NCBI GenBank assembly: GCA_964291625.2 | Contig: OZ220089.1 | Span: 2,592,001-2,656,000 of the forward strand | Source of the DNA: Candidatus Latescibacterota bacterium | GTDB lineage: Bacteria > Latescibacterota > UBA2968 > UBA8231 | DNA length: 64,000 nucleotides | Direction of reading: 5' to 3' | The notes under the pieces: model-generated | The model's database searches: none | The model's input: only the letters and a program-made list of their open reading frames with translations | Told to the model about the DNA's origin: nothing | Program-made: the position numbers and the translations under genes | Part shown: positions 1-64,000 of the stretch, one piece after another | Position numbering within the stretch: the stretch's first letter is position 1 | Layout of the letters: every line of letters starts with the position of its first letter

Positions 1-60
1 GCTCTTCCGACTGTGAGCTAGGAGCCGGCAGACTCGGCGCTGGAATCCCGTGAGAGCCAC
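1..60 (-). CDS. 5' end of a putative AbiEii-like nucleotidyltransferase (runs off the window edge)
   Basis: The reverse complement from a GTG at 60 reads MALTGFQRRVCRLLAHSRKS, an N-terminus resembling AbiEii/AbiGii-type nucleotidyltransferases. It overlaps the 3' end of the small upstream ORF. Only 20 codons are visible. Confidence 0.45.
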   Translation of the reverse strand, partial: MALTGFQRRVCRLLAHSRKS

Positions 61-257
61 TCGCGCAGTCTCCTTGCTTCCACGTACGCCTTCCGGGAGC
101 CTGTGCGCTCGATTCGCCGGATGGCACGGATCAACTCTTCCGTGCTGGCGGGTTCGTGGCCATCCCTGAAGAACCAGAGGGACCCGCGTCGGTGATGACG
201 GATGAATTGGAGGGCAGCGTCACGAGCCGTGGAGCTGCCGGGCAAGGACTCGGCCAT
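18..257 (-). CDS. Small hypothetical protein (79 aa), possible antitoxin partner of the downstream nucleotidyltransferase
   Basis: ORF MAESLPGSS...LWFFRDGHEP...ARRLREWLSRDSSAESAGS from the ATG at 257. It overlaps the next gene's start, as in TA pairs. Confidence 0.55.
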   Translation of the reverse strand: MAESLPGSSTARDAALQFIRHHRRGSLWFFRDGHEPASTEELIRAIRRIERTGSRKAYVEARRLREWLSRDSSAESAGS

Positions 258-373
258 GATCGTCTCCAGTCGCGGCGAAGGTAAGGAGGCTTCGCGACGG
301 GGACAATCCAACCCGGGGCCGTCCGGATGTGCTCAGACAGCTGCGGCCTTCGGCACGGTTGGAGACTCGGCCT

Positions 374-1399
374 TCACCGGCCGTGAGAGGTCAGCCGCTC
401 CATCACGGCGCGGTCGAAGTTGTCGGCCTGCACCTCGATGCCGTCGCCGTCGGGGTGGCACTGGTCCTCGGCGTAGCGCGCGATCAGGTCGAGGTCGAAG
501 ACCTCCAGGCCGTCGACGTAGATCAGGTTGGCGTCGCCCAGGCCGGTGAGCCGGCGGTGCACGTCCTCCATGTCGCGGCGCATCGCCGAGATCGTGTAGC
601 CGGCGGCGTTGGGGTCGGTCTCCCGCGGCGGGTAACCGATGGGAGAGACCAAGGCCATCGGAGTGTGGGGGTGCTTCTGGCGGATGAGCTGCACCAGCGC
701 CACGATCGCGGCCGGGTAGGTCCGCCCCGCCAGGGTCGGCGCGTTGATGGTGTTGATCCCCAGCTTGAGGCTGATGTAGTCGGCGGGCAGGCCGGCGATC
801 ACCATGCCGACCATGGCGTCGAGGTGGCACTGGCCGCCGAAGCCGAGGCTGGTGAGATGGAGGCCTCGCCGCCGGGCGACGATGGCCGGCCAGGTGCGCG
901 CCGGGCTGTGGGCGCGCACGCAGTGGGTGAGGGAGCTGCCGTAGGTCACCCAGCGGGGCCGCTCGTCCGCCGCCGCCGCGCAGGGCGCGTCCGCCTCGAG
1001 GCCGGTCAGGTGGACGGGGATCTCCTGCGACAGCCACAGCTCGATCACCTTGTCTCCCGCGGGCAGCTCCTCGAAGACCGCCTCCCCGGAGCCCGGGGGC
1101 GCCCCGGCGCTGGCGACCAGCTCGCCCCCGACGGTGGCGTCGAAGTGGAATCCCTCGCGGCCCTCGGCGGGAGCCGAGATGGGCAGGGGCAGGAAGCTCA
1201 GGCGCAGGCGCGTCGCGGCGGTGGCGAAGCGCAGGCGCACGCCGCTGGCGGTCTCGGCCCGGGCCATCAGATCCTCGCCCGGGGACGGAAACAGGGCCCG
1301 CCGGGCGTGGGGCAGCCGCCACGGCTTGATCCAGCCGTCGCCGCGCTCCAGCTCGACATGCCCCTGGAAGAGATCGTCGGTGAGGGGAATGGTCCGCAT
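374..1399 (-). CDS. SGNH/GDSL hydrolase family protein (SsfX3-like)
   Basis: YGSSLTHC block I, LGFGGQC block II, KLGIN block III and DQCHP block V. Confidence 0.85.
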   Translation of the reverse strand: MRTIPLTDDLFQGHVELERGDGWIKPWRLPHARRALFPSPGEDLMARAETASGVRLRFATAATRLRLSFLPLPISAPAEGREGFHFDATVGGELVASAGAPPGSGEAVFEELPAGDKVIELWLSQEIPVHLTGLEADAPCAAAADERPRWVTYGSSLTHCVRAHSPARTWPAIVARRRGLHLTSLGFGGQCHLDAMVGMVIAGLPADYISLKLGINTINAPTLAGRTYPAAIVALVQLIRQKHPHTPMALVSPIGYPPRETDPNAAGYTISAMRRDMEDVHRRLTGLGDANLIYVDGLEVFDLDLIARYAEDQCHPDGDGIEVQADNFDRAVMERLTSHGR

Positions 1400-1403
1400 C
1401 TGT

Positions 1404-3173
1404 CTATCGCTCCCAGGGAAAGGCGAAACTCGGTTGACGTGAGTACCGGCGCTGGGCGATCTGCAACCGGCCCCCGGCTCCGGGCCCCAGCCGCACCGTG
1501 AAGGAGGAGCCTTCGCCCGCCACGTCGATCGGCGTGCCGTCGCCGGCGGTGACGCTCTCGATCCGGTGCTCCCCGTAGGCGCCTCCCTGCACCACCACGT
1601 GGCGCTCGCGGACGGGGTCGAGATTGACCAGTTGCACGCTGACCTGGCCGTCGCTCATGCCGTCCACCAGGGCCGCCACCTGCGGCGGCAGACCGGCCCG
1701 GCGCGCCTCGGGGTCGAAGTAGCGCAGGCGGCAGTGCAGGGTGTGACAGGAGCGGCCCACCGGCAGGCCTCCGAGCAACAGCTTCACCAGGGTGTCGGTG
1801 AGGGCCGGGTTGAGGTGGTTCATGTCGTCGGAGAGCCGGGTGTCGATGCTGGACTCGTCCTCGGCCACGCCGCGCATGCGGCTGCGGACCTGGTCCAGCA
1901 CCGACTCCAGGGCCGCCTCCGGGAAGCCGGGCTCCTCCCCCGCCAGGTAGCGAACCCAGCCGTCGCCGGCGACGCGCTCGCGGTCGTCCTCCCCCTGCGA
2001 CCAGAACCAGATCTCCTGCGCCCCGGGCGAGAACGGCTGCGGCCGGAAGTCGTACCAGCCATCGTCGCCGTGCATGTGGGGATAGAGCGTCTGCCCGCTC
2101 ACCTGCTTCGCGTTCTCGTTGACTTTGTCGAGGACGCCGCGCCAGGTGTCGACGTAGCCCTGCTGCCCGGTGAGCAGCAGGCCATGGGCGAAGCCGAAGT
2201 GGGGCCGCGAGTAGCAGGCCGGGCGGTGGGCGGCGGCCCCCGTCTGGGGCACGGTGACGGTGAACCCCCAGCCGTAGCATCCGCCCCACCAGCGGCCCCC
2301 GGCGGCGCCTCCGATGGTGCCGTCGAGGCCGATGTTGGAAGGGATGATGCCGCCGTTCTCCCCGGTGCGCTCCACCCAGGCGTCGACGTAGTCGACGACC
2401 CCGCCGCGGTAGCGGTCGTCGCCGGTGATCAGGTAGGCCACCAGCCCCAGGTGCGTGGCCTCGAGGTTCAGCGGATTGTCGCCGACCACGTCGGTGTACT
2501 CCTCGAAGTGGGCGAGCATCTCGGCGAAGTTGCGTTCGCCGTGGCCGAGGCGGAAACGGCCCTCGATCTCGATCGGATCGCCGGCCCAGTCGAGGGCCGT
2601 GGCCTTGCGCAGGAGGGGCCCGCGGCTGCCGTTGAACATGGAGCGCACGATGCGGTGATCGGGGTCGTAGTTCGGGGCGGTCTCGTCGGTGCCGTCGTAC
2701 ATGGCGGCCCAGCGCCGGAGGCGGCGCTCGTAGGCCGGGTCCCAGGGGTCGCACAGGCCGTAGAGGAGGTAGGCGGAGAAGCCCTCTCCGTGGTGGAACC
2801 AGTCGAGGGAGACGGGGAACTCTTTGTAGTACATGCCGTCGCGGGCCATGGGGACCTCGACGGTGCGGGCCTCCGTGTACTGGCGCAGGTGCCCCTCGAA
2901 GCCGGTGCGGAACATGTCCAGCAGGTCGTCGGCCCCGCCGAGGGCATGGAGGGTGGTCCAGTTGAGCTGGTTCTCGGCGGCGTCGTCCGGCCCGTCGTCA
3001 CCGCCCCACCTGGGCACCGCCAGGAGGTAGCCGGAGTGAGGATCGAAGTACTTGCCGAAGAAGTCGCGGCAGGCCGACGCCTCGGCGTCGAGGATGTGGC
3101 GCTCCAGCAGCGCCCAGCGCGGCGGCGGCAGCGGGTCGTCGAGGCTGAGCAGGGGCAGGTGTCGTGAGGGCAT
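1404..3173 (-). CDS. Conserved hypothetical protein (~589 aa)
   Basis: Long ORF with natural composition (RWGGDDGPDDAAEN, DWFHHGEG). Likely start is the ATG at 3173 (MPSRHLPLL). Confidence 0.75.
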   Translation of the reverse strand: MPSRHLPLLSLDDPLPPPRWALLERHILDAEASACRDFFGKYFDPHSGYLLAVPRWGGDDGPDDAAENQLNWTTLHALGGADDLLDMFRTGFEGHLRQYTEARTVEVPMARDGMYYKEFPVSLDWFHHGEGFSAYLLYGLCDPWDPAYERRLRRWAAMYDGTDETAPNYDPDHRIVRSMFNGSRGPLLRKATALDWAGDPIEIEGRFRLGHGERNFAEMLAHFEEYTDVVGDNPLNLEATHLGLVAYLITGDDRYRGGVVDYVDAWVERTGENGGIIPSNIGLDGTIGGAAGGRWWGGCYGWGFTVTVPQTGAAAHRPACYSRPHFGFAHGLLLTGQQGYVDTWRGVLDKVNENAKQVSGQTLYPHMHGDDGWYDFRPQPFSPGAQEIWFWSQGEDDRERVAGDGWVRYLAGEEPGFPEAALESVLDQVRSRMRGVAEDESSIDTRLSDDMNHLNPALTDTLVKLLLGGLPVGRSCHTLHCRLRYFDPEARRAGLPPQVAALVDGMSDGQVSVQLVNLDPVRERHVVVQGGAYGEHRIESVTAGDGTPIDVAGEGSSFTVRLGPGAGGRLQIAQRRYSRQPSFAFPWER

Positions 3174-3353
3174 TGGCGATCCTTTGGAGAGGCGCGAAGG
3201 GGCGGGGGAACAAGGGACATGCGGGTGTTCGGTGCAAGGCGAGGCCCGGTGTGCCACGGCCTGATCAGCTTGCGGAAGGCGGCTTCCCGGGCCGATGCTT
3301 GCGGAACTCGCCCCGAAGACTCCGGGAATGGTCTACCGTACGACAGAGGGGTC

Positions 3354-4454
3354 ATGATCTACGACGGACACGCCTACTGCTTTCCCCCGCCGGCCCGCAA
3401 CGGCGGCTTTGCCGATCCGGCCGAGTTCTGGCGGCACCTGCAGTTGTTCATGGCCCATGCCCGGCAGCAGCCCTGCTGGCGGCGCTCCGACCGGGCCGCG
3501 GCCGACGCCGCGGGTCTCGCCGACCCCGGGCGGCCCTGGCGCTTCGAGGGCCTGCGGGACGCCGCCTTCCGCACCGGGGACCACGGACTCGTGGAGTGGA
3601 CGGTGGACGGCGAGGACTACGTCAAGCAGGCCCTGCCGCCGTGGACGGTGGACTTCGCCTTCCCCGCCGACAGCCTCGTGGCGGAGATGGACTACGCCGG
3701 CGTCGACCGGGCCCTCCTGCACCGCACCCCCTACATGGGGCTGAGCGACGGTTGGATCGCCGACTGCTGCCGGAGGCACCCGGGCCGGATCCAGGGCCTG
3801 GTGCAGGTGCCCGAGTGGTGGTTCCCCGCCAGGACGGACGACGCCCTTGCCAAACTGGAGCGGGGGATCCGCGACCACGGCCTGTCCGGCCTGCAGTTCG
3901 CGCCCTTCCACCGGCCCCTCTACGACCTCTCCCCCGAGTGGACGGGGCCCGAGTTCGACCCCCTGTGGGCAGCCGTGGCCGGGCTGGGGATCCCCGTGTT
4001 CTTCACCATCGGCGCCGCCGGCACGCCCGCCGAGTACCTCGACGAGCTGCGCGCCCTGCGGGCCTGGATGGACCGCTTCCCCGACGTCGACGTGGTCATG
4101 ACCCACGGCTTCCCCTGGCGGCTGTTCGCCGGCGAGGACCGGCTCCACGTGCCGGACGAGGTCTACGAGGCGGCGCCCATCGGCCATCCGCGCTTCCACA
4201 TCCAGATCCTCTTCGCCGTCTTCCTGCAGTCGCGCTGGGACTACCCCATGCCGCAGATGCGGCCCGTCCTGGAGAGGATGGTGGAGCGCATCGGCGCCGA
4301 CCGCATCATCTGGGGCACGGACATCCCCATCGTGCTCCTGCACTGGACCTACCGCCAGAGCCTGGACTACGTGAGGCGCTACTGCCCCTTCCTCGACGAG
4401 GCCGGGATGGCGGCGATCCTCGGCGGCAACATGGAGCGCCTCCTGGGGCCGTAG
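3354..4454 (+). CDS. Amidohydrolase family protein (Amidohydro_2)
   Basis: N-terminal 'IYDGHAY', 'VVMTHG' and C-terminal 'RIIWGTDIP ... ILGGNMERLL'. Confidence 0.85.
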   Translation: MIYDGHAYCFPPPARNGGFADPAEFWRHLQLFMAHARQQPCWRRSDRAAADAAGLADPGRPWRFEGLRDAAFRTGDHGLVEWTVDGEDYVKQALPPWTVDFAFPADSLVAEMDYAGVDRALLHRTPYMGLSDGWIADCCRRHPGRIQGLVQVPEWWFPARTDDALAKLERGIRDHGLSGLQFAPFHRPLYDLSPEWTGPEFDPLWAAVAGLGIPVFFTIGAAGTPAEYLDELRALRAWMDRFPDVDVVMTHGFPWRLFAGEDRLHVPDEVYEAAPIGHPRFHIQILFAVFLQSRWDYPMPQMRPVLERMVERIGADRIIWGTDIPIVLLHWTYRQSLDYVRRYCPFLDEAGMAAILGGNMERLLGP

Positions 4455-4470
4455 CCCCCGGCCCCCCCTG

Positions 4471-5322
4471 TCAGCCGGAGCCGGGACCCTTCAGCTCGTC
4501 CAGGAGGAAGGCGGGGATCGACATCGCCCTGCTGCCCGCCACCGGCCGCCGGCGGGCGACCAGGTCGCAGCGGCCCCCGACGGCCTCGATCCTCTCCCTC
4601 CACGCCACCCCGAAGCTCGGGTGGTGGATCCCGTACGGGGCATCCAGCGGGTCGTCGTAGGTGAGCAGGGTCGGAGGAACGCCGCGGCGCACGTGGTTGA
4701 TGGGGGACAGCTCCTCCATCAGCCGGCTGGTCTCCGGCGGCAACCAGTCGAGTTCCGCCTCCTCCAGTCCGTAGAACTGCTTCAGGAATCGCCCGGGGAC
4801 GGCCGAGCCCGGCATCAGGTCGGCCATGAAGCGCGGGTCGACCGAGGTCACCGCCTGGTTCACGGCGGCGCAGGCGAGCCCTGTGGACTCGCGGGCGACG
4901 GGGTCGTCGCTGGCGGGGTCCGCCAGGTCGGCGTGGGCCGCGAGCCAGAGCGAGAGACAGGCGCCCGACGAGGTCCCCATGGCGGCGATCCGCTCCTTGT
5001 CGAGGTTCCACTCGTCCGCCCTGCCGCGCACGAACTGGAGGGCTTGGGCGGCGCCCTCGAAGGGGGTCCACCCGGCCCCGTGATGGCACGGGGCCACGAT
5101 GGAGATGCCCGCGTCCACCAAGGCGAGAAGGTCGCGCCGGACGACGGGCGGCGCGGTGCGGACCGGGCCCGGCCTGGTGAGCTTCCTGAAGCGGCCGGGG
5201 TGGAAGCAGAGCACCGCGGGAGCGGGATCGGCCGAGTCGGCCAGCCAGACCGCCATGAGGTCGCGCTCGTCCGGCCCGAACCTGATGCCGGCGTGAGTCG
5301 GCGGGCGTGCGGAGGCGTTCAT
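4471..5322 (-). CDS. Alpha/beta hydrolase (esterase/lipase-like)
   Basis: GTSSG nucleophile elbow, 'WNLDKERIAAMG' and 'SPINHV...PPTLL...IHHP'. Confidence 0.8.
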   Translation of the reverse strand: MNASARPPTHAGIRFGPDERDLMAVWLADSADPAPAVLCFHPGRFRKLTRPGPVRTAPPVVRRDLLALVDAGISIVAPCHHGAGWTPFEGAAQALQFVRGRADEWNLDKERIAAMGTSSGACLSLWLAAHADLADPASDDPVARESTGLACAAVNQAVTSVDPRFMADLMPGSAVPGRFLKQFYGLEEAELDWLPPETSRLMEELSPINHVRRGVPPTLLTYDDPLDAPYGIHHPSFGVAWRERIEAVGGRCDLVARRRPVAGSRAMSIPAFLLDELKGPGSG

Positions 5323-5347
5323 CCGGGCGGGTTGCCAGGCGCCGGGC

Positions 5348-5809
5348 CTACTGGTCCTCGTCCGCTCCGGCAGGGTCGCCGTCGTCGTCGACGTCCCGGT
5401 AGGCGATGGCGGCGATCTCGACGCGGAAGTCGAAGACGATCTGCGCCCCCCCGGTGCAGGCCCGCGCCGGGAATCTCTCCTTGAAGTACGAGGCGTACGC
5501 CCTGTTCATCTCGTGGTAGTCCTCGATGTCGGAGAGCCAGACGGTGACGTTGACGAGGTCGTCGAGAGCATAGCCGTGCTCTTCGAGAATGCGGCCGATG
5601 TTCTCCATGACCTGGTGGGTCTCGGCCGCCACCGACTCCTTGACGTCGCTGCCGTCGGCGGCGCGGGCGATCTGGCCGCTGATGAAGAGGAAGCCGCCGG
5701 CCTGGCGGGCGGGGCTGAAGGGCAGGGTCTTGAGCGGCACGGCGTCCTGGGCGAAGACCGGCGAGACGGCGAGGACAAGTGCGAGCGCGACGCGGACAGG
5801 GTGTCCCAT
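5348..5809 (-). CDS. RidA/YjgF family protein with a predicted signal peptide
   Basis: 'PFSPA..AGGFLFISGQI', 'MNRAYASYF..FPARAC' and 'VEIAAIA'. The N-terminus MGHPVRVALALVLAVSPVFA-QD resembles a Sec signal. Confidence 0.85.
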   Translation of the reverse strand: MGHPVRVALALVLAVSPVFAQDAVPLKTLPFSPARQAGGFLFISGQIARAADGSDVKESVAAETHQVMENIGRILEEHGYALDDLVNVTVWLSDIEDYHEMNRAYASYFKERFPARACTGGAQIVFDFRVEIAAIAYRDVDDDGDPAGADEDQ

Positions 5810-5978
5810 GTGGGCTCTTCCTGGTTGGGGTTGGAGCTTTTGAACATAGGCTGCATCGAGGGATGGGGCGCCTTCCGGGCACCGGGTCTCCAGCCGGCCG
5901 CGGGTTGTCGGTGGCCGCGGAGAGGGTGACTTTTTCCCGGCGGCAGAGTGGTACCCCGCATGGAGAGGCCCCGACAGG

Positions 5979-7514
5979 ATGAACCTCAGCGACCTCGTCG
6001 ACACCTCCGACCGCGTGGCCGGCACGAGGGCCCGCGGCGACAAGATCGGCCTGCTGGCCGGCTGCCTGGAGCGGCTCACCCCTCAAGAGCGCGAAGCTGG
6101 AGCGGCCTTCCTCACCGGACAGCTGCGCCAGGGGCGGATCGGCCTCGGCGGGGCGGCGATCCGGCAGGCCATGCCGCCCCGGCCGGCGTCGTCGCCGAGC
6201 CTGACCGTGGCCGGCCTGGACGCCGCCTTCGAGGAGATCTCCGGGCTCAGCGGACCCGGCTCTGCGGGGACCCGCGTCCAGGCGCTGGCCGGCCTGCTGG
6301 AAAGGGCCACGAAGCCGGAACAGGAGTGGCTGGCGCGGCTGGTCTTCGGGGAGCTGCGCCAGGGGGCGCAAGAGGGGATCGTCATCGAGGCGGTCGCCCG
6401 GGCCGCGGGCATTCCGGCAGCGGCCGTGCGCCGGGCGGCGATGCTTGCCGGCGACCTGGTGCGCGTGGCCGTGGCCGCCCTCGACGGCGGCGAGGCGGCC
6501 TTGGGCGAGTTTCGCCTGCGGCTGATGTCCCCCGTGCTGCCCATGCTTGCCCAGGGCGCCGAGAGCGTGGAGGACGTGCTCGAGCGCCACGGCCGGGTGG
6601 CCCTGGACTACAAGCTCGACGGCGCCCGCATCCAGGTGCACCGGGTGGATGACGAGGTGCGGCTGTTCACGCGGCGCCTCAACGACGTGACCGCCGCGGC
6701 GCCCGAGCTGGTGGAGGCGGTGCGGGCCCTGCCGGCACGGCAGCTCGTCCTCGACGGGGAGGCGATCGTGCTGCGCGGCGACGGCCGCCCGGCCCCCTTC
6801 CAGCAGACGATGCGCCGCTTCGGCCGCCGCCTCGACGTGGAGCGAATGCGCGTCGAGCTGCCGCTGTCCGCCTTCTACTTCGACTGTCTGCACCTGGACG
6901 GGCAGGACCTGATCGACGCGGATACCGGGGAGCGCCTGCGGGCCCTGCACGGCCTCGTCCCGCCGTCGGCCCAGGTGCCGCACACGGTGGCCGACTCCGT
7001 GGAGCCGGCGCGGGAGTTCATCGACCAGGCCCTGGCCGTTGGCCACGAGGGGGTCGTGGCCAAGGATCTGGAGGCGCCCTACGAGGCCGGCAGGCGGGGC
7101 GCGGGATGGCTCAAGCTCAAGCCCGCCCACACCCTCGACCTGGTGGTCCTGGCGGTGGAGTGGGGCAGCGGCCGGCGCCGGGGATGGCTGTCCAACCTGC
7201 ACCTGGGAGCGCGGGACCCGTCCGGAGGGTTCGTGATGCTGGGCAAGACCTTCAAGGGCATGACCGACGAGATGCTGGTGTGGCAGACGGAGAAGCTCCT
7301 CGGCCTGGAGACCGGCCGCGAGGGCCATGTGGTGCACGTCCGCCCGGAGCTGGTGGTGGAGATCGCCTTCGATGGCGTGCAGGCCAGCCCCCACTACCCC
7401 GGAGGCCTGGCCCTGCGCTTCGCCCGGGTGAAGCGCTACCGCCCGGACAAGGCGGCGGGCCAGGCCGACGACATCGCGTCCGTGCGCGGAATCTTCGAGG
7501 CCCAGCCGGGATAG
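5979..7514 (+). CDS. ligB: ATP-dependent DNA ligase (LigB-type)
   Basis: Motif I 'DYKLDGAR', 'LDGEA', 'YFDCL', 'EGVVAK', 'WLKLK' and OB-fold 'LRFARVKRYRPDK'. Confidence 0.92.
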   Translation: MNLSDLVDTSDRVAGTRARGDKIGLLAGCLERLTPQEREAGAAFLTGQLRQGRIGLGGAAIRQAMPPRPASSPSLTVAGLDAAFEEISGLSGPGSAGTRVQALAGLLERATKPEQEWLARLVFGELRQGAQEGIVIEAVARAAGIPAAAVRRAAMLAGDLVRVAVAALDGGEAALGEFRLRLMSPVLPMLAQGAESVEDVLERHGRVALDYKLDGARIQVHRVDDEVRLFTRRLNDVTAAAPELVEAVRALPARQLVLDGEAIVLRGDGRPAPFQQTMRRFGRRLDVERMRVELPLSAFYFDCLHLDGQDLIDADTGERLRALHGLVPPSAQVPHTVADSVEPAREFIDQALAVGHEGVVAKDLEAPYEAGRRGAGWLKLKPAHTLDLVVLAVEWGSGRRRGWLSNLHLGARDPSGGFVMLGKTFKGMTDEMLVWQTEKLLGLETGREGHVVHVRPELVVEIAFDGVQASPHYPGGLALRFARVKRYRPDKAAGQADDIASVRGIFEAQPG

Positions 7515-7538
7515 TCGCGCCGCACGTGCTGAGACCCG

Positions 7539-8507
7539 ATGCCCACCCCTGAGGCCTCCCGCCAGGACCCCTTCCGGGACCTGAAGGCAGCCGTGGCCCG
7601 CCTGCTCCCCGCCGACACCCGCGGGCGCCGGCGCCCCGCCCCGCGAGAGGCGACGCGCGTCTACTGGGAGATCGGCCGCCTGCTCAACGAGCACATCTCC
7701 GGCCGCGCCGAGTACGGGGGGCGGGCCGTGGAGCGGCTGGCCGGGGAGCTGGGAGTCCTGCCGCGGACGCTCTACCGGGCCCGGAGGCTGTACCAGAGGC
7801 TGCCCTCCGACACCTCCGTCCTCGACCGGCTGTCCTGGAGCCACTGCCGGCTGCTGGTGACGGTGCCTGACGACGGCGAGTTGCGCCAGCTGATGGAGCG
7901 CGCCTCCGAGGAGGGCTGGAGCGTGCGCCGCCTGCGGGAGCAACTGCGCGCACGGGATGAGGGCTCGCAGGTGGCTGTGCGCGGACGCCCGGGGGTCTAC
8001 CGCATCGTCGACCTCCCCGGCAAGAAGGGGAAGCTGGCCCTCGACCTCGGCTTCGGTGTGCGGCGCCGCCTCGACGGGATGGGCAAGGTGGGCAAGCGCA
8101 CCCGCCGCCTGATCGCGGAGCTGGCCGCCGGGGAGGTGGTCGAGCTGAGCAGGGACGCCAGGGACCGTCCGTCCCTGCGCCGCCAGTGGGGCCAGGCGGA
8201 GTCGCGGCTGTTCACCTACGGCGCGCGGCTGCTGCGGGCCCCCGCCGCCGGCGTGGTGGAGACCCACATCGACCTGGGCCTGGACGTCTCCCTGGTCCGC
8301 GGTCTGACCCTGCGAGGCGCGGCGGGAAACCTGCCACGGGGGGAACTGGCGAAGGTCCTGGCCAGTGTACCGGCCCGGGTGGTGGTCAAGACTCACCGGG
8401 GCCGGGGCGGCGACTACCTGGCTGACGTGTACGGCCTCGGCGGCGAGCGGTCGACGGCGGTCATCGCCGAGAGCGGCGACTACCTCAACGCTTTGTGGGT
8501 GGCTTGA
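7539..8507 (+). CDS. DUF1016 (YhcG) N-terminal domain fused to a degenerate SNase-like domain
   Basis: 'YWEIGRLL..RAEYG..VERLAGEL', 'LSWSHCRLL' and 'EGWSVRRLREQL' match YhcG-N. The C-terminal 'IDLGLDV..LTLRG..YLADVY..YLN' resembles thermonuclease. Confidence 0.7.
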   Translation: MPTPEASRQDPFRDLKAAVARLLPADTRGRRRPAPREATRVYWEIGRLLNEHISGRAEYGGRAVERLAGELGVLPRTLYRARRLYQRLPSDTSVLDRLSWSHCRLLVTVPDDGELRQLMERASEEGWSVRRLREQLRARDEGSQVAVRGRPGVYRIVDLPGKKGKLALDLGFGVRRRLDGMGKVGKRTRRLIAELAAGEVVELSRDARDRPSLRRQWGQAESRLFTYGARLLRAPAAGVVETHIDLGLDVSLVRGLTLRGAAGNLPRGELAKVLASVPARVVVKTHRGRGGDYLADVYGLGGERSTAVIAESGDYLNALWVA

Positions 8508-9543
8508 GGGCGGCGCCCCCGGGGGCGCCAGCTGGCCCCAGAGGCCGGGCACCGCCTCCCGCCCCCCACAACTCCGGAGGGGGTGGCTCGACCGTGCTGC
8601 CCTCGTAACGCAGGCCCGGTTCGCGGTCCCTCGCCAGCAGCAGCGGTCCGTCGAGATCGACCCAATCGGCGCCCTGGGCGGCGAGCACCGCCGGCGCCAT
8701 GGCCAGAGAGGTGCCAACCATGCACCCGACCATGACCCGCAGGCCCGCCTCCCGGGCGCGGCCCTCCAGCTCGAGAGCGGCTGTCAGTCCCCCGGTCTTG
8801 TCGAGCTTGATGTTGACCGCCTCGTAGCGGTCTCCCAGGCGGCGGAGGTCGTCGGCTGTGTGGCAGGACTCGTCGGCGCACAGCGGCACCGGGTGCTCCA
8901 GGTCGGCCAGGGCCGCGTCCTCGGCTGCGGGCAGGGGCTGCTCGATCAGGTCGACGCCGAGTTCGGCCAGGGCGCCCATCAGGGATGCCAGCCCATCGGC
9001 GGAGCATCCCTCGTTGGCGTCGACGATGAGCCGGGAGTCCGGCGCTCCTTCGCGAACCGCCCGGACGCGGTCGATGTCGCCCCCGTCTCCGGCCAGCTTG
9101 AGCTTGAGCAGCGGCCGCCGGGACTCGGCCCCGGCGGCGGCGCCCATCGCCTCCGGCGCTCCGAGGCTGAGGGTGTAGGCGGTGGTGAGGGGCACCGGCG
9201 CCGGGAGGCCGGCCAGCTCGTGAACGGTCGTCCCCCGCCGGCCCGCCTCCAGATCCCACAGGGCGCAGTCGAGGGCGTTGCGCGCGGCCCCCGGCGGCAT
9301 CTCGCGCTCCAGGTCCGAGCGCGTCCAGCCGCCCTCGATCCGGGCGGCGGCCCCGCGCACCTGCTCCATCACGCCATCGACGGATTCCCCGTAGCGAGGG
9401 TAGGGCACGCACTCCCCGCGCCCCACCGAGCGGCCGTCCCGAAGCTCGACGAGCACGACCTCGACATGGGTCCGGGAGCCGCGGGAAATGGTGAAGGTCC
9501 CGGCCATGGGCCAGGTCTCGGAGACAACTGTCAACTCGGGCAC
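8485..9543 (-). CDS. dgcA: Dipeptide epimerase / N-acetyl-D-Glu racemase (enolase superfamily)
   Basis: 'FTISRGSRT', 'GRGECVPYPRYGES', 'LKLKL', 'VDANEG', 'IEQPL', 'ADES', 'NIKLDKTGG' and 'DLDGPLLL'. Lies downstream of a DUF1611 gene. Confidence 0.88.
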   Translation of the reverse strand: MPELTVVSETWPMAGTFTISRGSRTHVEVVLVELRDGRSVGRGECVPYPRYGESVDGVMEQVRGAAARIEGGWTRSDLEREMPPGAARNALDCALWDLEAGRRGTTVHELAGLPAPVPLTTAYTLSLGAPEAMGAAAGAESRRPLLKLKLAGDGGDIDRVRAVREGAPDSRLIVDANEGCSADGLASLMGALAELGVDLIEQPLPAAEDAALADLEHPVPLCADESCHTADDLRRLGDRYEAVNIKLDKTGGLTAALELEGRAREAGLRVMVGCMVGTSLAMAPAVLAAQGADWVDLDGPLLLARDREPGLRYEGSTVEPPPPELWGAGGGARPLGPAGAPGGAALKPPTKR

Positions 9544-9552
9544 GGCCTGCCT

Positions 9553-10578
9553 CTATTGCGGAGGGGCGCGCTCCACCGCGTCCACGGCGTCGGTGAGCAA
9601 TTCGGCGCCGCCCGGGCTGCAGGGGTCGGCGGTGGGCAGGCCGGTCTCGTCCTCGGCGGCGCGCAGGGCGCGCTCGGCGGCCGCACCGTCGAGGGAGGAT
9701 GTGTTCAGCGACAGGCCGATGACCCGGCAGGCGGGGTTGGTGAGCCGGCCGCAGCTCTCGTTGAGGGCGATGCACTCCCGCAGTGTCGGCAGGGGTGCGT
9801 GGGGCAGGCCGCGCATGTGCCGGCGCGTGGGCTCGTGACAGAGGACGAGGGCGTCCGCCATCGAGCCGTGCAGCAGGCCGAGAGAGACGCCGGCGTACGA
9901 GGGGTGGAAGAGCGACCCCTGGCCCTCCACCAGGTCCCAGTGGTCGTCGTCGTTGGCCGGGGTCAGGGACTCGGTGGCGCCGGCGATGAAGTCGGAGATG
10001 ACGGCATCCACGGCGATGCCGCCGCCGGCGATGAGGATCCCCGTCTGACCGGTGGCCCGGAAGGTCGCCTTGCGCCCCCGCGCCGAAAGCTCCCGCTCGA
10101 TGGCCAGGGCCGTGAACATCTTGCCGCAGGAGCAGTCGGTGCCCACAGTGAGCAGGCGGCGCCCGCTGCGCGGCTTCCCGTGGCCGACCTCCAGCTCCAC
10201 CTCGGGATAGCGGACGTCGAAGAGGCCGCGCCCGAGGGCGTCGGCCCGTTCGGCCAGCCGGGGGATCCGGCGCAGGCGGTCGTGCAGGCCGCTGGCGATG
10301 TCGTAGCCCAGGTCGAGGGCGGCGAGCAGCGTCTCCATCCACAGGTCGGAGATCTCGCCACCCCGGTTGGCGACGCCCACGATGAGGGTGCGGGCGCCGG
10401 CGCGGCGCCCCTGCTCGAGGGTCAGGTCGGGCTGGCCGACGTCGGCGTGGCACCCCGGCAGGCGCAGCTGGCCAACGCACCGGTCCGGGCGCCAGCGCGC
10501 CACGCCGTCGGCGGTCTTGGCGGCCAGTTGGTCGGCAGCGTCGCCGAGGAAGAGCAGATAAGGGGGTTCGATCCGCAT
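9553..10578 (-). CDS. dgcN: DUF1611 family / D-glutamate N-acetyltransferase DgcN
   Basis: 'PPYLLFLGDA', 'VGTDCSCGKMFTAL', 'FRATGQTG' and 'VEGQGSLFHPSYAGVSLGLLHGS'. Confidence 0.88.
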   Translation of the reverse strand: MRIEPPYLLFLGDAADQLAAKTADGVARWRPDRCVGQLRLPGCHADVGQPDLTLEQGRRAGARTLIVGVANRGGEISDLWMETLLAALDLGYDIASGLHDRLRRIPRLAERADALGRGLFDVRYPEVELEVGHGKPRSGRRLLTVGTDCSCGKMFTALAIERELSARGRKATFRATGQTGILIAGGGIAVDAVISDFIAGATESLTPANDDDHWDLVEGQGSLFHPSYAGVSLGLLHGSMADALVLCHEPTRRHMRGLPHAPLPTLRECIALNESCGRLTNPACRVIGLSLNTSSLDGAAAERALRAAEDETGLPTADPCSPGGAELLTDAVDAVERAPPQ

Positions 10579-10655
10579 GGCGGGCGCAACCTAACCGGCG
10601 ATCTCGCCGCCGGTCAAGGCGCTCTATATTCCTGCAAGGAAAGGGAGAACCGCCA

Positions 10656-11093
10656 ATGGCCGAGATCAAGGTAACCTGCCCGGAGTGCGGCAAGCAGGTC
10701 TCGCTGCGTGGCCTCAACGGGCACTTGCGCTTCGAGCACGAGTACCCCCTCGAGAAGGCCCGGAGCGTGGCCGCCGGTATCCACGTCGACGGCATGCTGA
10801 ACAACCTGGAGCAGGAGGTCATGGATCTCGTACGGCGGCTGTACGAGCTGAAGCAGGACGCGGAGAAACTCAGGCAGGCCCGCGCCGAGGGGCTGATCGG
10901 CGAGCAGCTCTACGAGCGCCTGGTGAGCCAGAAGGGGCAGGAGATGACCGCCGTCGGCCGCTACCTGCAACGCCTCGAGCAGAGCTGGGCCGAACGCGTC
11001 GAGCGGGTCACCGGCATCCGGCCGCCGATCGACCTGAAGGACGAAGTGACCATCGCCGACCTGCTGGCCAAAGGGGAGAGGAACCCGGGATGA
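10656..11093 (+). CDS. Small protein with an N-terminal C2H2-like zinc finger and a coiled coil
   Basis: CPEC-x11-H-x4-H followed by amphipathic helices. Purine-rich RBS (aagggaga) upstream; the stop overlaps the next ATG (ATGA). Confidence 0.75.
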   Translation: MAEIKVTCPECGKQVSLRGLNGHLRFEHEYPLEKARSVAAGIHVDGMLNNLEQEVMDLVRRLYELKQDAEKLRQARAEGLIGEQLYERLVSQKGQEMTAVGRYLQRLEQSWAERVERVTGIRPPIDLKDEVTIADLLAKGERNPG

Positions 11094-12475
11094 AAATCTG
11101 GATGGACGTGATGCGGGACCTGGAGCACCTGATCGAGGCTCCGGAGCCGATCCTCGACGCCTGGAAGGCGGGGGGCGTCGACGGGCTCGTCATCGGCCCC
11201 CTGGTGTTCCACGCGGGCAAGCTGGCCATCGGCCACGACCGGGGACGTTCGATCGAGCCGGCCCCGGGCACTCCGCCCCCCACTCTGACCTACGATCCCG
11301 ACCCGGCGGTGTACGAGCGCTTCGGCGTGCCGGCGCCGGGCGCCCCCGAGGACATGCCCGAGGCGCGCGCCCGCCTGGCCCACACCTTCCGCGCCGCCAA
11401 GGAGCGCGGCCTCTCGGTCTGGATCTTCCAGGCCCAGACCGGCGCCGGGGGCGGGGGCGGGGGACACCACCTTCACGACGAGACCGGCATGGCCGCCACC
11501 TGCGCCCGCATCGTCGACACCCTGGAGCACTATCCGGAGGCCGACGGCGCCATCATGGACGGCCCCGAGTGGGGCTACGAGATCGCCCCCCACCACATGG
11601 GCGGGCGCTCGTCGATCTTCACCGATCTGGCCGCGGGCGCCGAGCCCATGTGCACGGATCTGGGGTACGACTACGGGGCCCTGTGCGCCGCGCGGGACCG
11701 GCTGTCCGAGCGTCTGCACAACCTCGACCCTCGCCAGGTGGCCCTCCACGGGCCGGGGGGTTTCCTCGGCGGCTACCACCTGCTCGGCGCCGATCCCGAC
11801 CTGGCCGCCTGGATGAGCTTCCGCAGCGAGTCCCTCACCCGCTACTTCCGGCGCATCGCCGACGGCGTCCGCCAGGGGGCATCCCGCCCCGTGAAGTTCG
11901 GCGTCGGACCGAGATCGGCGGCCTTCGCGCCCCTGTGCGGGTACGACTTCGCCGCCCTCGCCGGCGTCCTCGACCTGCTCCTGCCCAAGCACTACTTCTG
12001 GCACCGCGGCTTCGACGGGCTCGTGGGCACGGTGGCGCGCTGGGTGGAGACCTTGTGCCTATGGAACCCGGGCCTGAGCGAGGGCGACGGGCTGACCGTC
12101 GTGGAGGCCCTCTTCGGACTCGTGCTCCCCGGCGTCGAGCGGCTGGGGGACATGGAGAGCGCCCTCACCCCCGACTTCTACGACCTCGTGGTCACGCAGG
12201 AGACCGAGCGCGCCCTGGCGGCTCTCGGAGGAGAGGGGCAGCGGCTGTGCCCGTGGGTGGACTCCGGCCGCGCCCCCCACGACGGCGATCCCATGTCGGC
12301 CGCCGATCTGCGGCGCCTGCTGGAGGCCGCGGGCGCTGCCGGGCTCGAGCGCTTCCTCTACCACCACCACGGGACCCTGACCTCGGGCGAATGGCGGGTG
12401 ATGAGCGAGATCTGCGGCGAGCCGTGGGACCCCCTGCGCAGCGACTACCTGCCCCCCGACGAGACCGTGCTCTGA
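11090..12475 (+). CDS. Hypothetical protein, probable TIM-barrel (glycoside-hydrolase-like)
   Basis: Starts MKIWMDVMRD at the ATGA overlap; 'DGAIMDGPEWGYEI', 'WMSFRSESLT' and 'LLPKHYFW'. Confidence 0.7.
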   Translation: MKIWMDVMRDLEHLIEAPEPILDAWKAGGVDGLVIGPLVFHAGKLAIGHDRGRSIEPAPGTPPPTLTYDPDPAVYERFGVPAPGAPEDMPEARARLAHTFRAAKERGLSVWIFQAQTGAGGGGGGHHLHDETGMAATCARIVDTLEHYPEADGAIMDGPEWGYEIAPHHMGGRSSIFTDLAAGAEPMCTDLGYDYGALCAARDRLSERLHNLDPRQVALHGPGGFLGGYHLLGADPDLAAWMSFRSESLTRYFRRIADGVRQGASRPVKFGVGPRSAAFAPLCGYDFAALAGVLDLLLPKHYFWHRGFDGLVGTVARWVETLCLWNPGLSEGDGLTVVEALFGLVLPGVERLGDMESALTPDFYDLVVTQETERALAALGGEGQRLCPWVDSGRAPHDGDPMSAADLRRLLEAAGAAGLERFLYHHHGTLTSGEWRVMSEICGEPWDPLRSDYLPPDETVL

Positions 12476-12482
12476 GGGTGAG

Positions 12483-13070
12483 CTACTGGCGCCGCGCCGC
12501 GGCGACCACGTGCGAGCGGCCCTGGGCGACCTTGCGGTAGTTGCCGAAGCGCTCGCCGAAGAGGCGCTTCACGTAGGCCCTCAGTCCCGCCACCGTCACC
12601 ACCCAGAGGGTCCCGCCCGGCCGCAGCCGGCGGGAGGCCTCGGCCATCCAGTGGCCGAGCAACTCGGAGCCGGCCTTGGCCGGCAGGTTGGAGGCGATCA
12701 GGTCGAAGCGCGCGTCTTCCTCGACGTGGTGAAAGCCGTTGGACAGATAGACGCGGGCGTTGCCGCAGCCGTTCGCCTCGGTGTTGCGGCGGGCGTAGCC
12801 AACGGCGACGAAGTCCTTGTCCACGAGGTCGACCCGGCCCTCGGGGGCCAGCTTCGACAGAGCGCAGCCGACGGCGCCCCAGCCGCACCCGAGATCCAGG
12901 CAGACCGCGTCGGCGGCGACCTCGATCCGGTCGAGTAGGAGGGCCGTGCCGGCGTCGATGCCGCGAGGGTGGAAGAGCCCCCAGGTGCTGACGAAACGGA
13001 AACGGTGACCGCGCAACTCGGCCTCGAAGCGGAGCTCGTGGTCTTCAGGGGCAAGGCTTGTGGCGGCCAT
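12483..13070 (-). CDS. Class I SAM-dependent methyltransferase (RsmC/MTS-like)
   Basis: 'GLFHPRGIDAGTALLL', 'LDLGCGWG' and 'IASNLP'. Confidence 0.85.
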   Translation of the reverse strand: MAATSLAPEDHELRFEAELRGHRFRFVSTWGLFHPRGIDAGTALLLDRIEVAADAVCLDLGCGWGAVGCALSKLAPEGRVDLVDKDFVAVGYARRNTEANGCGNARVYLSNGFHHVEEDARFDLIASNLPAKAGSELLGHWMAEASRRLRPGGTLWVVTVAGLRAYVKRLFGERFGNYRKVAQGRSHVVAAARRQ

Positions 13071-13095
13071 GGGGCTCCGTAATATGAGCCGCGGA

Positions 13096-13731
13096 ATGCA
13101 AATCGAGAACCACCGTCTCGTGGGCGCGCATCAGGTGCCGTCGCCGAACCACGGGGGGCCCTTCGGACCCGGCGCGCCCGACACCCTGATCCTCCACTTC
13201 ACGGCCTGCGACGACGCCGATCTCGCCGTTCGCGTCCTCACCGACCCCACCTCCGGCCGCCGCGTCTCCGCCCACCTGGTGGTGGGCCGCGACGGCGAGG
13301 TGACCCAGCTCCTTCCCTTCGACACCATCGGCTGGCACGCCGGCCGGTCGGCCTGGGGAGGTCGCGAGGCGTTCAACCACATGAGCCTCGGCGTCGAGAT
13401 CGACAACTCCGGCCGGCTGGAAGAGCGCGGCGAAGGGATCCTGGTCAGCCGCCTCGGCCGCGTCTTCGCTCCCGAGGACGCCGTGCGCGCCGTGCACCGC
13501 AACGAGTCGGAGCCGGCCTGGTGGCTCCGCTACCCCCGCGAGCAACTGAATGTGGTGGAGACCCTGAGCGCCCTGCTCGTGGCCGAGTATCGGCTGCGCT
13601 GGATCCTCGGCCACGAGGAGATCGCCCCGGACCGCAAGGACGACCCCGGGCCGGCCTTCCCTCTCGACGAGCTGCGGTCGCGGATCCTGGGCGCGCCTTC
13701 GTCCGGAAGGGTCAGGCCCAGGCCCCCATAG
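13096..13731 (+). CDS. N-acetylmuramoyl-L-alanine amidase (Amidase_2, AmpD-like)
   Basis: 'LILHFTA', 'VSAHLVV', 'WHAGRS', 'SLGVEI' and 'GHEEIAPDRKDDPG'. The start could instead be 13084. Confidence 0.88.
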   Translation: MQIENHRLVGAHQVPSPNHGGPFGPGAPDTLILHFTACDDADLAVRVLTDPTSGRRVSAHLVVGRDGEVTQLLPFDTIGWHAGRSAWGGREAFNHMSLGVEIDNSGRLEERGEGILVSRLGRVFAPEDAVRAVHRNESEPAWWLRYPREQLNVVETLSALLVAEYRLRWILGHEEIAPDRKDDPGPAFPLDELRSRILGAPSSGRVRPRPP

Positions 13732-14500
13732 CCATCAGGCCGCCGTCGACGCAGACGCTCTCGCCGGTCATGAAGGAGGCCCGGTCGCTGGCCAGGAAGA
13801 GGACCGCCTCGGCGATCTCCTCCGGGCGTCCGATGCGGCCCAGGGGGTGAGCGGCGGCCATGTCGGCGCGCATGGCCGCATCGTCGCCGCCGGCCGCGGC
13901 CACGGCCTCGTCGACGAGGGGCGTGTCGATGGTGCCCGGGTTGACGGCGAGGACGCGGATGTTGTGCTCCGCGTAGTCCAGCGCCAGCTGGCGGGTGAGG
14001 GAGAGGATGCCCCCCTTGCTGGCGGCGTAGGCGGAGACTCCCCTGGCCGACTGCAGCCCCTGCACGCTCGCCGTGTTGATGATGACGCCGCCGCCGCCGG
14101 CGATCATGGGCGGCACGCAGACCCGCGTCATCAGGAAGCAGGACTTGAGATTCACGTCGAGGATGCGGTCCCACTGCTCTTCGCTCAGCTCGTGGGCGGG
14201 GCGGTAGCTGGCGATGGGCTGGATGCCGACGTTGTTGCACACCACGTCGATGCCCCCCCACTCCTCGACGGCGAAGCGGGCCAGGCCTTCGCAGTCATCG
14301 GCCAGGGCCACGTCGGCTTCCCGAAAGCGGAGCTGACCGGCGCTCCCGGCGGCGGCCGCTTCCAGCGTCTGCCCGGCGTCGGCGTCCACGTCGGCGCACA
14401 GGACCCGGGCCCCTTCGCGCGCAAAGGCGGCGCAGATGGCGCGCCCGATCCCCTTGGCCCCCCCGGTGACGATCACGTTGCGGCCATCGAAAGCTGCCAT
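13712..14500 (-). CDS. Short-chain dehydrogenase/reductase
   Basis: TGGAKGIG, NNVG, YAASK and 'NPGTIDT'. Confidence 0.9.
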   Translation of the reverse strand: MAAFDGRNVIVTGGAKGIGRAICAAFAREGARVLCADVDADAGQTLEAAAAGSAGQLRFREADVALADDCEGLARFAVEEWGGIDVVCNNVGIQPIASYRPAHELSEEQWDRILDVNLKSCFLMTRVCVPPMIAGGGGVIINTASVQGLQSARGVSAYAASKGGILSLTRQLALDYAEHNIRVLAVNPGTIDTPLVDEAVAAAGGDDAAMRADMAAAHPLGRIGRPEEIAEAVLFLASDRASFMTGESVCVDGGLMAMGAWA

Positions 14501-14502
14501 TC

Positions 14503-15288
14503 TCAGTCCTCCCTGGTCTGGTCCCGCGGAAGGTAGAGGTCGGCCGGGTCCGCGGCGGCCAGCTCCACGAGGAAGTCGGCGATCCTCCGTGTCACCCCCT
14601 CGAAGCAGCGCCGCCCCTTCTCCGGCGTCGCCGGGGCGGGATCCCCCACCCCGGTGTCGACGGTGGCCTCGATCCAGTCGCGCTGGGTCCAGGCCAGGCC
14701 GCGGCGCAGGGCCTCGACCTTGAAGACCCGCTCGTGCCCGTCTCCGGCCTCGGACAGGGGCCGCATCAGGCCGGGAGCCAGGTGCTGGATCAGGCTCGTC
14801 TCCATCTCGCCGCCGTGGTCCCCGGGCTCCTCGAACAGATCGGCGTCGATCCACCGGTACCAGTCGAGGGTGCACAGGAACATCTCGTAGCGCGGCCACA
14901 GCTCCCGGACCATCTGCCGGAAGTCGTTGGCCCCGTGCCCGTTGAGGATCACCAGCTTGGGGATGCCCTGGTGCTCGAGGACGTCGCAGACATCGGTGAG
15001 CACCGCCAGCTGGGTGGAGGGGTTCATGTTGATATCGAGCTTGACGTCGATCTGTCCGGTGTTGACGCCGAAGGGCACCGTGGGCAGGACCACGACCTTC
15101 GCGTCCCTCTCCCACGCCAGACGCGCCGCCTCGGCGGCGATGTGGTCGCACTCGATCACGTCGGTGGCGTAGGGCAGGTGGAAGTTGTGGGCCTCGGTGG
15201 CCCCCCAGGGCAGGACGACGACCTCGTAGTCGGTCGTCTCCACCTCCTTCCAGTTCGTCTCCGCCAGCACGTACGGTCGGCCGGCCAT
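14503..15288 (-). CDS. Creatininase family protein
   Basis: 'LPWGATEAHNFHLPYATD', 'LNGHGAN' and 'DHGGEMETS'. Confidence 0.9.
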   Translation of the reverse strand: MAGRPYVLAETNWKEVETTDYEVVVLPWGATEAHNFHLPYATDVIECDHIAAEAARLAWERDAKVVVLPTVPFGVNTGQIDVKLDINMNPSTQLAVLTDVCDVLEHQGIPKLVILNGHGANDFRQMVRELWPRYEMFLCTLDWYRWIDADLFEEPGDHGGEMETSLIQHLAPGLMRPLSEAGDGHERVFKVEALRRGLAWTQRDWIEATVDTGVGDPAPATPEKGRRCFEGVTRRIADFLVELAAADPADLYLPRDQTRED

Positions 15289-15338
15289 GGTCACCTCCTT
15301 TCTTGTGCCCCGCCGGGGCGATGTCGAGCTTGTGGCTC

Positions 15339-16517
15339 ATGAAGTGGGCAACGAGCGCCTCCTTCGAGGCGGACCTCGCCGGGGCCTTCGCCCAGGTCCG
15401 GGGCGACCTCGCCTCCGGCCTCGGATGGCCCCCGGACCTGCTGCTGCTTTTCCTCACCCCCCACTACCAGGACCAGATCGCGGATCTCCCGGGCCTGGTG
15501 CAGGACCCGGGGCCGGCGAGGATGCTCGGCTGCACGGCCACGGGGGTGATCGGCGGCGGGCGGGAGGTCGAGGACCGTGCCTGCCTGGCGGCCACCGCCG
15601 CCGTCCTGCCCGGAACCGCGATGACCCCCTTCCAGCTGCAGGCCGGCGATCTCCCCGATCTGGATGCCGCTCCGGAGCGCTGGCACGAGGCCCTCGGCGT
15701 CGATCCCGATCCCCCGCCCCACTTCGTGCTTCTCGCCGATCCCACGGGCCCCTCGCCCCTCGACCCGAGGCCGCTGCTGATGGGCCTCGACTTCGCCTAT
15801 CCCGGGGCGGCGAAGATCGGCGGTCTCGCCTCCGTCCTCCAGGAGAACCGGCTGATCCTCGACGGCCAGATCGTCACCGGGGGTTGTGTCGGCGTCGCTC
15901 TCCAGGGCGGGGTCGAGGTGGACACCATCGTCGCCCAGGGGTGCCGCGCCATCGGTCCGCCGATGACGGTGACCGGCTGCAGCGGCTATTTCCTGGAGGG
16001 TCTGGACGGCCGGCCGGCGGTGGAACGGCTGGTCGAGATCTACCACGAGGCGGGCGCCGAGGATCAGGAGAGGATGCAGACCTCCCTGCACATCGGCGTG
16101 GCCGCCACCGGCCTGAAGCTGGAGCTGGGGGCCGGTGACTTCCTGATCCGCAACGTCCTCCAGCTCGACCACGAGAAGGGGGTGATCGCCGTCGGCGACC
16201 GGCTCAGCAAGGGGCAGACCGTCCAGTTCCACGTGCGCGACGCGGCGGCGGCCACCCAGGACCTGGACCAGCTCCTGGCGCGCTACCGCAGCCGGCAGCC
16301 GGAGGCCGCCCCCGCCGGGGGCCTGCTGTTCACCTGCACGGGCCGCGGCCACCGCTTCTTCGGGCGGGCCGGCCACGACAGCGGCCGTCTCGAGGAGTCC
16401 CTCGGGCAGATCCCCCTGGGCGGGTTCTTCTGCGGCGGCGAGATCGGCCCGGTCGGCGATACGACCTACCTCCACGGTTACACCAGCTCCTTCGCTCTGT
16501 TCCGGCCGGCGTCCTAG
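15339..16517 (+). CDS. FIST N/C domain signal-transduction protein
   Basis: 'LGCTATGVIG', 'IGGLAS', 'VAQGCRAIG', 'LFTCTGRG' and 'GFFCGGEIGP...LHGYT'. Confidence 0.88.
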   Translation: MKWATSASFEADLAGAFAQVRGDLASGLGWPPDLLLLFLTPHYQDQIADLPGLVQDPGPARMLGCTATGVIGGGREVEDRACLAATAAVLPGTAMTPFQLQAGDLPDLDAAPERWHEALGVDPDPPPHFVLLADPTGPSPLDPRPLLMGLDFAYPGAAKIGGLASVLQENRLILDGQIVTGGCVGVALQGGVEVDTIVAQGCRAIGPPMTVTGCSGYFLEGLDGRPAVERLVEIYHEAGAEDQERMQTSLHIGVAATGLKLELGAGDFLIRNVLQLDHEKGVIAVGDRLSKGQTVQFHVRDAAAATQDLDQLLARYRSRQPEAAPAGGLLFTCTGRGHRFFGRAGHDSGRLEESLGQIPLGGFFCGGEIGPVGDTTYLHGYTSSFALFRPAS

Positions 16518-17155
16518 GCGGGACCGCCGGCCCCGGTCCTAGGCGGGATCGCCGGCCCGGCGCCGCCGTGAGACTCCGCGCGCCCGGAATCCCCTCCCAG
16601 CGGCGACCGGTGGAGCACCGAGTAGCGCGCCCCGTCGGGCCCCAGATCGCTGCGCATCAGCACCACCTCGTCGACCCGGAAGGCGAGTTCCGGTACGGCG
16701 GCTCGGGTCCAGCCAGCGCCAGGAGAGACCGACCTTCCGGGGCGGACCCGGCCGAGGGTGAGGTGGGGGCTGAAGGGCCGGCCCTCGCGCTCCCAGCCGA
16801 GCCCGGTCACGCGCTCCTCGATCCGCCTCTGCAGGGAGCGCAGGGCCGCCGTATCCGCCCCTTTGAGGCCGAGCCAGAGCACCCTCGGGCGGCGGGCGTC
16901 CGGGAAGGCGCCGAGGGGGCCCAGGGTGAGCCGGCAGGGCGGCGTGCCGGCGGTCACAACGTCCAGGGCCGCGGTCAGGGGCGCCATCCCGGTCTCCTCG
17001 GTCTCCCCCAGAAAGCGGAGGGTGAGATGCAGGCTCTCCGGCGGCACCCAGCGTACCTCCGAGCCGCGCCAGCCCCGCTTGAGGCGGTCCGTCAGCCCGG
17101 CGGCCGCGGCACGGACCTCCGGGGATGTCTCGACGGCGATGAAGGTGCGGATCAC
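16514..17155 (-). CDS. thpR: RNA 2',3'-cyclic phosphodiesterase (2H family)
   Basis: Two HxT motifs (LHLTLRFLG and FSPHLTLGR) and 'RTFIAV' at the start; GTG at 17155. Confidence 0.88.
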   Translation of the reverse strand: MIRTFIAVETSPEVRAAAAGLTDRLKRGWRGSEVRWVPPESLHLTLRFLGETEETGMAPLTAALDVVTAGTPPCRLTLGPLGAFPDARRPRVLWLGLKGADTAALRSLQRRIEERVTGLGWEREGRPFSPHLTLGRVRPGRSVSPGAGWTRAAVPELAFRVDEVVLMRSDLGPDGARYSVLHRSPLGGDSGRAESHGGAGPAIPPRTGAGGPA

Positions 17156-17172
17156 GCCGGTCCCGGGTCCGG

Positions 17173-17994
17173 TTACTCCGCGCCTTCGGCTGCCCGCCTG
17201 CAGGCGTTGAGGTAGCCGCGGCTCTCGGCGGCGATCGTGACCACCCGGGAGAGCTCGTACTCCTTTGCGCCGATGACCTCCAGGTTGACGGCGGCGTCCA
17301 GGCCGGCCTGGTGCAGGACGCGCAGGAGACCCGCCAGGTCGATGGCGCCGCGGCCGCAGGTCTGCTCCTCGGGGGGGCCTGGCGGCCCTTCGGTGGCCCT
17401 GGCGTCGGCGGGGCAGTCGCGGATGTGGACGTGGCGCACCCGGGGGATCACCGCTTCCAGGGCCTCGACCACGTCCTCGCCGCCGCCGGCGCGGTAGATG
17501 TGGCTGGGGTCGACGTCGATCCCGAAGCCGGGGGAGTCGATGGCGGCCATGGCCCTCAGGGTCGTCGGCGTGTCGTGGATCGACTGGCCCACGTGAGCCT
17601 TCACGCACAGCGCGACGCCGTGGTCGTGGGCCTTGGCGGCCAGGTCGGCGAGCAGGTCGATCTGCCGCGCCAGGTCCTCCTCGGAGCCGGCCTTGCCGCC
17701 CGGGCCGACGTTGATCACCCCGATTCCGAGATGGGCCGCTGCTTCAAAGGCGTTCAGCAGCCTGGCCTCGTCGAGGCTCGCCACCTCCATGGCTGTCAGC
17801 TCGAGGCCGTGATCCCCGGCCAGATTGCGGATGCTGTCGGCCCGGGACCGCCAGTCGTCGAGGACGAGGTGCTCGCACATGCCCCGGATGGCGGACAACT
17901 CGGCGGATTCGTACCCGGCCAGGGCGATGTGCCGCAAGGCGGTCTCGAGGTCGTATCCGGCGAAGAGAACTGTGTTGACGCCCAGCTTGATCAT
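17173..17994 (-). CDS. Sugar phosphate isomerase/epimerase (AP_endonuc_2 TIM barrel)
   Basis: 'GIDVDPSH', 'HVHIRD' and 'NLEVIG'; starts MIKLGVNT. Confidence 0.82.
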
Positions 17995-18163
17995 CGGTCC
18001 CGGTTCGTTGGAGGTGGAGGGTGGCGGCCTGCTACGGTAAGGCCTCCACCCGGGACCGGCCACCCTCGCCGGGAAGGAATGGCCGGATGGTTGCGGGCTC
18101 GTCCCCCTCCCGTAAATTGTCACGTTTGCCCTTTTCCTCCCTTGCAGCTCCACCCGGAGGTCC

Positions 18164-23881
<5,718 letters not shown>

Positions 23882-23909
23882 CCGTGAACGGATCGCGCGG
23901 GCTCTACCC

Positions 23910-24563
23910 ATGAGCGTGATCGCCCCTCCGGGGCGGGCGTTCTTCCGCTTCGCCTTCCCTTGCCGCTACCGGGAGGATCCGCCCGTCGTCGACGGGAACC
24001 TGCGAGACTGGGACTCGTCTTATCGGGTTCCACCCCTGTTGGAGGTCGATGGGGGCTCCAGCTTCGCCGATCTGTACATGGCCTGGAGCGACGCCGGGCT
24101 GTGGTTCGCGGTGCAGGTGAAGGGCAAGCAGAGCTTCCGGATCGATCCCCGCAACCACTGGCAGGCCGACTCCTTCGAGGTATGGATCGACACCCGGGAC
24201 GTGAAGGACAGCCACCGGGCCAACCGCTATTGCCACCACTTCCTCTTCCTGCCGGGAGGCAGGGGCCGGCACGGCAGGGAGCCGATCGGCCGCCAGACGT
24301 CGATCGACCGGGCCCGGGAGCAGGCGCCGCCGTGCCCCGAGGACGCCCTGCAGGTCGGTCTGCGGCGACTGAAGCGGAGCTACCAGATGGAGGTCTTCGT
24401 GCCGGCGGAAGGGCTCAACGGCTACCGTCCCCGGGAGTTCGACCGAATCGGCTTCAACTACGTCCTCAACGATGTCGATCACGGGTCCCAGTCCTGGTCG
24501 GTCGACCGCTCTCCCCCCTTCTACTCGGACCCGAGCCGCTGGGGCACGGCGGAGTTGCGCTGA
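23910..24563 (+). CDS. Hypothetical protein, CBM9/DOMON-like sugar-binding fold
   Basis: 'PVVDGNLRDW', 'LYMAWSDAGLWFAVQV', 'DSFEVWIDT', 'IGFNYVLND' and 'PSRWG'. Confidence 0.7.
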   Translation: MSVIAPPGRAFFRFAFPCRYREDPPVVDGNLRDWDSSYRVPPLLEVDGGSSFADLYMAWSDAGLWFAVQVKGKQSFRIDPRNHWQADSFEVWIDTRDVKDSHRANRYCHHFLFLPGGRGRHGREPIGRQTSIDRAREQAPPCPEDALQVGLRRLKRSYQMEVFVPAEGLNGYRPREFDRIGFNYVLNDVDHGSQSWSVDRSPPFYSDPSRWGTAELR

Positions 24564-24616
24564 CGCCGCCCCTTGCTTTCGGCGCCTGGGCGCCCCTCGT
24601 ACCTTAGGCCGTTCTC

Positions 24617-27412
24617 ATGACCCCACTGCAAGTTCATCGCCTGGCCGGCGGGGCTGTCTTCCTGATCACCCTCGGTCTGTACACGCAGACCATGGCGCCC
24701 TCCACCTCGTTCTGGGACACGGGCGAGTTCATCACCTGCTCCCACGTCCTGGGGGTCCCCCATCCGCCCGGATCGCCCCTGTACGTGCTCCTGGGGCGCG
24801 TCTTCAGCCTCTTCCCGGTCGGCACCGTCGCCAACCGGGTCGTCTTCATGTCCGTCCTGGCTTCGGCCCTGGCGGTCTGGTTCACCTACCAGAGCGCCGT
24901 GGCCCTCTGCCGCCGCGCCATGGGGGGCGAGGCGCTGCGGTTCTTCGGAGACGCCCGCGACTGGACGGCCACCCTGGGCTCGGCGGTCGCCGCCCTGTGC
25001 CTGGCCACCTCCTACACCTTCTGGTTCAACGGCACCGAGGCCGAGGTCTACGCCTACTCGCTGTTCTTCGTCTGCGGCGGCCTGTGGCTGATCCTCTACT
25101 GGGAGGGCACGCGGCACGGCGCCGGCAACGACCGCTGGCTGTTCTTCATCGCCTACTTCTTCGGGCTCGGAGGCGGTCTCCACCTCCTCTGTCTCCTGAC
25201 CATCCCCAGCCTCGTGCTGCTGGCCTGGTTCGGCGACCAGCAACTGCGGCGTTTCATCCTGATCCTGCTCCTTGGCGGATTCGCCGCCGCCGTGTCCATG
25301 AGCGCCTTCGCGCCGTACCCGCCCACGGCGGGGCTCCTCGCCCTGGCCGCCGGCGCCGCGGCCCTCGCCCTGGCCGCCTGGGCCGCCTCCGCCCACCCCG
25401 AGTACCGCAAGAGCCTGGCGGTCGTGCTCGGCATCGGTGCCGCCTGGATCCTGGCCCAGGCCCTCGGATCGACGGCCCTCCAGGGGCTCGTGCTGGTGGC
25501 GGGCGGCGCCGGCCTGGTGGCGCACCTCTACCGGGAGGACCGCCGGGCCCTGGGGCTGATGGTCGGAGTGGGGGTCCTCTTCCTGCTCGGGTACTCGACC
25601 TACATGGCCCTGTTCCTGCGCTCCGGGCTGGACCCGGCCATCGACATGAACGACCCGGAGAACCTGGGCAACTTCCTCTCCTTCCTCCGCCGCGAGCAGT
25701 ACGGCACGGAGAGCCAGTTGCTGGGCATGCTCACGCCCCGGGCCGACCGCGTCTACCAGTTGTGGCACCAGCAGTTCAAGTACTTCCTGCAGCAGTGGCC
25801 CTTCCCCTTCCTCGAGCGGGACATGGTGTTCCGTTGGGCCACCGAGAGGGCGCCCCACGTGATCTCGGTCTCCGCCGTGCCGCTGCTGGTCGGTCTTCTC
25901 GGCCTGGGGTGGCAGCTGCAGCGGGACTGGCGCCGGTTCCTGGCCCTCTTCCTGATGTTCCTGGTCATGGGCTTCGGGCTGTCCTTCTACCTGAACATGC
26001 CCGACCCGCAGCCGCGAGAGCGCCACTACGTCTTCGGGGGCATGTTCCTGGCCTGGGTCCTGTGGATGGGCCTCGGCTGGACCGCCGTCGTCGAGGCCCT
26101 GCGCCGGAGGTTCGCGCTGCGGACGGGATGGGTCGCCGCCGTTTCCTGCACGGGGCTTCTGCTTCCGGCCGGCGTCGGCGCGAAACTGCACCACATCGAG
26201 GACCGCCGGGGGGACTACATCGCCTGGGACTACGCCCACAACCTGCTGCAGTCCTGCGACCCGAACTCGCTGCTCTTCACCAACGGCGACAACGACACCT
26301 TTCCCCTGTGGTTCCTGCAGCACGTGGAGGGCATCCGCCGGGACGTGAGCATCATCAACCTGAGCCTGCTCAACACGGGGTGGTACATCAAGCAGCTGCG
26401 CGACCGCGAGCCCCGGGTGGCCATGTCCAGGGACGGCGGGGAACCGCTGGGCGACGTCTTCATCGACTCCACCCTCACCGACACGCAGATGGTCGATCTC
26501 GAAAAGCGGCTGTGGCTGACGCCGAGAAGGCCGCAGGAGTTCAGGGATCTCGGCCTCGACGTGAAGGTCTCGGCGCCGCCGGGCCACAACCTGCTGCGGG
26601 TGCAGGACATCATGGTCATCGGCATCGTCTACTGGAACGACTTCAGGCGGCCCGTCCACTTCGCCATCACCGTGGCCGGCTCCAACCGCGTCGGTCTCGA
26701 CCCCTATCTCGAGATGGAGGGCATGACCCTGAAGCTGAAGCGGGAGAAGGTCCGGGGCAGCGGCAACGCCGAGGCCCTGGCCCGCAACCTGATGGAAGTC
26801 TACCGCTTCCGGGGCGTTCGGGACGAGTCGATCTACAAGGACGAGAACACCAGCCGGCTTCTGCAGAACTACCGGGCCTGCGTCCTGACCCTGGCCGACA
26901 TCTACCAGACCGAGGGGCGGATCGACGAGATGGCCCGGCTGCTCCGCTGGGCCGAGGAGAACGTCCCCATGGGCTGGGAGGGCCTCTATGCCGCCAGCGA
27001 GAACTACCGGGCGGCGGGGCGCCATGACCTGGCCGCCGAGTTCGTCGAGAAGGCGGCCCACGGGCTCATCGATGTATACGGCGGGGATCCATCGGCGACC
27101 TACGACAACGCCCTGGCCCTGGCCACCATCCTCTACAACGACTACGGGGCCTTGGACCGGGCCGAGGAGGTCTACCGCCGGACCATCGCCCTGCGTCCCC
27201 GCGGCTATGCCGCCTACCACGAGCTGGCCGCCACCCTGCAGGCGGGGGGCCGCACTCGGGAGGCCCTCGGCGTGATCGACGGCTACGTCGAGGAATACGG
27301 GGAGCTCGACTCGGCCAGCCTGGATCGGGGGATCCTGGTCAAGGCCTTGGAGCGCCTCGAGTCGGCCGCCGCCGAGACGGCGGCCACCGGGTCCGGCGCC
27401 TCGGCCGAATGA
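24617..27412 (+). CDS. DUF2723 (TMEM260-like) multi-pass membrane glycosyltransferase with a C-terminal TPR region
   Basis: 'SFWDTGEFI...LGVPHPPGSPLY', 'EAEVY', 'RERHY', 'FTNGDNDTFPLW' and many transmembrane segments. Confidence 0.88.
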   Translation: MTPLQVHRLAGGAVFLITLGLYTQTMAPSTSFWDTGEFITCSHVLGVPHPPGSPLYVLLGRVFSLFPVGTVANRVVFMSVLASALAVWFTYQSAVALCRRAMGGEALRFFGDARDWTATLGSAVAALCLATSYTFWFNGTEAEVYAYSLFFVCGGLWLILYWEGTRHGAGNDRWLFFIAYFFGLGGGLHLLCLLTIPSLVLLAWFGDQQLRRFILILLLGGFAAAVSMSAFAPYPPTAGLLALAAGAAALALAAWAASAHPEYRKSLAVVLGIGAAWILAQALGSTALQGLVLVAGGAGLVAHLYREDRRALGLMVGVGVLFLLGYSTYMALFLRSGLDPAIDMNDPENLGNFLSFLRREQYGTESQLLGMLTPRADRVYQLWHQQFKYFLQQWPFPFLERDMVFRWATERAPHVISVSAVPLLVGLLGLGWQLQRDWRRFLALFLMFLVMGFGLSFYLNMPDPQPRERHYVFGGMFLAWVLWMGLGWTAVVEALRRRFALRTGWVAAVSCTGLLLPAGVGAKLHHIEDRRGDYIAWDYAHNLLQSCDPNSLLFTNGDNDTFPLWFLQHVEGIRRDVSIINLSLLNTGWYIKQLRDREPRVAMSRDGGEPLGDVFIDSTLTDTQMVDLEKRLWLTPRRPQEFRDLGLDVKVSAPPGHNLLRVQDIMVIGIVYWNDFRRPVHFAITVAGSNRVGLDPYLEMEGMTLKLKREKVRGSGNAEALARNLMEVYRFRGVRDESIYKDENTSRLLQNYRACVLTLADIYQTEGRIDEMARLLRWAEENVPMGWEGLYAASENYRAAGRHDLAAEFVEKAAHGLIDVYGGDPSATYDNALALATILYNDYGALDRAEEVYRRTIALRPRGYAAYHELAATLQAGGRTREALGVIDGYVEEYGELDSASLDRGILVKALERLESAAAETAATGSGASAE

Positions 27413-28452
27413 CCCCCGGGCCGGAGCCGGCCACGACGGTCGTCATCCCCCACTACCGGGCCGACACCCTCAGCGACTGCCTCGATTCCCTGTACCGGCA
27501 CAGCGGCCGGCCGGTGCGCGTTCTGGTCGTCGACGACGGCGGCGGGGGTCCGGCCCTGGAGCGCGCCCGCGGCCGGTTCCCCCGGTTGGAGGTCCTGAGC
27601 AATGAACGGCGCCTCGGCTTCACGGGTTCGTGCAACCGGGGCCTGGAGGCGGCGGAGACGCCCTTTGCCCTGCTTCTGAACGACGACACCCGAGTGACGC
27701 CGGGCTGGCTCGCCCCGCTGGAGGAAGCGGCCTCGGCGGCCCCGGGGGTGGCCGTGTGCCAGCCCAAGCTGTTGTGGGAGACCCGGCCCGGGTACTTCGA
27801 TCCCAGCGGCGCCGCCGGCGGCTACATCGACCGCCTCGGGTACACCTTCTGCAGGGGCCGGATCTTCGACACGGTGGAGCGCGACGAGGGGCAGTACGAC
27901 CGTCGCCGGGAGCTGTTCTGGGCCTGCGGCACGGCCATGTTCCTCCGTCTCGAGGCGGTGCGCGAGGTTGGTCCCCTCGACCTGGACTACTTCATGCACT
28001 TCGAGGAGATCGATCTGTGCTGGCGCCTGCGTCTGGCGGGCTGGCGGATCCTCGCCGTGCCGGAGTCCAGGGTCTTCCACCACTCGGCGCGGTCCCTCCC
28101 GGCCGACAGCTTCCGCAAGGTCTACCTCAACCACCGCAACAACCTGGTGGCGCTGATCAAGAACCTGCCCGCCCGCCGCCTTCTGTGGCTCCTGCCCGTG
28201 CGGGTGCTCCTGGAGCTGCTCGCCTGCGTGCGCTACGCGGCACGGCGGCCCCTTTGCGCCGCGGGGCCCCTGGCCGGCCTGGCATGGATCGCCGCCCATC
28301 CGGGAAACCTGTGGCGCCGCCGCCGGGACAGCCGCCGCCTCGCCGCCGCCGGCCGTGAGACGGGAGAGGCAGGCGTGTTCCCCGGGAGCGCTTTGATCCA
28401 CTACTACCTGCTGCGGCGGCGCACGGCATCGGCGCTGATGGGGGAACGCTGA
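27409..28452 (+). CDS. Glycosyltransferase family 2
   Basis: 'VVIPHY', 'VVDDG', 'LLLNDDT' and 'FMHFEEIDLCWR'. Confidence 0.9.
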   Translation: MTPGPEPATTVVIPHYRADTLSDCLDSLYRHSGRPVRVLVVDDGGGGPALERARGRFPRLEVLSNERRLGFTGSCNRGLEAAETPFALLLNDDTRVTPGWLAPLEEAASAAPGVAVCQPKLLWETRPGYFDPSGAAGGYIDRLGYTFCRGRIFDTVERDEGQYDRRRELFWACGTAMFLRLEAVREVGPLDLDYFMHFEEIDLCWRLRLAGWRILAVPESRVFHHSARSLPADSFRKVYLNHRNNLVALIKNLPARRLLWLLPVRVLLELLACVRYAARRPLCAAGPLAGLAWIAAHPGNLWRRRRDSRRLAAAGRETGEAGVFPGSALIHYYLLRRRTASALMGER

Positions 28453-29468
28453 TGCCAGCCCCCGGACGCCGGAAAGACCGCAGCGGCGACGGCCCGCCCG
28501 CCAGGTCGGCCTGGCGCCGTTTCGGCGATCCCTTCCTCAAGCTGATGGTGAGCGGAGGGCTCCTCTACTGGCTGCTGTCCCAGTCCGACCTGCAGGCTTT
28601 CGCCCGCGTCCTGGGCCGCACCGACGCCGCCCTCTTCGCGGCGGCGGCCTGTTTCTTCGTGTTGAGCAACGCTCTCGGCGCCGGACAGTGGTACCTGTTG
28701 CTGCGCGGCCAGTCCCTCGCCGTCTCTCCGGGTCAGACGGCGGTCGTCTACTGGGTGGGGGTGTTCTTCAACAACCTGCTCCCCGGCAACATCGGCGGCG
28801 ACGCCGTGCGCATCTACGACGTGCGCCGCCTCACGGGGGCCACCGGCCGCGCCGCGGCGGCGACCTTCATGGATCGCTTCATCGGCCTGTTCTCCACCTG
28901 CTGCCTGGCGTTGGGGGCCTGCGCCCTGGTGGCCGAGGTGCGGCGCCCCGGCCTGGTCACCCTCCTCGGCACCGTCTGGCTGACGCTGGCGGCGATGCTG
29001 GCCATGGGGCTGAGCCGGCGCCTCGGCCGGGTCCGGGGCTTCCTCGGCCTGCTGCTGCCGCGCCGCCTCGCGGCGGGCGTCGAGAGGCTGCGGTCCTCGA
29101 TCGCCGTCTACCGCGAGCAGACAGGCCTGCTGGCCGCTGCCTGGGCGGTCTCCCTCGGCGTGCAGTTCAGCCGCATCCTCGTGTACTGGGCGGCGGGACT
29201 GGCCGTCGGCCTCGACGTGGGGTTGCGCTATTTCATGGGATTCCAGCCGGCGGCGGCGATCGTCGCGGCGCTGCCCATCTCGGTGGGCGGACTCGGAGTG
29301 CGCGAAGGCGTGCTGGTCGAGCTCTTCGGGGGGGTTGGGGTCGAGGAGAGCCTCGCCTTCGCCGCCTCGCTGCTGGGCTACGCCGCCGGCATCAGCGCCA
29401 GTGCCCTGGGGGGCATCGCCTTCGTGCTGCGCCGCACCGGCCCGCGGCGCGAGCCCAGGGCCGCCTGA
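28452..29468 (+). CDS. Lysylphosphatidylglycerol-synthase TM domain / UPF0104 flippase-like protein
   Basis: 'FFNNLLPGNIGGDAVR' and 'LPISVGGLGVREG'; hydrophobic. Confidence 0.85.
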   Translation: MPAPGRRKDRSGDGPPARSAWRRFGDPFLKLMVSGGLLYWLLSQSDLQAFARVLGRTDAALFAAAACFFVLSNALGAGQWYLLLRGQSLAVSPGQTAVVYWVGVFFNNLLPGNIGGDAVRIYDVRRLTGATGRAAAATFMDRFIGLFSTCCLALGACALVAEVRRPGLVTLLGTVWLTLAAMLAMGLSRRLGRVRGFLGLLLPRRLAAGVERLRSSIAVYREQTGLLAAAWAVSLGVQFSRILVYWAAGLAVGLDVGLRYFMGFQPAAAIVAALPISVGGLGVREGVLVELFGGVGVEESLAFAASLLGYAAGISASALGGIAFVLRRTGPRREPRAA

Positions 29469-30634
29469 TGGTCGAGCTCGGCTGCGAGCGGCTTTTCGCC
29501 GACCCGCGGGACTTTCGACTGGTGGAGGGGCGCCGTGTCGGGCTGGTGACCAACCCCTCCGGCGTCGACCGGCGCCTGCGCGCCACCGCCGACGTGCTGC
29601 ACGCCCGCGCCGATGTCGAGCTGGTCATGCTCTTCGGCCCCGAGCACGGGATCCGGGGGGACGCCGAGGACGGGGTCGCGGTGGAGACCGCCGTCGACGC
29701 CCGCACCGGCGTCCCGGCGGTCAGTCTCTACGGCGAGCGCCGTCAGCCCACCCCCGAGGAGCTCGATCAGCTCGACGTGCTGCTCTTCGACATCCAGGAC
29801 GTGGGAGTGCGGTTCTACACCTACCTGTATACCATGAGCCTGGCCATGGAGGCTTGCGCCGAGGCGGGCGTTCCCTTCGTGGTTCTCGACCGGCCGAACC
29901 CGCTCGGCGGCCTCGTGGTGGAAGGAAACGTGCTCGAGGCGCCGGCCTTCGTCTCCTTCGTGGGGCGTTACCCGATCCCGGTGCGCTACGGCCTGACCAT
30001 CGGTGAGTTGGCGGGGCTGTTCAACGAGGAGTACGGGATCGGCGCCGATCTGCACGTGGTCGAGATGAGGGGATGGCGGCGGAGCATGCGCTGGCGCGAC
30101 ACCTCAATCCCCTGGGTGCCGCCGTCGCCGAACATGCCGACCCCGGAGACCGTGGCGGTGTACCCGGGCATGTGCTTCTTCGAGGGGACCAATGTCTCCG
30201 AGGGCCGGGGCACGACCAGCCCCTTCGAGCAGATCGGCGCGCCGTACATCGACGGCTTCGTCCTCGCCGGCCGCGTCGAGGCCCTGGGGCTGCCGGCCGC
30301 CGCCGTCAGGCCGATCTGCTTCCAGCCTTCCTTCGGCAAGCACGAGGGCCTCTCGTGCGCGGGGGTCCAGCTGCACGTCACGGGAGACGAGGGCTTCTCC
30401 CCCGTGCGCACCGGCTTCCACCTGCTCGCCGCGGTGCGCCGCGGCTGGCCGGAGGATTTCGAGTGGCGAACGAACCCCGAGGGCATCCACAACTTCGACA
30501 AGCTCGCCGGCACCAGCACGGTCCGCGAGGCCCTGGACGCAGGCGCCGATGTGGACGACCTGATCGACCAGTGGGCGCGGGACCGGCACCCCTTCGAGGA
30601 ATGCCGGCGGCGGCACCTGCGCTACTGTGGGTGA
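29468..30634 (+). CDS. namZ: Exo-beta-N-acetylmuramidase NamZ (DUF1343)
   Basis: 'VGLVTNPSG', 'FGPEHG', 'FDIQDVGVRFYTY', 'LDRPNP', 'WVPPSPNMP' and 'EGTNVSEGRGT'. Confidence 0.9.
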   Translation: MVELGCERLFADPRDFRLVEGRRVGLVTNPSGVDRRLRATADVLHARADVELVMLFGPEHGIRGDAEDGVAVETAVDARTGVPAVSLYGERRQPTPEELDQLDVLLFDIQDVGVRFYTYLYTMSLAMEACAEAGVPFVVLDRPNPLGGLVVEGNVLEAPAFVSFVGRYPIPVRYGLTIGELAGLFNEEYGIGADLHVVEMRGWRRSMRWRDTSIPWVPPSPNMPTPETVAVYPGMCFFEGTNVSEGRGTTSPFEQIGAPYIDGFVLAGRVEALGLPAAAVRPICFQPSFGKHEGLSCAGVQLHVTGDEGFSPVRTGFHLLAAVRRGWPEDFEWRTNPEGIHNFDKLAGTSTVREALDAGADVDDLIDQWARDRHPFEECRRRHLRYCG

Positions 30635-30677
30635 GGCCGCGTTGACCGGGTTTCGAAGGCCGGCTTGATTCTCCTCC

Positions 30678-31268
30678 ATGCCGGCGCCGCTCGAACCGGG
30701 GACCTTCCTCATCGCCTCTCTCGGCCTGGAGGATCCCGCCTTCTCCAGGACCATCGTCCTCATTCTGCAGCACATGCCCGATGAGGTCACCCTCGGGGTG
30801 GTCATCAACCGCCCCCTCGGGGAGCGGGCCAAGCTCTATCCGCGGGAAGAGCTCGACCGCCTGACCCTGGGGATGGGACGGGAGTCCGCCGGCCGCGGCG
30901 AGATGTTCTACCAGGGAGGCCCGGTGGAGCCCGGCTCCCTGATTTTCCTGCACCGGGTGGAGCACCTTCGGGGAGAGGCCACGCCGATCCGCCCCGGGCT
31001 GTTCGCCGGCGGCGATCTCGACTCCCTGCGCGAGTACCGGGCCGGGGCCGGGGAGTCCCCCTTCCTGCGCTTCTTCCTGGGCTATTCGGAGTGGCAGCCG
31101 GGCCAGCTGGAGTCGGAGATCGCCCTCGGCGCCTGGATCCTGGCCCCCGGCGACCTCGACCTGATCTTCAGCGACGATCCGGGGGCCATGTGGCAGCAGG
31201 CCCTGATCGCCCTGGGCGGCAAGTACGTGCCCATGTCGTTCATCCCCGAGGACCCGACCCTCAACTAG
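30678..31268 (+). CDS. YqgE/AlgH family protein
   Basis: 'FLIAS..LEDPAFSRTIV', 'GVVINRP', 'GGPV' and 'FLGYSEWQPGQLESEI..GAW'. Confidence 0.88.
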   Translation: MPAPLEPGTFLIASLGLEDPAFSRTIVLILQHMPDEVTLGVVINRPLGERAKLYPREELDRLTLGMGRESAGRGEMFYQGGPVEPGSLIFLHRVEHLRGEATPIRPGLFAGGDLDSLREYRAGAGESPFLRFFLGYSEWQPGQLESEIALGAWILAPGDLDLIFSDDPGAMWQQALIALGGKYVPMSFIPEDPTLN

Positions 31269-32233
31269 CAGATCAGACCGCGCTTGGCGCGGATCCCGTG
31301 CAACATGGGGTCGTCGCCGATCCAGCGTTCGTCCACCGGCTCCGAGGCCAGCTGGTAGCGGGAGTCGGAGGACAGCCGGATGCGGTCCGAGCGGTTGTCG
31401 AAGCTGGCGTGCATGGTGTACATGGTCAGCACCAGCAGGTCGCCGGCGCGGTAGTCGGCGGTCAGCCAGCGCCCGCCCAGCTCGCGCCGGGTGGCGATGG
31501 CGTCCGGGGAGTAGTGCCCGCGCCCCTGCCACTCGATCCGCTGCTGTTCCTCGGGGGTCAGCTCCCGGCCGTCGGCCTGCGCGTCGGGGACGATGCGGGC
31601 CCCGTCCCCCCGGTTCTCGCAGTACATGTCGACGTCGGCGGCGCCGTAGGTGCGGCGCACCTCCTGCAGACGATGGGATCCCTCGAGGACGAGGAGACCG
31701 CCGTGCTCGCGAGGAACGTCGCCGAGGGGCGTCCAGGAGGTCCGGAGGTCCTTCGTCCCCCGGCCCATGAAGACCACGTCGTAGTGGGGCTGGGTCACCG
31801 ACGGTCCCGGCATCTTGGCGCGGAACCAGGTGTAGTCGAAGTGGCGTACGGGGCCGCCGAGGAGGCCCTCGTAGAAGGCGATCATGGGGCCGGCGTACAA
31901 CACCCGGTCCAAGGGGGGGTTGTCCCTGGCCAGATCGTGGGCGTTGGCGAGGTCGGCCCCGGGGAGCACGACACCGTCCATGAGGGGGTGATCGGTGTTG
32001 TCCACGACTCCCGCCCGCGCCAGCCGCCGCAGGATCTCCCGCCGTGCCTCGAGGACCTCCTCGCGGTCCAGCAGTCCGGGCAGGAACAGGTATCCGTCCT
32101 CGGCCAGCCGCCGCCGCTGAGCCTCGGGGTCGCAGGCGATGTCGCGGGAGCGCCGGAGCTCGCCGAAGGCGTCCGCCCCGGCATCCATGGCCTCGCCGTT
32201 GTAAGTCGGTCCGGATTCGATCGCGTCTCTCAT
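31265..32233 (-). CDS. Phytanoyl-CoA dioxygenase family (Fe/2OG) protein
   Basis: 'EDGYLFLPG', HxD motif 'PHYD', 'WTPLGD', 'GSH', 'MHAS' and 'RLSSDSRY'. Confidence 0.85.
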   Translation of the reverse strand: MRDAIESGPTYNGEAMDAGADAFGELRRSRDIACDPEAQRRRLAEDGYLFLPGLLDREEVLEARREILRRLARAGVVDNTDHPLMDGVVLPGADLANAHDLARDNPPLDRVLYAGPMIAFYEGLLGGPVRHFDYTWFRAKMPGPSVTQPHYDVVFMGRGTKDLRTSWTPLGDVPREHGGLLVLEGSHRLQEVRRTYGAADVDMYCENRGDGARIVPDAQADGRELTPEEQQRIEWQGRGHYSPDAIATRRELGGRWLTADYRAGDLLVLTMYTMHASFDNRSDRIRLSSDSRYQLASEPVDERWIGDDPMLHGIRAKRGLIC

Positions 32234-32349
32234 GCCTGCCAAAGGAAAAAGCCTGATTGCCCCCCGTCCACACCCCTTGCTATCTTAGGCACTCCCCGCC
32301 TGATCGCTCCATCAATACTCCCGCTGTCCCGAAGTCGACGGAACCTGGC

Positions 32350-33492
32350 ATGCGCTCTCTGCTCCGGATCCCTGTACGCCTTCTGTGCCTGGCGTGGTTG
32401 GCCATCACCCCCATCAGCGCCGCCGCGTACGATGTCGGCGGCAACCCGCCTTTCGCCTCCGCCCTGCTGCTGGAGGCCTCCACCGGCTCCGTCCTGTTCG
32501 AGTACCGGGCCGATACGCCGAGATCCCCCGCCAGCACCCAGAAGTTGCTGCTCCAGCTCCTGGTCATGGAAGCCCTGGAGGACGGCCGTTTCGCCCTGAC
32601 CGACTCCGTTCACACCTCCGCCCGGGCCAGCCGTACGGGTGGGTCCCAGGTCTACCTGCAGCAGGGGGAGGTCTTTCCCCTCTCGGAGATGATGGCGGCC
32701 ATCGTCATCTCCTCCGCCAACGACGCCTGTGTGGCGGTGGCCGAGCACATCGGCGGCTCGGTGGAGGGGTTCGTCGCAATGATGAACGCCAAGGCCCGGG
32801 AGCTCGGCATGGCGTCGACGCGATGCGTGAACGTCCACGGACTCGATGACACCCCCCGGGACAAGGGCAACGTGACCACGGCCAGGGATCTCGGCATCGT
32901 CGCACGGGCCCTGCTCCCGCACCGCCGGATCCTCGAGTGGTCCTCGATTCGCGTGCGCCCTTTCCGCAACGGTGCCTTCACCCTCTTCACGACGAACAAG
33001 CTCCTCCGCCGCTTTCAGGGGCTCGACGGGTTGAAGACCGGCTACACGAAACGGGCCGGGTCGTGCCTGGTGGCCACCGCCCAGCGCAGCGACATGCGGC
33101 TCATCTCCGTCATCATGGGAGCGCGCAGAGAGCGGTTGCGGGATCGGGAGACGGCCCGTCTGCTGGAGTGGGGCTTCGCCCACTTCGTCAAGGGGCCGCT
33201 GACCCTGGCGGGTGAGTCGGTCGGCAAGGTTTCCCTCGACTGGGGGCAGGAGCCGGAGGTGGCGGCGGTGACATCCGACACCTTCGTCGCCGTCCTCACT
33301 CCGGAGCAGCGCCGGCGGGTGGAGCGGCGGGTGGAACTGCCGGAGGAGCAGCCGGCGCCGGTGGCGGCCGGGGACACCCTCGGCGTGCTTCACCTGCGCC
33401 TGGACGACGCCGTCCTCGCCCGGGTCGAGCTCGTCGCCGCCGATTCGGTTGCGCGCATGAGCGTCTGGGAGAAGCTGCTCAGCTACTTCTAG
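32350..33492 (+). CDS. D-alanyl-D-alanine carboxypeptidase (PBP5/DacF-like, peptidase S11)
   Basis: SxxK 'PASTQK', SxN 'SAN', KTG, a signal peptide and the C-terminal PBP5 domain. Confidence 0.92.
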   Translation: MRSLLRIPVRLLCLAWLAITPISAAAYDVGGNPPFASALLLEASTGSVLFEYRADTPRSPASTQKLLLQLLVMEALEDGRFALTDSVHTSARASRTGGSQVYLQQGEVFPLSEMMAAIVISSANDACVAVAEHIGGSVEGFVAMMNAKARELGMASTRCVNVHGLDDTPRDKGNVTTARDLGIVARALLPHRRILEWSSIRVRPFRNGAFTLFTTNKLLRRFQGLDGLKTGYTKRAGSCLVATAQRSDMRLISVIMGARRERLRDRETARLLEWGFAHFVKGPLTLAGESVGKVSLDWGQEPEVAAVTSDTFVAVLTPEQRRRVERRVELPEEQPAPVAAGDTLGVLHLRLDDAVLARVELVAADSVARMSVWEKLLSYF

Positions 33493-33515
33493 GCGCGCGC
33501 CGGAGCCCGGGGCCC

Positions 33516-34571
33516 TCAATAGGCGTCCGGCCTGACGGCCAGCGAACGGTCCTCCAGCGGCAGGGAGATGCGGCGGCCGCCCTCCCGGCTCGAGGCGACC
33601 AGGCCGAGGACGATCTCCTGGCTGCGGCAGGCCAGCTCGATCCCGCCCTGGGTATCGCTGTCCTCGTCGAGAGCTCTCACCAGGTCCTCCATGGCGCGCA
33701 GGGTGCCGCTCTCGAGGCGCACCTCCGGACCCGCCGTCTCCTCGAGGCCATGGTCGCCGCCCCGGCGCCAGGTGTAGCCGCTCCCGTTGGACAGGGTGCG
33801 CAGCTTGCCTTCGCTGCCGCAGGCCTCGAACTCGTATCCCCCGGAGGCGACGAAGTAGGCGTGCACGCCGCTGGTGAAGCGCACGTACCCCATCTCGATC
33901 GGCGGGTCGACAGTCAGGCGTCCCTCCCGCCACTGGTCTTCTGTGAACCGGCAGGTGGCCTGAACGAACTCCGCCTCCCCGTCGCCGGCCAGCATCAGCA
34001 GCATGTCGGCGGCGTGGGTGTGCCCCCACTGGGCCGCGCCCGTTCCGCAGTGCCCGATGACCGCCTGCAACTGGCCGATCCTGCCGTCGTCGATCATCTC
34101 CCGGGCGTTGCGGTAGAGGTGCACGTAGCGCCGCTGGGTCCCGTAGTTGAACTTGACCCCGTGGGCGGTGACCGCCGCCGCCATGGCGTCGGCCTCGGCC
34201 ATCGAGTTGCACAGCGGCTTCTCGCAGTAGAGGGCGCGCACGCCGTTCTCGGCGGCGAAGATCGTCACCGGCGCGTGCGGCGAGGGCCGGGTGGCGATGC
34301 AGACGATGTCCAGTCCCTCCTGCCGGATCATCTCCTCGGGGTCGGTGTACACCGCGGCCGCTCCGTACCGGGCCGCGGCCTCCTCCGCCTTGGTCGTGAC
34401 CGGGTCGCAGACCGCCGCCAGGTCCGTCCGGGCGCAGGCGCTGACCGCCGCTGCATGGGAGTACGGCAGGAAGAGCTCGCTGTCGGGACGGCCCTTCACC
34501 TCGTCGTCGATCGTGGCGCCCATCCGCCCGCATCCCACGAGGCCCGCGCGGTAGGTCGAAGCCATTTCCAT
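33516..34571 (-). CDS. Gfo/Idh/MocA family oxidoreductase
   Basis: 'GLVGCGRMG' and 'CEKP'. Confidence 0.88.
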   Translation of the reverse strand: MEMASTYRAGLVGCGRMGATIDDEVKGRPDSELFLPYSHAAAVSACARTDLAAVCDPVTTKAEEAAARYGAAAVYTDPEEMIRQEGLDIVCIATRPSPHAPVTIFAAENGVRALYCEKPLCNSMAEADAMAAAVTAHGVKFNYGTQRRYVHLYRNAREMIDDGRIGQLQAVIGHCGTGAAQWGHTHAADMLLMLAGDGEAEFVQATCRFTEDQWREGRLTVDPPIEMGYVRFTSGVHAYFVASGGYEFEACGSEGKLRTLSNGSGYTWRRGGDHGLEETAGPEVRLESGTLRAMEDLVRALDEDSDTQGGIELACRSQEIVLGLVASSREGGRRISLPLEDRSLAVRPDAY

Positions 34572-34599
34572 CCTCTCTTTTCGGGGGCCGGAGCCGGCC

Positions 34600-34628
34600 T
34601 TGACCGTATTTCGGGCGGGCCGTACGCT
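34600..34628 (+). promoter_or_regulatory. Putative sigma70 promoter of the tRNA-Val gene
   Basis: TTGACC-N17-TACGCT, ending 11 nt upstream of the tRNA. Confidence 0.6.
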
Positions 34629-34639
34629 CTTGCCTCGTC

Positions 34640-34716
34640 GGGCGATTAGCTCAGCTGGTTAGAGTGCCTGCTTGACATGCAGGAGGTCGCTGGTTCAATT
34701 CCAGCATCGCCCACCA
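34640..34716 (+). tRNA. tRNA-Val (GAC)
   Basis: GGGCGAT/ATCGCCC acceptor stem, D arm AGCTCAGCTGGTTAGAG, anticodon arm CCTGC-TTGACAT-GCAGG, T arm GGTTCAATTCC and an encoded CCA end. Confidence 0.97.
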
Positions 34717-34719
34717 TCC

Positions 34720-34753
34720 AAAGCTCTGGGGGGTTCCCCCCGGGGCTTTTTTT
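34720..34753 (+). terminator. Rho-independent terminator after the tRNA (possibly bidirectional)
   Basis: Hairpin AAAGCTCTGGGGGG-TT-CCCCCCGGGGCTTT followed by a T run; it sits at the 3' end of the convergent gene. Confidence 0.8.
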
Positions 34754-35902
34754 CTATTCCTCATCGGGGCCTGGCCGCACCAACCGTCCCGCCCGGAACG
34801 TGGCCAGCGGCTCCCAGCAGCCCCCTGCGCGTTCAGCGCCCCGGCAGTCCGCCAACCGTCCTTCCGGGTTCCAGTTCAGCAGCGCCAGGTCGGCGCAGGC
34901 CCCCGGGGCCAGCGTTCCGGCCTCTCCCTTCAGGCCGAGCAGCTTCGCCGGGCGCGCCGTGGCGCGCGCCAGAACCTCGGTCTCGGGCATGCCGGCGGCG
35001 ATGAACTTCGACATCGTCCGCGGCAGGTCGTGCCGGGGATTGCTGCCGAGGTGGCGGTTGTACTGATCGGTGGAGACGGTGTCGGGGTAGAACCCCTCGG
35101 CCATGGCGGCCTCGGCGTGGTCGAAGCTGAAGGACTGCATCCCGTGGCAGCCGTCGAACAGGACCCCGCGCTCCCGGGCCTCCCGGACCGCCGGGCGCAC
35201 CCTGCCGCCGGCGAGGATGTTGTCCTCGAGAAAGCTGTAGGTGTAGGTCACCAGATCGCCGCCCCGCAGGTGGGGCAACTGCTCCTCGAGGGGGAAGTCG
35301 CCCTGGAACCTCGGACCGTAGAGGATGGGGCGCCCGCAACGCTCGGCGGCCTCGATACCGCGGCGCATGATCTCCCTCGGATCGTGGGAGATCGCCGGAC
35401 TCCGCATGGTGTTGAAGGCGATGCCCCAGATCTCGTCGCCGGCCGCGGCGGCGGTGGCGGCGCACAGATCGATGTCGGCGTCCTCCAACTGCTCGAAGCA
35501 GTGTTCCCCCCGAGACTCGCCGTGCTTGGACAGGTGCAGGGCCAGGCGCACCCGCGTGCGGCAACCGCCGATCACCTCGTCGCGGTAGGCCGGCCAGTTG
35601 AGCGCTCCGGCGTCGCCCTGGGACATGCAGGTGGTGACCCCCCGAGGCAGGAAGTGCTCGTCCGGGTCGACGCCGTAGCGCGAGCCCCCGCGCGCCGGAT
35701 GGGCGTGCATGTCCACGAGGCCGGGCAGCAGCAGCGCATCCGGGTAGTCCAGGGTCCTGGCGGCGGAGCCTTCCACCGCCGGGCCCGAGGCGGCGATGCG
35801 GCCGCCGCGCACCGCGACCACGCCCGGGCCATCGAGGCCGGTCTCGGCGCAGAACACGCGGCCGGCGGTGATCAGCAGATCGTAGTCGGCTGCGCCGGTC
35901 AT
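34754..35902 (-). CDS. Amidohydrolase / dihydroorotase-like deacetylase
   Basis: 'LPGLVDMHAH', 'GVTT', 'PDTVSTD' and 'GTLAPGACADLA'. Confidence 0.85.
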   Translation of the reverse strand: MTGAADYDLLITAGRVFCAETGLDGPGVVAVRGGRIAASGPAVEGSAARTLDYPDALLLPGLVDMHAHPARGGSRYGVDPDEHFLPRGVTTCMSQGDAGALNWPAYRDEVIGGCRTRVRLALHLSKHGESRGEHCFEQLEDADIDLCAATAAAAGDEIWGIAFNTMRSPAISHDPREIMRRGIEAAERCGRPILYGPRFQGDFPLEEQLPHLRGGDLVTYTYSFLEDNILAGGRVRPAVREARERGVLFDGCHGMQSFSFDHAEAAMAEGFYPDTVSTDQYNRHLGSNPRHDLPRTMSKFIAAGMPETEVLARATARPAKLLGLKGEAGTLAPGACADLALLNWNPEGRLADCRGAERAGGCWEPLATFRAGRLVRPGPDEE

Positions 35903-36834
35903 GGGCTTCCCGGGGGAGGGCAGGAGATGGCGACGATCGGTGCGGGGGCCTTCCACTCGACCGCCCAGCTCCGTCCGCGGTCGCCGCTGCGGTACAGCCG
36001 GTCCTCGACCGAGGCCCAGGCCGCGCCGCCGGCGTCGAAGGCCACCTGGAAGGTGTCCACGTTGTCCAGGGTGGTCTCCGGAAAGCCGGCGTCCGGCGAC
36101 GCCCACGAACGACCGGCATCGCCGCTGCGGAAGAGCCGACCCGTGCCCTCGGCGCGGGGCCCGCGGCTCACCGAGGCCAGCAGGCAGTCCGGGTCCTCGG
36201 GATGGACGGCGATGGCCCGCCCGTACCGGCACGGCAGGCCGTCGGCGCGGTGGCGCCACGACTCGCCCCGGTTCTCGCTGACGAAGACGGCGTCGGCGGT
36301 ATTGACGTAGACCCGCTCCGGGGCGGCGGGGCAGACCGCCACCTGGTGCACGTCCGGGTGCAGGCCGGGATTCACCGGCGCCCAGGACTGCCCCGCGTCG
36401 GCGGAGCGCACGATGCTGCCCACGTGAATGTCGGCGTACACGTCGTCGCCGGAGCGGGCGAGGCTGCGCACCGCCGGCGGACCTCCCCAGGGGGTGTACC
36501 AGTCGCCGCGGACCTCCAGGCGGTCGAAGGACTCGACCCGGGCCGCCGGCTGGCCGTCCTCCAGCCGGTAGAGGTGGGCCGGCTCGGTGCCGATGAGCAG
36601 GGTCAGCGGGTCCTCCCGCAGCACCTGGATGCAGTGGATCTCGTCGCCGATGCCGCTGGCCACGTGATCGGTGCCCCCGGGCCCGAAGACGGCGACCCCG
36701 CCGTCTGCCTGCGCCGCCACACCGCCCCCGGCGAAGGCGTCGACCATGACCGCCCCGTCGTGGACCCGCGCCGGTTCCGGCCTCGGCGCCGGCGCCTCGG
36801 CGCGGTAGACCCCCTCTTCGGTCAGAATCAGCAT
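35899..36834 (-). CDS. BNR/Asp-box repeat beta-propeller protein
   Basis: Repeated S-x-D-x-G-x-S-W boxes (SADAGQSW, SENRGESW, SGDAGRSW, SGDRGRSW). Confidence 0.82.
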   Translation of the reverse strand: MLILTEEGVYRAEAPAPRPEPARVHDGAVMVDAFAGGGVAAQADGGVAVFGPGGTDHVASGIGDEIHCIQVLREDPLTLLIGTEPAHLYRLEDGQPAARVESFDRLEVRGDWYTPWGGPPAVRSLARSGDDVYADIHVGSIVRSADAGQSWAPVNPGLHPDVHQVAVCPAAPERVYVNTADAVFVSENRGESWRHRADGLPCRYGRAIAVHPEDPDCLLASVSRGPRAEGTGRLFRSGDAGRSWASPDAGFPETTLDNVDTFQVAFDAGGAAWASVEDRLYRSGDRGRSWAVEWKAPAPIVAISCPPPGSP

Positions 36835-36851
36835 GGTGATCTCCCGCGGCC

Positions 36852-38030
36852 TCAGGCCGCCCGTGTCTCCAACCACTCCCTGGTGATTCCCAGTCCGAAG
36901 CCCGGTGCGTCGCTGGGCACGAGCTCCCCGTTCTCGATGACGGCGGTCCCTGGCAGCTTCACCATCTCGGCCAGCGGCACCCCCGGCGGCGAGACCCCCT
37001 CGGAACGCTCTCCCCAGGCGACGGCGGGCATGGCGAAGGAGAGGTGCTGTCCGTACGGGTAGTTCATGCCGCCGTGGGGGAGCACGCTCTGGCCGTGCCC
37101 TTCGGCGAGGTGGCAGATGCGCAGGACGGCGCTGATGCCGCCTACCCAGCGGATGTCGGGCTGGAAGATGTCGATCAGCCCGTTGGCCGCGGCGAAGGCG
37201 AAGGGCGGGATGGAGTACCAGTGCTCGCCGGTGGCCAGGATCTGGTGGGGGATGCGCTGCCGCAGTCGGGAGTAGCTGCCGAGGTCCTCCGGACGCAGGG
37301 AGTCCTCGAACCACTTGATGCGGTAGGGCTTCAAGGCCTCGGAGAGGCGCACCACGTACTCGACGTCGAAGGACATCCAGGCGTCGACCATCAACTCGCG
37401 CTCGTCGCCGATCAGCTCGCGGGCGGTGGCGACCAGCTCCTCGTTGCGGCGCAACCCCTCCATGTCGTCGGTCGGGCCGTGGCGGAAGAAGACCTTGACC
37501 GCCTTGAAGCCGAGCTCGAGGAACCACTCGATGGTGCTCTCCAGGCCGTAGTCGTGGCCGGTGGCGCTGGCGTAGCAGGGGATCGAGCTCTTCTGAGGAC
37601 CTCCCAGCAGCTCGTAGACCGGCCGCTGCAGCACCTTGCCCTTGAGGTCCCACAGGGCCATGTCGACGGCGCTGATGGCGTAGCTGGCCAGACCCGAGGT
37701 CCCGTAGTGGGCGGTGGCGCGCTGCATCACGTCGAAGAGCTTCTCCGTGGCCATGCAGTTCTGCCCCGTGATCAGCGGGCCCAGGTGGTCGTTGATGATG
37801 CTGACCGCGGGCGGCGAGAACGAGCCGAAGCCGAATCCCCACGTGCCGTCCCTGGCGGTGATCACGCAGGCCAGGTCCGTCCAGCGGCCGTGCCAGTCGG
37901 GCAGCAGGTCGGGGTAGCGGCGCATGGGACTGACCATGGGAGGCGCGTCCTCCCGCCGCGGGATGCGCGGCGGCGTCACCGGGTGGGGGGCGGCACGGAT
38001 GGGGAAGGCGCGGACCTCGTCAATGATCAT
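36852..38030 (-). CDS. Mandelate racemase/muconate lactonizing family, L-rhamnonate dehydratase-like
   Basis: 'AISAVDMALWDLKGK', 'LMVDAWM', 'WFED', 'ATGEH' and 'QPDIRWVGG'. Confidence 0.85.
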   Translation of the reverse strand: MIIDEVRAFPIRAAPHPVTPPRIPRREDAPPMVSPMRRYPDLLPDWHGRWTDLACVITARDGTWGFGFGSFSPPAVSIINDHLGPLITGQNCMATEKLFDVMQRATAHYGTSGLASYAISAVDMALWDLKGKVLQRPVYELLGGPQKSSIPCYASATGHDYGLESTIEWFLELGFKAVKVFFRHGPTDDMEGLRRNEELVATARELIGDERELMVDAWMSFDVEYVVRLSEALKPYRIKWFEDSLRPEDLGSYSRLRQRIPHQILATGEHWYSIPPFAFAAANGLIDIFQPDIRWVGGISAVLRICHLAEGHGQSVLPHGGMNYPYGQHLSFAMPAVAWGERSEGVSPPGVPLAEMVKLPGTAVIENGELVPSDAPGFGLGITREWLETRAA

Positions 38031-38151
38031 GGGCGCCAAAGAACCGGCCGGGGGCTTCGGCGAGTCAATTGGCGGCCGGGTGCGGGATGCCGGATTGCGC
38101 GGGACCCGGGAATCGCCCTGATTGCCGGCTCTCCGGCGGAAGGAGCGAGGC

Positions 38152-39309
38152 ATGCGCATCACCGACATCAAGGTCTACCCCACGCGGGTCGGACACCGGA
38201 ACCAGCTGATCGTCAAGGTGGAGACCGACGAGGGAATCCACGGCTGGGGGGAGTCCGGGGTCTCCGGCCGCGAGATGGCCGTGCAGGGAGCGGTACGCCA
38301 CTACCGCGAGTTCCTGATCGGGCGGGACCCGCGGCGGCCCGGGGCCCTGTGGCAGGAGATGTACCGCAGTCAGTACTTCGAGGGCGGAAGGATCCTGACG
38401 GGGGCGATCTCGGCCGTGGATATCGCCCTCTACGACATCACCGCCAGGGCCCTGGACGTGCCCGTCCATCAGCTCCTCGGCGGCAGGCAGCGCGACTTCG
38501 TCCCCTGCTTCGCCACCACCGGCGCCGGCTCGCTGGAACAGCTCGTCGCCAACACCAGGCTGCTCCTCGACAGCGGCTGGAGCGTGATCCGCACCGGCAT
38601 GGCCTCCCGCCCGGAGAGCGGCGCGGGGCGGTTCGAGCCGCGGGAATCGATCGGGGTCACCGCCGAGTGGCTCACCGCCCTGCGCGGCCAGATCGGCCCG
38701 GACCCGGTACTCGGCATCGACTACCACCACCGGCTGTCGGTGGCCGAGGCCGCTTCCTTCTGCCAGCGGATGCCCCCGGGGACCCTCGACTTCCTCGAGG
38801 AGCCGATCCGGGACGAATCGCCCGAGGCCTACGAGTCCCTGCGCACGATGACGGACGTGCCCTTCGCCATCGGAGAGGAGTTCCCCAGCAAGTGGCAGTT
38901 TCTGCCCTACATCGAGCGCGGCATCACCCAGTTCGCCCGCCTCGACATCTGCAACGTCGGCGGTTTCACAGAGGCGCTGAAGGTGGCCGCCATGTGCGAG
39001 GCCCACTACATCGACCTGATGCCCCACAACCCCCTGGGGCCGATCTGCACCGCCGCGAGCGTCCACCTCGGGGCGGCGGTGCCGAACTTCGCCTGGCTGG
39101 AGGCGCGGGTCTCGCCCACCGAGGACCTGGGGTTCCAGGACTCCGAGCTGTTCCCCGTGCAGCTGCAGTTGGAGGGGGACCGGTTCCCGGTGCCGGAGGG
39201 GCCCGGCCTCGGGGTGGAGTTCAACGAGGAGGCCGCGGCGGCGCAGCGCTTCGCATTCTGGGAGGCGCCTCACCTGCGGCGCCGGGATGGATCCTACACC
39301 AACTGGTGA
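38152..39309 (+). CDS. Mandelate racemase family, galactonate dehydratase-like
   Basis: 'VKVETDEGIHGWGE', 'IDYHHR', 'FLEEP', 'AIGEE' and 'MPHNPLGP'. Confidence 0.87.
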   Translation: MRITDIKVYPTRVGHRNQLIVKVETDEGIHGWGESGVSGREMAVQGAVRHYREFLIGRDPRRPGALWQEMYRSQYFEGGRILTGAISAVDIALYDITARALDVPVHQLLGGRQRDFVPCFATTGAGSLEQLVANTRLLLDSGWSVIRTGMASRPESGAGRFEPRESIGVTAEWLTALRGQIGPDPVLGIDYHHRLSVAEAASFCQRMPPGTLDFLEEPIRDESPEAYESLRTMTDVPFAIGEEFPSKWQFLPYIERGITQFARLDICNVGGFTEALKVAAMCEAHYIDLMPHNPLGPICTAASVHLGAAVPNFAWLEARVSPTEDLGFQDSELFPVQLQLEGDRFPVPEGPGLGVEFNEEAAAAQRFAFWEAPHLRRRDGSYTNW

Positions 39310-39327
39310 GCGGGGCCGGGGCGGATC

Positions 39328-40278
39328 TCAGTTGACGACGTTCCGGGGACTCCCGTCGAGGAAGGCCCGCACGTTGTCGACCACGGTGTCCAACAGGCGC
39401 TGGCGGGCGGCCCCCGTGGCCCAGGCGTTGTGGGGCGTGATGTAGCAGTTCCGCACCCCGTAGAGCGGATGCCCGGCGGCCGGCGGCTCCACGGCCATCA
39501 CGTCCAGACCGGCGCCGGCGATGCGCCCCTCCTGGAGAGCTTCTCGGAGGGCCTCCTCGTCCACCAGGGGCCCGCGGCTGGTGTTGATGAGGAAGGCCGT
39601 CGGCTTCATCAGCGACAGCCGCCTGCGATCGACGATCCCCTCCGTCTCCGGCGTCAGCGGGCAGTGCAGGGAGACGGCGTCACAGCGGCGGAAGAGGTCG
39701 TCCAGGCCGGCGTGTTCCACCCAGTCGAGGGACGGGTCCGGGGTGCGGGTGTGGGCCAGGACCCGCATGCCGAAGGCCCTCGCCAGCTCGGCGGTGCGGC
39801 GGCCGATGCGGCCCATACCGACGATGCCGAAGAGCAGTCCCTCGAGTTCGACGAGGGGATGGTCCCAGAAGCTGAAGTCCCGGCACTCGGCCCAGCGGTC
39901 GGCGTTGACCGCGGCGGCGTGGTCGCCGATGCGCTGGGTCAGGTTGAGGAGGTGGGCGATGGCCGCCTGGGCTACCGAGGCGGTGCCGTAGGTGGGCACG
40001 TTGCACACCGGGATGCCGCGTTCACGGGCGGCCTCGATGTCAACGATGTTGAAGCCGGTGGCCAGCACGCCTATGTATCGAAGCCCGGGCAGTTCGTCGA
40101 GATGGCGGCCGGAGAGGATGGTCTTGTTGGTAAGGAGGATATCGGCCCCGCGGGCTCTCTCCAGGACCTGATCGGCAGTGGAGTGTTCGTGAACGGTGAC
40201 GTCGCCCAGGGACTCGAGGCCGGACCAGGTGAGGTCGCCGGGATTCAGGGTGAAGCCATCGAGCACGACGATCTTCAT
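39328..40278 (-). CDS. D-2-hydroxyacid dehydrogenase (glycerate dehydrogenase-like)
   Basis: 'MKIVVLDGFTLNPGD', GxGxxG 'GMGRIG', 'INTSRG' and 'ITPHNAW'. Confidence 0.92.
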   Translation of the reverse strand: MKIVVLDGFTLNPGDLTWSGLESLGDVTVHEHSTADQVLERARGADILLTNKTILSGRHLDELPGLRYIGVLATGFNIVDIEAARERGIPVCNVPTYGTASVAQAAIAHLLNLTQRIGDHAAAVNADRWAECRDFSFWDHPLVELEGLLFGIVGMGRIGRRTAELARAFGMRVLAHTRTPDPSLDWVEHAGLDDLFRRCDAVSLHCPLTPETEGIVDRRRLSLMKPTAFLINTSRGPLVDEEALREALQEGRIAGAGLDVMAVEPPAAGHPLYGVRNCYITPHNAWATGAARQRLLDTVVDNVRAFLDGSPRNVVN

Positions 40279-40410
40279 GAGTCGCGGGCGGCGCCGAAGG
40301 TGGCTGCCGCTGGAGGCAGGGCGAGACGGACCTGGCCGGGCCGGCCGGGCTCGGAGGGATGGAGTCAGCGGCCCCGGGTCCGGGGCCGCCCGTGTGTCCG
40401 GGGCAGGGGG

Positions 40411-41172
40411 CTACTCCCTGATCCGGAAAGCGATGGCCGCGTTGATCGCCTCGGTGGTTCCGCCTGAGGTGATGAAATCCTGAACCTCGGCGGCGTTGAC
40501 GATCTCGGTGCTGAAGTGGTCGTTGAAGATGAAGAAGTCTTCGAACCCGACGACACCGTCGCCATCCAGGTCGAAGACCGGGTCGAAGCCGTCGTCGCCT
40601 TCCCTCCGGCCGAGGTTCTCGTGGAGCAGAAAGAAGTCGTCCAGGCCGACTCTCGCTCCCACGTAGCTGAACCAGCCGAGGACCAGGTTGCCATCGGCAT
40701 CGCGGGGCAGCGGGGCCGGGGTGACGGTACGGGCCCGGTCGGCCTCGGACCCGGGCTCGATGACCAGCATGGCCTCGTTGTCGGCATCGTAGGCCCGGAC
40801 CTCGTAGACGTACACCCCGCCGCCCGCGGTGATGTCGCCGTCGGTGTACTCGGTGATGCCGGGCGGGGTGCTGCCGATCTTGGACGGCTCCGAACCGTCG
40901 ATGCTGCGATACACGCGGTATCCGTGGACGAGGTTGCGGTAAACGTGCTGGCCGCCGAAAGTCGATCCCACGGCGTTGTCGTCGTCCGACGCGGTCCAGG
41001 TCAGGAGGACGTTGTCCTCCGCGAAAACGGCGGTGAGGCCGGTGGCCGGCGCGGGCGGGATGTCGTCGATGGAGCGGACCAACCCGTCGCCCTGGCCGTC
41101 GGAACGGACGGGGCCGAAGCAAAGGATGGCGGCGCACAGGCCGACGGCGGTTCCCTTCTTGGCAGAGAGCAT
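40411..41172 (-). CDS. Secreted protein with an FN3-like domain and an EF-hand/dockerin-like C-terminal motif
   Basis: Signal-like N-terminus; 'LTWTAS..GYRVYRS..YTD..YVYEVRAYD' (FN3); 'FDLDGDGVVGFEDFFIF'. Confidence 0.7.
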   Translation of the reverse strand: MLSAKKGTAVGLCAAILCFGPVRSDGQGDGLVRSIDDIPPAPATGLTAVFAEDNVLLTWTASDDDNAVGSTFGGQHVYRNLVHGYRVYRSIDGSEPSKIGSTPPGITEYTDGDITAGGGVYVYEVRAYDADNEAMLVIEPGSEADRARTVTPAPLPRDADGNLVLGWFSYVGARVGLDDFFLLHENLGRREGDDGFDPVFDLDGDGVVGFEDFFIFNDHFSTEIVNAAEVQDFITSGGTTEAINAAIAFRIRE

Positions 41173-41303
41173 ACGTTACCTCCGGAGGGTTGAGCAGGCC
41201 GCTTGTGACAGGCCGGCTAGCACCCTAACCGCTCCGGAGGGAGAAGTCAAGCGAAAAACGGGCCGCCGCGTCGGGGCAGCGGGCTCACGAAACGGGAGGA
41301 TCC

Positions 41304-41777
41304 ATGAACAGTCTCGCGGAGCGGGAGATCCCTCTGCTGGAGCAGACCCTCTCCCTGCGCACGCAGTTGCTGGACATCCTGGGCGACGCCGATCTCGCTC
41401 ACGCCCTGCCCGGCAACCCGTCTCTCGGCGCGCTGTGCCGCGAGGCGGGTCAGTTGGAGGAGATCTACACCGACTCCTTCCGGACCTTCACCGTGGACTG
41501 GAGAGAGCGGCCGGCGCCCGGGGGAGCGGCGAGGAGAGTGACGGTCCTGCGGGAGTGGTACGCCCGCTCGGACGCTGCCCTGAAGGAGGCCCTATGCGCC
41601 CTCAGCGAGGAGGATGTCCAGGGGAAGCGGATCGATCGCGGGGATTTCAGCGTGCCCGTGGGAGTGCAGTTTCACATCTACCGCGAGTCGATCCTGATCT
41701 TCTGCGGCAAGGCGAGCGTATACCTGCGCTCCCTCGGCGAGGACCTGCCCGAGCAGTGGCGGCAGTGGATCGGTTGA
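41304..41777 (+). CDS. DinB-like four-helix bundle protein
   Basis: Good RBS (GGGAGG); helical pattern 'LLDILGDADL..LPGNPSLGALCRE'. Confidence 0.65.
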   Translation: MNSLAEREIPLLEQTLSLRTQLLDILGDADLAHALPGNPSLGALCREAGQLEEIYTDSFRTFTVDWRERPAPGGAARRVTVLREWYARSDAALKEALCALSEEDVQGKRIDRGDFSVPVGVQFHIYRESILIFCGKASVYLRSLGEDLPEQWRQWIG

Positions 41778-41914
41778 TCCGGCCCATCGCCGGGGAGCGC
41801 CGCGCCGGTACGCTCCCCGCGCCTGGTGTTCCCCGTGCCGGGTTCTCGCCCGCGCCCCCCAACCACCCTATCCTTCCCTGACCCTGTCTCCGCCTGCCAA
41901 TCCCCGGAGGCCCC

Positions 41915-42367
41915 ATGCTCACAGCGTGGATCGTCGCGGGCGCGATCATGATCCTGCTGGAGTTGTTCCTGCCCGGAATGGTGCTCGGCTTTCTCGGGTC
42001 GAGCGCCCTGATCGTGGCCGCCCTCATCTGGCTGGGCTGGATCGACAGCCTGATCTCGGCCCTCACCACCTGGTTCATCCTCTCCCTCGTCCTGCTCCTG
42101 AGTCTGCGCGGCCTGTTCCTCCGCTTCGTCGGGGGCAGGTCCGAGCGCCAGTCCACCGACGAGGAGGAGGATGCCTACGGCACGGTCGTGGACGTGGTGG
42201 AGAGGATCTCACCGGACCGGGCGGGACGGATCCACTACCGGGACGCCACCTGGCAGGCGATCTGCCATGATCGCACCATCGAGGCCGGAGAGAAGGCGAT
42301 CCTCGCCTATCGCGAGAACCTCGCGTGGGTCGTCGAGCCCGCCGGGCTGGAGGAAAGCGATCCTTGA
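41915..42367 (+). CDS. NfeD family membrane protein
   Basis: N-terminal TM helices plus an OB-fold ('GRIHYRDATWQA'); immediately upstream of the SPFH genes. Confidence 0.85.
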   Translation: MLTAWIVAGAIMILLELFLPGMVLGFLGSSALIVAALIWLGWIDSLISALTTWFILSLVLLLSLRGLFLRFVGGRSERQSTDEEEDAYGTVVDVVERISPDRAGRIHYRDATWQAICHDRTIEAGEKAILAYRENLAWVVEPAGLEESDP

Positions 42368-42384
42368 AACGGGAGAGTTGAGCC

Positions 42385-43317
42385 ATGCCGCTTCTGACCT
42401 ACTTCACGATCCTGGTGCTGATCGCCCTGTTCGTGGTGCTCAAGACGTTCGTCGTCGTGCCCATGCGCGAGGCGGTCATCGTCGAGCGCCTGGGCAAGTT
42501 CCGGGCGGTCCTGCCGCCGGGGTTCCACTTCCTCATCCCCTTCTGCGACCGCATCGCCTACCGCCACGAGACCCGCGAGCAGGTGATCGACGTCCCCAGC
42601 CAGGCCTGCATCACCCGCGACAACATCCAGGTCGAGGTCGACGGTCTGGTCTACCTGCAGGTGCTCGACCCCGAGCGGGCCAGCTACGGCATCGAGGACT
42701 ACCGCCGCGCCAGCGTCAACCTGGCGCAGACGACGATGCGGGCCGAGATCGGCAAGCTGACCCTGGGCCAGTGCTTCTACGAGCGAGAGTCCCTGAACGA
42801 GACGATCGTGCAGGAGATCGACAAGGCGTCGAACCCCTGGGGCATCAAGGTGCTGCGCTACGAGCTGCGGAACATCACGCCCTCGGCCAACGTGGTGAAC
42901 ACCCTGGAGAAGCAGATGGAGGCGGAGCGCGAGAAGCGCGCCGAGATCACCCGCGCCGCCGCCGAGAAGGAGTCCACCATCAACCTCTCCGAGGGCGAGC
43001 GCCAGGAGGAGATCAACATCTCGGAGGGCGAGAAGCAGCGCCGGATCAACGTCGCCAAGGGCCGGGCGGAGGCGATCTCCATCATCGCCGAGGCCACCGC
43101 CGAGGGCACCGAGCGGATCGCCGCCGCGGTCCAGAAGGAAGGGGGGTCGGCGGCGCTGAAGATGCAGCTGGTGGAGGAGTACATCGAGATGATCAGCGAG
43201 ATCGCGGGAAAGTCCAACGTCTCCGTCGTGCCCCTGGAGCTGGCCCGGATCAAGGGCTTCTTCGAGGGGCTGGGCGAGGTCTCCGGTGGCACGCCGACCC
43301 AGAAGAAGGGAGCCTGA
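42385..43317 (+). CDS. SPFH/Band 7 (stomatin/paraslipin) protein
   Basis: 'VERLGKF', 'CITRDNIQVEVDG', 'LAQTTMR' and 'QMEAEREKRA'. Confidence 0.92.
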   Translation: MPLLTYFTILVLIALFVVLKTFVVVPMREAVIVERLGKFRAVLPPGFHFLIPFCDRIAYRHETREQVIDVPSQACITRDNIQVEVDGLVYLQVLDPERASYGIEDYRRASVNLAQTTMRAEIGKLTLGQCFYERESLNETIVQEIDKASNPWGIKVLRYELRNITPSANVVNTLEKQMEAEREKRAEITRAAAEKESTINLSEGERQEEINISEGEKQRRINVAKGRAEAISIIAEATAEGTERIAAAVQKEGGSAALKMQLVEEYIEMISEIAGKSNVSVVPLELARIKGFFEGLGEVSGGTPTQKKGA

Positions 43318-43318
43318 C

Positions 43319-44248
43319 ATGTCGACCGTCTTCGAGATCTTCAACTTCACCGTCTGGGGCGTTCTGCTCCTGGTCCTGATCGTCATGTTCCTGCGCTCGA
43401 TCCGGCTGGTGCCGACCCAGTCGGCGTACGTCGTCGAGCGGCTCGGCCAGTACTCCAGGACGCTGAATCCCGGTTTTCACGCCCTGGTGCCCTTCATCGA
43501 AAGGGTGGCCTTCATCCGCGACCTCAAGGAGGAGACCGTGGACGTGCCGCCCCAGGAGTGCTTCACCCGGGACGAGGTCCAGGTCGAGGTGGACGGCGTC
43601 CTCTACATCTCGGTCACCGACCCGGTGAAGGCCAGCTACGGGGTGACCAACTACTCCTTCGCCGCCATGCAACTGGCGCAGACGACGACCCGCTCCGTCA
43701 TCGGCACCCTCGAGCTCGACCGCACCTTCGAGGAGCGCGACCTGATCTCGGCCAAGGTCGTGGAGGTGCTGGAGAGGTCGGGGGAGACCTGGGGGATCCG
43801 CGTCCACCGCTACGAGATCAAGAACCTGTCGCCGCCGCCGACGGTGAAGGACGCCATGGAGAAGCAGGTCACCGCCGAGCGCGACCGCCGCGCCATCGTG
43901 GCCCAGTCGGAGGGCGACAAGCAGAGCCGCATCAACACCTCGGAGGGCCGGCGCCTGGAGCTGATCAACCGCTCGGAGGGCGAGATGCAGCGCACCATCA
44001 ACGAGGCCCAGGGCCAGGCCGAGGAGGTCCGGGCCATCGCCCACGCGACGGCCGAGTCGATCGAGAAGATCGCGGCCTCGATCAGCGTCGCCGGCGGCGC
44101 CCAGTCGGTGCACCTGCAGCTGGCGGAGCGCTACCTGAAGAGGCTGCGTGCTCTGGCCGACGGCAAGACGGACGTGCTCCTGCCCGTGGACCTGGCCAAC
44201 CCTCAGCAGCTGCTGGACGCCATCGAGTTGCGCGGGCCTGACGGATAG
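43319..44248 (+). CDS. Second SPFH/Band 7 (paraslipin) protein
   Basis: 'VVERLGQY', 'CFTRDEVQVEVDG', 'LAQTTTR' and 'QVTAERDRRA'. Confidence 0.92.
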   Translation: MSTVFEIFNFTVWGVLLLVLIVMFLRSIRLVPTQSAYVVERLGQYSRTLNPGFHALVPFIERVAFIRDLKEETVDVPPQECFTRDEVQVEVDGVLYISVTDPVKASYGVTNYSFAAMQLAQTTTRSVIGTLELDRTFEERDLISAKVVEVLERSGETWGIRVHRYEIKNLSPPPTVKDAMEKQVTAERDRRAIVAQSEGDKQSRINTSEGRRLELINRSEGEMQRTINEAQGQAEEVRAIAHATAESIEKIAASISVAGGAQSVHLQLAERYLKRLRALADGKTDVLLPVDLANPQQLLDAIELRGPDG

Positions 44249-44340
44249 CGCTGTCGGCCGCGGGGCCACGACTCGACACCACTCCCGCGGGCAGGGCGCC
44301 CCCGGCGGTCGGCGGGTGGGGAGCCGCCAGGGGCTGACGG

Positions 44341-47300
44341 TCACTGGTCGGAGAGTCCGACCAGCAGCCGCGAGTACTCGTCCTCCAGCGGATCGACCTC
44401 GCCCCGGAGGGCCGCCCGCGCGAAGACGATGCCCGGCCGCTCGACACGGCGGGCCCGGGCCAGCACGCCGAAACCCTCCGTCCCGGAGCCCCGCTGGCCC
44501 TCGCCGAGGGACTCGAACTCCGACAGGACGCGGAACAGGCCGCGCCGGGCGCCGACCACCCTGGCCAGCACCTCGGGCGCGGTGAGCCCCTCCCGCCAGG
44601 AGCGGCGGACCCCGAGGAGCCGGCCCTCGATGTCACGCACGAGTCCGCCCGGCCCCACCAGGGTCGTGAGCTGATGGACCGTGGCCCGGGCGCCGCTGTG
44701 ACACAGCAGGGCGGCGGCGCCAAGGTCGTCGTCGTCGTAGTCGCGGAAGCCGGCGATAGTCGCCAGGGCCTCCTCGGCGCAGGCCTGCCACTGCGGCGCG
44801 TCGTCCCCTTCCGGAAGGGCGGGCAGGTCGAGGGTGTGGCCGATGAAGGGGCCGATGGAGGCGCCTTCCCCGCGGGCGGCTTCGAACCCCAGCCGCATCA
44901 GTTCCGCGGCCACGCCCAGGGCCGCCCGCTCCCCCTCGGCGGCCAGCACCTCCCGCAGCAGCCTCGAGGCCGCCGCCCGCGTGAGGAGTCCGCCCTCGAG
45001 TTCCGGTTCCCGCCCCGCGGCCTCCGCGATCCTCTTCCGGCCCGCCGCCGAGCGGCCGAGGCAGGCGAGCCCGAAGAGGGCGTCCATGCCCGGCAGCAGG
45101 TCCTCCAGGAGATCGGGATCCCGGGCCAGGTGGGCGGCGATGGACAGCCGCTCGCGGGTCTCGCCCTGGGCCATCTCCGTGAGGGGGAGGAAGACGGCCG
45201 CCTGGTCGCCGTCGAAGTCGACGTCCAGCAGGCCGCAGGCCAGGGGGCAGAGGCGGATGGCATGGCCCGGGACCGGCAGGGGCCGGAAGGCCAGCATCGC
45301 CGTGGGGCTGACGGATGGAGCGTGATTGAGGATGATCCAGTGGGCCTCCATGGTGGCGGCGAGGGCGGCCCCGGCCTCGGAGAAGCGCCTGCTGACCGCT
45401 TCGGGATCCCCCAACTCGCGCGCCGCCAGCGGCCCGAAGAGGCTCCAGGCCATCTCCTCCGGCAGACCGATCCGGTCGGCCGCCAGGTCGCTTCCGGGGA
45501 CGATTACGGCGCGGCCGCTGAAGAGCACATTCTCATCCCGCCCCGGCTCCGGGGCCGGCGCCAGTCCGTCGTACAGGGCCGACACGGCGGCGGCCAGGTC
45601 GTCCCGGGCCGCGGCTGCCAGGGGCTCGGGAGCCTTATCCTTCAGCAGCCGCGCGAGCCGGGCGTTGGCGGCGGCGACCCCGGGATACCCGGCGGCCTCC
45701 TCCGCGTTGCAGACCTCGGACAGGGTCTCCCCCGGCAGCCACGGGTGGGGGACGCCGGCGGCCAGGGACAGCGTCGGCCCCGGGTGTGGTTCCAGCCGGA
45801 AGGCGACGCCCCCGGCGCCGGCTTCGGCGCGGATTCCGGCCTGCGCCAGCCCAGCCGCCAGGGCGGCGAAGGCGGGTGAGGGGGTGGTCGCCGGCTCGAC
45901 CGGTCCGGCGGCGGCCCTGCCGGCCAGGGAACCCGCGTCGCCGCGCCGGGTGGAGCAGGTGTTGGTCAGCTCCCGGATCACCGCGGGTGCGCCGGCCTCG
46001 GCCAAGGCCCGCACCTCCATCACCCCCAGGCGCTGGCCCCTGTCGTCCGGGTGGACGGCGGCCCTCAGCTTCGGGCGCGCGCGGTGCAGCGTGCAGCCCC
46101 AGTAGACCCATCCGGCCGTGGCCGGCCGCCGCAGGGGCGTGCCGCCGAGGGTCAGCCTGGTCATGCCGTCGGCGCGCAGGCCGCTGCCCCGAAGCAGGTC
46201 CCGCAGCTGCTCGTCCGAGGGCGCCTCGAAGGGCGGCACCACGGCGGGCTCCCCCCGCAGGAGGGCCGCGTGGCCGAGGGCGGCCTCCCGGACCAGCCCC
46301 ATGACCCAGCGGGACGGGATGCCCGAGAAGCTGAAGACCAGCTCCACGGGGGTGCCGTCCGGCAGCCGCGGCATCTCCTCGTCGGGCGCCACCCGCGACA
46401 CGACGCCCTTGACCCCGTGCCGGTTGCTGAGCTTGTCGCCGGCTTCGAGGGGGTCCGGGCAGGCGAGCTTGCGGGCGCCGGACCGGCTGACCAGCAAGGC
46501 GTCGTCGAAAGCGTCGCCGTCCCAGGAGACCAGGGCCGTGAGGAGGTTCCGGCCGCACCAGAAGTCCGGCGCCGTCGGCTCGAGGCCGGTCCGCACCAGG
46601 GCCGGCTCCCTCTCGGCGGGCGCCAGCCACTGGCGCATCATGTTGGCGCCCATGAGCACGCGGTTGCCGTCGTCGTTCTCGAGGAAGGGGACGCAGGCGC
46701 CGGAGATGCCCAGTCCCTCCGCGGGCTGCGCGTCGACGATCACCAGCCGGCGGCCTCGGATCTCCGCTCCCCGGGAAATCGTCAGGACGCGGCCGATGTT
46801 CGGTCCTTCCGGGGTCTCGAAGGGGCAGGTGCGGCCGAAGTGGGCCGGGGTGAACACCTCCTGGCGGCCGGGGACCAGGAGCCGGCGCAGGTGCGCGGCC
46901 CGGGACAGCCAGTTGGTGTCGTCGAGCCGCTCGCCGCAGGAGGCCAGGAAGGCCTGGAACCAGTCCCCCAGAGGCGCCAGGGTCCGCAGGAGGGACCCGT
47001 CGAGGGGGGTGTGCTCGGGGACCTGGCCCAGGCGGGCCTCGATGAAGGTGGAGAGCCGGTCGCCGAGACAGCCGATGCGCGCCTCGGCCAGGTCGTCGCG
47101 GTCGGCCACGGGAGGCACGACCAGCTCGACGCCGCCCGAGGGGTCGCGCTCCCCCCCGGGGATCGTCCTCGGAGGCGGCAGGCTGGGACTGGCCTCCGCC
47201 ACCCGGAAGACGCCCTCTTCGTCCGGCGCGGGCAGCCCGTCGTATTCGACCTCGAAGTCCCCCTCGACCGAGGGTCCGCCGAGGACGATCCGGCAGGCGT

Positions 47301-47427
47301 GCTCGCCGGCCCCTTCGGCGCGGTAGCTGCTCACCCCCAGCCGTGCGGCCAGCAGCTCGGGAAGGCGGCGGTGCAGGAAGTCGTCGAAGGAGGCCTTGTG
47401 CCACGGGTTGGCCGGCGTCGTTCTCAT
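44341..47427 (-). CDS. Miniature single-chain RNA polymerase-like protein (fused, truncated RpoB+RpoC; 1028 aa)
   Basis: RpoB motifs appear in order: HFGRTCPFETPEGPNIG, PFLENDDGNRVLMGANMMRQ, WDGDAFDDALLVS, GDKLSNRHGVKGVVS, GIPSR, GQRLGVMEV. RpoC motifs follow in order: clamp helices, FSGRAVIVPG, LNHAP, DVDFDGDQ, SGARA, REGL..GARRGL. Confidence 0.9.
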   Translation of the reverse strand: MRTTPANPWHKASFDDFLHRRLPELLAARLGVSSYRAEGAGEHACRIVLGGPSVEGDFEVEYDGLPAPDEEGVFRVAEASPSLPPPRTIPGGERDPSGGVELVVPPVADRDDLAEARIGCLGDRLSTFIEARLGQVPEHTPLDGSLLRTLAPLGDWFQAFLASCGERLDDTNWLSRAAHLRRLLVPGRQEVFTPAHFGRTCPFETPEGPNIGRVLTISRGAEIRGRRLVIVDAQPAEGLGISGACVPFLENDDGNRVLMGANMMRQWLAPAEREPALVRTGLEPTAPDFWCGRNLLTALVSWDGDAFDDALLVSRSGARKLACPDPLEAGDKLSNRHGVKGVVSRVAPDEEMPRLPDGTPVELVFSFSGIPSRWVMGLVREAALGHAALLRGEPAVVPPFEAPSDEQLRDLLRGSGLRADGMTRLTLGGTPLRRPATAGWVYWGCTLHRARPKLRAAVHPDDRGQRLGVMEVRALAEAGAPAVIRELTNTCSTRRGDAGSLAGRAAAGPVEPATTPSPAFAALAAGLAQAGIRAEAGAGGVAFRLEPHPGPTLSLAAGVPHPWLPGETLSEVCNAEEAAGYPGVAAANARLARLLKDKAPEPLAAAARDDLAAAVSALYDGLAPAPEPGRDENVLFSGRAVIVPGSDLAADRIGLPEEMAWSLFGPLAARELGDPEAVSRRFSEAGAALAATMEAHWIILNHAPSVSPTAMLAFRPLPVPGHAIRLCPLACGLLDVDFDGDQAAVFLPLTEMAQGETRERLSIAAHLARDPDLLEDLLPGMDALFGLACLGRSAAGRKRIAEAAGREPELEGGLLTRAAASRLLREVLAAEGERAALGVAAELMRLGFEAARGEGASIGPFIGHTLDLPALPEGDDAPQWQACAEEALATIAGFRDYDDDDLGAAALLCHSGARATVHQLTTLVGPGGLVRDIEGRLLGVRRSWREGLTAPEVLARVVGARRGLFRVLSEFESLGEGQRGSGTEGFGVLARARRVERPGIVFARAALRGEVDPLEDEYSRLLVGLSDQ

Positions 47428-47428
47428 G

Positions 47429-48034
47429 TCAGTCTTCCTCCCAGTCGATCCCCAGCTCGCGCCAGGATCGAGCGATCTGTTTGCGGGCGTGGTGGATCCG
47501 GGACTTCACCGTGCCCTCGGGTATGCCCAGCTCCAAAGCGGCCTGGCGAGTGTTCATGTTGCCGTCGTAGATCAGCCGGATGACCTTGCGCCGGTCCTCC
47601 GGCAGGCGCGTCACCAGGCCGCGCAGCAGCCGCCGGCGCTCCGCCAGGGCCAGGACCTCGTCGGGCGGAAGGGTGGAGGCGTCGATCATCCATTCCGGCA
47701 CCCGCTCCTCCCTCCCCTCCTCTCCCTCCATGGCGGGGGGAGGCTGCAGCGGCTGCTCGTGACGGCGCCGGACCGAGCGGATGTGGTTGAGGGCCAGGTT
47801 CGTGGCGATGCGCAGCAGCCAGGCGAGCAGGGGGCCCTCGCCCTTCCACTGTCCGGCGCGGTGCCACAGACGGAGGAAGACCTCCTGACCGACGTCGGCG
47901 GCGTCCTCGTCATGGCGATGGATGCGCCGCAGGTGACGCTGCACATCGGCGCGGTAGCGCTCGAAGAGCTTGGCGAAGTCCTCCTGCCGCCCCTCGATCA
48001 CCCCGCGGACCAGCTCCTCGTCGCTCTTCCCCAT
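47429..48034 (-). CDS. ECF (group 4) RNA polymerase sigma factor
   Basis: Region 2 'DAADVGQEVFLRLW..WLLRIATNLALN' and region 4 'LPEDRRKVIRL..AALELGIPEGTVKSRIHHAR'. Confidence 0.93.
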   Translation of the reverse strand: MGKSDEELVRGVIEGRQEDFAKLFERYRADVQRHLRRIHRHDEDAADVGQEVFLRLWHRAGQWKGEGPLLAWLLRIATNLALNHIRSVRRRHEQPLQPPPAMEGEEGREERVPEWMIDASTLPPDEVLALAERRRLLRGLVTRLPEDRRKVIRLIYDGNMNTRQAALELGIPEGTVKSRIHHARKQIARSWRELGIDWEED

Positions 48035-48048
48035 CCGGCCTCCACCCG

Positions 48049-48077
48049 GTTGACACCGCCGGCGCCTGCCGGGTTCA
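48049..48077 (-). promoter_or_regulatory. Putative ECF-sigma (autoregulatory) promoter
   Basis: The minus strand reads TGAACCC-N16-GTCAAC, then GGAGG, then the sigma ATG 14 nt after the -10 element. Confidence 0.6.
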
Positions 48078-49421
48078 CCGGGCCGGGGGAGCCGGTTCCG
48101 CGATGCAGTAGAGGTGGTGTCGTCCCCGCAGATAGAGCTCGCCGCCGGCCAGGGCCGCCGAGGCGCTGAAGCTGTCGTCGAGGTGGTTGACGGCCAGGAC
48201 GGCGGGGGCGTCCGCGTGGCTGACGACCACGGTGGCGCCGTTGCGGCCGGTGACGTAGACGCGGCCGGCGGCGGCGACGGGAGAGGCGAAGACCCGGTCG
48301 AGGCCCTTCAACCGCATCGGCCCCGGCCGGTCCCCCCCGGTCCGGGCGTCGACGCGGGTGAGGATGTTCTGGAAGTGGCGGACGAAGTAGAGGGCGTCGC
48401 CGTAGAGCAGGAGGGAGGGGACGTACGGCGCCCCCCGGGTGCGGCTCCAGGCGGCCCGGCGGCTGCGGCTGTCCTCGCCCTCGGAGGGTTGGAGGGGAAT
48501 CGCCAGCACCGCCTGCCGGTCGTAGCTGCTCCCCGCGAAGACGAGGCCGAAGCCGGCCACCGGCGTGGCGACCACGTTCTCCACCGAGAGCCCCGGACAC
48601 TCCCAGATCCTGCGGCCGTCGGCGAGGTCGTAGCCGCGCACTCCCCCGGAGCCGCTGACCACGACCTGGGGCCGGCCGCCGGCCTCGGTGACGATGGGGG
48701 TGGTCCAGGACGAGGCCGGTGCGCGGGGGCTCTTCCAGCGGAGGGCGCCCGTCCCCTTGTCGAAGGCGGCGAGGAAGGACTCCCCCTCGTGGTCCCAATT
48801 GACGATCAGAGCCCCGCCGGCGACCGCCGGCGAGCTGCCTTCGCCGTGGCCGTGGAGCGGCTCCAGGGGGCCGAGGTCCAACTCCCACAGCAGCTCCCCA
48901 TCGAGATCGAGGCCGTAGATCCCGTGGGAGCCGAAGGAGGCGACCAGGTGCTCGCCGTCGGTCACCGCCGAGGCGGAGGCCAGGCTCGCCGTGTAGTGGC
49001 CGCCGGCGCGGGGCAGGGCCTCGCGCACCACCCGCTGCCAGAGGACCTGTCCCGTGCGGCGGTCCAGGGCGAGGACGACGAACCGGTGGCGGTGAGTGAC
49101 CGGCCGTTCGTCGTGGCTGCCCGGCAGGCCGCTGAGCTTCGGACGCAGAGGTTCGCCGTAGGGGACGGCGGCGGTGATGAAGATCCGGTCGCCCCAGACC
49201 ACCGGCGTCGAGTGGCCGCCGCCGGGAAGCGCCGCCTTCCAGCGCAGGTTGCGGGTCTCGCTCCACTCGAGCGGTGGATCGGCGTGGGGTGCGGCGCCGG
49301 TGCCCAGGGGGCCGCGCCAGGCGGGCCAGAAGCGGTCCCCATCGGTCTCCGGCTCGCCGGAGGCCGCGGTCAGCAGGCAGCAGACCACCGCGAGGGCCGC
49401 GGATGGGCCCATGCGGACCAT
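48075..49421 (-). CDS. PQQ-like / BamB-like beta-propeller secreted protein
   Basis: Signal peptide; 'WPAWRGP', 'GHSTPVVWGDRIF', 'SWTTP' and 'FASPV'. Confidence 0.87.
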   Translation of the reverse strand: MVRMGPSAALAVVCCLLTAASGEPETDGDRFWPAWRGPLGTGAAPHADPPLEWSETRNLRWKAALPGGGHSTPVVWGDRIFITAAVPYGEPLRPKLSGLPGSHDERPVTHRHRFVVLALDRRTGQVLWQRVVREALPRAGGHYTASLASASAVTDGEHLVASFGSHGIYGLDLDGELLWELDLGPLEPLHGHGEGSSPAVAGGALIVNWDHEGESFLAAFDKGTGALRWKSPRAPASSWTTPIVTEAGGRPQVVVSGSGGVRGYDLADGRRIWECPGLSVENVVATPVAGFGLVFAGSSYDRQAVLAIPLQPSEGEDSRSRRAAWSRTRGAPYVPSLLLYGDALYFVRHFQNILTRVDARTGGDRPGPMRLKGLDRVFASPVAAAGRVYVTGRNGATVVVSHADAPAVLAVNHLDDSFSASAALAGGELYLRGRHHLYCIAEPAPPAR

Positions 49422-49423
49422 TC

Positions 49424-51520
49424 TCAGACCACGGGGGGCGGGTCCGCTCTCCGTGCGGGCTCGGGATCGGCCAGGCGCAACAGGTCCCGCCGGGCGGAGG
49501 ACTGCGCCACCCGCACCCGCAGGACCTGGCCGGGCGCGGCCTGCAGCCGCTGCCCCCGGGGGGCGGGGACGTGGCACGCCACCGGGCCCTCGGGCAGCAG
49601 GACCAGGTGGCCGGGCCCGCGCGGCTCGGCGACCACGCACTGCAGCCGCGCCTTGTCCCCAAGGCTTTCGAGCCATTTGAGCGTCCAGTAGCGGCGGCTG
49701 CAGCGGCGCACGCGCTCCGCCGTCTCCCGGGCCTCGCGCGTCTCCAGCAGGATGCGCTCCAGGTCCTCTGCCGTCAGGGGGTCGGAGCGCCGGCCCGCGA
49801 TCCACAGCAGCTGCCGCTGCATGGCCAGGTCGACGTAGCTCGACAGGGGGCCGGCGCCCGGAGCGCAGGCCGGAAGTCCGAGACCCGCGTGGGGGGCGGG
49901 GGACGTCCCGAGCCTCTCGCGCGGGGTCCCGCTCTCGTGCAGATGGGTGCGGAGGACCTCGGCCGACGTGGAGTCGGCGGCGAGGGGGACGCCGGACTCG
50001 GCGGGCGGGGCCTCGCGCACCGCGTGGATCGCGGGCGCCGCGTCGCGGCAGAGGCGGGCGATCGCTTCGGCGGCCAGCAGGCCCAGCTCCGAGTCGACGC
50101 GATCCTCAACCCCCTCCGCCGCCGGCTCCGCCCGTCCTTGACGGACCGCGATCCGGTCGGCGGGATGCAGTTGCTGCCAGGCCCCCGCCCGCCGCCGCCT
50201 CTGCCGCCGCCCCTCGGCCAGCGCCGCCAGGCGGCGCACCGGGGCGCTGCCCTCGCCGGCCGCGAGCGCCGCACGGGGCCGGGCGCGGCCCAGGGACAGC
50301 CGCACCTTCTGCGGCGCCAGCTCCCGGTCCAGGCGCACGCTCAGGATCAGGACGGGTCGGGCCTCGTCCGCCGTCAGCCGGCAGGCGTCGGTCAGATCCG
50401 GCGGCAGCATCGGGATCTCCCGCTCCAGCAGGCGCACGCTGAGTCCCCGGGCGGCGGCTTCCTGATCGATGGCGCCGCCGTCCTCCACCCACAGGGCCGG
50501 CACGGCCATGTGGATGTCGACGACGGTGTGGCCGAGCAGGCTCCGGCGGAGACGGTAGGCCCGCTGGCCGCAGCGGGTGACGCAGAGGCCCGCGCCCCAG
50601 CGTCGGCGGCCTGCCCACCCAGCGAGGACGGCCGAGGGGTCGAGGCCGCGCGCCGCTCTCTTCGCCGCCTCGGAGAATGCCACGGGCAGGCCGAGGCGGT
50701 GCAGCTCCAGGTTCTCGTCGGCGGACCAGTGACCCAGGCGGACGAGGACGTCGAAGGCGGCGTGGCTTCCGTGCAGGTTGGCAGCCTTCATCAGCCGGGC
50801 GGCCTCCGCGCTCGCCTCGCCCAGGGCGGCGGCCTCGAGCAGGTCCACCGCCGAGTCCGCCCCGACGGGACGGGGGCTGGATGGGTGCCCGTCGGCGACC
50901 CTTCGGACCCACGAGGCCAGCTCGGTCTGGCGGCCTTCCTCCCTCTCCTCGCGGGCCGAGGATGCCTCGATCCCCTCTACCGCCGCCGGGGAGCGGGGGC
51001 GCCAGCGGGCGCCGTGGCGCTCGAACCGGTGGCCGCGCCACAGGGCCCGGAGCATGCCGGCCCGGCGGCTGGCGTTCGGATCGCCGGGGTCGTGGAGCTC
51101 GACCAGATCGTCGAGCCGCCACTCGCCGCCCTCCGGGCCCCCCTCGAGAGCGACCTGCCAGAGGGCCGTGAGATCGACGGCGCCGCGGGCCTGCTCGCGC
51201 CTCCGGTCGATGCGGCGGAGGTCGGCCAGCGCCATCTCGGGGGTGTGCATCGACACGTACTCCGGGGATACGTCCACCACCTTGTCGCGGCGGAGGTGGA
51301 GCCGGCGGCCGTCGACGCCGACGACGTCGTAGCCCCTGCGGTTCTGCGGATCCCGGGCGAGGTAGCCGCACTGAAGCTGGCCGCCGCGGCGGAACTCGAG
51401 CACCGCGCCGGCGCGCTCGAGAGCGGGCTTCGCGCCGCGTTCGGCCTGCACCAGGCGCGCCACCTCCCGGCGGGAGGCGTCGTCGAGGGAGTTGGTCAGA
51501 TGTCGCGGCCAGCGGACCAT
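49424..51520 (-). CDS. RNB-domain (RNase II/R-like) protein with a degenerate active site
   Basis: 'IDQEAAARGLSV.L.EREIPMLP', 'HAGLGL....GPLSSYVDLAMQRQL', 'RRYW.LKWL' and a C-terminal S1-like region. The acidic catalytic DxxxxxDxDD motif is not visible. The start is the ATG at 51520, or the GTG at 51544. Confidence 0.72.
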   Translation of the reverse strand: MVRWPRHLTNSLDDASRREVARLVQAERGAKPALERAGAVLEFRRGGQLQCGYLARDPQNRRGYDVVGVDGRRLHLRRDKVVDVSPEYVSMHTPEMALADLRRIDRRREQARGAVDLTALWQVALEGGPEGGEWRLDDLVELHDPGDPNASRRAGMLRALWRGHRFERHGARWRPRSPAAVEGIEASSAREEREEGRQTELASWVRRVADGHPSSPRPVGADSAVDLLEAAALGEASAEAARLMKAANLHGSHAAFDVLVRLGHWSADENLELHRLGLPVAFSEAAKRAARGLDPSAVLAGWAGRRRWGAGLCVTRCGQRAYRLRRSLLGHTVVDIHMAVPALWVEDGGAIDQEAAARGLSVRLLEREIPMLPPDLTDACRLTADEARPVLILSVRLDRELAPQKVRLSLGRARPRAALAAGEGSAPVRRLAALAEGRRQRRRRAGAWQQLHPADRIAVRQGRAEPAAEGVEDRVDSELGLLAAEAIARLCRDAAPAIHAVREAPPAESGVPLAADSTSAEVLRTHLHESGTPRERLGTSPAPHAGLGLPACAPGAGPLSSYVDLAMQRQLLWIAGRRSDPLTAEDLERILLETREARETAERVRRCSRRYWTLKWLESLGDKARLQCVVAEPRGPGHLVLLPEGPVACHVPAPRGQRLQAAPGQVLRVRVAQSSARRDLLRLADPEPARRADPPPVV

Positions 51521-51528
51521 GGTCCCTG

Positions 51529-51580
51529 AGGGTATCCTCTCCACTTCGACAGTGTCAACCGCAATCCGAGGGCCTATAAT
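51529..51580. promoter_or_regulatory. Overlapping divergent sigma70-like promoters
   Basis: The plus strand has GTGTCA-N17-TATAAT (51552-51580) before the 51595 gene. The minus strand has TTGACA-N18-TACCCT (51558-51529), 8 nt before the RNB ATG. Confidence 0.45.
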
Positions 51581-51594
51581 CTGCGGCGGCCGTC

Positions 51595-52176
51595 ATGGTT
51601 TCCCGCGCATCCACATCCCGTCCCCCGCCTCCGGCGCTGCGCCGGTTCTTCGGGGCCATGGTGCGCCCCTGCTTCGCCAGCCTCGGACTCGGCGCGGGGG
51701 AGCTGGCCGACTACGTCACCGACCTGCTCGCCCGTTTTTCGCGCACCGACCAGCTCTACCGGGTCCGCGACAGCCGCGGACGGCCCCTGCACACCCTCAC
51801 CGACCTGCTGCTGGAGCTGATGGAGGAGTGGGGATCCGACCGGGCCTGGTCCTTCGACCGGGAGGTCGACCTGCGCCGCCACTGCGGCGACTACGCCCTC
51901 TTTCTGTCCGGCGTCTTCCGCCCCCACGTCGAGGCCGGCGGACACCTCTCCTACTACCTGAGGGAAGGGGGCGAGAGCTACCGGCTCGTGGGCGAGCACC
52001 TGCAGCTGGCGGGCGCCCGCCAGGCCCGCCTCTTCCGGGGCATGGCCGACCGCTTCGAGGAGCTGTCGGGGACCCTCGACTACCTGCGCAAGGTGCACAT
52101 GGCGCCGGCCCTGCACGGGCATCCGTACGGCGCCGCCCTCCGCGGCTTCGAGGTGGACGGCGCCGGAGAGTCCTGA
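51595..52176 (+). CDS. Conserved hypothetical protein
   Basis: 'ADYVTDLLARF', 'RRHCGDYALFLSGVF' and 'YYLREGGESY'; natural composition. Confidence 0.75.
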   Translation: MVSRASTSRPPPPALRRFFGAMVRPCFASLGLGAGELADYVTDLLARFSRTDQLYRVRDSRGRPLHTLTDLLLELMEEWGSDRAWSFDREVDLRRHCGDYALFLSGVFRPHVEAGGHLSYYLREGGESYRLVGEHLQLAGARQARLFRGMADRFEELSGTLDYLRKVHMAPALHGHPYGAALRGFEVDGAGES

Positions 52177-52231
52177 CCCCGGCGGGGCATCGGCCGCGGG
52201 GGACGCAGCGGCCCCGGCACGCCATCCACGG

Positions 52232-53302
52232 ATGACCCAGGTCCTGCCTCCCCTGCCGCGCATCACGCCGCGCGGCGTCCTCCTGACGGCGGCGGCCTGG
52301 CTGCTCTACACCGTCGCCTTCGAGATCTACTTCGCCGTCATGCTGGGGGCTCCCCTCGGCGCCTCCCTTCCAGGCCGCGCCATCGGCAGCGCCTGGATGG
52401 GGCTCTACAGCGTGCCCGTCTGGCTGGTCGTCATCCGGGGCCTCGACCGGTCCGCCTGGGGCTGGCGGGTCCTGGCCCACGCGATCCTCTGCCCGCTGTA
52501 CGTGGCCGCCAACTGGTACACCATGGACCTCATCTCCCGATGGATGTACGGCGCGCCGATCGCGCCCGCGGACCTGGTGATCTGGCAGTTGCTGGGGTTC
52601 GTGTTCACCTACATGGTGCAGTTCGGGCTGTTCCACATCGTCCGGGCCGGGCAGAAACTGCGCTGGCGTGAGAGCCGGCAGGCGGCGCTGGAGCGCCTGC
52701 TGCGCGAGCAGCAGCTGGCGGTCCTGCGGTCGCAGCTGAACCCGCACTTCCTGTTCAACAGCCTGAACACGATCAGCGCCGTCCTCGGCCAGGACGCCGA
52801 GAAGGCGCGCCGGCTGATCGCCCGACTGGGAGACGTGCTGCGCTACGCCGTCGATTCCGTGGAGCGGGATACGGTTTCCCTGGCCGAGGAGTGGGCGCTG
52901 ACGCGCAGCTACCTCGAGGTCGAGCAGGCGCGTCTCGGGGAGCGGCTCGAGGTGCTGGCGGAGATGGCCGGTCCTGTCCTCACGTCCGAGGTGCCTCCCA
53001 TGATCCTGCAGCCGCTGGTGGAGAACGCCATCGTCCACGGCGTCGCTCCCCTTCCCGAGGGCGGGCGCCTGCGGGTCTCGGCGGATCAGGCGGCGGACCG
53101 GGTGGTGCTCGCGGTGAGCAACACCGGGGCGGTCGTTGCGGGCGATGCCGCCCTCTGGGAGTCCCGGGGCACCGCCCTCAGGAACATCCGGACCCGCCTG
53201 CGGACCCTGTACGGGGACGGGGCGGAGTTGCGGTTGTCGTCACCGGCCGCGGGTGGATTCGAGGCGGTGGTTCGCCTGCCGGCCAGGGGCTCGCATGACT
53301 GA
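52232..53302 (+). CDS. LytS-family sensor histidine kinase
   Basis: TM N-terminus; 'LRSQLNPHFLFNSLNTI' and 'ILQPLVENAIVHG'. Confidence 0.92.
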   Translation: MTQVLPPLPRITPRGVLLTAAAWLLYTVAFEIYFAVMLGAPLGASLPGRAIGSAWMGLYSVPVWLVVIRGLDRSAWGWRVLAHAILCPLYVAANWYTMDLISRWMYGAPIAPADLVIWQLLGFVFTYMVQFGLFHIVRAGQKLRWRESRQAALERLLREQQLAVLRSQLNPHFLFNSLNTISAVLGQDAEKARRLIARLGDVLRYAVDSVERDTVSLAEEWALTRSYLEVEQARLGERLEVLAEMAGPVLTSEVPPMILQPLVENAIVHGVAPLPEGGRLRVSADQAADRVVLAVSNTGAVVAGDAALWESRGTALRNIRTRLRTLYGDGAELRLSSPAAGGFEAVVRLPARGSHD

Positions 53303-54011
53303 GGAGACCACCGCTCTCATCGCCGACGACGAGGCCCCCGCCCGCGAATTGCTGGCCGAGTATCTCGGGCGCTTCCCGCAGATCCGCATCGTGGCGGTCT
53401 GCGCCGACGGGGCCCAGGCCGTGCGAGAGATCGACCGCCACCGGCCCTCCCTGGCCTTCCTCGACATCCACATGCCGGCGCCGACCGGTCTGGAGGTGCT
53501 GACGCGGGTCCGCCACCTCCCCCGGGTGGTCTTTACCACCGCTCACCCCGAGTTCGCCGTCCAGGCCTTCGAGGTCAACGCCGTCGACTACCTGCTGAAG
53601 CCGTACGACTTCGAGCGCTTCGTGGCCGCCGTCGACAAGGCCCTGAAGGCGTCCCACGGCAGCGAGCTGGATCGCCTGGTCTCCCTGCTTCACGATGCTC
53701 GGAGGCGGGAGGCGCCCGGACAGCTCTTCCTCAAGGTTTCGGGGAGAATCGTCGCCGTTGCCGTCGACCAGGTCCGCTGGCTCCAGGCCGAGGGCGACTA
53801 CACCCGCGTCCACACCCGGGGCGGGTCCCACTTCGTCAGCGAGGGTCTGGGCGGCCTGGAGGCGCGGCTCGACCCCGGCCGGTTCATGCGCGTCCACCGG
53901 TCCGCCATAGTCGCCATCGAGGCCCTCCGGGAGCTGACCAGCGACGGCGACGGAGGCTACGTGGCCCGCCTCGACGACGACACCGAGGTGAGGGTCTCGC
54001 GAACCCACGCG

Positions 54012-54038
<27 letters not shown>
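53295..54038 (+). CDS. LytTR-family response regulator
   Basis: REC 'IADDE..FLDIHMP..FTTA..DYLLKP' and LytTR 'FMRVHRSAIV..VSR'. Confidence 0.93.
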
Positions 54039-55804
<1,766 letters not shown>

Positions 55805-55955
55805 GGTCCAGGGCGCCGAAGGGAGGTGCGGACGATCGATCCAAGGGGGTTTCCGCCGGTGCGCCCCCTGGACCTGGACCCTACCTTTTCGACCTTCGAG
55901 GGTTGATTGAGCCGGGCCCGAGCCTGCCTGGGCCCGCAACGAGAGGAGGACATCG

Positions 55956-57638
55956 GTGCTGAGACTGATCGCCTTCTTCCTCGAGCACCGCGGGCGGCGC
56001 CGGGGCATCGTGCGGCTCCTGTGGGTGCTCTCCGCCTTCGTCCTCACCATCATCCTCTACAGTGTCCTCTTCCACCTGCTCATGCTCGAGGAGGGCAAGT
56101 ACTTCTCCTGGTTCGACGGGGTGTACTGGACGCTCACCACGATGTCCACCACAGGCTTCGGGGACATCACCTTCGAGGCCGTTCCCGGGCGGGTCTTCAC
56201 CGCAATCGTGCTCGTCAGCGGCACGCTCTTCATGCTGATCCTGCTGCCCCTCACCTTCCTGCAGTTCTTCTGGATGCCGTACATGGAGGCCCAGGCCCTG
56301 AGGCGCCGCCCGCGCAAGCTCGACGCCGGCACCCGCGACCACGTCATCCTGGTGCAGCACGACGCCATGTCGATCGCCCTGATCGAACGGCTCGTGCAGT
56401 TCCAGTACTCGTACGTGCTGATCGAGCCCGACCCTGCCGAGGCCGCGCGCCTGGCCGACGAGGGGATCAACGTGATCCTCGGCGACCTCGACGATCCCAG
56501 GACCTACCGGGGGGCGCGGGTGGCCGATGCCGCCCTCGTGGTCGCCGCCCGCTCCGACGAGATGAACACGCAGATCGCCTCGACGGTGCGCGCCATCTCC
56601 GAGAGCACGCCGATCATCGGCACCGCCGACCTGACGGCCTCGGTGGACATTCTCGAGCTGGCGGGGTGCGACCACGTCCTGCAGCTGGGCGACCTGCTGG
56701 GCGAGTCCCTGGCGCGGCGCACCACGGCGGGAGACGCCATGGCCCACGTCATCGGCGAGTTCGGCCAGCTGCTGATCGCCGAGGCGACGACGACGAACAC
56801 GCCCATCGTCGGCCAGACCCTGGTCGAGGCGGACCTGCGCAGGAAGGTGGGGATCCACGTGATCGGCGTCTGGGAGCGGGGGCAGTTCCAGCCGGCGCGG
56901 CCGGAGACCCGCATCACCACCCAGACCGTCCTCGTCCTGGCCGCCGACCAGGGCCAGCTCTACCGCTACAACAGCCTTTTCGCCATCTACAACCAGTCCG
57001 CAGAGCCGGTGATCATCATCGGCGCCGGCCGTGTCGGCCGCGCCGTGGCCCGCTCCCTGGAGGAGCGCAACGTCGACTACTGCATCGTCGAGCGCGATCC
57101 GGAGGCCGCCGGCGACGCCGGAAAGATGGTGGAGGGCTCAGCGGCGGAGCTGGAGGTGTTGGAGGAGGCCGGCATCCGGACGGCGCCGGCCGCGGTCCTC
57201 ACCACCCGGGACGACGACACCAACGTCTACCTGGCCATCTACTGCCGAAAGCTGCGGCCCGACATCCAGATCATCGCCCGGGCCAACCAGGAGCGGAACG
57301 TGCAGACCCTGCACCGGGCCGGCACCGACTTCGTCATGTCCTATCCGTCCATGGGGGCGCGGGAGATCACCAACCAGCTGCAGCGAAGCAGCACCCTCAC
57401 CATCGCCGAGGGACTGGGGGTGCTCCGGCTGCCGGTGCCCCGGGGCCTGGGCGGCACCAGTATTGCGGGGTCGGAGATCCGTCCGCGGACCGGGTGCTCG
57501 GTGGTGGCGGTCAGCCGGGACGGCTCGACCAGCGTCAACCCGGATCCGACCGAGGCCCTGCCGCCGGGCGGCGAGATGATCCTGATCGCCACGGCCGAGG
57601 GCGAGCGCCTCTTCCTCAAGGAGTTCGGCGGGGACTGA
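55956..57638 (+). CDS. Potassium channel protein (Ion_trans_2 plus tandem TrkA-N/TrkA-C RCK domains)
   Basis: Pore signature 'TTMSTTGFGD' and RCK 'IIGAGRVG'. Confidence 0.9.
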   Translation: MLRLIAFFLEHRGRRRGIVRLLWVLSAFVLTIILYSVLFHLLMLEEGKYFSWFDGVYWTLTTMSTTGFGDITFEAVPGRVFTAIVLVSGTLFMLILLPLTFLQFFWMPYMEAQALRRRPRKLDAGTRDHVILVQHDAMSIALIERLVQFQYSYVLIEPDPAEAARLADEGINVILGDLDDPRTYRGARVADAALVVAARSDEMNTQIASTVRAISESTPIIGTADLTASVDILELAGCDHVLQLGDLLGESLARRTTAGDAMAHVIGEFGQLLIAEATTTNTPIVGQTLVEADLRRKVGIHVIGVWERGQFQPARPETRITTQTVLVLAADQGQLYRYNSLFAIYNQSAEPVIIIGAGRVGRAVARSLEERNVDYCIVERDPEAAGDAGKMVEGSAAELEVLEEAGIRTAPAAVLTTRDDDTNVYLAIYCRKLRPDIQIIARANQERNVQTLHRAGTDFVMSYPSMGAREITNQLQRSSTLTIAEGLGVLRLPVPRGLGGTSIAGSEIRPRTGCSVVAVSRDGSTSVNPDPTEALPPGGEMILIATAEGERLFLKEFGGD

Positions 57639-57671
57639 ACCACCCGGGCCGCCCTCGGGCGCAGGGGCGGG

Positions 57672-58046
57672 TCAGCGGCGGTTGGACTCCTGCTTGAGCC
57701 AGTAGCGGATGCCTCTGCCGGCGTGGGGCTCCCCCGCGTAGCGCGGAATCACGTGCAGGTGGGCGTGGAAGACCGTCTGTCCGGCCACGGCGCCGCAGTT
57801 CCATCCCAGGTTGTATCCCTGCGGGCTGTGCCGGGCATCGAGGAAGGCCCTGACCTCGGCCAGGAGTGAGAAGGCCGAGGTGATCTCTTCCGGTGTGAGT
57901 TCGAAGACCGACGGCCGATGGGCTCTCGGGACGATGACCCCGGACCCTTGCAGGATCGGGTGCTTCAGATCGATGGAGAGACTCGATCCGTTCTCGAGCG
58001 GTGTGGGTTGGTCCTGGACCAGGGGGGGACAGAAGGGACAGCTCAC
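57672..58046 (-). CDS. HIT family hydrolase
   Basis: 'CPFC' and 'GYNLGWNCGAVAGQTVFHAHLHVIPRY'. Confidence 0.9.
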   Translation of the reverse strand: MSCPFCPPLVQDQPTPLENGSSLSIDLKHPILQGSGVIVPRAHRPSVFELTPEEITSAFSLLAEVRAFLDARHSPQGYNLGWNCGAVAGQTVFHAHLHVIPRYAGEPHAGRGIRYWLKQESNRR

Positions 58047-58058
58047 GGCCGGCCGCCC

Positions 58059-59435
58059 TCAGCCTTCCCGCTTCAGCTCCGCGACGCTGTCGCGCACCGT
58101 CTCGACGAGCTGGTCCACGTGCTCGCCCTCCAGGGGCAGGGAGATGCTGCCCCCCGCCCGCCAGTAGATCCCCCGGTTCAGCAGGCGCAGGTGCAGCCAG
58201 CGCTGCAGCTGCGCGTCGTCGGCCGCCGCCTCGCGGTAGTTGCGCGGCGGCTTCTCCAGGAAGTAGACGCGGAAGATCGAGCCGGCCACGACCACGCAGG
58301 CCGCCAGGCCCAGCCCGGCGAAGGTCCGCTCCAGCCCCCGGGCCGCGGCCTGCGCCAGCTCCGAGATCCGCTCGTAGGCGGCGGGGGTCATCGTCTCCAG
58401 TGTGACCTTCCCCGCGGTCAGGGCGAAGGGGTTGGCGTTGAACGTCCCAGACTGCGGGATCCTCGCCCCCTCGCGGGGATCGTAGAGGGCCATGACCTCC
58501 TCGCGGCCCCCGAAGACGGCTCCCGGGGTGCCGCCGGCGATGACCTTGCCGAGGCAGGTGAGGTCGGGCCGCACGCCCAGGTGCTCCTGCACCCCTCCCG
58601 GCCCCATGCGGAAGCTGACGATCTCGTCGAAGATCAGGAGCGCCCCGGCCCGGTGGGTCGCCTCGCGCAGGCGCTCGAGGAAGCCCTCCTCGGGCAGGGC
58701 CAGCCCCGCCGCCGTGGACAGGGGATCGACGATGACGGCCGCGAGCCGGCTGCCGTGCTCGGCGAGCAGGGCCTCGACGGCGCCGGCGTCGTTGAAGGGC
58801 AGGACCACCACGTCCCCGAGGGCGGCCGAGGAGAGACCGGCCGTGGACGCCACGGAATGCGGGGTCTCGGCGGGACCCAGCTCCGGACCGACCGGCGGCA
58901 GGTAGCTGACCATGGCGTGATCGTCGACGCCGTGGAAGGCACCCTCGAACTTGGCCGTCCCCGTGCGCCCGGTGAAGGCGCGGGCGGCTCTCAGGGCGTT
59001 GATCACGGCCTCGGAGCCGGAGCTGCAGAACCGCAGCCTCTCCAGCGACGGCAGCCGCCGGCGGATGAGCTCCGCCATCTCGACCTCGAGGGCCGTGGGG
59101 CGGCTGAACCCGGTGCCCCGGCCCACGGCCTCCCGCAGGGCCGAGATCACGGCGGGATGGGCGTGCCCGAGGATGAGGGCGGTGTTGTTGTTGACGAAAT
59201 CCAGCAGCCGGTGGCCGTCGAGGTCGTGGAGCCACACGCCCTCGCCCCGCTCGGCGTACAGGGGGAAGGGAGGCATGTGCACGCCGGTGCGGGTGTTGCC
59301 GCCCGGCAGGCTGCCGGCGGCGCGGGCGAACATCGCCGCCGAGCGCGGGTTGCGCTCCGCGAAGAGGGCCTCCTCCTCGGCGCCGGCGGCGGCCAGCGCC
59401 GGGCGGTCGATCCTGCCGGCGGCGGCCCGGGTCAC
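58059..59435 (-). CDS. Class III aminotransferase (glutamate-1-semialdehyde aminomutase-like)
   Basis: 'LPGGNTR', 'RFCSSGSEA', 'FEGAFHG', 'LIFDEIVSFR' and 'PDLTCLGKVIAGG'. Confidence 0.88.
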   Translation of the reverse strand: MTRAAAGRIDRPALAAAGAEEEALFAERNPRSAAMFARAAGSLPGGNTRTGVHMPPFPLYAERGEGVWLHDLDGHRLLDFVNNNTALILGHAHPAVISALREAVGRGTGFSRPTALEVEMAELIRRRLPSLERLRFCSSGSEAVINALRAARAFTGRTGTAKFEGAFHGVDDHAMVSYLPPVGPELGPAETPHSVASTAGLSSAALGDVVVLPFNDAGAVEALLAEHGSRLAAVIVDPLSTAAGLALPEEGFLERLREATHRAGALLIFDEIVSFRMGPGGVQEHLGVRPDLTCLGKVIAGGTPGAVFGGREEVMALYDPREGARIPQSGTFNANPFALTAGKVTLETMTPAAYERISELAQAAARGLERTFAGLGLAACVVVAGSIFRVYFLEKPPRNYREAAADDAQLQRWLHLRLLNRGIYWRAGGSISLPLEGEHVDQLVETVRDSVAELKREG

Positions 59436-62008
59436 GGGGCTTCCTCCTCGGCGCCGCCGGCGGGCGCGTCCAGCCGCCGGATCCGTCCCGGGGGCGGCGG
59501 GGTCACCGTCCCCTGCCGGCCGGCGTAGCGGATCTGGGCGTCCACGATCTGCACCTCCGTGTTGGTCCACTCCACCTCGCGGTCGAAGAATCGGTCTCCC
59601 CGCACGACGATGTAGTCCTCGGCGGCCAGGGTGTAGGTGCGTTCCAGGTCGAGGTCGTGCTCGACCACCCGCCGGCCCTCGGGCCGCGACCGGTCGACGG
59701 CATAGGAGAGGCCCGCCACCTGCATGGGCCGCTCCTTGCCGTCGCGGACGTCGAACTCGAGGATGGCGAGGACCTCGGCGCCGGTGAGTTCGAAGGTGTA
59801 GAGCTCGTCGCGGAAGTTCATGCGGAAGATGGCGCCGATGGTGATCTCCCCTTCCTCCAGGGGCTGGCGGATGCCGTCGTTGTTCTGGAAGGCGATGTCG
59901 GCGCCGGTGGCGAAGAGGATGGAGTCGCAGAACCAGTTGCCGAGGGCGGTGTCGTACCAGGGCCCGGTGAGATCCTCGTTGGAGAGGGTCGAGGCCGCCG
60001 TGGCCACGGGAGGCACCGACTCGCACGCCGACGGGTCCCCTGCCCGCCAGAGGCCCGCCTCGTCCCGTTGCAGGCACAGCTCGTCGCCGCCGCCGAGGGC
60101 CACCTCGGCGCCGTCGATCCACACCGCCGCGGAGTCGAGCCCGGCCAAGGGGCCGGTGCGGTTCAGGCGGAAGGCGGAGAGGTTGTCGGTGAGGATCCGG
60201 GGGGCCGGTCCCGTGAGGTCGATGGTCAGCTCCATCGGGTTGGCCCACATGACCGCCCGCTCCATCCCCGCCCACTCGGTCTGCCCGTGGGCCGGCAGGA
60301 TGGCGGAGAGGAACAGGTGCCCGGGACGGGTCTCGTCCACCTGGGCCCGGGCGTACCAGGGCAGGGTGCGGCGGCCCTCGTGAACCCGGACCTCCGTGGG
60401 CCGACCCGCTCCTTCGGGGGTGCGCCAGCGCAGGCCGAGGACGGTGTTGCCGTCGTAGCGCTCGTCCTCCTCCACCTCGCTCAGCTTGAGGCTGAAGTCG
60501 AAGCCGCCGCGCCGCTGCTCGGCGCGCACGAGCACCCGGTGGCGCCCCGGCGTCAGGTGGATGGGCACTCGCTCGCAGGGCAGGAAGTGACGCCGCCGGC
60601 CGCGGAACCGGTGGACCTGCCGCCCGTCGATCCAGACCGTCAGTCCTTCGTCCGACCCGACCCACACCTCGGCGGGCTCGTCGCGGGGGGCGTCGAACTC
60701 GGCGTAGGCGTAGACCACGCAATGGGTCGGGTCGGAGAAGTGGCGGTCGAGGTCGATCCGGTCGTCGTGGAAGTAGACGGGTCCCGTCCAGCCGCCGGCG
60801 CCGGGGCGGGGCGTCACCGACGGATCGACGCCGGGGTCGGTGACCGCGGGGATCGGCCCCTTGAGGAGCCAGGTGCGGTTGCCCATGCCGTAGCGGGCGT
60901 TCTCGTCCTGGTGCTTCTTCTCGAAGCGGAGGACGAGGGCCTCGAGGTCGCCCCGCACCCGGATGCGGTCGAGGTCGGCCACGCCCAGGCCGCGGCGCTG
61001 CCCCAGCTGCAGGAACTCCATGTCGGCGGGGTTCAGGCCCATCAGGCGCGCGGCCACGGCGTCGACGGCGAGCGGGTCGGGGCCGGCCAGGATCGTGTTG
61101 ACGCGCACGGGGATCCCGCCCTCTTTGCGGATCCGTTCCCGCTGCATGCCGACGATGGCGTCGACCACGGCGAAGTCGACGCCGGCCACGCCGGCGAGGT
61201 CGACGATCGTTTCGTCGAGGGTTTGGGGCGCGTGCCACAGGCCGGGGCTGCCCGATTCCGGCGGCCAGCCTCTCAGCTTCGGCCAGCCGTACTTCAGACC
61301 CGGGGCGATGCCGATCAGGTTCTTCAGGGCCACGGTCATGCCCACGGCGCCGGTGATCTTCAGCACCGGCACGCTGATCAGGACCGATGCCTCCCGCACC
61401 GTCCGCGGCACCCAGTAGGTCGGGGCCGCCAGCGCCCCTCCCGGCGGCTCCACCTCGACGGCGTCGTCGTAGTTGAGGTCGACGATGCGCAGGTCGGCCC
61501 CCGCCAGGTCGGGGTCGCTGAGCAGGGCGCGGTACCCGGCCGCCTCGAAGCCGTCGCCGACCTCCACCTGGTCGAGCTGCCGGATCAGGTCGGCGCGCTC
61601 GGGCGGGATCCAGACGCCGCCCTCGGCGATCGTCAGCCGCGCGCCGGGCGCCCATTCGTGGACCGCCTCGAGGACCGCCTTGACCACGCGCCAGTCGGTG
61701 ATGTCGCCCCGCACGTGCTCGACGTGCACGATGTTGACCTTGCAGACCACGTCGACGACGCCGTCGGGCCCCGGCTTCGCGGCCCGGACCAACTCGCGCA
61801 GTCCGGCCTGCTCCACGGCGGCGCGCACCATGGGGCGGACGTGGGCGGCGTAGTCGAGGGGACGGTCGGGGGGCGCCGGCGCCGGCAGGCCGGCGTCGTC
61901 GGAGCGCACCACGGAGACCACCGGCCCGGCGGAGGGCCAGGCGGCCGCGGCCATCGCCAGGACCAGGGCCGTGCTCGGGCCGAGGATCCGGGCGGCGGCC
62001 GGCCTCAT
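59432..62008 (-). CDS. Secreted DUF362-domain protein fused to a beta-sandwich and a 5'-nucleotidase C-terminal domain
   Basis: Signal peptide; DUF362 'KVNIV..TDWRVV..IAEG..ISVPVLK..MTVALKNLIG..VVDAIVG..DPLAVD'; C-terminal 'LGNWFCD..DIAFQNNDGIR..GEIT..LTGAEV..LE..QVAGL'. Confidence 0.78.
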   Translation of the reverse strand: MRPAAARILGPSTALVLAMAAAAWPSAGPVVSVVRSDDAGLPAPAPPDRPLDYAAHVRPMVRAAVEQAGLRELVRAAKPGPDGVVDVVCKVNIVHVEHVRGDITDWRVVKAVLEAVHEWAPGARLTIAEGGVWIPPERADLIRQLDQVEVGDGFEAAGYRALLSDPDLAGADLRIVDLNYDDAVEVEPPGGALAAPTYWVPRTVREASVLISVPVLKITGAVGMTVALKNLIGIAPGLKYGWPKLRGWPPESGSPGLWHAPQTLDETIVDLAGVAGVDFAVVDAIVGMQRERIRKEGGIPVRVNTILAGPDPLAVDAVAARLMGLNPADMEFLQLGQRRGLGVADLDRIRVRGDLEALVLRFEKKHQDENARYGMGNRTWLLKGPIPAVTDPGVDPSVTPRPGAGGWTGPVYFHDDRIDLDRHFSDPTHCVVYAYAEFDAPRDEPAEVWVGSDEGLTVWIDGRQVHRFRGRRRHFLPCERVPIHLTPGRHRVLVRAEQRRGGFDFSLKLSEVEEDERYDGNTVLGLRWRTPEGAGRPTEVRVHEGRRTLPWYARAQVDETRPGHLFLSAILPAHGQTEWAGMERAVMWANPMELTIDLTGPAPRILTDNLSAFRLNRTGPLAGLDSAAVWIDGAEVALGGGDELCLQRDEAGLWRAGDPSACESVPPVATAASTLSNEDLTGPWYDTALGNWFCDSILFATGADIAFQNNDGIRQPLEEGEITIGAIFRMNFRDELYTFELTGAEVLAILEFDVRDGKERPMQVAGLSYAVDRSRPEGRRVVEHDLDLERTYTLAAEDYIVVRGDRFFDREVEWTNTEVQIVDAQIRYAGRQGTVTPPPPGRIRRLDAPAGGAEEEAP

Positions 62009-62742
62009 TCGGCGTCGTAGTCGGTGAGGGGCCGCATCCAGATGTTGCGGAAGCGCGTGGGGTTGCCGTGGTCCTGCAGCTTCAGGGGGCCTTCCTCGTC
62101 GTGGGGCGAGGCGTAGGAGCTGGTGTTGCGGTGGCCCGTGGGGCCCATCGCCTCCTGGCGGTGGTGCAGCAGAAGGCCGTTGTGGAACAGGGTGAGGCGC
62201 GCCGGCTCCACCAGCCAGCCCTCGTCCCACCGCGGGGTCTCGAAGATGAGGTCGAAGGACTGCCACTCCCCGGGCGGGCGGCAGGCGTTCACGAAGGGCG
62301 GGAACTGGCCGTAGATCGAGCCGGCGCCGCCGTCGGCGTAGGTGGGGTTGTCGTAGCCGTCGAGGACCTGGATCTCGTAGAGCCCCATGAGGAAGACGCC
62401 GCTGTTGCCGCGGCCCTGGCTCTCGCCGACCACCTCGGACGGGGTCGCCCACTCGAGGTGGAGCTGGCAGTCCGCGAAGCGCTTGACGGTCTGCACGTCC
62501 CCGGTGCCGGGGACGACCTCCAAGTGGCCGTCCTCCACCTTCCAGGCCGCTTCCTCCCCCGGGTCACGGGCGCTCTCCCACTCGGACAGGCCGGTGCCGT
62601 CGAAGAGGACCACCGCGTCGGAGGGCGGCCCCCCCGGCGCGGCGGCGGGGGTGACGATGCGGGGATGCGGGCGCCGGCTGTCGTGGACGCGCCAGGGCTG
62701 TCCCGGAATCAGGTCGGTGTCGTCGTATCCAAGGCTTGCCAT
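62005..62742 (-). CDS. DUF1080 (3-keto-disaccharide hydrolase) family protein, copy 2
   Basis: 'PPSDAVVLFDG', 'QLHLEW', 'GNSGVF', 'YEIQVLD' and 'LQDHGNPTRFRNIW'. Confidence 0.9.
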   Translation of the reverse strand: MASLGYDDTDLIPGQPWRVHDSRRPHPRIVTPAAAPGGPPSDAVVLFDGTGLSEWESARDPGEEAAWKVEDGHLEVVPGTGDVQTVKRFADCQLHLEWATPSEVVGESQGRGNSGVFLMGLYEIQVLDGYDNPTYADGGAGSIYGQFPPFVNACRPPGEWQSFDLIFETPRWDEGWLVEPARLTLFHNGLLLHHRQEAMGPTGHRNTSSYASPHDEEGPLKLQDHGNPTRFRNIWMRPLTDYDAE

Positions 62743-62767
62743 CGATCCTCCTTCAGGCCTCCCGGCC

Positions 62768-63502
62768 TCATTCGGCGTCGTAGTCGGTGAGCGGCCGTAT
62801 CCAGATGTTGCGGAAACGCATGGGGCCGTGGTCCTGCAGCAGCAGGGGGCCTTCCTCGCCGTGAGGGGAGGCGTAGGAGCTGGTGTCGAGGTGGACCGTG
62901 GGGCCCATCGCCTCCTGGCGGTGGTGCAGGAGAAGGCCGTTGTGGAGGACGGTGAAGCGCGCCGGTTCCACCAGCCAGCCCTCGTCCCAGCGGGGGGTCT
63001 CGAAGAAGATGTCGTAGGACTGCCACTCCCCGGGCGGGCGGCAGGCGTTCACGAAGGGCGGGAACTGGCCGTAGATCGAGCCGGCGGCGCCGTCGGCGTA
63101 GGTGGGGTTGTCGTAGCCGTCGAGGATCGAGATCTCGTAGAGCCCCATGAGGTAGACGCCGCTGTTGCCGCGGAGCTGGCAGTCGCCGGTGACCTCGGCC
63201 GGCGCCGCCCACTCCAGGTGAACCTGGCAGTCCCCGAAGCGCTTGACCGTCTGTATGTCTCCCGTGCCGGGCACGACCTCCACGTGGCCGCTCTCCACCT
63301 TCCAGCCCGCCGCCTCCCCCGGGTTGCCGGCGCTCTCCCACTCGGACAGGTCGGTGCCGTCGAAGAGCACCACCGCGTCGGAAGGCGGCCGCCCCGGCTC
63401 GGCGCCGGGGGTGACGACGCGGGGCTGCGGACGCCCGCTGTCGTGAACGCGCCAGGGCTGCCCCGGAAGCATGGCGGTGTCGTCGAATATCAGCCTCGCC
63501 AT
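62768..63502 (-). CDS. DUF1080 family protein, copy 1 (close tandem paralog)
   Basis: Same motifs as the neighbouring copy, with long identical nucleotide stretches. Confidence 0.9.
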   Translation of the reverse strand: MARLIFDDTAMLPGQPWRVHDSGRPQPRVVTPGAEPGRPPSDAVVLFDGTDLSEWESAGNPGEAAGWKVESGHVEVVPGTGDIQTVKRFGDCQVHLEWAAPAEVTGDCQLRGNSGVYLMGLYEISILDGYDNPTYADGAAGSIYGQFPPFVNACRPPGEWQSYDIFFETPRWDEGWLVEPARFTVLHNGLLLHHRQEAMGPTVHLDTSSYASPHGEEGPLLLQDHGPMRFRNIWIRPLTDYDAE

Positions 63503-63511
63503 GGTCCGTCT

Positions 63512-64000
63512 TCAGGCCGCCCGGCGCAGCACGTGCCCGGGGCAGCGGTCGGTGAGCGCGCCGCCGCTCACGGCGGCGACCCCGTTGACGTAGACGTGGT
63601 CGATCCCCAGCGGGAAGCGGTAGGGATCGTCGAAGTCCGCTCTCTCCCCCACGCTCTCGGGATCGAAGACGACGAGATCCGCCCAGGCGCCCTCGCGCAG
63701 CACGCCCCGTCCGTGGAGGCGGAAGCGCGCCGCGGCGTGGCCGGTGAGCTTGTGCACGGCCTGCTCCCAGGTGAGGGCCCCCTGGTCGCGGATGAAGTGC
63801 CGCAGGAAGTAGGGGAAGGCGCCGTACGACCGCGGGTGGTGCTTGCCCTCGGCCAGGACGCCCTCGGGAATGAGCGAGAAGCCGTCGGAGATCACGCCGC
63901 CGGCGTCGTGGCGGGCGATGTTGAGGAAGTCCTCCTCGCTCACGTCCTCGGCCAGCATCCAGGGCCGCGCCTCCTCCTCGACCAGGATGTCGAGGACGGC
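63512..64000 (-). CDS. N-acyl-D-amino-acid deacylase (D-aminoacylase), C-terminal part
   Basis: 'HPRSYGAFP', 'AVHKLTG', 'RGVLREGAWADLVVFDP' and 'GIDHVYVNG'. The 5' end lies outside the window. Confidence 0.85.
   Translation of the reverse strand, partial: AVLDILVEEEARPWMLAEDVSEEDFLNIARHDAGGVISDGFSLIPEGVLAEGKHHPRSYGAFPYFLRHFIRDQGALTWEQAVHKLTGHAAARFRLHGRGVLREGAWADLVVFDPESVGERADFDDPYRFPLGIDHVYVNGVAAVSGGALTDRCPGHVLRRAA

Follow-up and report, generated by a model that had tools for sequence, protein, structure and literature searches.

The closest sequence relatives of the protein described here are the bacterial RNA polymerase (RNAP) subunits beta and beta', with which it has in common the fold, the order of the two halves, the catalytic motifs, the fork region, the clamp helices, switch 2, the F-loop and the bridge helix. 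Natural full-length rpoBC fusions are represented by the NCBIfam models NF011417 and NF007172 (~2840-2890 positions). A much shorter fusion has been described for the yeast cytoplasmic linear plasmid pGKL2, whose Orf6 is reported as a 982-aa Rpb2::Rpb1 protein with about half of the sequence deleted; the same source takes switch 2 and the funnel to mark the DNA-dependent members of the superfamily (PMC2919709). YonO of the Bacillus subtilis prophage SPbeta, a single chain without a trigger loop, is reported to be an efficient and processive DNA-dependent RNAP (PMC5467207). The two-barrel RNAPs of other phages (crAss-like gp66, P23-45 gp64/gp96 and the multisubunit enzymes of jumbo phages) are described as reduced relatives of the cellular enzyme that have no small subunits (PMC10770324, PMC7824862). 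In Nonomuraea, a duplicated full-length rpoB paralog joins the normal core and is referred to as a "second RNA polymerase" (PMC5431353).

The window analyzed in this work is a 64,000-nt stretch of contig OZ220089.1 from a Candidatus Latescibacterota bacterium. One of its genes encodes a fused beta-beta' homolog of 1028 aa (hereafter mini-polymerase), compared with ~2560 aa for the genome's own rpoB and rpoC products together. Unlike canonical rpoB/rpoC, the gene lies outside the rpoBC operon and is accessory rather than universal. By description, Orf6 is similar in its fused large subunits, their order (Rpb2/beta, then Rpb1/beta') and a length of ~1000 aa (PMC2919709); on the other hand, Orf6 is eukaryote-derived, plasmid-borne, cytoplasmic and not accompanied by a sigma factor, whereas mini-polymerase is of the bacterial type, lies on the chromosome and has an ECF sigma as its partner. 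YonO resembles it as a ~100 kDa single chain with two barrels and without trigger loop, flap, lid, rudder or lobe, but is reported to have few catalytic residues in common with cellular RNAP and is prophage-encoded (PMC5467207). Mini-polymerase, in contrast, aligns to beta and beta' over ~600 residues, is not part of a prophage and has an adjacent dedicated sigma; the phage enzymes listed above also differ from it in being viral, highly divergent and sigma-free. As in Nonomuraea, more than one form of polymerase is encoded in a single bacterium, although here the additional one is a separate, fused, minimal enzyme.

The gene order at the locus resembles that of another well-known arrangement. 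In sigma/anti-sigma pairs, an autoregulated ECF sigma gene is followed by a co-translated partner. The likeness extends to the GAAC...GTC-type autoregulated promoter, the position of the sigma gene first and the translational coupling of the partner, but the partner is a 1028-aa polymerase homolog here and an anti-sigma domain protein in ECF operons. Neither RNAP-subunit terms nor the word Gemmatimonad occur in the main text of the paper that reclassified ECF sigmas (PMC7826278), and literature searches returned no description of the mini-polymerase family.

An intact beta-beta' fusion gene in addition to canonical rpoB and rpoC

The ORF list and translation give a single frame of 1028 aa with an ATG start and zero internal stops (Table 1). 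Pfam recognized Rpb2_3, Rpb2_6 and Rpb1_2 (E-values 8e-26, 7e-16 and 6e-8, respectively), so the match to RNAP is not a chance one, and phmmer against PDB returned beta at 6e-41 and beta' at 2e-26. The rpoBC-like fused ORF noticed in an earlier sequence-only reading is thus real, and the conserved blocks that it had placed in the beta-then-beta' order, apart from two treated below, do align to bacterial beta and beta', including those of the same genome.

Table 1. Features of the mini-polymerase operon (positions in the window)
Feature	Position	Strand	Basis
Mini-polymerase CDS (fused beta-beta', P0001)	44341..47427	(-)	ORF list, translation, Pfam, AlphaFold, Foldseek
N-terminal domain, family-specific (aa 1-124)	47056..47427	(-)	alignments, domain profile
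Beta fork / rifampicin-region block (aa 125-225; LDDTNWLSRAAHLRR, PFETPEGPNIG)	46753..47055	(-)	family profile, Pfam
Beta blocks with GANMMRQ and FDD (canonical ED) motif (aa 230-315)	46483..46740	(-)	family profile
Beta double-psi barrel, second half, and beta C-terminus (aa 326-520)	45868..46452	(-)	family profile, Pfam
GDKLSNRHGVK, catalytic lysines K332 and K340, plus R336	46408..46440	(-)	invariant 55/55
Junction and short beta-hairpin segment (aa 521-580)	45688..45867	(-)	family profile, DSSP
Beta' clamp helices, coiled coil (aa 581-622)	45562..45687	(-)	family profile, AlphaFold model
Switch 2 (FSGRAVIVPG) and beta' double-psi barrel (aa 633-760)	45148..45531	(-)	family profile, Pfam
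DFDGD catalytic aspartate triad (aa 737-741)	45205..45219	(-)	invariant 55/55
F-loop and bridge helix (aa 898-975; SGARA...REGL...GARRGL)	44503..44736	(-)	family profile, model
C-terminal segment, weak match to last conserved beta' block (aa 1001-1024)	44356..44427	(-)	BLASTP
ECF-type sigma gene, 201 aa	47429..48034	(-)	Pfam, TIGR02937, junction sequence
ECF-like promoter TGAACC-N13-CGGTGTC	48052..48077	(-)	17 nt before sigma ATG, then GGAGG ribosome-binding site

Mini-polymerase misses the equivalog cut-offs of the canonical subunits (TIGR02013, 154.7 vs 801 bits; TIGR02386, 99.1 vs 963 bits) as well as that of the fusion model NF011417 (148.7 vs 4632 bits), and instead of the full canonical domain set (protrusion, lobe and flap in beta; clamp core/zinc domain, rudder, trigger loop and jaw in beta') Pfam finds only Rpb2_3, a part of Rpb2_6 and Rpb1_2. 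An assignment as canonical rpoB/rpoC was rejected, as the equivalog scores, the domain set and the placement in the tree (see below) all fail. Separate canonical rpoB and rpoC genes, which the sequence-only reading had proposed to look for, are encoded elsewhere in the genome and score 1802 and 1776 bits against the NCBIfam equivalog models.

Pfam analysis of the neighboring genes agreed with the earlier statement that ribosomal-protein and phage context is absent from the locus, and neither integrase nor phage genes were found near it. A Logan contig of 3796 nt, produced by an independent assembler, crosses the beta-beta' junction with zero differences. RNA-library contigs span the operon, but the flanking genes are covered equally and one DNA run covers the operon too, so expression is not indicated. 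Among the PADLOC anti-phage defence models, 0 families were matched by mini-polymerase or by the sigma.

Segments retained and lost

The coordinates of the blocks are based on an alignment of the family profile to the genome's own beta and beta'. Approximately 465 residues of the beta N-terminus (protrusion/lobe) are replaced by a family-specific N-terminal domain with W9, H10, S13, P66, P68, G72 and F74 invariant in the alignments; residues 85-97 form a genus-specific disordered insert of low pLDDT. A PQPDxxGxFxVDGxxRVVVP block gave a weak hhalign match to own beta 114-141 (prob 26%, E 7e-4). The DDLAEARI block, listed in the sequence-only reading as the first of the beta motifs, lies immediately ahead of the first significantly aligned block, outside the aligned region. 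That first block, with LDDTNWLSRAAHLRR and HFGRTCPFETPEGPNIG (profile 108-203), corresponds to own beta 466-573, and Rpb2_3 maps to aa 168-222 of mini-polymerase. It is followed by PFLENDDGNRVLMGANMMRQ (profile 210-265, own beta 644-699) and GRNLLTALVSWDGDAFDDALLVS (profile 257-295, own beta 778-816). The stretch that runs from GDKLSNRHGVKG through GQRLGVMEVRAL as far as the beta C-terminus (profile 305-519) equals own beta 1073-1301, which leaves own beta 817-1072 without a counterpart: the flap, ~257 residues of canonical beta, is missing directly before the second half of the barrel. The Rpb2_6 match is accordingly partial, with only positions 221-341 of the 373 in the Pfam profile being covered.

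At the junction, ~260 residues of the beta' N-terminus are replaced by aa 521-580, a segment with invariant H561-P562-W563 among the aligned homologs; profile positions 520-558 have no canonical counterpart, and DSSP assigns strands at 532-573 of the model. The correspondence resumes with the clamp helices (NDLYRRVINRNNRLKKL...; profile 559 onwards, own beta' 287 onwards), modeled as two helices (581-596 and 601-622) of the clamp coiled coil, and continues through FSGRAVIVPG...GLPEEMA and NHAP...DVDFDGDQ (profile 559-740, own beta' 287-503), with Rpb1_2 at aa 695-759. Approximately 25 residues are missing from the rudder, the element between clamp helices and switch 2, where the alignment has a gap. 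SGARA...REGL...GARRGL (profile 859-962) equals own beta' 692-804. The bridge helix occupies 950-975 in the model and is followed by only ~50 residues; the family profile reveals no trigger loop after it, own beta' 805-1317 being without a counterpart.

A C-terminal match to the last conserved beta' segment, also claimed from the sequence, found weak support. VFARAALRGEVDPLEDEYSRLLVG aligns to own beta' 1318-1341 with a BLASTP E of 0.024 in a one-sequence search (33% identity), and a profile of the tail matched most canonical beta' sequences at this C-terminal position, each with an individually non-significant E of 0.05-3. In total, counterparts are lacking for residues 1-465 and 817-1072 of own beta and for residues 1-286 and 805-1317 of own beta'. 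Judging from these alignments, mini-polymerase retains all elements of the active site (Asp triad, both lysines, GANMxRQ, fork region, switch 2, F-loop and bridge helix) as well as the clamp coiled coil. Gone are the lobe/protrusion, the flap, 260 residues at the beta' N-terminus, the trigger loop and the jaw, with the rudder either lost or shortened.

Predicted fold and active site

The AlphaFold model is one compact fold of high confidence (pLDDT 90.5, pTM 0.88), and Foldseek matched it to solved RNAP chains of both beta (E 8e-23) and beta' (E 2e-20); the two barrels are predicted to pack into one active-site module. Against viral models, Foldseek returned only giant-virus and phage RNAP subunits (E at least 3e-17, TM at most 0.3).

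The residues characteristic of the two-barrel superfamily (D737, D739, D741, K332 and K340) are unchanged in 55 out of 55 aligned homologs, as are R336, R265, E207, G208 and, in the GANMMRQ motif, G260, N262 and M263. D309 is present in 52 of the 55; F636 of switch 2 is invariant, and S637, G638 and R639 are found in 53. Both halves of the active site have therefore been kept while other domains were cut out, as proposed earlier, with the DFDGD motif correctly located. In wider sets, 120 of 121 close matches and 62 of 65 divergent full-length representatives contain the DxDxD triad. The three divergent exceptions (P0150, P0177 and P0272) are full-length proteins that have lost K340 along with the triad, although their family-profile scores remain at 930-1180 bits; 4 contigs carry P0177, and the cluster of P0272 contains another member. 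Because of these three, a scaffold role is conceivable. The window's own protein departs from the family majority at D735 (N in 36/55) and H702 (R in 48/55), positions that we take to be E. coli N458 and R425.

Distribution, selection and phylogeny of the family

More than 100 full-length homologs were found. The best 120 matches have 43-91% identity, and 117 of them are 1001-1092 aa long, i.e. intact relatives with the same deletions do exist. The family occurs in 65 of 168 genomes of the window's phylum, with no stops inside any match, and in 2 of 301 Chloroflexota genomes. A profile of the N-terminal domain retrieved 194 representatives among 1.84 billion, the domain being always N-terminal. 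Searches of 50,697 phage records, 72,556 plasmid records and IMG/VR returned no family members, and the best PHROGs were beta- and beta'-length families (2e-40 and 1e-26). Membership in a YonO-like group was rejected on the grounds of the extensive beta/beta' alignment and the absence of relatives in phages, plasmids and viral contigs.

The gene is real and under selection. In three genome pairs its dN/dS is 0.36-0.38, below 1, yet ~15 times higher than that of rpoC (0.02), and the lowest values (0.27-0.32) fall on residues 301-750, the region of both barrels. In the same pairs dS equals that of rpoC, indicating vertical descent within the genus. These data bear on the reading of the gene as a decaying relic, an rpoB/rpoC assembly chimera or a captured phage or plasmid gene. 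A patchy presence even within the genus (4 of 9 other genomes) and a dN/dS far above that of rpoC would fit such an origin, but the same architecture in intact frames across more than 100 independent assemblies, the dN/dS of 0.36, the independently assembled junction contig, a dS equal to that of rpoC and the lack of mobile-element relatives or nearby integrase and phage genes refute it, and we assign it a negligible likelihood.

In a tree of 435 columns with 65 canonical pairs of 13 phyla (unrooted, from a quick search, with long-branch effects possible), the 28 rows of the family fall into a single clade with an SH-aLRT of 100, and the branch between them and the canonical pairs measures 1.02 + 1.21 substitutions per site. 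The canonical pair of the genome itself falls with Bacteroidota and Ignavibacteriota, and the family does not nest in any sampled bacterial beta/beta' lineage. Being a long separate branch outside these lineages, it may or may not be "rpoBC-derived", the term used in the sequence-only reading. The broader proposal of a second minimal polymerase or polymerase-like scaffold is supported, having withstood every test named for its refutation (intact homologs, DFDGD conservation and assembly of the two barrels).

The adjacent sigma gene and candidate functions of the operon

The stop codon of the upstream gene lies 1 nt before the polymerase ATG, as read directly from the sequence. Its product has sigma regions 2 and 4 only (Sigma70_r2, 2e-14; Sigma70_r4_2, 9e-14) and passes TIGR02937 (92.9 bits vs a cut-off of 42.9) but no specific subfamily model. 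A sigma homolog precedes mini-polymerase in 24 of 25 loci of two phyla, which answers positively the earlier suggestion to check the conservation of this neighbor; the exception is genome G144, which has mini-polymerase without a cognate sigma. In Chloroflexota, the adjacent sigmas score 269 and 225 bits vs ~95 for the other ECF sigmas of the genome. The promoter, with at most one mismatch, recurs upstream of the sigma in 21 of the 24 sigma-bearing loci, its 13-nt spacer being invariant. Thus, the promoter-sigma-polymerase module is conserved across genera, in two phyla.

In our preferred reading, to which we give roughly even chances, mini-polymerase is an active minimal single-polypeptide RNA polymerase of the cellular, two-barrel type, which forms a self-activating module of two genes with the ECF-type sigma and probably uses it. 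The sigma would activate its own promoter, making the operon, as we propose, a positive-feedback switch, and mini-polymerase, like YonO, would transcribe DNA templates in the absence of alpha, omega and a trigger loop. More speculatively, sigma region 2 may dock on the retained clamp helices, the sigma may be the initiation factor of mini-polymerase, and the two proteins may form a transcription system apart from the host core enzyme. If true, this would be a candidate for a minimal transcription machine not described before, in addition to the normal RNA polymerase. Counted for the link to sigma are the retention of the clamp helices and switch 2 with most peripheral domains lost, the adjacency in 24/25 loci with the 1-nt gap, and the high scores of the adjacent sigmas in Chloroflexota. 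The sigma-less G144, the departures at D735 and H702 and the dN/dS ~15 times that of rpoC are counted against this reading, as are the three divergent members that lost the triad and K340, the deleted flap and the lack of a visible regulon (see below).

A rather unlikely alternative is that an ordinary ECF sigma on the host core switches on the operon and that mini-polymerase is the regulated, sigma-independent output, for example, a promoter-independent or a single-strand/RNA-templated RNA synthase that makes primers or small RNAs or serves stress or defence, in the manner of other reduced two-barrel enzymes. In cellular RNAP the flap binds sigma region 4 (PMC7824862), and its deletion in mini-polymerase, together with the classical geometry of the -35/-10 boxes and the normal matches of the sigma to the region 2, region 4 and TIGR02937 models, fits a sigma that acts on the host core enzyme. 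Also missing are the lobe, jaw and rudder, elements that together with the flap deal with duplex DNA and the exit of RNA. Furthermore, the exact promoter has one copy in the 5.9-Mb genome and one-mismatch sites are not enriched genome-wide (10 vs 2-7 in controls), so that the regulon of a private holoenzyme is not visible and the operon itself is the only evident target; the case of G144 points in the same direction. What speaks against this alternative is the conservation of the sigma neighbor in two phyla, an unusually conserved motif in the sigma linker (P113 and W115 invariant, D118 in at least 90% of 15 aligned sigmas) and the presence of switch 2, said to mark DNA-dependent enzymes (PMC2919709). 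Another point against it is that the clamp coiled coil was kept while almost all other peripheral elements were shed; the beta' clamp helices are the canonical, main docking site of sigma region 2.

The retained clamp helices are also compatible with an improbable third reading, by which mini-polymerase is a core-enzyme mimic occupying the usual anti-sigma slot, binding the sigma and buffering or timing it, with catalysis secondary or vestigial. The operon has the layout of sigma/anti-sigma pairs, no other conserved anti-sigma candidate was found next to the sigma, and the high profile scores of the members lacking the triad and K340 indicate that a non-catalytic role can keep the protein intact. 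However, Pfam detected no anti-sigma domain (ASD/ZAS or other known families) in mini-polymerase at E up to 1, and a 1000-aa decoy would be costly compared with typical anti-sigma domains. The active-polymerase reading is favored over such a mimic by the retention of the triad in all but three of the divergent and one of the closer members, by the near-invariance of the lysines, R265, the fork region, switch 2 and the start of the bridge helix, and by the barrels being the most constrained part of the protein.

Anatomy and predicted fold of the mini-polymerase

The window holds a conserved, selected and chromosomal two-gene module, which comprises a promoter (TGAACC-N13-CGGTGTC), the gene of an ECF-type sigma factor and the gene of a minimal fused beta-beta' protein with an intact active site (hereafter the mini-polymerase; see the table). 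The latter gene is a single ATG-initiated ORF of 1028 codons without interruption, in surroundings of 70-75% G+C. The conserved blocks of both large subunits listed by the sequence-only reading are indeed found at their places, with DFDGD at residues 737-741 (45205-45219). The Pfam domains detected are Rpb2_3 (residues 168-222, 6e-8), the C-terminal half of Rpb2_6 (327-443, 8e-26) and Rpb1_2 (695-759, 7e-16), and a phmmer search of PDB returned bacterial beta (6e-41) and beta' (2e-26). Neither Pfam nor NCBIfam contains a dedicated model for this family, and the scores with the NCBIfam models for rpoB (155 bits, cut-off 801) and rpoC (99 bits, cut-off 963) are both far below threshold.

The earlier suggestion of a second polymerase-like protein agrees with the presence of separate, adjoining canonical rpoB (1802 bits) and rpoC (1776 bits) on the other contig of the same genome (5.9 Mb, two contigs). 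A 3796-nt contig produced by an independent assembler, from a run that may be the source sample, matches 44525-48320 without a single difference, beta/beta' junction included. These two observations argue that the mini-polymerase is a second enzyme rather than an artefact, and we regard an origin as a relic or an artefact as a negligible prospect.

The anatomy was derived by aligning a profile of 55 homologs to the canonical beta and beta' of the same genome (own beta and own beta' in the table); the domain names are those which we take to apply to the canonical segments. An N-terminal block (PQPDxxGxFxVDGxxRVVVP) gave a weak hhalign match (probability 26%, E 7e-4) to own beta 114-141, LPIMTEEGTFVINGAERVVVS, so that the family-specific N-terminal domain may be a remnant of the beta N-terminus.

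Features of the window, and segments of the canonical subunits with or without a counterpart in the mini-polymerase
Feature	Coordinates	Strand	Remark
tRNA	34640-34713	(+)	only Rfam match in the window
NfeD gene, then two tandem SPFH/Band-7 genes	41915-44248	(+)	convergent with mini-polymerase
Mini-polymerase gene	44341-47427	(-)
Sigma factor gene	47429-48034	(-)
Promoter TGAACC-N13-CGGTGTC	48052-48077	(-)	ahead of sigma start
PQQ_2/BamB-like beta-propeller protein	48075-49805	(-)	upstream of module
RNB-domain RNase II/R-like protein with double-HTH domain	49424-51544	(-)	upstream of module
Probable histidine kinase and response regulator	52232-54038	(+)	translation alone
Probable family-1 beta-glucosidase	54248-55765	(-)	translation alone
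Probable TrkA-type potassium channel protein	55956-57638	(+)	translation alone
Fork / rifampicin region	own beta 466-573		retained (profile alignment)
GANMxRQ block	own beta 644-699		retained (profile alignment)
ED block, FDD in mini-polymerase	own beta 778-816		retained (profile alignment)
GDK...K barrel half on to beta C-terminus	own beta 1073-1301		retained (profile alignment)
Clamp helices, switch 2, barrel (NADFDGDQ canonical, DVDFDGDQ here)	own beta' 287-503		retained (profile alignment)
F-loop and start of bridge helix	own beta' 692-804		retained (profile alignment)
Beta' segment	own beta' 1318-1341		retained, weakly (E 0.024)
Protrusion/lobe	own beta 1-465		no counterpart; 124-residue family-specific domain instead
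Flap	own beta 817-1072		no counterpart; about 13 residues instead
Beta' N-terminal segment	own beta' 1-286		no counterpart; about 40 residues of hairpins instead, with invariant HPW
Rudder			no counterpart for about 25 residues
Trigger loop, jaw	own beta' 805-1317		no counterpart

An AlphaFold2 model built with the 55-row alignment reached a mean pLDDT of 90.5 and a pTM of 0.88, poor prediction being limited to residues 85-97 (a genus-specific insert) and 977-981. A Foldseek search of PDB with this model gave 1034 matches at E <=0.001, the best of them to beta (8e-23) and beta' (2e-20) chains of bacterial and plastid RNA polymerases; matches to viral models were weaker. A 26-residue helix is predicted at the place expected for the bridge helix (950-975), with about 50 residues remaining after it. 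By this modelled fold, the mini-polymerase belongs to the two-barrel RNA polymerase superfamily, and it would be expected to work alike.

Active-site conservation and catalytically dead variants

Conservation of the DFDGD motif among homologs, on which the sequence-only reading depended, is nearly complete. The residues D737, F738, D739, G740 and D741, together with G330, D331, K332, R336, G338 and K340, are invariant in 55/55 aligned sequences, and so are G260, N262, M263, R265, E207, G208 and F636. The three aspartates are kept in 120/121 sequences (the best 120 matches and the query; two of them read DHDGD), the sole exception being an N-terminal fragment, and D[FHYW]DGD is kept in 62 of the 65 divergent full-length representatives. 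The protein of the window is itself atypical at D735 (N in 36/55) and H702 (R in 48/55), positions where N and R, the residues of most members, presumably read the NTP ribose.

Three full-length members have lost the catalytic residues, namely P0150 (DFDGN, GDR, K340 to T), P0177 (GFSAQ, K340 to F; found on four contigs) and P0272 (GFGGL, K340 to A; with a second member in its cluster). All three match the family profile end to end (930-1180 bits), and in each of them the loss of the triad is accompanied by that of the second catalytic lysine. They may be pseudo-polymerases and possibly represent a case of a polymerase turned regulator.

Distribution, selection and origin of the family

A word-indexed search, in which 8000 candidates were scored, showed that the gene is no lone decaying relic, 117 of the best 120 matches (43-91% identity) being full length (1001-1092 aa) and three being fragments. 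Almost all of these best matches are unnamed or annotated as 'hypothetical protein', and the named sources are metagenome-assembled genomes of Gemmatimonadaceae/Gemmatimonadota, Hydrogenedentes, Armatimonadetes and Chloroflexota. Of the whole genomes of the phylum of the window, 65 out of 168 carry the family (in the genus, 4 of 9 other genomes), as do 2/301 Chloroflexota genomes. No member was found in 301 Acidobacteriota genomes or in five single genomes, the Acidobacteriota result being weak because the large searches scored only two candidates per genome. When 1.84 billion representatives at 50% identity were searched with a profile of the N-terminal domain alone, 194 matched (E <=0.001), in every case with the domain at the N-terminus; the best 150 comprise 65 proteins of 900-1150 aa, 84 of lesser length, for the most part contig fragments, and an unrelated repeat protein of 2289 aa. 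Collections of phages (50,697 records) and plasmids (72,556 records) contained no member, their matches being canonical rpoB/rpoC, none of which covered 80% of the query; a scan of IMG/VR likewise found no member, and PADLOC has no model for either the mini-polymerase or the sigma factor.

In the ESM Atlas two clusters are of mini-polymerase size (73 and 135 members). Further clusters with fused Rpb2_6 and Rpb1_2 measure 1221, 1330, 1453, 1609, 1625, 1675 and 1787 aa, and one of these is auto-named with an inorganic pyrophosphatase domain; metagenomes may hold a greater variety of shortened beta-beta' fusions.

The dN/dS values of the mini-polymerase (Nei-Gojobori; the gene of the window versus two congeners, and the congeners versus each other) are 0.36, 0.36 and 0.38, all below 1, and the lowest (0.27-0.32) occur in the sequence windows holding the barrels. 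Locus L090, with an N-terminus reading WHR versus WHK, was left out of this calculation. In the same genomes the sigma gene shows 0.32-0.40, and rpoC shows 0.016-0.031 at a similar dS (0.11-0.25). These values indicate purifying selection, about 15-fold more relaxed than in the essential enzyme, and, given the rpoC-like dS, vertical inheritance within the genus.

A quick, unrooted maximum likelihood tree was computed from 435 columns, 28 of the 55 family rows and 65 canonical beta and beta' pairs from 13 phyla, the canonical rows being drawn from 80 rpoB-rpoC loci located by a profile scan of genome contigs. The family forms one clade (SH-aLRT 100) outside all sampled phyla, set off by a branch 2.2 substitutions per site in length, for which long-branch effects are possible, and the canonical pair of the same genome groups with Bacteroidota and Ignavibacteriota. 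These positions argue against a recent origin of the mini-polymerase gene by copying of the resident rpoBC. It is neither a canonical rpoB/rpoC nor an rpoBC fusion, as judged by its scores against the cut-offs, its set of domains, its operon context and its place in the tree.

The adjoining sigma factor and its promoter

The sigma factor (201 aa, sigma-70 family) has regions 2 and 4 and no others, scores 92.9 bits with the ECF superfamily model (cut-off 42.9) and carries a conserved PxWxxD motif in its linker. Its TGA is followed, after one base, by the ATG of the mini-polymerase, and a GGAGG-like site stands ahead of each start. Whether this neighbour is conserved had been left by the sequence-only reading as a point to check, and it lies upstream of the polymerase gene in 24/25 loci (17/18 with 8-kb flanks, 2/2 from Chloroflexota, 4/4 metagenome loci with upstream DNA, and the window), which are partly non-independent as several share one genus. 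The adjacent sigmas of the two Chloroflexota score 269 and 225 bits versus about 95 for the other ECF sigmas of the same genomes. On the other hand, genome G144 contains a mini-polymerase and no cognate sigma anywhere (best sigma match 83 bits). A candidate fusion of sigma and polymerase, the only one (P0286, 640 aa, metagenome), consists of sigma region 2, 60 low-sense residues in place of region 4 and the polymerase N-terminus; in view of that stretch and its 2.1-kb contig, it probably results from a frameshift that lets the reading frame run through the 1-nt junction, and it was not counted.

The promoter is exact in 14 and has one mismatch in 3 of the 18 flanked loci, it recurs with one mismatch in 1/2 Chloroflexota loci and with at most one in 3/4 metagenome loci, and overall it is found in 21/24 of these partly non-independent loci with an invariant spacer, mostly 17-26 nt ahead of the start. 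Where an ECF sigma gene is preceded by a conserved promoter of ECF type, autoregulation is the usual reading, by which the sigma factor would autoregulate the operon. Scans of 43900-48400 for sigma-70 promoters and terminators gave no match. In a related strain (contig of sequencing run X3), 14 nt, GCCGGGTTCACCGG, are inserted behind 48067 and duplicate the region of the -35 box in the promoter ahead of sigma.

The exact motif occurs once in the 5.9-Mb genome, where one-mismatch copies are not enriched (10 versus 2 and 7 for two control patterns). Exact copies exist in five other genomes (1-2 each; reversed control 0), and the extra exact copies in four other genomes have no convincing gene downstream. 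Two of them in genome G010 (C1:244168-244193 and 1476025-1476050) are identical and lie within a repeat that is at least about 1 kb long, with no clear gene downstream. In the genome of the window (G000), but outside the window, a single one of the one-mismatch copies (C1:1845208-1845233, (+)) sits close to a gene start, 32 nt ahead of it; the gene encodes a 648-aa protein with a signal-peptide-like N-terminus and could be a second target, or the match could be due to chance.

Which core enzyme the sigma factor serves can be argued either way. That it serves the host core, the mini-polymerase being a sigma-independent output of a host-core ECF circuit, is unlikely in our estimate; the promoter geometry is ordinary, no regulon is seen, and the mini-polymerase has no flap to position region 4. 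The flap is described in PMC7824862 as the sigma/TFIIB-binding SBHM insert within the beta barrel. Against a host-core role stand the clamp coiled-coil, retained while almost all other peripheral parts were shed, the near-constant pairing of the two genes and the conserved linker motif, and use of the adjoining sigma by the mini-polymerase appears to us plausible, at slightly less than an even chance. A prediction of the complex between the sigma (alignment A2) and polymerase residues 286-1028 (alignment A1), run without controls, scored 0.26 and 0.22, with the mark at 0.32, and speaks neither for nor against binding. Quite improbable as the main role, and possible for at least part of the family, is that of a decoy, a core mimic buffering sigma, which would accord with the dead variants and with a gene position in the 'anti-sigma slot'.

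Proposed function and relation to known systems

YonO, the single-chain RNA polymerase of the SPbeta prophage, is described in PMC5467207 as a two-barrel enzyme without trigger loop, flap, lid, rudder and lobe that transcribes DNA processively, and switch 2, which the mini-polymerase keeps, is said in PMC2919709 to be common to DNA-dependent members of the superfamily. Given this precedent and the retained switch 2, the mini-polymerase would be an RNA polymerase, and we consider it fairly probable that it is an active one. It is not YonO-like, since about 600 residues align to beta/beta' and there is no mobile element context. In design it comes closest to Orf6 of yeast killer plasmids, a 982-aa Rpb2::Rpb1 fusion of eukaryotic derivation without a sigma factor (PMC2919709). 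The combined explanation that we favour, an active minimal polymerase in a self-activating module, probably using the adjoining sigma, has in our view an even chance of being right.

The exceptions to a single core enzyme known to us are viral, plasmid-borne or subunit paralogs, whereas this module is chromosomal, vertically inherited and under purifying selection, its polymerase retains only some 40% of beta plus beta' in a single chain, and it has its own sigma factor and promoter. The textbook view (PMC5467207) is of bacterial transcription by a single core enzyme with five subunits and a mass of about 400 kDa. If active, the mini-polymerase would be a natural experiment on the parts of a cellular enzyme needed for catalysis and possibly for sigma-dependent initiation, would offer synthetic biology a compact orthogonal set of polymerase, sigma and promoter, and would raise the question of the role of a second polymerase in its carriers, many of which come from runs labelled sponge metagenome. 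A more far-reaching version, doubtful at this point, is that the sigma factor and the 1028-aa protein make up on their own a complete and private machine for sigma-dependent transcription, of cellular ancestry and with just two polypeptides (~135 kDa). If true, no smaller holoenzyme of the multisubunit type would be known; it would work without alpha, omega, flap and trigger loop and would amplify itself as a channel kept apart from the host core enzyme, such as a backup without most of the surfaces targeted by RNAP antibiotics and phage inhibitors; the dead variants would then be a derived regulatory offshoot.

The superfamily surveys PMC2919709 (2010), PMC7281927 (2020), PMC7824862 (2021) and PMC10770324 (2024) include, in the sections consulted, cellular, killer-plasmid, viral, YonO/RdRP-like and PolD members, and no bacterial sigma-linked mini fusion among them. 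Nor is the family described in the portions consulted of the full-text literature, PMC7826278 and a crAss preprint included, a mention in Iyer and Aravind 2012 (J Struct Biol) or in supplements being possible; it is apparently undescribed so far.

Habitat and genomic neighbourhood

Contigs from sequencing runs labelled sponge metagenome (X2 and X22, RNA libraries; X3, DNA) are 90-99% alike to the window over the whole 11 kb compared, hence relatives occur in samples so labelled. The RNA-library contigs span the operon, one piece (47123-48185) crossing the junction of sigma and polymerase; this coverage is not a sign of operon transcription, as all neighbours are covered equally, in the DNA run too, and the depth is flat.

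All-against-all ORF clustering of the fetched loci revealed no neighbour except sigma common to different genera. The arrangement of RNB and beta-propeller genes upstream is conserved within the genus only; their longest ORFs overlap by about 380 nt, and the propeller start is therefore probably later, at the signal-peptide-like MVRMGPSAALAVVCCLL. On the other side, the last SPFH/Band-7 gene ends 93 nt from the mini-polymerase stop. In two loci, an ABC exporter gene (fused permease and ATPase, ~590 aa) lies between sigma and mini-polymerase (L127:5933-7693, (+); L129:11115-12908, (-)), and in a third (L124:1512-3196, (+)) such a gene lies a few kb upstream of the module, of which the exporter may be a cargo or a target.

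Follow-up and report, generated by a model that had tools for sequence, protein, structure and literature searches.

The window, a 64,000-nucleotide stretch from a Candidatus Latescibacterota bacterium (contig OZ220089.1), carries on its minus strand an ECF sigma gene directly ahead of a gene for a single-chain miniature RNA polymerase, with the following genes and signals:

48052 to 48077, minus strand: ECF-type promoter TGAAC-N16-GTGTC, recognised as a conserved motif, with TGAAC at 48077-48073 and GTGTC at 48056-48052
47429 to 48034, minus strand: ECF sigma gene, 201 aa (product P0002), from the open reading frame list
47437 to 47441, minus strand: GGAGG ribosome-binding site of the polymerase gene, read from the sequence inside the final codons of the sigma gene, with 9 nt between it and the ATG
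44341 to 47427, minus strand: gene for the single-chain miniature beta-beta' RNA polymerase, 1028 aa (product P0001), from Pfam, an AF2 model and Foldseek

The minus-strand read across the sigma/polymerase junction (...GACTGGGAGGAAGACTGACATGAGA...) places the sigma TGA at 47431-47429, a single base C at 47428 and the polymerase ATG at 47427-47425, which confirms the one-base spacing described in the initial annotation. The purine-rich stretch placed there in the last sigma codons is likewise present, as GAGGAAGA at 47440-47433 in the junction ahead of the polymerase ATG. One RNA-library contig spans the junction, with DNA carry-over as a possible source. Upstream of the sigma gene lies a PQQ/BamB-like beta-propeller gene whose TGA stop is overlapped by the -35 element of the promoter, and 17 nt separate the end of GTGTC from the sigma ATG; the downstream neighbours of the polymerase gene encode SPFH proteins on the opposite strand (Pfam for both sides).

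P0002 scores above the cut-offs of Pfam Sigma70_r2 (53.5 bits against 24) and Sigma70_r4_2 (51.3 against 25.7), and also above that of NCBIfam TIGR02937 sigma70-ECF (92.9 against 42.9). With regions 2 and 4 only, region 3 unmatched in Pfam and a length of 201 aa, it is assigned by sequence to the ECF (group IV) members of the sigma-70 family, and its nearest solved relatives are the ECF sigmas named sigma-H, SigW and sigma-E. Alignment of 59 orthologues revealed features beyond those of a generic ECF sigma, namely a linker motif P-x-W-M-x-D...P and an acidic tail, often with W. The terms Rpb2, Rpb1, RpoB and 'RNAP-like' do not occur in the main text of the 2021 ECF classification of Casas-Pastor (PMC7826278).

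P0001 is a cut-down bacterial beta and beta' fused in one chain, about one-third the size of bacterial RNA polymerase, and coexists in the genome with normal rpoB and rpoC as separate genes. It passes Pfam Rpb2_3, Rpb2_6 and Rpb1_2; among solved chains its sequence best matches bacterial beta, at E 1e-73, and beta', at E 9e-53, and a Foldseek search with its AF2 model (pLDDT 91.3, pTM 0.89) returned bacterial and plastid beta and beta' chains on top. In the conserved blocks it shares 33-47% identity with beta and beta' of its own host. Alignments to the host subunits and to solved chains recovered both catalytic barrels, the fork, switch 2 and the F-loop/bridge helix, and the main elements are located as follows:

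46759 to 47010, minus strand: beta fork region with ETPEGPNIG, residues 140-223, aligned to host beta 449-542
46405 to 46440, minus strand: beta barrel active-site motif GDKLSNRHGVKG, residues 330-341, by alignment to host beta
45562 to 45687, minus strand: beta' clamp-helix hairpin, residues 581-622, aligned to host beta' 264-305 (YRRVINRNNRL...APE...DALFDN)
45202 to 45225, minus strand: beta' barrel Mg-binding motif DVDFDGDQ, residues 735-742, aligned to host NADFDGDQ
44503 to 44724, minus strand: F-loop and bridge helix, residues 902-975, of which 902-964 align to host beta' 690-761

Across 79 sequences of 44-91% identity, DFDGD, GDK..R.G, ETPEG and the switch-2 SGR hardly vary, if at all. 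In the beta' barrel D737, F738, D739, G740 and D741 are invariant in 79/79 sequences, as are G330, D331, K332, R336 and G338 of the beta barrel motif, while the fork residues C201, E204, P206, E207, G208 and N210 are invariant or nearly invariant. The model shows a helix at 950-975 in the F-loop/bridge-helix region. Four cysteines, and no others, are conserved: C45 and C120 within the N-terminal portion, and C201 and C731, whose counterparts in host beta and beta' are cysteines as well. P0001 thus classifies, as far as its sequence tells, as the catalytic core of a two-barrel, multisubunit-type DNA-dependent RNA polymerase.

Around this core almost everything else has been removed. Alignment to the host subunits showed that P0001 has no lobes, flap, zinc finger, trigger loop or jaw: counterparts of host beta 1-448, 543-613 and 791-1037 are absent, as are those of host beta' 1-263 and most of the chain after 761. 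Two aligned blocks adjoin in P0001, residues 288-320 (host beta 758-790) and 321-492 (host beta 1038-1225), so that residues 320 and 321, just upstream of GDKLSNRHGVKG, correspond to host positions 790 and 1038, the approximate limits of the flap that interrupts the beta barrel in host beta. The 53 residues left after the bridge helix are too few to hold a trigger loop or jaw. A canonical RpoB or RpoC core subunit was rejected as an identity for P0001 on account of this incomplete domain set and of scores far below the equivalog cut-offs (154.7 bits against 801 for rpoB; 99.1 against 963 for rpoC). P0001 also lacks the walls of the RNA exit channel, and with these and the trigger loop missing its polymerase activity cannot be taken for granted.

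The two genes travel together. An orthologous sigma gene was found directly upstream on the same strand in 76 of the 79 polymerase-gene loci, all chromosomal or from MAGs; the other three are untestable, with merely 23-52 nt of contig ahead of the polymerase open reading frame, so that linkage holds in 76/76 testable loci from seven phylum-level groups. The initial annotation had named absence of such linkage among homologs as a ground for refutation, and that refutation fails. The sigma-polymerase distance (n=76) is an overlap in 25 loci, 0-20 nt in 21, 21-100 nt in 17 and more than 100 nt in 13, which puts 46/76 at an overlap or a gap of at most 20 nt; from this distribution, adjacency is universal and tight coupling common, yet not universal. 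The only genes conserved across loci are the sigma and polymerase genes, in line with the earlier remark that an RNAP-like gene, and no anti-sigma gene, occupies the slot behind the sigma; in the window itself the flanking genes are the PQQ-like and SPFH genes. Among the five wide-gap loci retrieved, two (L198 and L199) contain an ABC exporter gene between sigma and polymerase in the same orientation and another contains an unrelated 396-aa gene, and ABC genes immediately precede the sigma gene in locus L047. A sigma-polymerase fusion protein was searched for and none was found, an absence that is weak evidence.

Within the window's phylum, 168 genomes were surveyed, of which 63 have the polymerase, 62 the sigma and 60 both; three have the polymerase only and two the sigma only, and each of the latter two either has a completeness of 75% or carries the sigma at the edge of a contig. 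The module is patchy and accessory-like (63/168 and 30/151 genomes), and its carriers are MAGs whose run labels name sponges among the habitats. Pairwise identities of sigma and polymerase correlate (Mantel r 0.88, 0/999 permutations as high), as would be expected of any two co-inherited genes. The fused form of about 1000 aa was found in viral contigs at 0/80 loci, and the PADLOC 2.0 anti-phage defence models matched P0001 and P0002 with 0 families each.

The promoter noted earlier at 48049-48077 was recovered as a conserved motif at 48052-48077. TGAAC-N16/15-GTGTC occurs in 69/73 upstream regions, with a spacer of 16 in 63 and of 15 in 6, at a median distance of 21 nt ahead of the sigma start codon. 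In a PWM scan of its own genome the module promoter scored best at 23.9 bits, followed by matches at 17.6 and 17.3 bits that lie in sequence which looks coding by eye and is lower in G+C. A strict pattern gave 15 matches in this genome against about 10 expected, and 16, 11, 5, 6 and 27 matches in five other genomes against 13, 11, 8, 7 and 9 for the reversed pattern. A stricter pattern matched module-free genomes as often as carriers; in one family (f10) it was present in 10/13 genomes and the module in 0/13. Neither this genome nor the 5 + 168 other genomes searched yielded a second good site, and no regulon beyond the operon is apparent among them. Sigma region 4 normally docks on the flap, according to the excerpt of PMC7824862. 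Since the flap is deleted in P0001 yet the -35 spacing is fixed in a geometry of the kind that the host core would dictate, the host core may read this promoter. Both results go against the private regulon that one of the two models in the initial annotation had assigned to a sigma-P0001 holoenzyme independent of the host core.

The beta' clamp helices are the usual and main docking site of sigma region 2. In the AF2 model of P0001 this hairpin is formed by helices 581-596 and 601-622. Over the 79 sequences N588 and R590 are nearly invariant and P600 and L603 invariant, but the hairpin is no better conserved than the rest, with a mean column identity of 0.57 against 0.64 for the whole protein. 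Co-folding of the sigma with P0001, a check proposed at the outset, gave a score of 0.40 (runs 0.41, 0.23 and 0.40) against 0.00 for the best of three controls, with at least 42% of contacts in agreement between runs and a partner pLDDT of at least 63. The pass mark was reached by 58/80 solved complexes and 2/110 mismatched pairs, and passes at 0.60 or below comprise 7 of the 80 solved complexes and both passing mismatches, counts that hold only roughly because custom alignments were used. Such a pass may also reflect likeness to known structures, since sigma-clamp-helix complexes have already been solved. The score is low and came with no interface, so that co-folding weakly favours a predicted sigma-P0001 complex.

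From the observed anatomy, linkage, co-occurrence, conserved promoter and conserved catalytic residues, a model is proposed in which the locus encodes a sigma-dependent minimal RNA polymerase within a self-driving two-gene module, with a probability of roughly 0.45. Sigma-enzyme binding, polymerase activity, the polymerase that fires the promoter and the physiological role all enter this model by inference. TGAAC-N16-GTGTC would drive both genes, often with translational coupling; sigma region 2 would dock on the clamp-helix hairpin of P0001, kept while nearly all other peripheral elements were lost; the docked sigma would bring the mini-enzyme to the module's own promoter; and the mini-enzyme would make RNA on DNA through its canonical two-barrel site, using neither alpha and omega nor a flap or trigger loop. 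Because the only detectable promoter copy is the module's own, the module may be a self-amplifying unit whose payload is the content of its operon, which in some lineages would include the inserted ABC exporter or another gene. More tentatively, at least seven phylum-level groups might carry a second RNA polymerase with its own sigma and private promoter, independent of the alpha2-beta-beta'-omega core. The self-contained module of the initial annotation thus survives in its linkage, co-occurrence, promoter and clamp helices, and neither of the two models attached to it is established.

Part of the same evidence suits a different division of labour, in which the sigma uses the ordinary host core to activate its own operon and the mini-polymerase is a sigma-free effector acting, for example, on ends, nicks, single strands or foreign DNA. 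A chain without a flap beside a strictly spaced -35 element would be expected in that case; P0002 is an ordinary ECF by sequence and close to solved core-binding ECFs; the operon is its sole detectable target, so the polymerase would be its output; and YonO, the known single-chain relative, is described without mention of a sigma in the excerpt of PMC5467207. This arrangement is nevertheless judged unlikely, as it leaves unexplained why the clamp helices persist amid near-total peripheral loss and why the sigma never occurs without the enzyme, the two sigma-only genomes being incomplete or cut at a contig end; the weak co-folding support also counts against it. The second model of the initial annotation has a core mimic sequester the sigma as a new anti-sigma type; spelled out here as capture on the clamp helices, with the mimic as anti-sigma or buffer in a negative feedback, it draws on the position of the polymerase gene in the anti-sigma slot, co-transcribed and often translationally coupled, on the absence of any other conserved anti-sigma gene across loci, and on clamp helices kept while the sigma-4 dock is gone. 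A pure mimic is very improbable: the catalytic apparatus, invariant or nearly so in 79 sequences from seven phylum-level groups, is needless for mere binding, Pfam found no anti-sigma or zinc-finger domain in P0001, and the genomes searched gave no output regulon that the sigma might govern.

Resistance to inhibitors of the host polymerase has also been considered, with the module as a back-up or decoy against antibiotics or phage that keeps a small operon running or soaks up drug. P0001 does lack many inhibitor-binding parts (jaw, flap, lobes and trigger loop), and the exporters inside or upstream of the operon, the patchy spread and the sponge-type habitats of the carriers would fit. ABC exporters, however, are very common genes, and just two of the five wide-gap loci retrieved have one; PADLOC returned nothing, and a back-up with one promoter cannot replace the core, which makes this role unlikely. 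It can be combined with the sigma-dependent minimal polymerase favoured here.

If the sigma-dependent minimal polymerase is real, it would be the smallest sigma-dependent polymerase known, and flap, trigger loop, lobes and zinc finger would be dispensable for promoter-specific initiation; sigma and mini-polymerase would also form a ready-made orthogonal, self-amplifying expression circuit. No published description of a pair of ECF sigma and miniature polymerase was found in the literature searched, and its carriers may own a second transcription machine that is seemingly undescribed.

Among known systems, YonO of the Bacillus SPbeta prophage is a single-chain two-barrel RNA polymerase and, going by the excerpts of PMC5467207 and PMC7824862, resembles P0001 in having one chain of about 100 kDa with both barrels, no flap (an SBHM insert) and no alpha or omega. 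In these excerpts YonO is prophage-encoded and very distantly related to beta/beta', whereas P0001 shares 33-47% identity with the host blocks and its gene is chromosomal or MAG-borne, preceded by the sigma in every testable locus. The top 60 sequence matches of P0001 and its top 50 fold matches contain no YonO-like chain. An origin as a YonO/QDE-1 relative or a phage or mobile-element gene was rejected, the best solved matches being cellular beta/beta' and the viral loci none. Orf6 of the Kluyveromyces lactis killer plasmid pGKL2, a 982-aa Rpb2::Rpb1 fusion, is similar in size, also has the second-largest subunit first and has lost about half of each parent; as excerpted from PMC2919709, it is eukaryotic, derived from Rpb2/Rpb1, carried on a cytoplasmic linear plasmid and involves no sigma, whereas the parents of P0001 are clearly bacterial beta/beta' and the bacterial clamp helices are kept. 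The full-length beta::beta' fusions NF011417 and NF007172 (NCBIfam; 2839 and 2890 positions) have the same fusion order, but are full-size core subunits; P0001, at 148.7 and 136.4 bits, stays far below their cut-offs (4632 and 5372).

Ordinary ECF holoenzymes, whose solved examples include 6jbq (sigma-E), 5zx2 (SigH) and 6dv9 (SigL), share with this system a two-domain sigma, a promoter with -35 AAC and -10 GTC, positive autoregulation and the clamp-helix dock; they are alpha2-beta-beta'-omega assemblies, whereas P0002 would pair with a single chain of 1028 aa that has no flap tip. A class I ASD or zinc-binding anti-sigma, recognisable by an anti-sigma domain or an HxxxCxxC zinc motif, was rejected as an identity for P0001, as no such Pfam family was found and its conserved cysteines are limited to the four listed above. 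ECF sigma/anti-sigma operons have the same order of promoter, sigma and co-transcribed, often overlapping partner gene, but in place of an anti-sigma domain the partner P0001 carries an intact polymerase active site.

The sigma factor and the polymerase-like protein, here called the mini-enzyme, were found in the ORF listing as two adjoining open reading frames on the minus strand, in the following surroundings:

41915-42367, plus strand: 150-aa membrane ORF preceding the SPFH/Band 7 genes; by eye it may be NfeD-like
42385-43317 and 43286-44248, plus strand: tandem SPFH/Band 7 genes (Pfam), converging on the polymerase gene
44341..47427, minus strand: mini-enzyme, 1028 aa
47429..48034, minus strand: ECF sigma factor, 201 aa
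48077-48052, minus strand: promoter motif of the sigma gene
48075-49805, minus strand: PQQ/BamB-like beta-propeller (Pfam) with a signal-peptide-like start, upstream of sigma
49424-51544, minus strand: RNB-domain exoribonuclease with a double HTH (Pfam), further upstream

On the minus strand the junction reads GGGAGGAAGACTGACATG, in which the sigma stop TGA (47431-47429) is separated by the single base 47428 from the polymerase ATG (47427-47425), so that the one-base spacing claimed in the initial annotation was right to the base. The stretch GAGGAAGA (47440-47433) contains GGAGG, 9 nt 5' of the polymerase ATG. No sigma-70-type promoter or intrinsic terminator was found in 44100-48300.

A pattern scan of one genome per species yielded 160 relatives of the mini-enzyme, of which the best 80 were retained; these represent 79 distinct loci, all in metagenome-derived assemblies. 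A group was assigned in 75 of the 79: 31 loci of Chloroflexota type, 18 of Poribacteria, 10 of Planctomycetota type, 8 of Latescibacterota, 5 of Armatimonadota, 2 of Gemmatimonadaceae and 1 of Hydrogenedentota. Among these best-80 loci, 76/79 have a sigma orthologue (E 5e-29 to 4e-127) immediately upstream and in the same orientation, and in the remaining three (L036, L072, L079) the contig ends 23-52 nt 5' of the polymerase ORF; adjacency of the two genes holds at every locus with upstream sequence present. ORF clustering over the 79 loci found only two families conserved across groups, sigma and polymerase. The next clusters were out-of-frame or antisense ORFs over these same genes, and the next real gene clusters reached no more than 13 loci, with Poribacteria loci as examples of the largest; neither the PQQ/BamB-like nor the RNB gene was among the clusters common to the 79 loci. 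The two genes overlap in 25 loci, and are separated by 0-20 nt in 21, by 21-100 nt in 17 and by more than 100 nt in 13, with short repeats often found within the long gaps. In L044, L069 and L051, spacers of 233-324 nt carry short units in tandem, among them CACGAAGA-like and CTCTGTG-like repeats.

Within the window's phylum, the polymerase was found in 63/168 genomes, the sigma in 62/168 and both in 60. In the three genomes with polymerase and no sigma, the latter was possibly missed because only 19 sigma candidates were scored per genome; of the two with sigma and no polymerase, one is 75% complete and the other has its sigma at a contig end. In a second phylum the polymerase was present in 30/151 sampled genomes. 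Distribution is patchy; neither gene occurs in a 95% complete genome of the same genus that is assembled as one contig. The module is usually single-copy; one 8.4-Mb genome holds two copies of the whole pair (G076:C1:1427414-1431186 and 3367761-3371728). Pairwise identities of sigma and polymerase correlate at r 0.88, the behavior predicted for two genes passed on as a unit.

Gaps of 1.2-2.4 kb separate sigma and polymerase in some genomes of the window's phylum. Five wide-gap loci were sampled: two carry an ABC exporter (ABC_membrane and ABC_tran) in the same orientation between sigma and polymerase (L198:1153-2946, L199:1433-3193), two have a gap of ~1.2-1.3 kb, one of which holds a 396-aa ORF without Pfam family, also in the same orientation (L200:1060-2250), and in the fifth the gap measures 536 nt and shows no clear ORF. 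These inserted genes are a lead to function and no more. One 'open frame 1248 aa' in genome G112 was considered as a sigma-polymerase fusion and ruled out by a TGA stop at 1144-1146 of its locus L203.

The mini-enzyme carries three Pfam domains, Rpb2_3 (residues 168-222), Rpb2_6 (327-443) and Rpb1_2 (695-759), and it matches the NCBIfam rpoB, rpoC and fused beta/beta' models far under their cut-offs (rpoB, 154.7 bits vs 801). By membership test it is not a canonical RpoB/RpoC. Normal rpoB and rpoC are present elsewhere in the same genome; the mini-enzyme is an extra protein and not the core polymerase. Its alignment to the host's own beta and beta' subunits is listed here.

Segments of the mini-enzyme aligned to the host beta and beta' subunits
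140-223: host beta 449-542; fork, with ETPEGPNIG
231-283: host beta 614-666
288-320: host beta 758-790
321-492: host beta 1038-1225; second half of the beta barrel (GDKLSNRHGVKG) and C-terminal part
581-758: host beta' 264-476; clamp helices, switch 2 and barrel with DFDGDQ
902-964: host beta' 690-761; F-loop and start of the bridge helix

The flap, ~250 residues that interrupt the host beta barrel, is absent, and residues 320/321 of the mini-enzyme adjoin. Also absent are beta' 1-263 (zinc finger, zipper) and the trigger loop and jaw, only 53 residues following the bridge helix. The first 448 residues of beta (protrusion, lobes) are replaced by an unrelated-looking stretch of ~140 residues. 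In the ESM Atlas, residues 1-140 matched phage clusters at 0.91, some with members carrying Rpb2_1 or Rpb2_2; as a lead only, this hints that the N-terminus could be what is left of the beta protrusion or lobe. An AF2 model built on the 79-sequence alignment reached pLDDT 91.3 and pTM 0.89, with a helical hairpin at 581-596/601-622 and a long helix at 950-975, and the top PDB matches by Foldseek and profile search were bacterial and plastid beta and beta' chains. Catalytic and many other residues are invariant in the 79 sequences from the best 80 of the 160 relatives, at 44-91% identity. As judged from the alignments, this is a compact enzyme under selection rather than a decayed copy, and its catalytic parentage is clearly bacterial beta plus beta'. 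At G264:C2:821107-824180 the polymerase is matched by two adjacent frames, one of 610 aa (residues 9-545) and one of 495 aa (residues 550-1025), with the break near the boundary between beta and beta'; an unfused form, a frameshift or an assembly error could explain it.

The sigma is a standard two-domain ECF sigma by Pfam and NCBIfam, and among solved structures it is nearest to ECF sigmas that go by the names sigma-H, SigW and sigma-E. Across 59 aligned orthologues, regions 2 and 4 bear their customary signatures; the linker is conserved too (RRRR..PL and an acidic run, followed by P-x-W-M-x-D...P), and there is an acidic tail in which W is frequent. In L008, L016 and L037 the sigma gene is in two pieces, and at G170:C6:17820-18422 it has an in-frame TGA; assembly errors or true decay may account for these. 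Another recent ECF-type sigma with an unusual partner is found in PDB 9n9p and 9n9q ('Fta RNAP complex', 'RNA-guided transcription complex'), whose RpoE-named chain weakly matches the sigma family (E 1e-7).

Upstream of the sigma gene, 73 regions were usable (72 loci plus the window, four partial-sigma loci having been excluded before the count), and 69/73 contain GAAC-N16/15-GTGTC, with N16 in 63 and N15 in 6, and GCGTC in one; the four misses are degenerate versions. A T nearly always precedes GAAC (column information 1.6 of 2 bits), and the median distance from the end of the motif to the sigma start is 21 nt. The promoter predicted at 48049-48077 in the initial annotation contains this common motif, at 48077-48052, where it overlaps the stop codon of the upstream gene. 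The TGA of that PQQ/BamB-like gene forms the first three letters of the -35 TGAAC. At the level of sequence, the arrangement is that of a classic autoregulated ECF promoter. A contig of DNA run X3, from a related strain, has a 14-nt insertion at 48067 (GCCGGGTTCACCGG, plus strand), by which the -35 part of the promoter is doubled.

The strict motif gave 15 matches in the own genome vs ~10 expected. By PWM, the module's site scored 23.9 bits; the two runners-up reached 17.6 and 17.3 and lie in lower-G+C sequence that is coding-looking by eye. In five other carriers the strict motif showed no excess over a reversed-pattern control, except in one (G005, 27 vs 9). Thirty sites from those genomes were inspected: two were the modules' own promoters, most lay in long open frames, and only L092, L104 and L108 lay outside every open frame of at least 100 codons, a crude criterion in that even the two own promoters overlap frames of this length. 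With a stricter pattern, the 168 genomes gave background-level matches in carriers and non-carriers and no excess in carriers; in carriers such as G077-G097 a single site precedes the sigma gene. An extra site recurring in five genomes was rejected as a regulon member, being inside a 308-aa ORF. The private regulon postulated for a two-gene holoenzyme was found neither in the own genome, nor in the five other carriers, nor in the 168 genomes. Either the module's only promoter-defined target would be itself, or its other targets look different.

Four sequencing runs were examined, all as assembled contigs, which carry no information on transcript starts, ends, strand or level, and in which gaps in cover have no meaning. 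A contig from an RNA library (X2, record 13, 1070 nt, 8 differing letters, 99% identity), of a run with the label sponge metagenome, spans 47123-48185 and so joins promoter, sigma gene and junction, with DNA carry-over possible, and the genes flanking the module are covered to about the same depth as the module.

The anatomy, linkage, promoter and conservation of the module are observations, and the reading put on them, at somewhat under even odds (probability about 0.45), is a sigma-dependent minimal polymerase in a self-driving module: the sigma would bind the mini-enzyme, which would act as a polymerase on its template, and transcription from the autopromoter may be due to the mini-enzyme, the host core or both. 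Counted for binding were the strict sigma-polymerase linkage and the survival of the clamp-helix hairpin, N-x-R-L and A-P-E included, in an enzyme that has lost almost everything else. Counted against it were the lack of a flap for sigma region 4, conservation of the hairpin not above the protein average, and a search of sigma against longer proteins (Rosetta-stone) in which no sigma-containing fusion was found, itself weak evidence. The docking role of the flap is described in PMC7824862. As a guess, region 4 might dock instead on the invariant N-terminal helix (residues 9-30) or on residues 493-580. The co-fold proposed in the initial annotation gave 0.40 for sigma with mini-enzyme vs 0.00 for the best control, lending weak support to binding, subject to the caveats of the calibration.

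A rival arrangement, in which the host core uses the sigma and the mini-enzyme is a sigma-independent effector, is unlikely in our estimate. A decoy or back-up against polymerase inhibitors, a role that could be combined with a sigma-dependent minimal polymerase, is considered somewhat less probable still. The core-mimic anti-sigma of the initial annotation we regard as improbable; the mini-enzyme did not pass as an anti-sigma factor by membership test. If a rival proved true, whether a polymerase-shaped anti-sigma or a drug or phage back-up, the mini-enzyme would still be a new kind of ECF sigma partner.

A viral origin was considered and rejected: none of 80 viral-contig loci has the ~1000-aa fused form. 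Their polymerase genes are either a beta'-like and a beta-like gene, kept separate, or rpoB/rpoC or rpoBC of full size; one locus has a weak sigma-like ORF. Most of these 80 loci (L118-L197) are low in G+C (0.25-0.40), have no sigma nearby and show the bacterial gene order reversed, a beta'-like gene of ~900 aa preceding a beta-like gene of ~1000 aa. BFVD matches were distant polymerases only, PHROGs matches only polymerase and sigma families, and PADLOC gave no matches for the module proteins. The module appears to be neither viral nor a known defence system. No description of the family or of the sigma-polymerase pairing was found in the literature searched, ECF-group neighbourhood tables lying outside that search, and the main text of PMC7826278 makes no mention of Rpb2, Rpb1 or RpoB. 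Sources naming the mini-enzyme almost always call it 'hypothetical protein', one JGI entry giving three Pfam domains. The module has probably been overlooked until now because all 79 loci are metagenome-derived and the protein is so labelled.

The bacterial core polymerase is an enzyme of ~400 kDa, to which, as far as we know, all cellular transcription in bacteria is ascribed; the single-chain relatives described for it occur in phages, prophages and plasmids, and none is known to use a sigma. What seems new here is a ~1000-aa chromosomal polymerase that has kept its sigma-docking helices and, together with an ECF sigma and a promoter of its own, is apparently passed on as one unit. If the reading of a sigma-dependent minimal polymerase is true, a second transcription system exists inside ordinary bacteria, and it becomes testable which minimal structure still supports sigma-dependent promoter recognition and melting, and which elements of the 400-kDa core were added for regulation. 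Synthetic biology might also gain from it a compact orthogonal set of sigma, polymerase and promoter.

According to the respective papers, YonO (PMC5467207, PMC7824862) and Orf6 of pGKL2 (PMC2919709) share with the mini-enzyme the form of a single-chain two-barrel polymerase. The mini-enzyme is a member of neither family. Unlike YonO and Orf6, it derives from bacterial beta and beta', is chromosomal, and is tied to a sigma.

Follow-up and report, generated by a model that had tools for sequence, protein, structure and literature searches.

[quoted passage not shown] It is most likely an active, sigma-directed minimal RNA polymerase. A sequence-only reading of this DNA had drawn attention to the active site, where both ribose-selecting residues are changed and the trigger loop is missing. 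The features that bear most on the function of mini-RNAP, its dedicated sigma factor and the promoter of the latter, are absent from that reading; the H702/D735 pair alone is of modest weight, because it is recent and local. The features discussed, all on the minus strand, are the following.

48052..48077 (C1:2640052-2640077), minus strand: ECF-type promoter-like motif TGAACC-N14-GGTGTC, upstream of the sigma gene
47429..48034, minus strand: gene of an ECF-type sigma-70 family factor, 201 aa (Pfam, TIGR02937)
44341..47427, minus strand: mini-RNAP gene (P0001), 1028 aa, single-chain beta::beta', stop codon included (open reading frame list and translation)
46405..46440, minus strand: basic motif GDKLSNRHGVKG of the beta-side barrel, aa 330-341 (NRHGVKG = 335-341)
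45562..45687, minus strand: clamp coiled-coil, aa 581-622 (AF2 helices 581-596 and 601-622)
45322..45324, minus strand: codon CAC of H702, at the beta' R425 position of NRAP (translation, BLASTP)
45223..45225, minus strand: codon GAC of D735, at the beta' N458 position of NADFDGD (translation, BLASTP)
45205..45219, minus strand: catalytic DFDGD, aa 737-741 (translation)
44503..44580, minus strand: shortened bridge helix, aa 950-975, including GARRGL (AF2 helix)
44344..44502, minus strand: post-bridge tail, aa 976-1028 (in the AF2 model, a loop and three short helices)

Three Pfam families match mini-RNAP above their cut-offs, Rpb2_3 (168-222), Rpb2_6 (327-443) and Rpb1_2 (695-759). Its best structural matches by Foldseek and VIA are the RNAP beta/Rpb2 and beta' chains, with E about 1e-22 to 1e-20 for beta and beta' in Foldseek, and Z of 25-29 across 420-520 residues for beta/Rpb2 in VIA; the AF2 model has a pLDDT of 90.4 and a pTM of 0.87. 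From Pfam, motifs and structural matches the protein carries both marks of the two-barrel superfamily, i.e. a D-x-D-x-D barrel and a barrel with a Lys/Arg motif. This basic motif aligns with GDKMAGRHGNKG of the host beta subunit, and is conserved among the 69 representatives (50%-cluster level) of the 185 full-length homologs that we collected.

BLASTP aligns residues 581-621 with the clamp coiled-coil of host beta' (290-330), which in bacterial holoenzymes is the usual docking site for sigma region 2. Residues 899-964 align with host beta' 713-787 and with rpoC2 profiles, on the bridge-helix side, and a bridge helix is present, shorter than that of the host. The tail that follows sits where the trigger loop, the jaw and the following domains would be: AF2 gives a low-confidence loop, then short helices at 988-994, 998-1008 and 1017-1023, and a weak BLAST alignment (E 1.6) pairs residues 1001-1024 with host beta' 1318-1341. 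On the beta side, BLASTP pairs mini-RNAP residue 320 with host beta 784 and residue 327 with 1038; about 250 residues are therefore gone, including the flap that normally holds sigma region 4. Mini-RNAP is thus without beta flap, beta' N-terminal clamp parts, trigger loop and jaw; over half of beta and beta' has been shed, and yet the coiled-coil on which sigma region 2 docks is kept.

The motifs quoted in the sequence-only reading are all found in the translation: NHAP at residues 701-704, with H702 (window 45316-45327), DVDFDGD at 735-741 (45205-45225) and GARRGL at 959-964 (44536-44553), after which 64 residues remain. Its argument on spacing holds as well, since H702 and D735 are 33 residues apart, like R446 (NRAP) and N479 (NADFDGD) in the canonical beta' of the same genome, and BLASTP places H702 opposite R446 and D735 opposite N479. 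Both codons are one transition away from the canonical residue, CAC from CGC (Arg) and GAC from AAC (Asn). An assembly slip was considered and ruled out, because both changes recur in the G107 and G132 orthologs, which are 86% identical, and in six more protein clusters, and because an RNA-library contig (X1 record 2, 45152-45421) matches the window at all but three positions, 45345, 45383 and 45391.

The proposed absence of a trigger loop is borne out by the AF2 model, which shows no helical hairpin after the bridge helix and whose secondary structure reveals no hidden trigger loop in any other part of the protein. The trigger-loop motif IGEPGTQLTLRTFH is present in the host canonical beta', where about 535 residues separate GARKG from the C-terminal motif, against about 41 in mini-RNAP. 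The bridge helix had been described as reduced to its first half: it is indeed truncated, but extends 11 residues beyond GARRGL (950-975), so that "half" was too severe.

The trigger-loop motif occurs in none of the 185 homologs, and in every one of them (185/185) only 63-87 residues lie between the GARxGL column and the C-terminus. By comparison of these sequences, trigger-loop loss is a trait of the whole mini-RNAP family. At position 702, R is found in 163 homologs and H in 12 (R in 57 of the 69 representatives); at position 735, N is found in 111, D in 44, Q in 17 and E in 7 (N in 40 of the 69). Retention of R and N by most homologs is the result under which the sequence-only reading would have its two substitutions regarded as lineage-specific drift, and it is largely what we observe. 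Parsimony on the 185-sequence tree counts 13 R/non-R changes at position 702 and 34 N/non-N changes at position 735. Within the clade of the query (>80% identity, n=10), D735 is constant (10/10), and H702 is present in eight members with R in the two others (P0006 and P0009). Since R and H alternate within so close a clade, the double change is recent and lineage-specific, and not a design feature; on these alignments H702 and D735 are recent local substitutions at two unusually changeable positions.

The rest of the protein is well kept. D737, D739 and D741 are retained in 183, 183 and 182 of the 185 homologs, DFDGD being lost in few family members, e.g. P0160 and P0191, and the basic motif and the bridge helix are conserved over homologs just 40-50% identical. 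The query deviates at 6 of the 162 columns with a conservation of 85% or more, the 8th fewest among the 69 representatives, and its dN/dS against two orthologs is 0.29-0.36 (0.11-0.45 for neighbouring genes); at about 0.3, the constraint is not strong. Decay of the gene as a whole was rejected on the column departures and the dN/dS, which indicate that mini-RNAP is under purifying selection and otherwise a well-conserved member of its family.

What the two substitutions might do can be judged from E. coli RNAP, where the rejection of 2'-dNTPs depends chiefly on beta'R425: R425K makes the selectivity 17 times lower at binding and 25 times lower at incorporation, N458S about 4 times lower, and Q929M, in the trigger loop, 30 times lower at binding (PMC7862312). 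By analogy, the discrimination between rNTPs and dNTPs is probably weaker in the H702/D735 lineage. The relaxed sugar specificity proposed in the sequence-only reading is thus reasonable as a weakened selection, but not as a design feature of the enzyme, given that R and H toggle among relatives. The same reading expected a slow or non-processive enzyme, which does not follow from the lack of a trigger loop: YonO, devoid of it, is fast, and is reported to be highly processive and to match msRNAP in efficiency (PMC5467207).

The gene directly upstream encodes a factor of regions 2 and 4 only (Pfam Sigma70_r2 at residues 23-90, r4_2 at 135-187), which scores 92.9 bits against the TIGR02937 cut-off of 42.9, as expected of an ECF sigma; its stop codon lies 1 nt ahead of the ATG of the polymerase. 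This arrangement is found again on the same strand in 16 of the 17 wide contexts, which hold no other conserved neighbour gene beyond the clade of the query. A sigma gene is present in 30 of 37 upstream stretches; in five of the seven misses an ABC-like open frame fills the 1.9 kb that were fetched, and no sigma gene was found in the fetched upstream DNA of genomes L125 and L148. The sigma ortholog of G107 has an in-frame stop. The motif GAAC[CT]-N13-17-G[GC][CGT]GTC precedes the sigma gene in 28 of the 29 loci, its usual distance from the gene start being 42-49 nt. In a second phylum (that of a record titled Chloroflexia) the sigma gene is directly upstream of mini-RNAP in both loci, one of which also has the promoter motif. 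Of the genomes sampled from the window's phylum, 53 of 151 carry the module, as do 2 of the 301 sampled from the second; the latter frequency is a lower bound, as only two candidates per genome were scored. The putative promoter, the predicted ECF sigma gene and the mini-RNAP gene thus form a conserved module.

Searched genome-wide, the promoter pattern occurs at counts near chance (17 against 8.4 expected; 84 against 63), so that we call no regulon beyond the operon itself. Five further sites have the right spacing; one of them is intergenic, upstream of another sigma-70 family gene, and may be due to chance. RNA-library contigs (X1, X2; one study) cover parts of the sigma and mini-RNAP genes, and one of 1070 nt spans 47123-48100 over their junction: this is a hint that the pair is transcribed, and proves neither transcription nor a single transcript.

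Binding of the sigma factor to mini-RNAP is weakly supported by complex prediction. The sigma with mini-RNAP residues 1-799 scored 0.42, the best of three controls 0.00. Of 80 solved complexes, 58 reach the mark for this score, as do 2 of 110 mismatched pairs; scores no higher than 0.60 at the mark belong to just seven of those 80 complexes and to both passing mismatches, and these benchmark counts apply only roughly to a prediction made with custom alignments. The runs share at least 53% of contacts with a partner pLDDT of at least 64, and gave no interface. The pass may reflect likeness, because sigma-RNAP complexes are already solved.

On balance, we lean towards the view that mini-RNAP is a catalytically competent, sigma-directed, trigger-loop-less minimal RNA polymerase with a lowered sugar discrimination. 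The beta-derived and beta'-derived barrels, held in one polypeptide of 1028 aa, would carry out DNA-templated polymerisation of RNA; the metal-binding DFDGD, the beta basic motif, the short bridge helix and the clamp coiled-coil have been kept. The conserved ECF-type promoter would drive the sigma and mini-RNAP pair; the sigma might then dock on the retained coiled-coil and steer the polymerase to promoters of the TGAACC-N14-GGTGTC type, at least its own. As the beta flap is deleted, the canonical holoenzyme geometry is impossible. H702, D735 and the missing trigger-loop Gln would most likely lower the discrimination against 2'-dNTPs and not abolish polymerisation. In a bolder form, which we find rather doubtful, promoter, sigma and polymerase would be a self-contained transferable transcription unit, working alongside the cellular RNA polymerase in several bacterial phyla, in which the ribose contacts were freed to vary once the trigger loop had gone, and the sugar selectivity relaxed or altered in some lineages; these, the query's included, could then make mixed or deoxy-containing products.

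ECF sigmas as a rule work with the core RNAP of the host and control their own expression from promoters of the type found here. The sigma might serve only the host core RNAP and do no more than turn on the operon, mini-RNAP being a regulated effector with a task other than transcription, e.g. the making of primers, short oligonucleotides or RNA-templated products; this lies close to the short products suggested by the sequence-only reading, and we consider it possible, if unlikely. The promoter would fit such an autoregulation, mini-RNAP lacks the flap to which sigma region 4 is anchored, the complex score is weak, no regulon is definable from the promoter search, and RNA templates are used by other two-barrel enzymes such as QDE-1 (PMC9508822). 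The tight pairing of sigma and polymerase over two phyla, with a gap of 1 nt here, argues for the opposite, as does the retention of the sigma-2 docking coiled-coil in so heavily reduced a protein. Besides, the usual partners of ECF sigmas are regulators, and such a sigma would seldom be expected beside an arbitrary effector.

By another proposal, mini-RNAP would be an idle pseudo-enzyme binding nucleotide or sigma, e.g. a decoy that sequesters the sigma like an anti-sigma factor: its gene occupies the slot usually taken by the anti-sigma gene in ECF operons, the sigma-2 docking helices are kept, the ribose contacts are altered, and DFDGD is lost in the rare relatives cited above. The sequence-only reading had also raised a nucleotide-binding pseudo-enzyme. 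We find it quite improbable in view of the near-constant catalytic aspartates, of the basic motif and bridge helix conserved at 40-50% identity, of the few departures from conserved columns and of the dN/dS; two intact barrels are, moreover, unnecessary for a decoy. Finally, the H702/D735 lineage could have switched or broadened to 2'-dNTPs and make DNA or mixed polymers, echoing PolD, in which the RxPxLH loop of msRNAPs has given way to GLAPHT, and in which H931, the steric gate, keeps out rNTPs (PMC7708050); in E. coli RNAP the loss of R425 raises dNMP incorporation (PMC7862312). H702 does occur with D or E at position 735 in 11 of the 12 H-bearing sequences, about 4-5 lineages, but the association is weak because D/E has a base rate of 51/185 at this position and the sequences are related. 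R and H alternate among proteins >80% identical, R being retained in P0006 and P0009, a distance too short for the polymer to have changed; when the loops are aligned on their shared Pro, the His would fall at the Arg position, off the PolD His site; and PolD H931A is still unable to make RNA chains, so that further determinants are needed (PMC7708050). We therefore hold such a switch to be most improbable.

It is customary to see cellular RNAPs as five-subunit machines that do not vary, and to count beta'R425 and N458 among the universally conserved residues; the NRAP Arg has been termed strictly or universally conserved in msRNAPs (PMC7862312, PMC7708050). Mini-RNAP is chromosomal, sigma-coupled and about one third the size of a cellular RNAP, and occurs in roughly one third of the sampled genomes of the window's phylum, Gemmatimonadota according to the sources named for the closest homologs, and sporadically elsewhere. 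It might serve as a natural minimal model of which parts of enzyme and sigma are really needed for promoter-directed synthesis, possibly as a compact orthogonal transcription part, and, as only an R or an H at the key position sets close relatives apart, as a test provided by nature of how the sugar is selected when no trigger loop is present. The literature searched, which comprised freely accessible main texts, among them PMC2919709 and the ECF classification PMC7826278, holds no description of a fused mini-RNAP of bacteria with an ECF sigma as its partner.

Bacterial beta and beta' share with mini-RNAP the two double-psi barrels, DFDGD, GDK..RHG.KG, the fork, the PFLEHDD-type segments, the clamp coiled-coil and the bridge helix, and the identity with the host subunits (rpoB and rpoC, contig C2) is 32-36% by BLASTP across the aligned cores. 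The host subunits are open frames of 1272 and 1389 residues as compared with one chain of 1028 aa, which unlike them has no flap, no beta' N-terminal clamp/zinc parts, no trigger loop and no jaw, and in which, unlike in canonical beta', the R425 and N458 equivalents are changed. Mini-RNAP remains below the equivalog cut-offs of rpoB (TIGR02013, 154.7 against 801 bits) and rpoC (TIGR02386, 99.1 against 963.5 bits); of the features that define rpoC it lacks the NRAP Arg, the NADFDGD Asn and the trigger loop, and of those that define rpoB, the flap between the FED segment and the barrel. Full-length rpoB-rpoC fusions (PRK14844 and PRK09603, about 2840-2890 positions) have the same beta-then-beta' order and match it at E 1e-43 and 4e-40, scoring 148.7 bits (cut-off 4632) and 136.4 bits (cut-off 5372); they are complete housekeeping enzymes, whereas mini-RNAP has about one third of their length and coexists with separate canonical genes.

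Likened by description only, Orf6 of the yeast killer plasmid pGKl2 (982 aa, Rpb2::Rpb1) has the subunit order of mini-RNAP, a similar size, and roughly half of either parent deleted; unlike mini-RNAP it belongs to a eukaryotic cytoplasmic plasmid, and the main text of PMC2919709 describes no sigma for it. The DP2 subunit of archaeal PolD also has a two-barrel core, in which the RxPxLH-loop Arg is absent and a loop His faces the sugar, in a DNA polymerase with an invariant PHT and many other differences (PMC7708050). The His of mini-RNAP stands in place of the Arg itself, and varies between close relatives: by sequence alone the loop reads NHAPSV, in which the Arg site is taken by His and PHT is absent.

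Among 50,697 phage and 72,556 plasmid records, none held a full-length relative, taken as one covering at least 80% of the query, and the annotated matches there are ordinary rpoB/rpoC; PHROGs has full-size beta- and beta'-like families only, and PADLOC gave no match for the polymerase, the sigma or two neighbours. Compared by description, YonO of the Bacillus prophage SPbeta is, like mini-RNAP, a single-chain two-barrel RNAP (about 100 kDa) without trigger loop; it is phage-encoded, with a trace of similarity to msRNAP and a strong preference for NTPs (PMC5467207). Unlike YonO, the mini-RNAP family is plainly beta/beta'-like, chromosomal and sigma-coupled.

The open reading frame under study is a reduced RNA polymerase gene, called here mini-RNAP:

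44341-47427, minus strand: mini-RNAP open reading frame, 1028 codons

Three Pfam domains score above cut-off in its product, RNA_pol_Rpb2_3 (residues 168-222), Rpb2_6 (327-443) and Rpb1_2 (695-759), while the NCBIfam equivalogs for rpoB (154.7 bits, cut-off 801) and rpoC (99.1 bits, cut-off 963.5) match it in pieces only. Since separate, ordinary beta and beta' genes lie on the second contig of the genome, and the equivalog scores stay below cut-off, mini-RNAP is, judged by its sequence, an additional beta::beta' paralog, fused and much reduced, rather than the housekeeping enzyme. Its active-site motifs are:

aa 701-704: NHAP, with H702 encoded by CAC
aa 735-741: DVDFDGD, with D735 encoded by GAC
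aa 959-964: GARRGL

By BLASTP, H702 stands opposite the Arg of LLNRAPTLH and D735 opposite the Asn of FNADFDGD in the host beta', with the same spacing of 33 residues in both proteins. Translation, codons and alignment thus confirm what the sequence-only reading had said of both residues and of their spacing.

Mini-RNAP retains the fork, the PFLEHDD-type, FED-type (here FDD) and beta basic motif segments, as well as the coiled-coil, the catalytic loop, the bridge helix with its F-loop, and a short stretch at the C-terminus. Host beta positions 784 and 1038 pair with mini-RNAP 320 and 327 (BLASTP), a collapse which indicates that the flap is gone; likewise the beta' portion opens at the clamp coiled-coil (581-622, versus 290-330 in host beta'), so that the N-terminal clamp parts are gone. 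The host beta' carries IGEPGTQLTLRTFH, and about 535 of its residues separate GARKG from the C-terminal motif, versus about 41 in mini-RNAP. The AF2 model, built from 44 homologs (pLDDT 90.4, pTM 0.87), has RNAP beta and beta' chains as top Foldseek matches (E about 1e-22 to 1e-20); with VIA, residues 1-540 match beta/Rpb2 at Z 25-29 across 420-520 residues. In this model the bridge helix spans 26 residues (950-975), followed by an ill-defined loop and then by three short helices, without any helical hairpin. The helix had been described as a first half: it is short indeed, but shortened rather than halved. Across the family, the chain ends 63-87 residues after the GARxGL column in 185/185 sequences, none of which matches the trigger-loop motif. 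The missing trigger loop is therefore borne out by tail length, model and family scan, and its absence is, in these sequences, universal throughout the family.

A word-indexed search gave at least 120 homologs, each about 1000-1090 aa long and sharing the three Pfam domains, named "hypothetical protein" or nothing at all (one JGI entry merely lists the three Pfam domains), from Gemmatimonadota, Hydrogenedentes, Armatimonadetes and Chloroflexota where the organism is named. An exhaustive profile search gave about 75 near-full-length (>900 aa) representatives at 50% identity, counted down to the point where fragments and ordinary fused rpoBC set in, and the ESM Atlas has two clusters at this size, with 73 and 135 members. 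The Atlas also contains further single-chain Rpb2_6+Rpb1_2 clusters (1221-1787 aa, no taxa recorded), which may represent different types of fused, reduced RNAP. The gene occurs in 53/151 sampled genomes of the window's phylum (E <= 1e-60), among them 3/8 of its own genus, and in at least 2/301 genomes of the phylum of a record titled Chloroflexia, a lower bound because two candidates were scored per genome. One same-genus copy (G118:C165, locus L091) is just 46% identical to the query, two others 86%, and genomes G063 and G133 have two separate matching places each; these sequences suggest transfer, or several lineages of the module. No relative covering at least 80% of the query was found in phage or plasmid collections, and PADLOC gave no match. 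The openly accessible main texts searched held no description of the family, and this family of sigma-coupled fused mini-RNAPs is apparently undescribed.

Residues at the two sugar contacts in three sets of family sequences
44 sequences; 702: R 38, H 5, T 1; 735: N 27, D 10, Q 5, E 2
69 full-length 50%-cluster representatives; 702: R 57, H 3, K 3, G 2, S 2, C 1, A 1; 735: N 40, D 19, E 4, Q 3, G 2, S 1
185 full-length sequences; 702: R 163, H 12; 735: N 111, D 44, Q 17, E 7

Homologs mostly keep Arg (163/185) and Asn (111/185), largely the pattern that the sequence-only reading had set against its own proposal; 36/69 representatives are canonical at both positions, and the DFDGD aspartates are retained in 183, 183 and 182 of 185 sequences. 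In the query's own clade (ten clusters, >80% identity) D735 is constant (10/10) and H702 present in 8/10, clusters P0006 and P0009 having R702. As these two nest within the H-bearing group (FastTree), at least two R/H changes occurred inside the clade; on the midpoint-rooted tree of 185 sequences, parsimony counts 13 R/non-R changes at 702 and 34 N/non-N at 735. Family counts, this alternation and the tree changes all indicate that the double change is recent and local. The corresponding positions in cellular enzymes are called universally or strictly conserved (PMC7862312 and PMC7708050, both in excerpt), so that 702 and 735 appear much more changeable in this family. D or E at 735 accompanies H702 in 11/12 sequences, from about 4-5 lineages; given a base rate of 51/185 and the relatedness of the sequences, the association amounts to no more than a hint of coupling. 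G732 and V736 also tend to go with H702 (ACGLLDVDFDGD; window 45210-45240, aa 730-736), whereas in the R-bearing sisters position 732 is P or R and position 736 is A, i.e. three changes near the catalytic loop within one shallow clade.

The gene is preceded by a sigma gene and a promoter-like motif:

47429-48034, minus strand: ECF-type sigma factor, 201 aa, directly upstream of the mini-RNAP gene
48052-48077, minus strand: promoter-like motif
48075-49805, minus strand: PQQ/BamB-like beta-propeller open reading frame, 576 aa

The sigma (Pfam Sigma70_r2 and r4_2; TIGR02937 at 92.9 bits, cut-off 42.9) stops 1 nt before the mini-RNAP ATG. Among 17 contexts of about 17 kb, sigma and polymerase are the only genes common beyond the query's own clade, the sigma being upstream in 16/17. 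It was also found in 30/37 fetched upstream stretches of 1.9 kb and, immediately preceding the polymerase gene, in 2/2 loci from a second phylum. In five of the seven misses a 597-aa ABC-like ORF fills the stretch, with the sigma just past it in locus L123; the fetched stretches of L125 and L148 contain no sigma. This ORF, ABC transporter-like by eye, sits on the same strand between sigma and mini-RNAP (L123 5331-7124, oriented copy of G074), likewise in L133-L136 and L138, from several genomes of one genus. In same-genus G107 the sigma ortholog (L114 6393-7004, oriented copy), which is 93% identical, is interrupted within the linker by an in-frame stop (codon 103); this may be a draft-genome sequencing error or mark a pseudogene.

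The motif GAAC[CT]-N13-17-G[GC][CGT]GTC precedes the sigma in 28/29 loci, mostly 42-49 nt before its start, and also in one second-phylum locus; it looks like an autoregulated ECF promoter travelling with the pair. Genome-wide, counts of the pattern elsewhere were near chance. A second site of right spacing, TGAACC-N14-GGCGTC (G000:C1:3581898-3581923, minus strand; L152 1199-1224), is flanked by the gene of an ArfB-like GGQ protein and by a further sigma-70 family gene (321-aa ORF); the ECF sigma could act on it, or its occurrence could be chance. At the window's own promoter, the frame of the PQQ/BamB-like ORF stops exactly at the motif (48075-48077), the TGA of the -35-like TGAACC appearing to double as its stop codon, an arrangement seen again at the second site. 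Further upstream, the gene of a 706-aa protein that combines an RNB (RNase II-like) domain and a double-HTH domain (49424-51544, minus strand) overlaps the PQQ ORF in its long form, so that for one of the two the start was probably called too far upstream. On the other side, an NfeD-like gene and, after it, two SPFH/Band-7 genes (41915-44248, plus strand), convergent to mini-RNAP, are conserved only in G107 and G132, the genomes with the query's closest orthologs. Some contigs in the RNA libraries of a single study match parts of the sigma and mini-RNAP genes, one spanning their junction and another the H702 and D735 codons, unchanged there, which hints at expression.

The clamp coiled-coil is the docking site of sigma region 2, and the flap holds region 4: mini-RNAP retains the former and not the latter. 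The predicted complex of sigma with mini-RNAP residues 1-799, both supplied as alignments, scored 0.42 against 0.00 for the best of three controls (runs agreeing in at least 53% of contacts, partner pLDDT at least 64). The mark of this test was reached by 58/80 solved complexes and 2/110 mismatched pairs, and at scores of 0.60 or under by 7/80 solved complexes and both passing mismatches; these counts hold roughly, our own alignments having been used. The pass perhaps reflects mere likeness, because sigma-RNAP complexes are already solved, and lends weak support to binding. It is mainly from the gene pairing that we infer that the sigma binds mini-RNAP.

The two substitutions could belong to a decaying gene, to an enzyme turned to DNA synthesis, or to an enzyme with relaxed sugar choice. 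Decay is rejected: the query departs from the family majority at 6/162 columns conserved at 85% or more (family median 11; eighth fewest of 69), and the dN/dS values, 0.29 with the G107 ortholog and 0.36 with that of G132, fall inside the span of neighbouring genes (0.11-0.45). As for sugar choice, in E. coli RNAP selectivity falls 17-fold (binding) and 25-fold (incorporation) with R425K, about 4-fold with N458S, and 30-fold at binding with the trigger-loop change Q929M (PMC7862312, in excerpt). With both the Arg and the trigger-loop Gln gone, poor discrimination would by analogy be expected; we infer that D735, as a hydrogen-bond acceptor, may partially compensate. The earlier interpretation thus stands for the sequence facts and for a sugar selection that is probably weaker, in an otherwise intact predicted enzyme, but H702/D735 is a recent, lineage-specific variant at two unusually changeable positions, while the loss of the trigger loop is family-wide.

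A DNA-synthesizing enzyme finds its precedent in PolD, whose equivalent loop carries a His able to gate the 2'-OH (PMC7708050, in excerpt). In mini-RNAP, however, it is the Arg position that the His occupies, and proteins that are nearly identical differ in having His or Arg there, which makes a true switch unlikely. Nor does slowness follow from the missing trigger loop, as had been suggested: YonO, which lacks one, is highly processive with a strong NTP preference (PMC5467207, in excerpt).

Follow-up and report, generated by a model that had tools for sequence, protein, structure and literature searches.

Next to the gene of an ECF sigma factor, the 64,000-nt window analysed here (a stretch of contig OZ220089.1 from a Candidatus Latescibacterota bacterium) encodes a strongly reduced RNA polymerase. 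Does the sigma factor drive this polymerase, and is the one clamp element that the enzyme retains kept for docking it? The polymerase (P0001), the sigma factor (P0002) and the features on which the answer depends are compiled in Table 1.

Table 1. Features of the two-gene module, with positions in the window
Feature	Position	Strand	Support
Fused beta(N)-beta'(C) mini RNA polymerase gene P0001, 1028 aa	44341..47427	-	Pfam, hhalign, AF2, Foldseek, VIA
Deleted beta flap site: FDD (aa 307-309), connector aa 310-329, GDK (aa 330-332)	46432..46509	-	
Clamp coiled-coil, aa 581-622: helix 581-596, turn A599-P600, helix 601-622	45562..45687	-	
Ten-residue connector, aa 623-632, replacing beta' rudder and GKQGRFRQNLL segment	45532..45561	-	hhalign
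Catalytic DFDGD, aa 737-741, beta' double-psi beta-barrel	45205..45219	-	Conservation and alignment
ECF sigma gene P0002, 201 aa	47429..48034	-	Sigma70_r2 E 2e-14, Sigma70_r4_2 E 9e-14
Sigma region 2.2 motif DAADVGQE, aa 44-51	47882..47905	-	
Motif VPxWMIDxxxLxPD, region 2/region 4 linker, aa 112-125	47660..47701	-	
ECF-type promoter TGAACC-N13-CGGTGTC, upstream of the sigma gene	48052..48077	-	

P0001 is a drastically reduced single-chain beta-beta' RNA polymerase. Pfam recognizes Rpb2_3 (aa 168-222), Rpb2_6 (aa 327-443, E 8e-26) and Rpb1_2 (aa 695-759, E 7e-16). In hhalign, the P0001 family matches the genome's own beta with E 2.5e-53, and its profile A1 matches the own beta' (P0272) with a probability of 99.9 and E 2.1e-33 over 395 columns. 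The AF2 model of P0001 has a pLDDT of 92.9 and a pTM of 0.91, and all Foldseek and VIA matches of the P0001 models are RNA polymerase large subunits. The matches listed by VIA for the full model are confined to its beta half (model 1-540, Z about 30); the beta' half is covered by a separate fragment model, aa 541-800. This fragment pairs 244-254 of its 260 residues with beta' chains (Z 20.4-21.1, 31-34% identity), among them 5zx3_D from a holoenzyme with ECF sigma H; the rmsd of ~10 A means that these matches support topology and order, not close superposition.

The catalytic centre is preserved. P0001 retains both double-psi barrels, the DFDGD motif, the bridge helix, the beta C-terminus and the start of beta'. 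The beta-side barrel, with GDKxxxRHGxKG, lies within the Rpb2_6 match; G330, R336 and G338 are invariant, and D331, K332, H337, K340 and G341 are kept in at least 90% of the 67 family members. At least 90% of the same members keep D737, D739, G740 and D741 of the DFDGD motif, which hhalign pairs with NADFDGD of both own and E. coli beta'. Residues 938-974 pair with the bridge-helix region of own beta', where the model has a helix at 950-977.

Around this centre, P0001 has lost the beta lobes, flap, zinc domain, rudder, trigger loop and jaw. Coverage of E. coli beta' by the family HMM is limited to 266-516, 590-642 and 704-795, with no counterpart for 796-1316, and that of E. coli beta to 448-580, 651-707, 793-821, 1054-1147 and 1177-1341. 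The NCBIfam equivalog cut-offs are not reached (rpoB TIGR02013, 154.7 versus 801 bits; rpoC TIGR02386, 99.1 versus 963.5 bits). The loss of the flap, deduced in the original prediction from the short distance between FDD and GDK, is borne out: 20 residues separate them in P0001 versus 248 in E. coli beta (FED 812, GDK 1063), and hhalign leaves ~240 residues of own beta, in one block, unmatched between P0001 324 and 325. The zinc domain is absent as well, none of the 67 members having a CxxC in the part that aligns with P0001 520-581; most of the clamp is deleted too, while its coiled-coil stays. At the connector that follows the coiled-coil, a low-confidence loop of the fragment model, 25 beta' residues of own and E. 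coli enzymes are without counterpart in hhalign.

The retained element, aa 581-622, is the beta' clamp coiled-coil, which in canonical beta' lies between lid and rudder. The stretch first singled out, 45565-45687 on the reverse strand, has the letters quoted for it and encodes aa 581-621 of the 1028-aa ORF. Its alignment to the clamp helices is gapless, as had been claimed: P0001 576-623 matches own beta' 259-306 (hhalign, A1 versus P0272), and hhalign of A3 versus E. coli K-12 beta' (probability 99.7, E 3e-26) places P0001 579 on residue 267, the gapless stretch reaching E. coli beta' 267-310. In the helices, P0001 n is numbered as E. coli beta' n-312. Over E. coli beta' 269-309, again without gaps, 16 of 41 residues are identical. 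Both models, the full-length AF2 model and the fragment aa 541-800, have a helical hairpin at aa 581-622. The hairpin is also conserved among homologs. In the 67 family members of A1, the first helix keeps A587 in 52, N588 in 50, R590 in 46 (and Lys in 6), L591 in 53 and R593 in 42 (and Lys in 6), and the turn and second helix keep P600 in 63, L603 in 61, A607 in 48 and L611 in 57. When a 46-column profile restricted to the hairpin is searched against all 46,447 six-frame ORFs of the genome, its own sequence ranks first (E 5.8e-14) and canonical beta' second, matched at the clamp helices in the expected register (E 0.044; next 0.25). That an Ala-/Leu-rich helical segment of a GC-rich genome resembles clamp helices by chance, as the very Ala-rich hairpin of the window protein and an E of just 0.044 against canonical beta' might suggest, is barely credible, given the same register in three independent alignments, the unaltered position of the hairpin with respect to the FSGRAV motif and the flanking beta' strands, the helix-AP-helix pattern kept in 67 members of lower Ala content, and the near-complete pairing of the fragment model with beta'.

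The neighbouring P0002 scores 92.9 bits with TIGR02937 (cut-off 42.9) and matches E. coli sigma E in hhalign with a probability of 99.6 and E 3.8e-24. Regions 2 and 4 (Sigma70_r2 and r4_2) are its sole sigma regions in Pfam; regions 1.1 and 3 are absent. Among 38 partner sigmas, D47, Q50 and E51 of region 2.2 are invariant, this motif reading AAEDLVQE in most partners; in the linker motif, P113 is invariant and W115, D118 and P124 are kept in at least 90%.

The sigma is a dedicated neighbour: in 62 of 64 loci, drawn from three phyla, its gene precedes that of the polymerase on the same strand, and the flank of the other two is too short to tell. In the window its TGA stop sits one base ahead of the polymerase ATG, and the two genes are probably translationally coupled. 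In most loci the polymerase gene directly follows; eight have one extra gene between sigma and polymerase; intervening ORFs, named by eye, include an ABC transporter-like one of 597 aa (L181) and a peptidase-like one of 801 aa (L188). One such sigma per genome occurs in four of four genomes, and no ortholog is found in five genomes without the mini-polymerase. In a congener, a single 3.56-kb deletion removed most of the sigma gene together with the whole polymerase gene. The 49 flanking ORFs of four loci include no member of an anti-sigma family, and the same four loci have no conserved neighbours beyond the pair. An anti-sigma gene beside an ECF sigma is common, not universal.

The promoter upstream of the sigma gene is conserved too. 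Of 48 sigma upstream regions, taken from three phyla, 47 have GAAC-N16-G[TC]GTC with invariant spacing; in the window, the TGA of the -35 element doubles as the stop codon of an upstream PQQ-repeat gene. The -10 element CGGTGTC resembles that of sigma L, given in excerpts of PMC6372665 as T-12 G-11 N C/A-9 with C-14 G-13 preferred upstream. The 5.9-Mb genome has a single copy of the strict 26-nt pattern, so that no target is known beyond the module itself; looser patterns give 2, 4 and 49 matches there. No regulon emerges from five other genomes, with 0-4 matches versus 0-4 for a reversed control. The duplicated match in genome G010 lies within a coding region, on the opposite strand. Metatranscriptome contigs cover 27 of 30 bins in run X2, where a single contig of 1,070 nt (window 47123-48185) takes in the junction, the complete sigma gene and 108 nt beyond the promoter on its upstream side, and 11 of 30 in run X22; they show neither start nor strand and may derive from DNA, so this coverage is no evidence of transcription.

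The original prediction also saw in the charges of the putative interface a possible sign of co-variation. The residues themselves are as described: the positions of E. coli R275, R293 and E295 are occupied by A587, A605 and A607 in P0001, and the sigma of the window carries DAAD. Their distribution tells against the interpretation. In 58 usable pairs, sigma position 46 is E in 36, D in 17, A in 4 and N in 1; Glu or Asp is kept in 53 of 58, all four Ala coming from the genus of the window, to which A605 is likewise confined. Polymerase position 587 is A in 28, V in 27, S in 2 and T in 1; position 607 is A in 31, T in 25, G in 1 and S in 1. Across these pairs, residues 587 and 607 are unchanged when sigma position 46 changes, and the proposed co-variation fails. 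The family as a whole carries Ala/Val where E. coli has R275 and Ala/Thr where it has E295, and DAAD is a genus-level variant; as the former are family-wide and the latter is not, there is no compensation between them. The suggested paired-alignment check gave nothing in its favour either: in 56 of 61 pairs (Neff about 20), MI-APC puts 8 hairpin pairs in the top 200 versus 9.8 expected, the best hairpin/region-2 pair being 46 with 606, a set that is underpowered and too small to count against binding.

It is therefore very improbable that R275A, R293A and E295A co-evolved with a change from DAED to DAAD, insulating the pair from host sigmas or core. The pair of the window does combine A587, A605 and A607 with DAAD, and host sigmas could bind less well once R275 and E295 are lost, judging from excerpts of PMC8321222. 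Against this, DAAD is confined to 4 of 58 pairs in one genus, whereas 587 is A/V in 55 of 58 and 607 is A/T in 56 of 58 everywhere; DAAD and A605 may simply be traits inherited together in that genus. Ala is ordinary at the position of the DAED Glu: the 13 ECF-like ORFs of this genome have E in 8, A in 2, and H, Q and R in 1 each. Of the ordinary ECFs of the same genome, 4 of 12 also lack Glu there. By alignment, this Glu precedes the invariant Asp by one residue and is outside the invariant D47, Q50 and E51.

What, then, is the coiled-coil kept for? The balance tips slightly towards its being retained mainly as a dock for sigma region 2 in a self-activating two-gene module. The hairpin would serve as docking site for region 2 of the upstream-encoded ECF sigma, and the sigma and mini-polymerase genes would activate themselves from the conserved ECF-type promoter. 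In excerpts of PMC6648896, the contact of sigma E region 2 with the clamp helices is made by a conserved polar surface; N588, R590 and R593 of the polymerase, which correspond to E. coli N276, R278 and R281, are exposed and polar, and so are the invariant D47, Q50 and E51 on the sigma side. Selective retention of the dock, taken in the original prediction as support for a real partnership, fits such a partnership and stops short of proving it. Clamp helices have further roles in canonical polymerases. We infer that the sigma binds the hairpin and that the mini-polymerase, alone or with the host core, uses the sigma.

Complex prediction with the sigma and P0001 232-1028 as input points weakly in the same direction. 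The ipSAE median is 0.42 (0.30, 0.47, 0.42) versus 0.00 for the best of three controls, with partner pLDDT of at least 63 and contact agreement of at least 34%; the interface modelling proposed at the outset gives no interface. Of 157 solved complexes, 116 reach the mark that the pair passes, as do 2 of 215 mismatches; passes at ipSAE <=0.60 comprise only 18 of the 157 solved complexes and both mismatches. The pass may stem from likeness to solved sigma-core complexes. At the residue level, R275, E295 and A302 of the E. coli coiled-coil are reported in excerpts of PMC8321222 as needed for holoenzyme formation; in the mini-polymerase, R275 and E295 are not conserved and the A302 position is Ala in 25 and Arg in 16 of 67 members.

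The other end of the sigma poses the harder problem. In canonical holoenzymes, region 4 rests on the flap tip helix (PMC6648896, in excerpts). The mini-polymerase, without a flap, offers region 4 no such helix. Flap deletion is said, in work attributed to Kuznedelov et al. 2002, to abolish -35-dependent initiation. As the -35 element is strongly conserved at fixed spacing, something would still have to position region 4: with the flap lost, either a new dock for region 4 is needed or the host core reads the promoter.

In the second case, the sigma would be an ordinary ECF factor for the host core only, the mini-polymerase would initiate sigma-free, and the coiled-coil would be kept for clamp architecture, DNA contact or a NusG-type factor. 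The promoter looks canonical for such a factor (-35 TGAAC, invariant spacing, a -10 like that of sigma L in the excerpts of PMC6372665), sigma region 2.2 and region 4 are intact, the mini-polymerase is flapless, and its equivalents of R275 and E295 are lost. Seven flap-tip contacts of sigma E were mapped onto P0002 with hhalign: hydrophobic family residues stand at three (L137, V141, I187), and extending the alignment by hand adds W191 at a fourth; R138 and D157 are not, and one of the seven could not be placed. Service to the host core alone is nevertheless the less likely reading. It leaves unexplained why N588, R590 and R593 on the surface of the hairpin are kept amid deletion of nearly all of the clamp, why this sigma subfamily never occurs without the polymerase (4/4 and 5/5 genomes) and why the anti-sigma gene is missing from four neighbourhoods, and the complex prediction is weakly above the mark (0.42 versus 0.00). 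A dock for sigma region 2 remains the preferred reading. Going further, the pair may, tentatively, be a self-contained sigma-dependent transcription system, patchily distributed across at least three phyla, in which region 4 is placed for a canonical -35/-10 promoter without a flap, through a dock that known holoenzymes do not have. That would make it the smallest cellular-type RNA polymerase known to work still with a sigma factor.

The module is common across the genomes of the two phyla surveyed, whichever reading is correct, with 65 of 168 and 30 of 151 genomes carrying it; sponge-metagenome runs contain near-identical copies. No published description of the mini-polymerase family was found, though Iyer and Aravind 2012 (J Struct Biol 179:299) may bear on its novelty, and an RNA-polymerase neighbour is not mentioned in the main text and one supplementary file of the ECF re-classification paper. 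If the sigma drives the enzyme, this natural deletion shows which polymerase parts sigma-dependent promoter recognition needs: the clamp helices would be needed, and the flap, zinc domain, rudder, lobes and trigger loop would be dispensable. The limits of core reduction and the positioning of region 4 would become directly testable, and a compact two-gene orthogonal expression system would follow. If only the host core is served, the family is still an undescribed accessory polymerase under ECF control.

Among known systems, P0001 has in common with rpoB/rpoC (own copies on contig C2) both barrels, GDKxxxRHGxKG, the NADFDGD-type Mg site, the bridge helix, the clamp coiled-coil and the C-terminal clamp part of beta, with an identity of about 28-33% over aligned columns. 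It differs in its length, a single chain of 1028 aa where own beta (1278) and beta' (1363) together make ~2,640 aa, and in the absence of the lobes, flap, zinc domain, rudder, trigger loop, jaw and several connectors. Natural beta-beta' fusions (NCBIfam NF011417 / NF007172) likewise have beta before beta' in one polypeptide, but these models keep all domains over 2,839-2,890 positions; their cut-offs are 4632 and 5372 bits, and the reduced P0001 reaches 148.7 and 136.4. A second fused family (L020, L051, L056, L084; 24-25% identity) was rejected: these loci have rpoB and rpoC as ordinary neighbouring genes. Canonical rpoBC makes up 76 of the 80 loci from that relative search, because the search patterns are shared with it.

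With ECF systems, as described in excerpts of PMC6648896 and PMC6372665, P0002 has in common the restriction to regions 2 and 4, the ECF -35/-10 promoter and a region 2 expected on the clamp helices. Unlike in those systems, the partner polymerase has neither flap tip helix nor rudder, and no anti-sigma gene is seen. The linker motif of P0002 is conserved, whereas ECF linkers generally lack residue conservation (PMC6648896, in excerpts). Linker conservation within a single sigma subgroup is less surprising.

Reduced or fused polymerases of other origins offer further parallels. According to excerpts of PMC2919709, the yeast linear-plasmid Orf6 is an Rpb2::Rpb1 fusion of 982 aa and C. glutamicum NCgl1702 a beta::beta' fusion of 2169 aa; both are, like P0001, fused reduced large subunits in the same order, Orf6 being also of similar size, and neither is reported there with a sigma, unlike P0001. 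Jumbo phage polymerases (phiKZ, AR9), which are reported to function apart from the host polymerase, are also reduced and beta/beta'-like, but they are carried by phages and made up of several polypeptides; among 50,697 phage and 72,556 plasmid records, none has a full-length relative of P0001 (at least 80% query cover). YonO of prophage SPbeta, in excerpts of PMC5467207, is a single-chain two-barrel RNA polymerase of ~100 kDa without detectable trigger loop, with few catalytic residues in common with multisubunit polymerases and a need for factors that is not known. P0001, compared with YonO by this description alone, resembles it in its single chain and two barrels. Its clear Pfam and PDB matches to beta and beta' make a YonO-like enzyme unlikely: unlike YonO, P0001 is plainly a cut-down beta/beta' polymerase, tied to a sigma factor.

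The protein P0001, encoded next to the ECF sigma factor P0002, combines a β-type N-terminal half (Pfam Rpb2_3 at aa 168-222, Rpb2_6 at aa 327-443 with E 8e-26) with a β'-type C-terminal half (Rpb1_2 at aa 695-759, E 7e-16). Its top PDB sequence matches are β chains (E 6e-41) and β' chains (E 2e-26), its scores fall far short of the thresholds that NCBIfam sets for genuine rpoB and rpoC, and ordinary copies of both genes are present on the genome's other contig. Collectively, these sequence features indicate that P0001 is an extra, fused and shrunken β–β' polymerase beside the canonical one. The catalytic DFDGD motif and the β residues GDK...RHG.KG are kept in its family (67 members), so that the mini-polymerase looks like a working enzyme.

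Features of the sigma/mini-polymerase module in the window
Feature	Position (nt)	Strand	Remark
Mini RNA polymerase gene (P0001, 1028 aa)	44341-47427	-	single ORF
ECF sigma gene (P0002, 201 aa)	47429-48034	-	ends one base before P0001 ATG
Sigma C-terminal W...WEE tail	about 47429-47470	-	common to partner sigmas
Sigma linker motif VPxWMIDxxxLxPD	47660-47701	-	conserved in partner sigmas
ECF-type promoter of sigma gene	48077-48052	-	TGAAC-N14-CGGTGTC pattern

In canonical holoenzymes, ECF region 2 is described as binding the β' clamp helices via a conserved polar surface and region 4 the flap tip helix via a hydrophobic surface, while the linker threads past lid and rudder with no residue conservation reported across ECFs (PMC6648896). 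Of these two docks, the mini-polymerase retains that for region 2 only. The original prediction that the flap is missing, with about 20 residues where E. coli has about 250, agrees with the counts: 20 residues separate FDD (aa 307-309) from GDK (aa 330-332), against 248 between FED 812 and GDK 1063 in E. coli β, and about 240 residues of the genome's own β have no counterpart at this point. By sequence alignment, the deleted block corresponds to the β flap. Matches to the family HMM span E. coli β 448-580, 651-707, 793-821, 1054-1147 and 1177-1341, and β' 266-516, 590-642 and 704-795; a further match at β' 1317-1354 is non-significant. This HMM has no counterpart of the lobes, the flap, most of β' 1-265, β' 796-1316 or the rudder segment, 25 β' residues being missing right after the clamp hairpin. 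In terms of E. coli domains, β' 796-1316 holds the trigger loop with its insertion, together with the jaw. No CxxC was found in the junction segment of any of the 67 members, as anticipated from the window alone. Past the bridge helix (window 44341-44600, minus strand, aa 940-1028), P0001 goes almost directly into a weak β' C-terminal-like segment; HMM positions 967-1004 match the extreme C-terminal region of E. coli β' (1317-1354) weakly, with i-E 0.03.

The retained dock was placed at window 45565-45687 (P0001 aa 581-621), aligning without gaps to the clamp helices, and this assignment is upheld by alignments, profiles and models alike. A family profile (P0001, three proteins from a protein search and 63 of 150 listed representatives) matches the genome's own β' with probability 99.9 and E 2.1e-33, placing P0001 576-623 on β' 259-306 without a gap. 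A fragment profile (30 of 59 fragments) matches E. coli K-12 β' with probability 99.7 and pairs P0001 579 with residue 267; within the helices, P0001 residue n corresponds to E. coli n-312, and 16 of 41 residues are identical to E. coli 269-309. In a search of the genome's full set of 46,447 six-frame ORFs with a 46-column profile of the hairpin alone, free of its conserved flanks, the best match was to itself (E 5.8e-14) and the runner-up was the canonical β', in register at the clamp helices (E 0.044); no other match was better than 0.25. AlphaFold modelling of full-length P0001 (pLDDT 92.9, pTM 0.91) places helices at 581-596 and 601-622 with a turn at A599-P600, and the same hairpin appears when aa 541-800 are modelled separately (pLDDT 84.1). 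This second model aligns with β' chains over 244-254 of 260 residues (Z 20.4-21.1, 31-34% identity), starting at about β' residue 13-25; with an rmsd of ~10 Å, this match supports order and topology, not a tight fit. The segment is conserved among homologs, with A587 in 52 of the 67 members, N588 in 50, R590 in 46 (Lys in 6 more), L591 in 53, R593 in 42 (Lys in 6 more), P600 in 63, L603 in 61, A607 in 48 and L611 in 57.

The window's pair also has the substitutions originally described, namely alanines at the equivalents of E. coli β' R275, R293 and E295 (A587, A605 and A607) and DAAD in sigma region 2.2. The suggestion that these interface residues co-vary did not hold. Of 61 sigma/polymerase pairs assembled, three were dropped for gaps. 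In the remaining 58, the third DAAD position is E in 36, D in 17, A in four and N in one, all four alanines belonging to the window's genus. At polymerase position 587 the counts are A 28, V 27, S 2 and T 1, and at position 607 A 31, T 25, G 1 and S 1, spread over all clades; position 605 varies, its alanine being confined to the window's genus. The 587 and 607 substitutions are old family traits and DAAD is a recent local variant, with no evidence of compensation in the sigma. A non-Glu residue at this position is ordinary, since only 8 of the genome's 13 ECF-like ORFs have E there (A 2, H 1, Q 1, R 1). MI-APC on 56 pairs gave no enrichment, the ~20 effective sequences being too few to weigh either way. 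Residues that are conserved include D47, Q50 and E51 of the sigma (invariant in 38 sigmas) and N588, R590 and R593 of the polymerase. In E. coli β', R275Q, E295K and A302D are each reported to impair holoenzyme formation (PMC8321222). At 275 and 295 the family differs from the canonical interface, as many members do at 302, which could matter for selectivity.

Searches with P0001 recovered the polymerase from 65 of the 168 genomes in the window's own phylum, including 19 of 52 rated high-quality. In the phyla to which a Poribacteria and a Caldilineaceae record belong, it turned up in 30 of 151 and 3 of 401 sampled genomes, respectively. Protein searches add members with the submitter labels Hydrogenedentes and Armatimonadetes; no family member was found in the phage and plasmid collections searched. 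Two P0001 matches each occur in G071, G080, G085, G086, G091, G092, G009 and G060; those in genome G071 lie in two separate places and may include a second copy, and those in G009, G060 and G085 adjoin in one long open frame, probably one gene in two pieces.

Linkage with the sigma was counted at 64 non-duplicate loci. At 54, a close sigma relative is encoded upstream in the same orientation within the initial flank, and at eight others, given a longer flank, it is so placed with one gene in between (8/8); the remaining two end too near the polymerase gene to judge. Two intervening genes, named by eye, are an ABC transporter-like ORF of 597 aa (L181:1333-3126, minus strand) and a peptidase-like ORF of 801 aa (L188:606-3011, minus strand). 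Such intervening genes may represent cargo that the module's promoter expresses. In each of four genomes, a single sigma matches P0002 at E 1e-30 or better, and it is encoded beside the polymerase. Five genomes lacking the polymerase have just ordinary ECFs (27-37% identity over full length), bar one congener with a sigma relic of 58 codons, in which 164 nt of the sigma remain (L202, G167:C1:3853000-3863000). Here, a clean 3.56-kb deletion (corresponding to window 44244-47799) took out the entire polymerase gene along with most of the sigma gene, leaving collinear flanks at 82-92% identity. Thus, the module is dispensable.

At the four loci scanned, neither conserved neighbours besides the pair nor an anti-sigma family among flanking genes were found. 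Genes unrelated to the module flank it in the window (41882-44245, plus strand; 48075-49805 and 49424-51544, minus strand): an NfeD-like and two SPFH/band-7 genes, downstream and convergent, and upstream a PQQ-repeat (BamB-like) gene and an RNB-domain ribonuclease. Sequence near-identical to window 44000-48400 occurs in sponge metagenome-labelled runs from several studies, two of them metatranscriptomic libraries (X2, share 0.43; X22, share 0.11).

Upstream stretches of about 100 nt or more were inspected for 48 sigma genes, setting aside 13 loci truncated at the sigma gene. Of these 48 genes, 47, from three phyla, are preceded by GAAC, exactly 16 nt and G[TC]GTC, with the consensus TGAAC[CT]...CGGTGTC and invariant spacing. 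The exception, L097, has TGAACC, with CCGGTCC at about the same place. The promoter ends some 20-45 nt before the sigma start codon in most cases and about 100-135 nt in five; in the window, its TGA doubles as the stop codon of the PQQ-repeat gene. It resembles known ECF promoters, such as the sigma L -10 described as T-12 G-11 N C/A-9 preceded by C-14 G-13 (PMC6372665). The 5.9-Mb genome contains a single instance of the strict 26-nt pattern; in five other genomes, sigma promoters aside, the pattern is no commoner than a reversed control. On this pattern, its own operon is the only recognisable target of the partner sigma. In run X3, one DNA contig shows a tandem duplication of 14 nt within the promoter (window 48067/48068) that doubles the -35 TGAACC, one copy staying at the usual distance from CGGTGTC.

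It is tempting to propose that region 2 of the partner sigma engages the retained clamp helices, and we lean slightly towards docking on P0001 aa 581-622. The single complex prediction gave a median ipSAE of 0.42, the highest of three controls scoring 0.00, with partner pLDDT of at least 63, contact agreement of at least 34% and no interface reported. Passes at 0.60 or under comprise just 18 of 157 solved complexes and both of the two passing mismatches among 215. This pass may reflect mere likeness to solved sigma-core structures and weakly supports binding. The linker motif, with P113 invariant and W115, D118 and P124 at 90% or more in 38 partner sigmas, the acidic run preceding it and the C-terminal tail could make mini-polymerase-specific contacts. 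Region 4 of the partner sigma is normal, and the invariant -35/-10 geometry counts against an exclusive partnership, as in canonical enzymes this geometry reportedly depends on the flap, which Kuznedelov et al. are said to have found in 2002. Reading of the TGAAC/CGGTGTC promoter by the host core would fit this geometry, and we hold it to be rather unlikely. Alternatively, the mini-polymerase might position region 4 in a new way, or both might apply in sequence, as in a self-amplifying circuit.

No published description of the mini-polymerase family was found in the literature searched, and a term search of the ECF re-classification paper turned up no RNA-polymerase neighbour. Rather than a YonO-type protein, the enzyme is a bacterial β/β' in cut-down form. 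YonO is described as having just a few catalytic residues in common with multisubunit polymerases (PMC5467207); its trigger loop is reported missing, and likewise none is present in P0001. The Rpb2::Rpb1 fusion Orf6 of a yeast plasmid, as described, is alike in size and order, whereas the mini-polymerase is bacterial and sigma-linked (PMC2919709).
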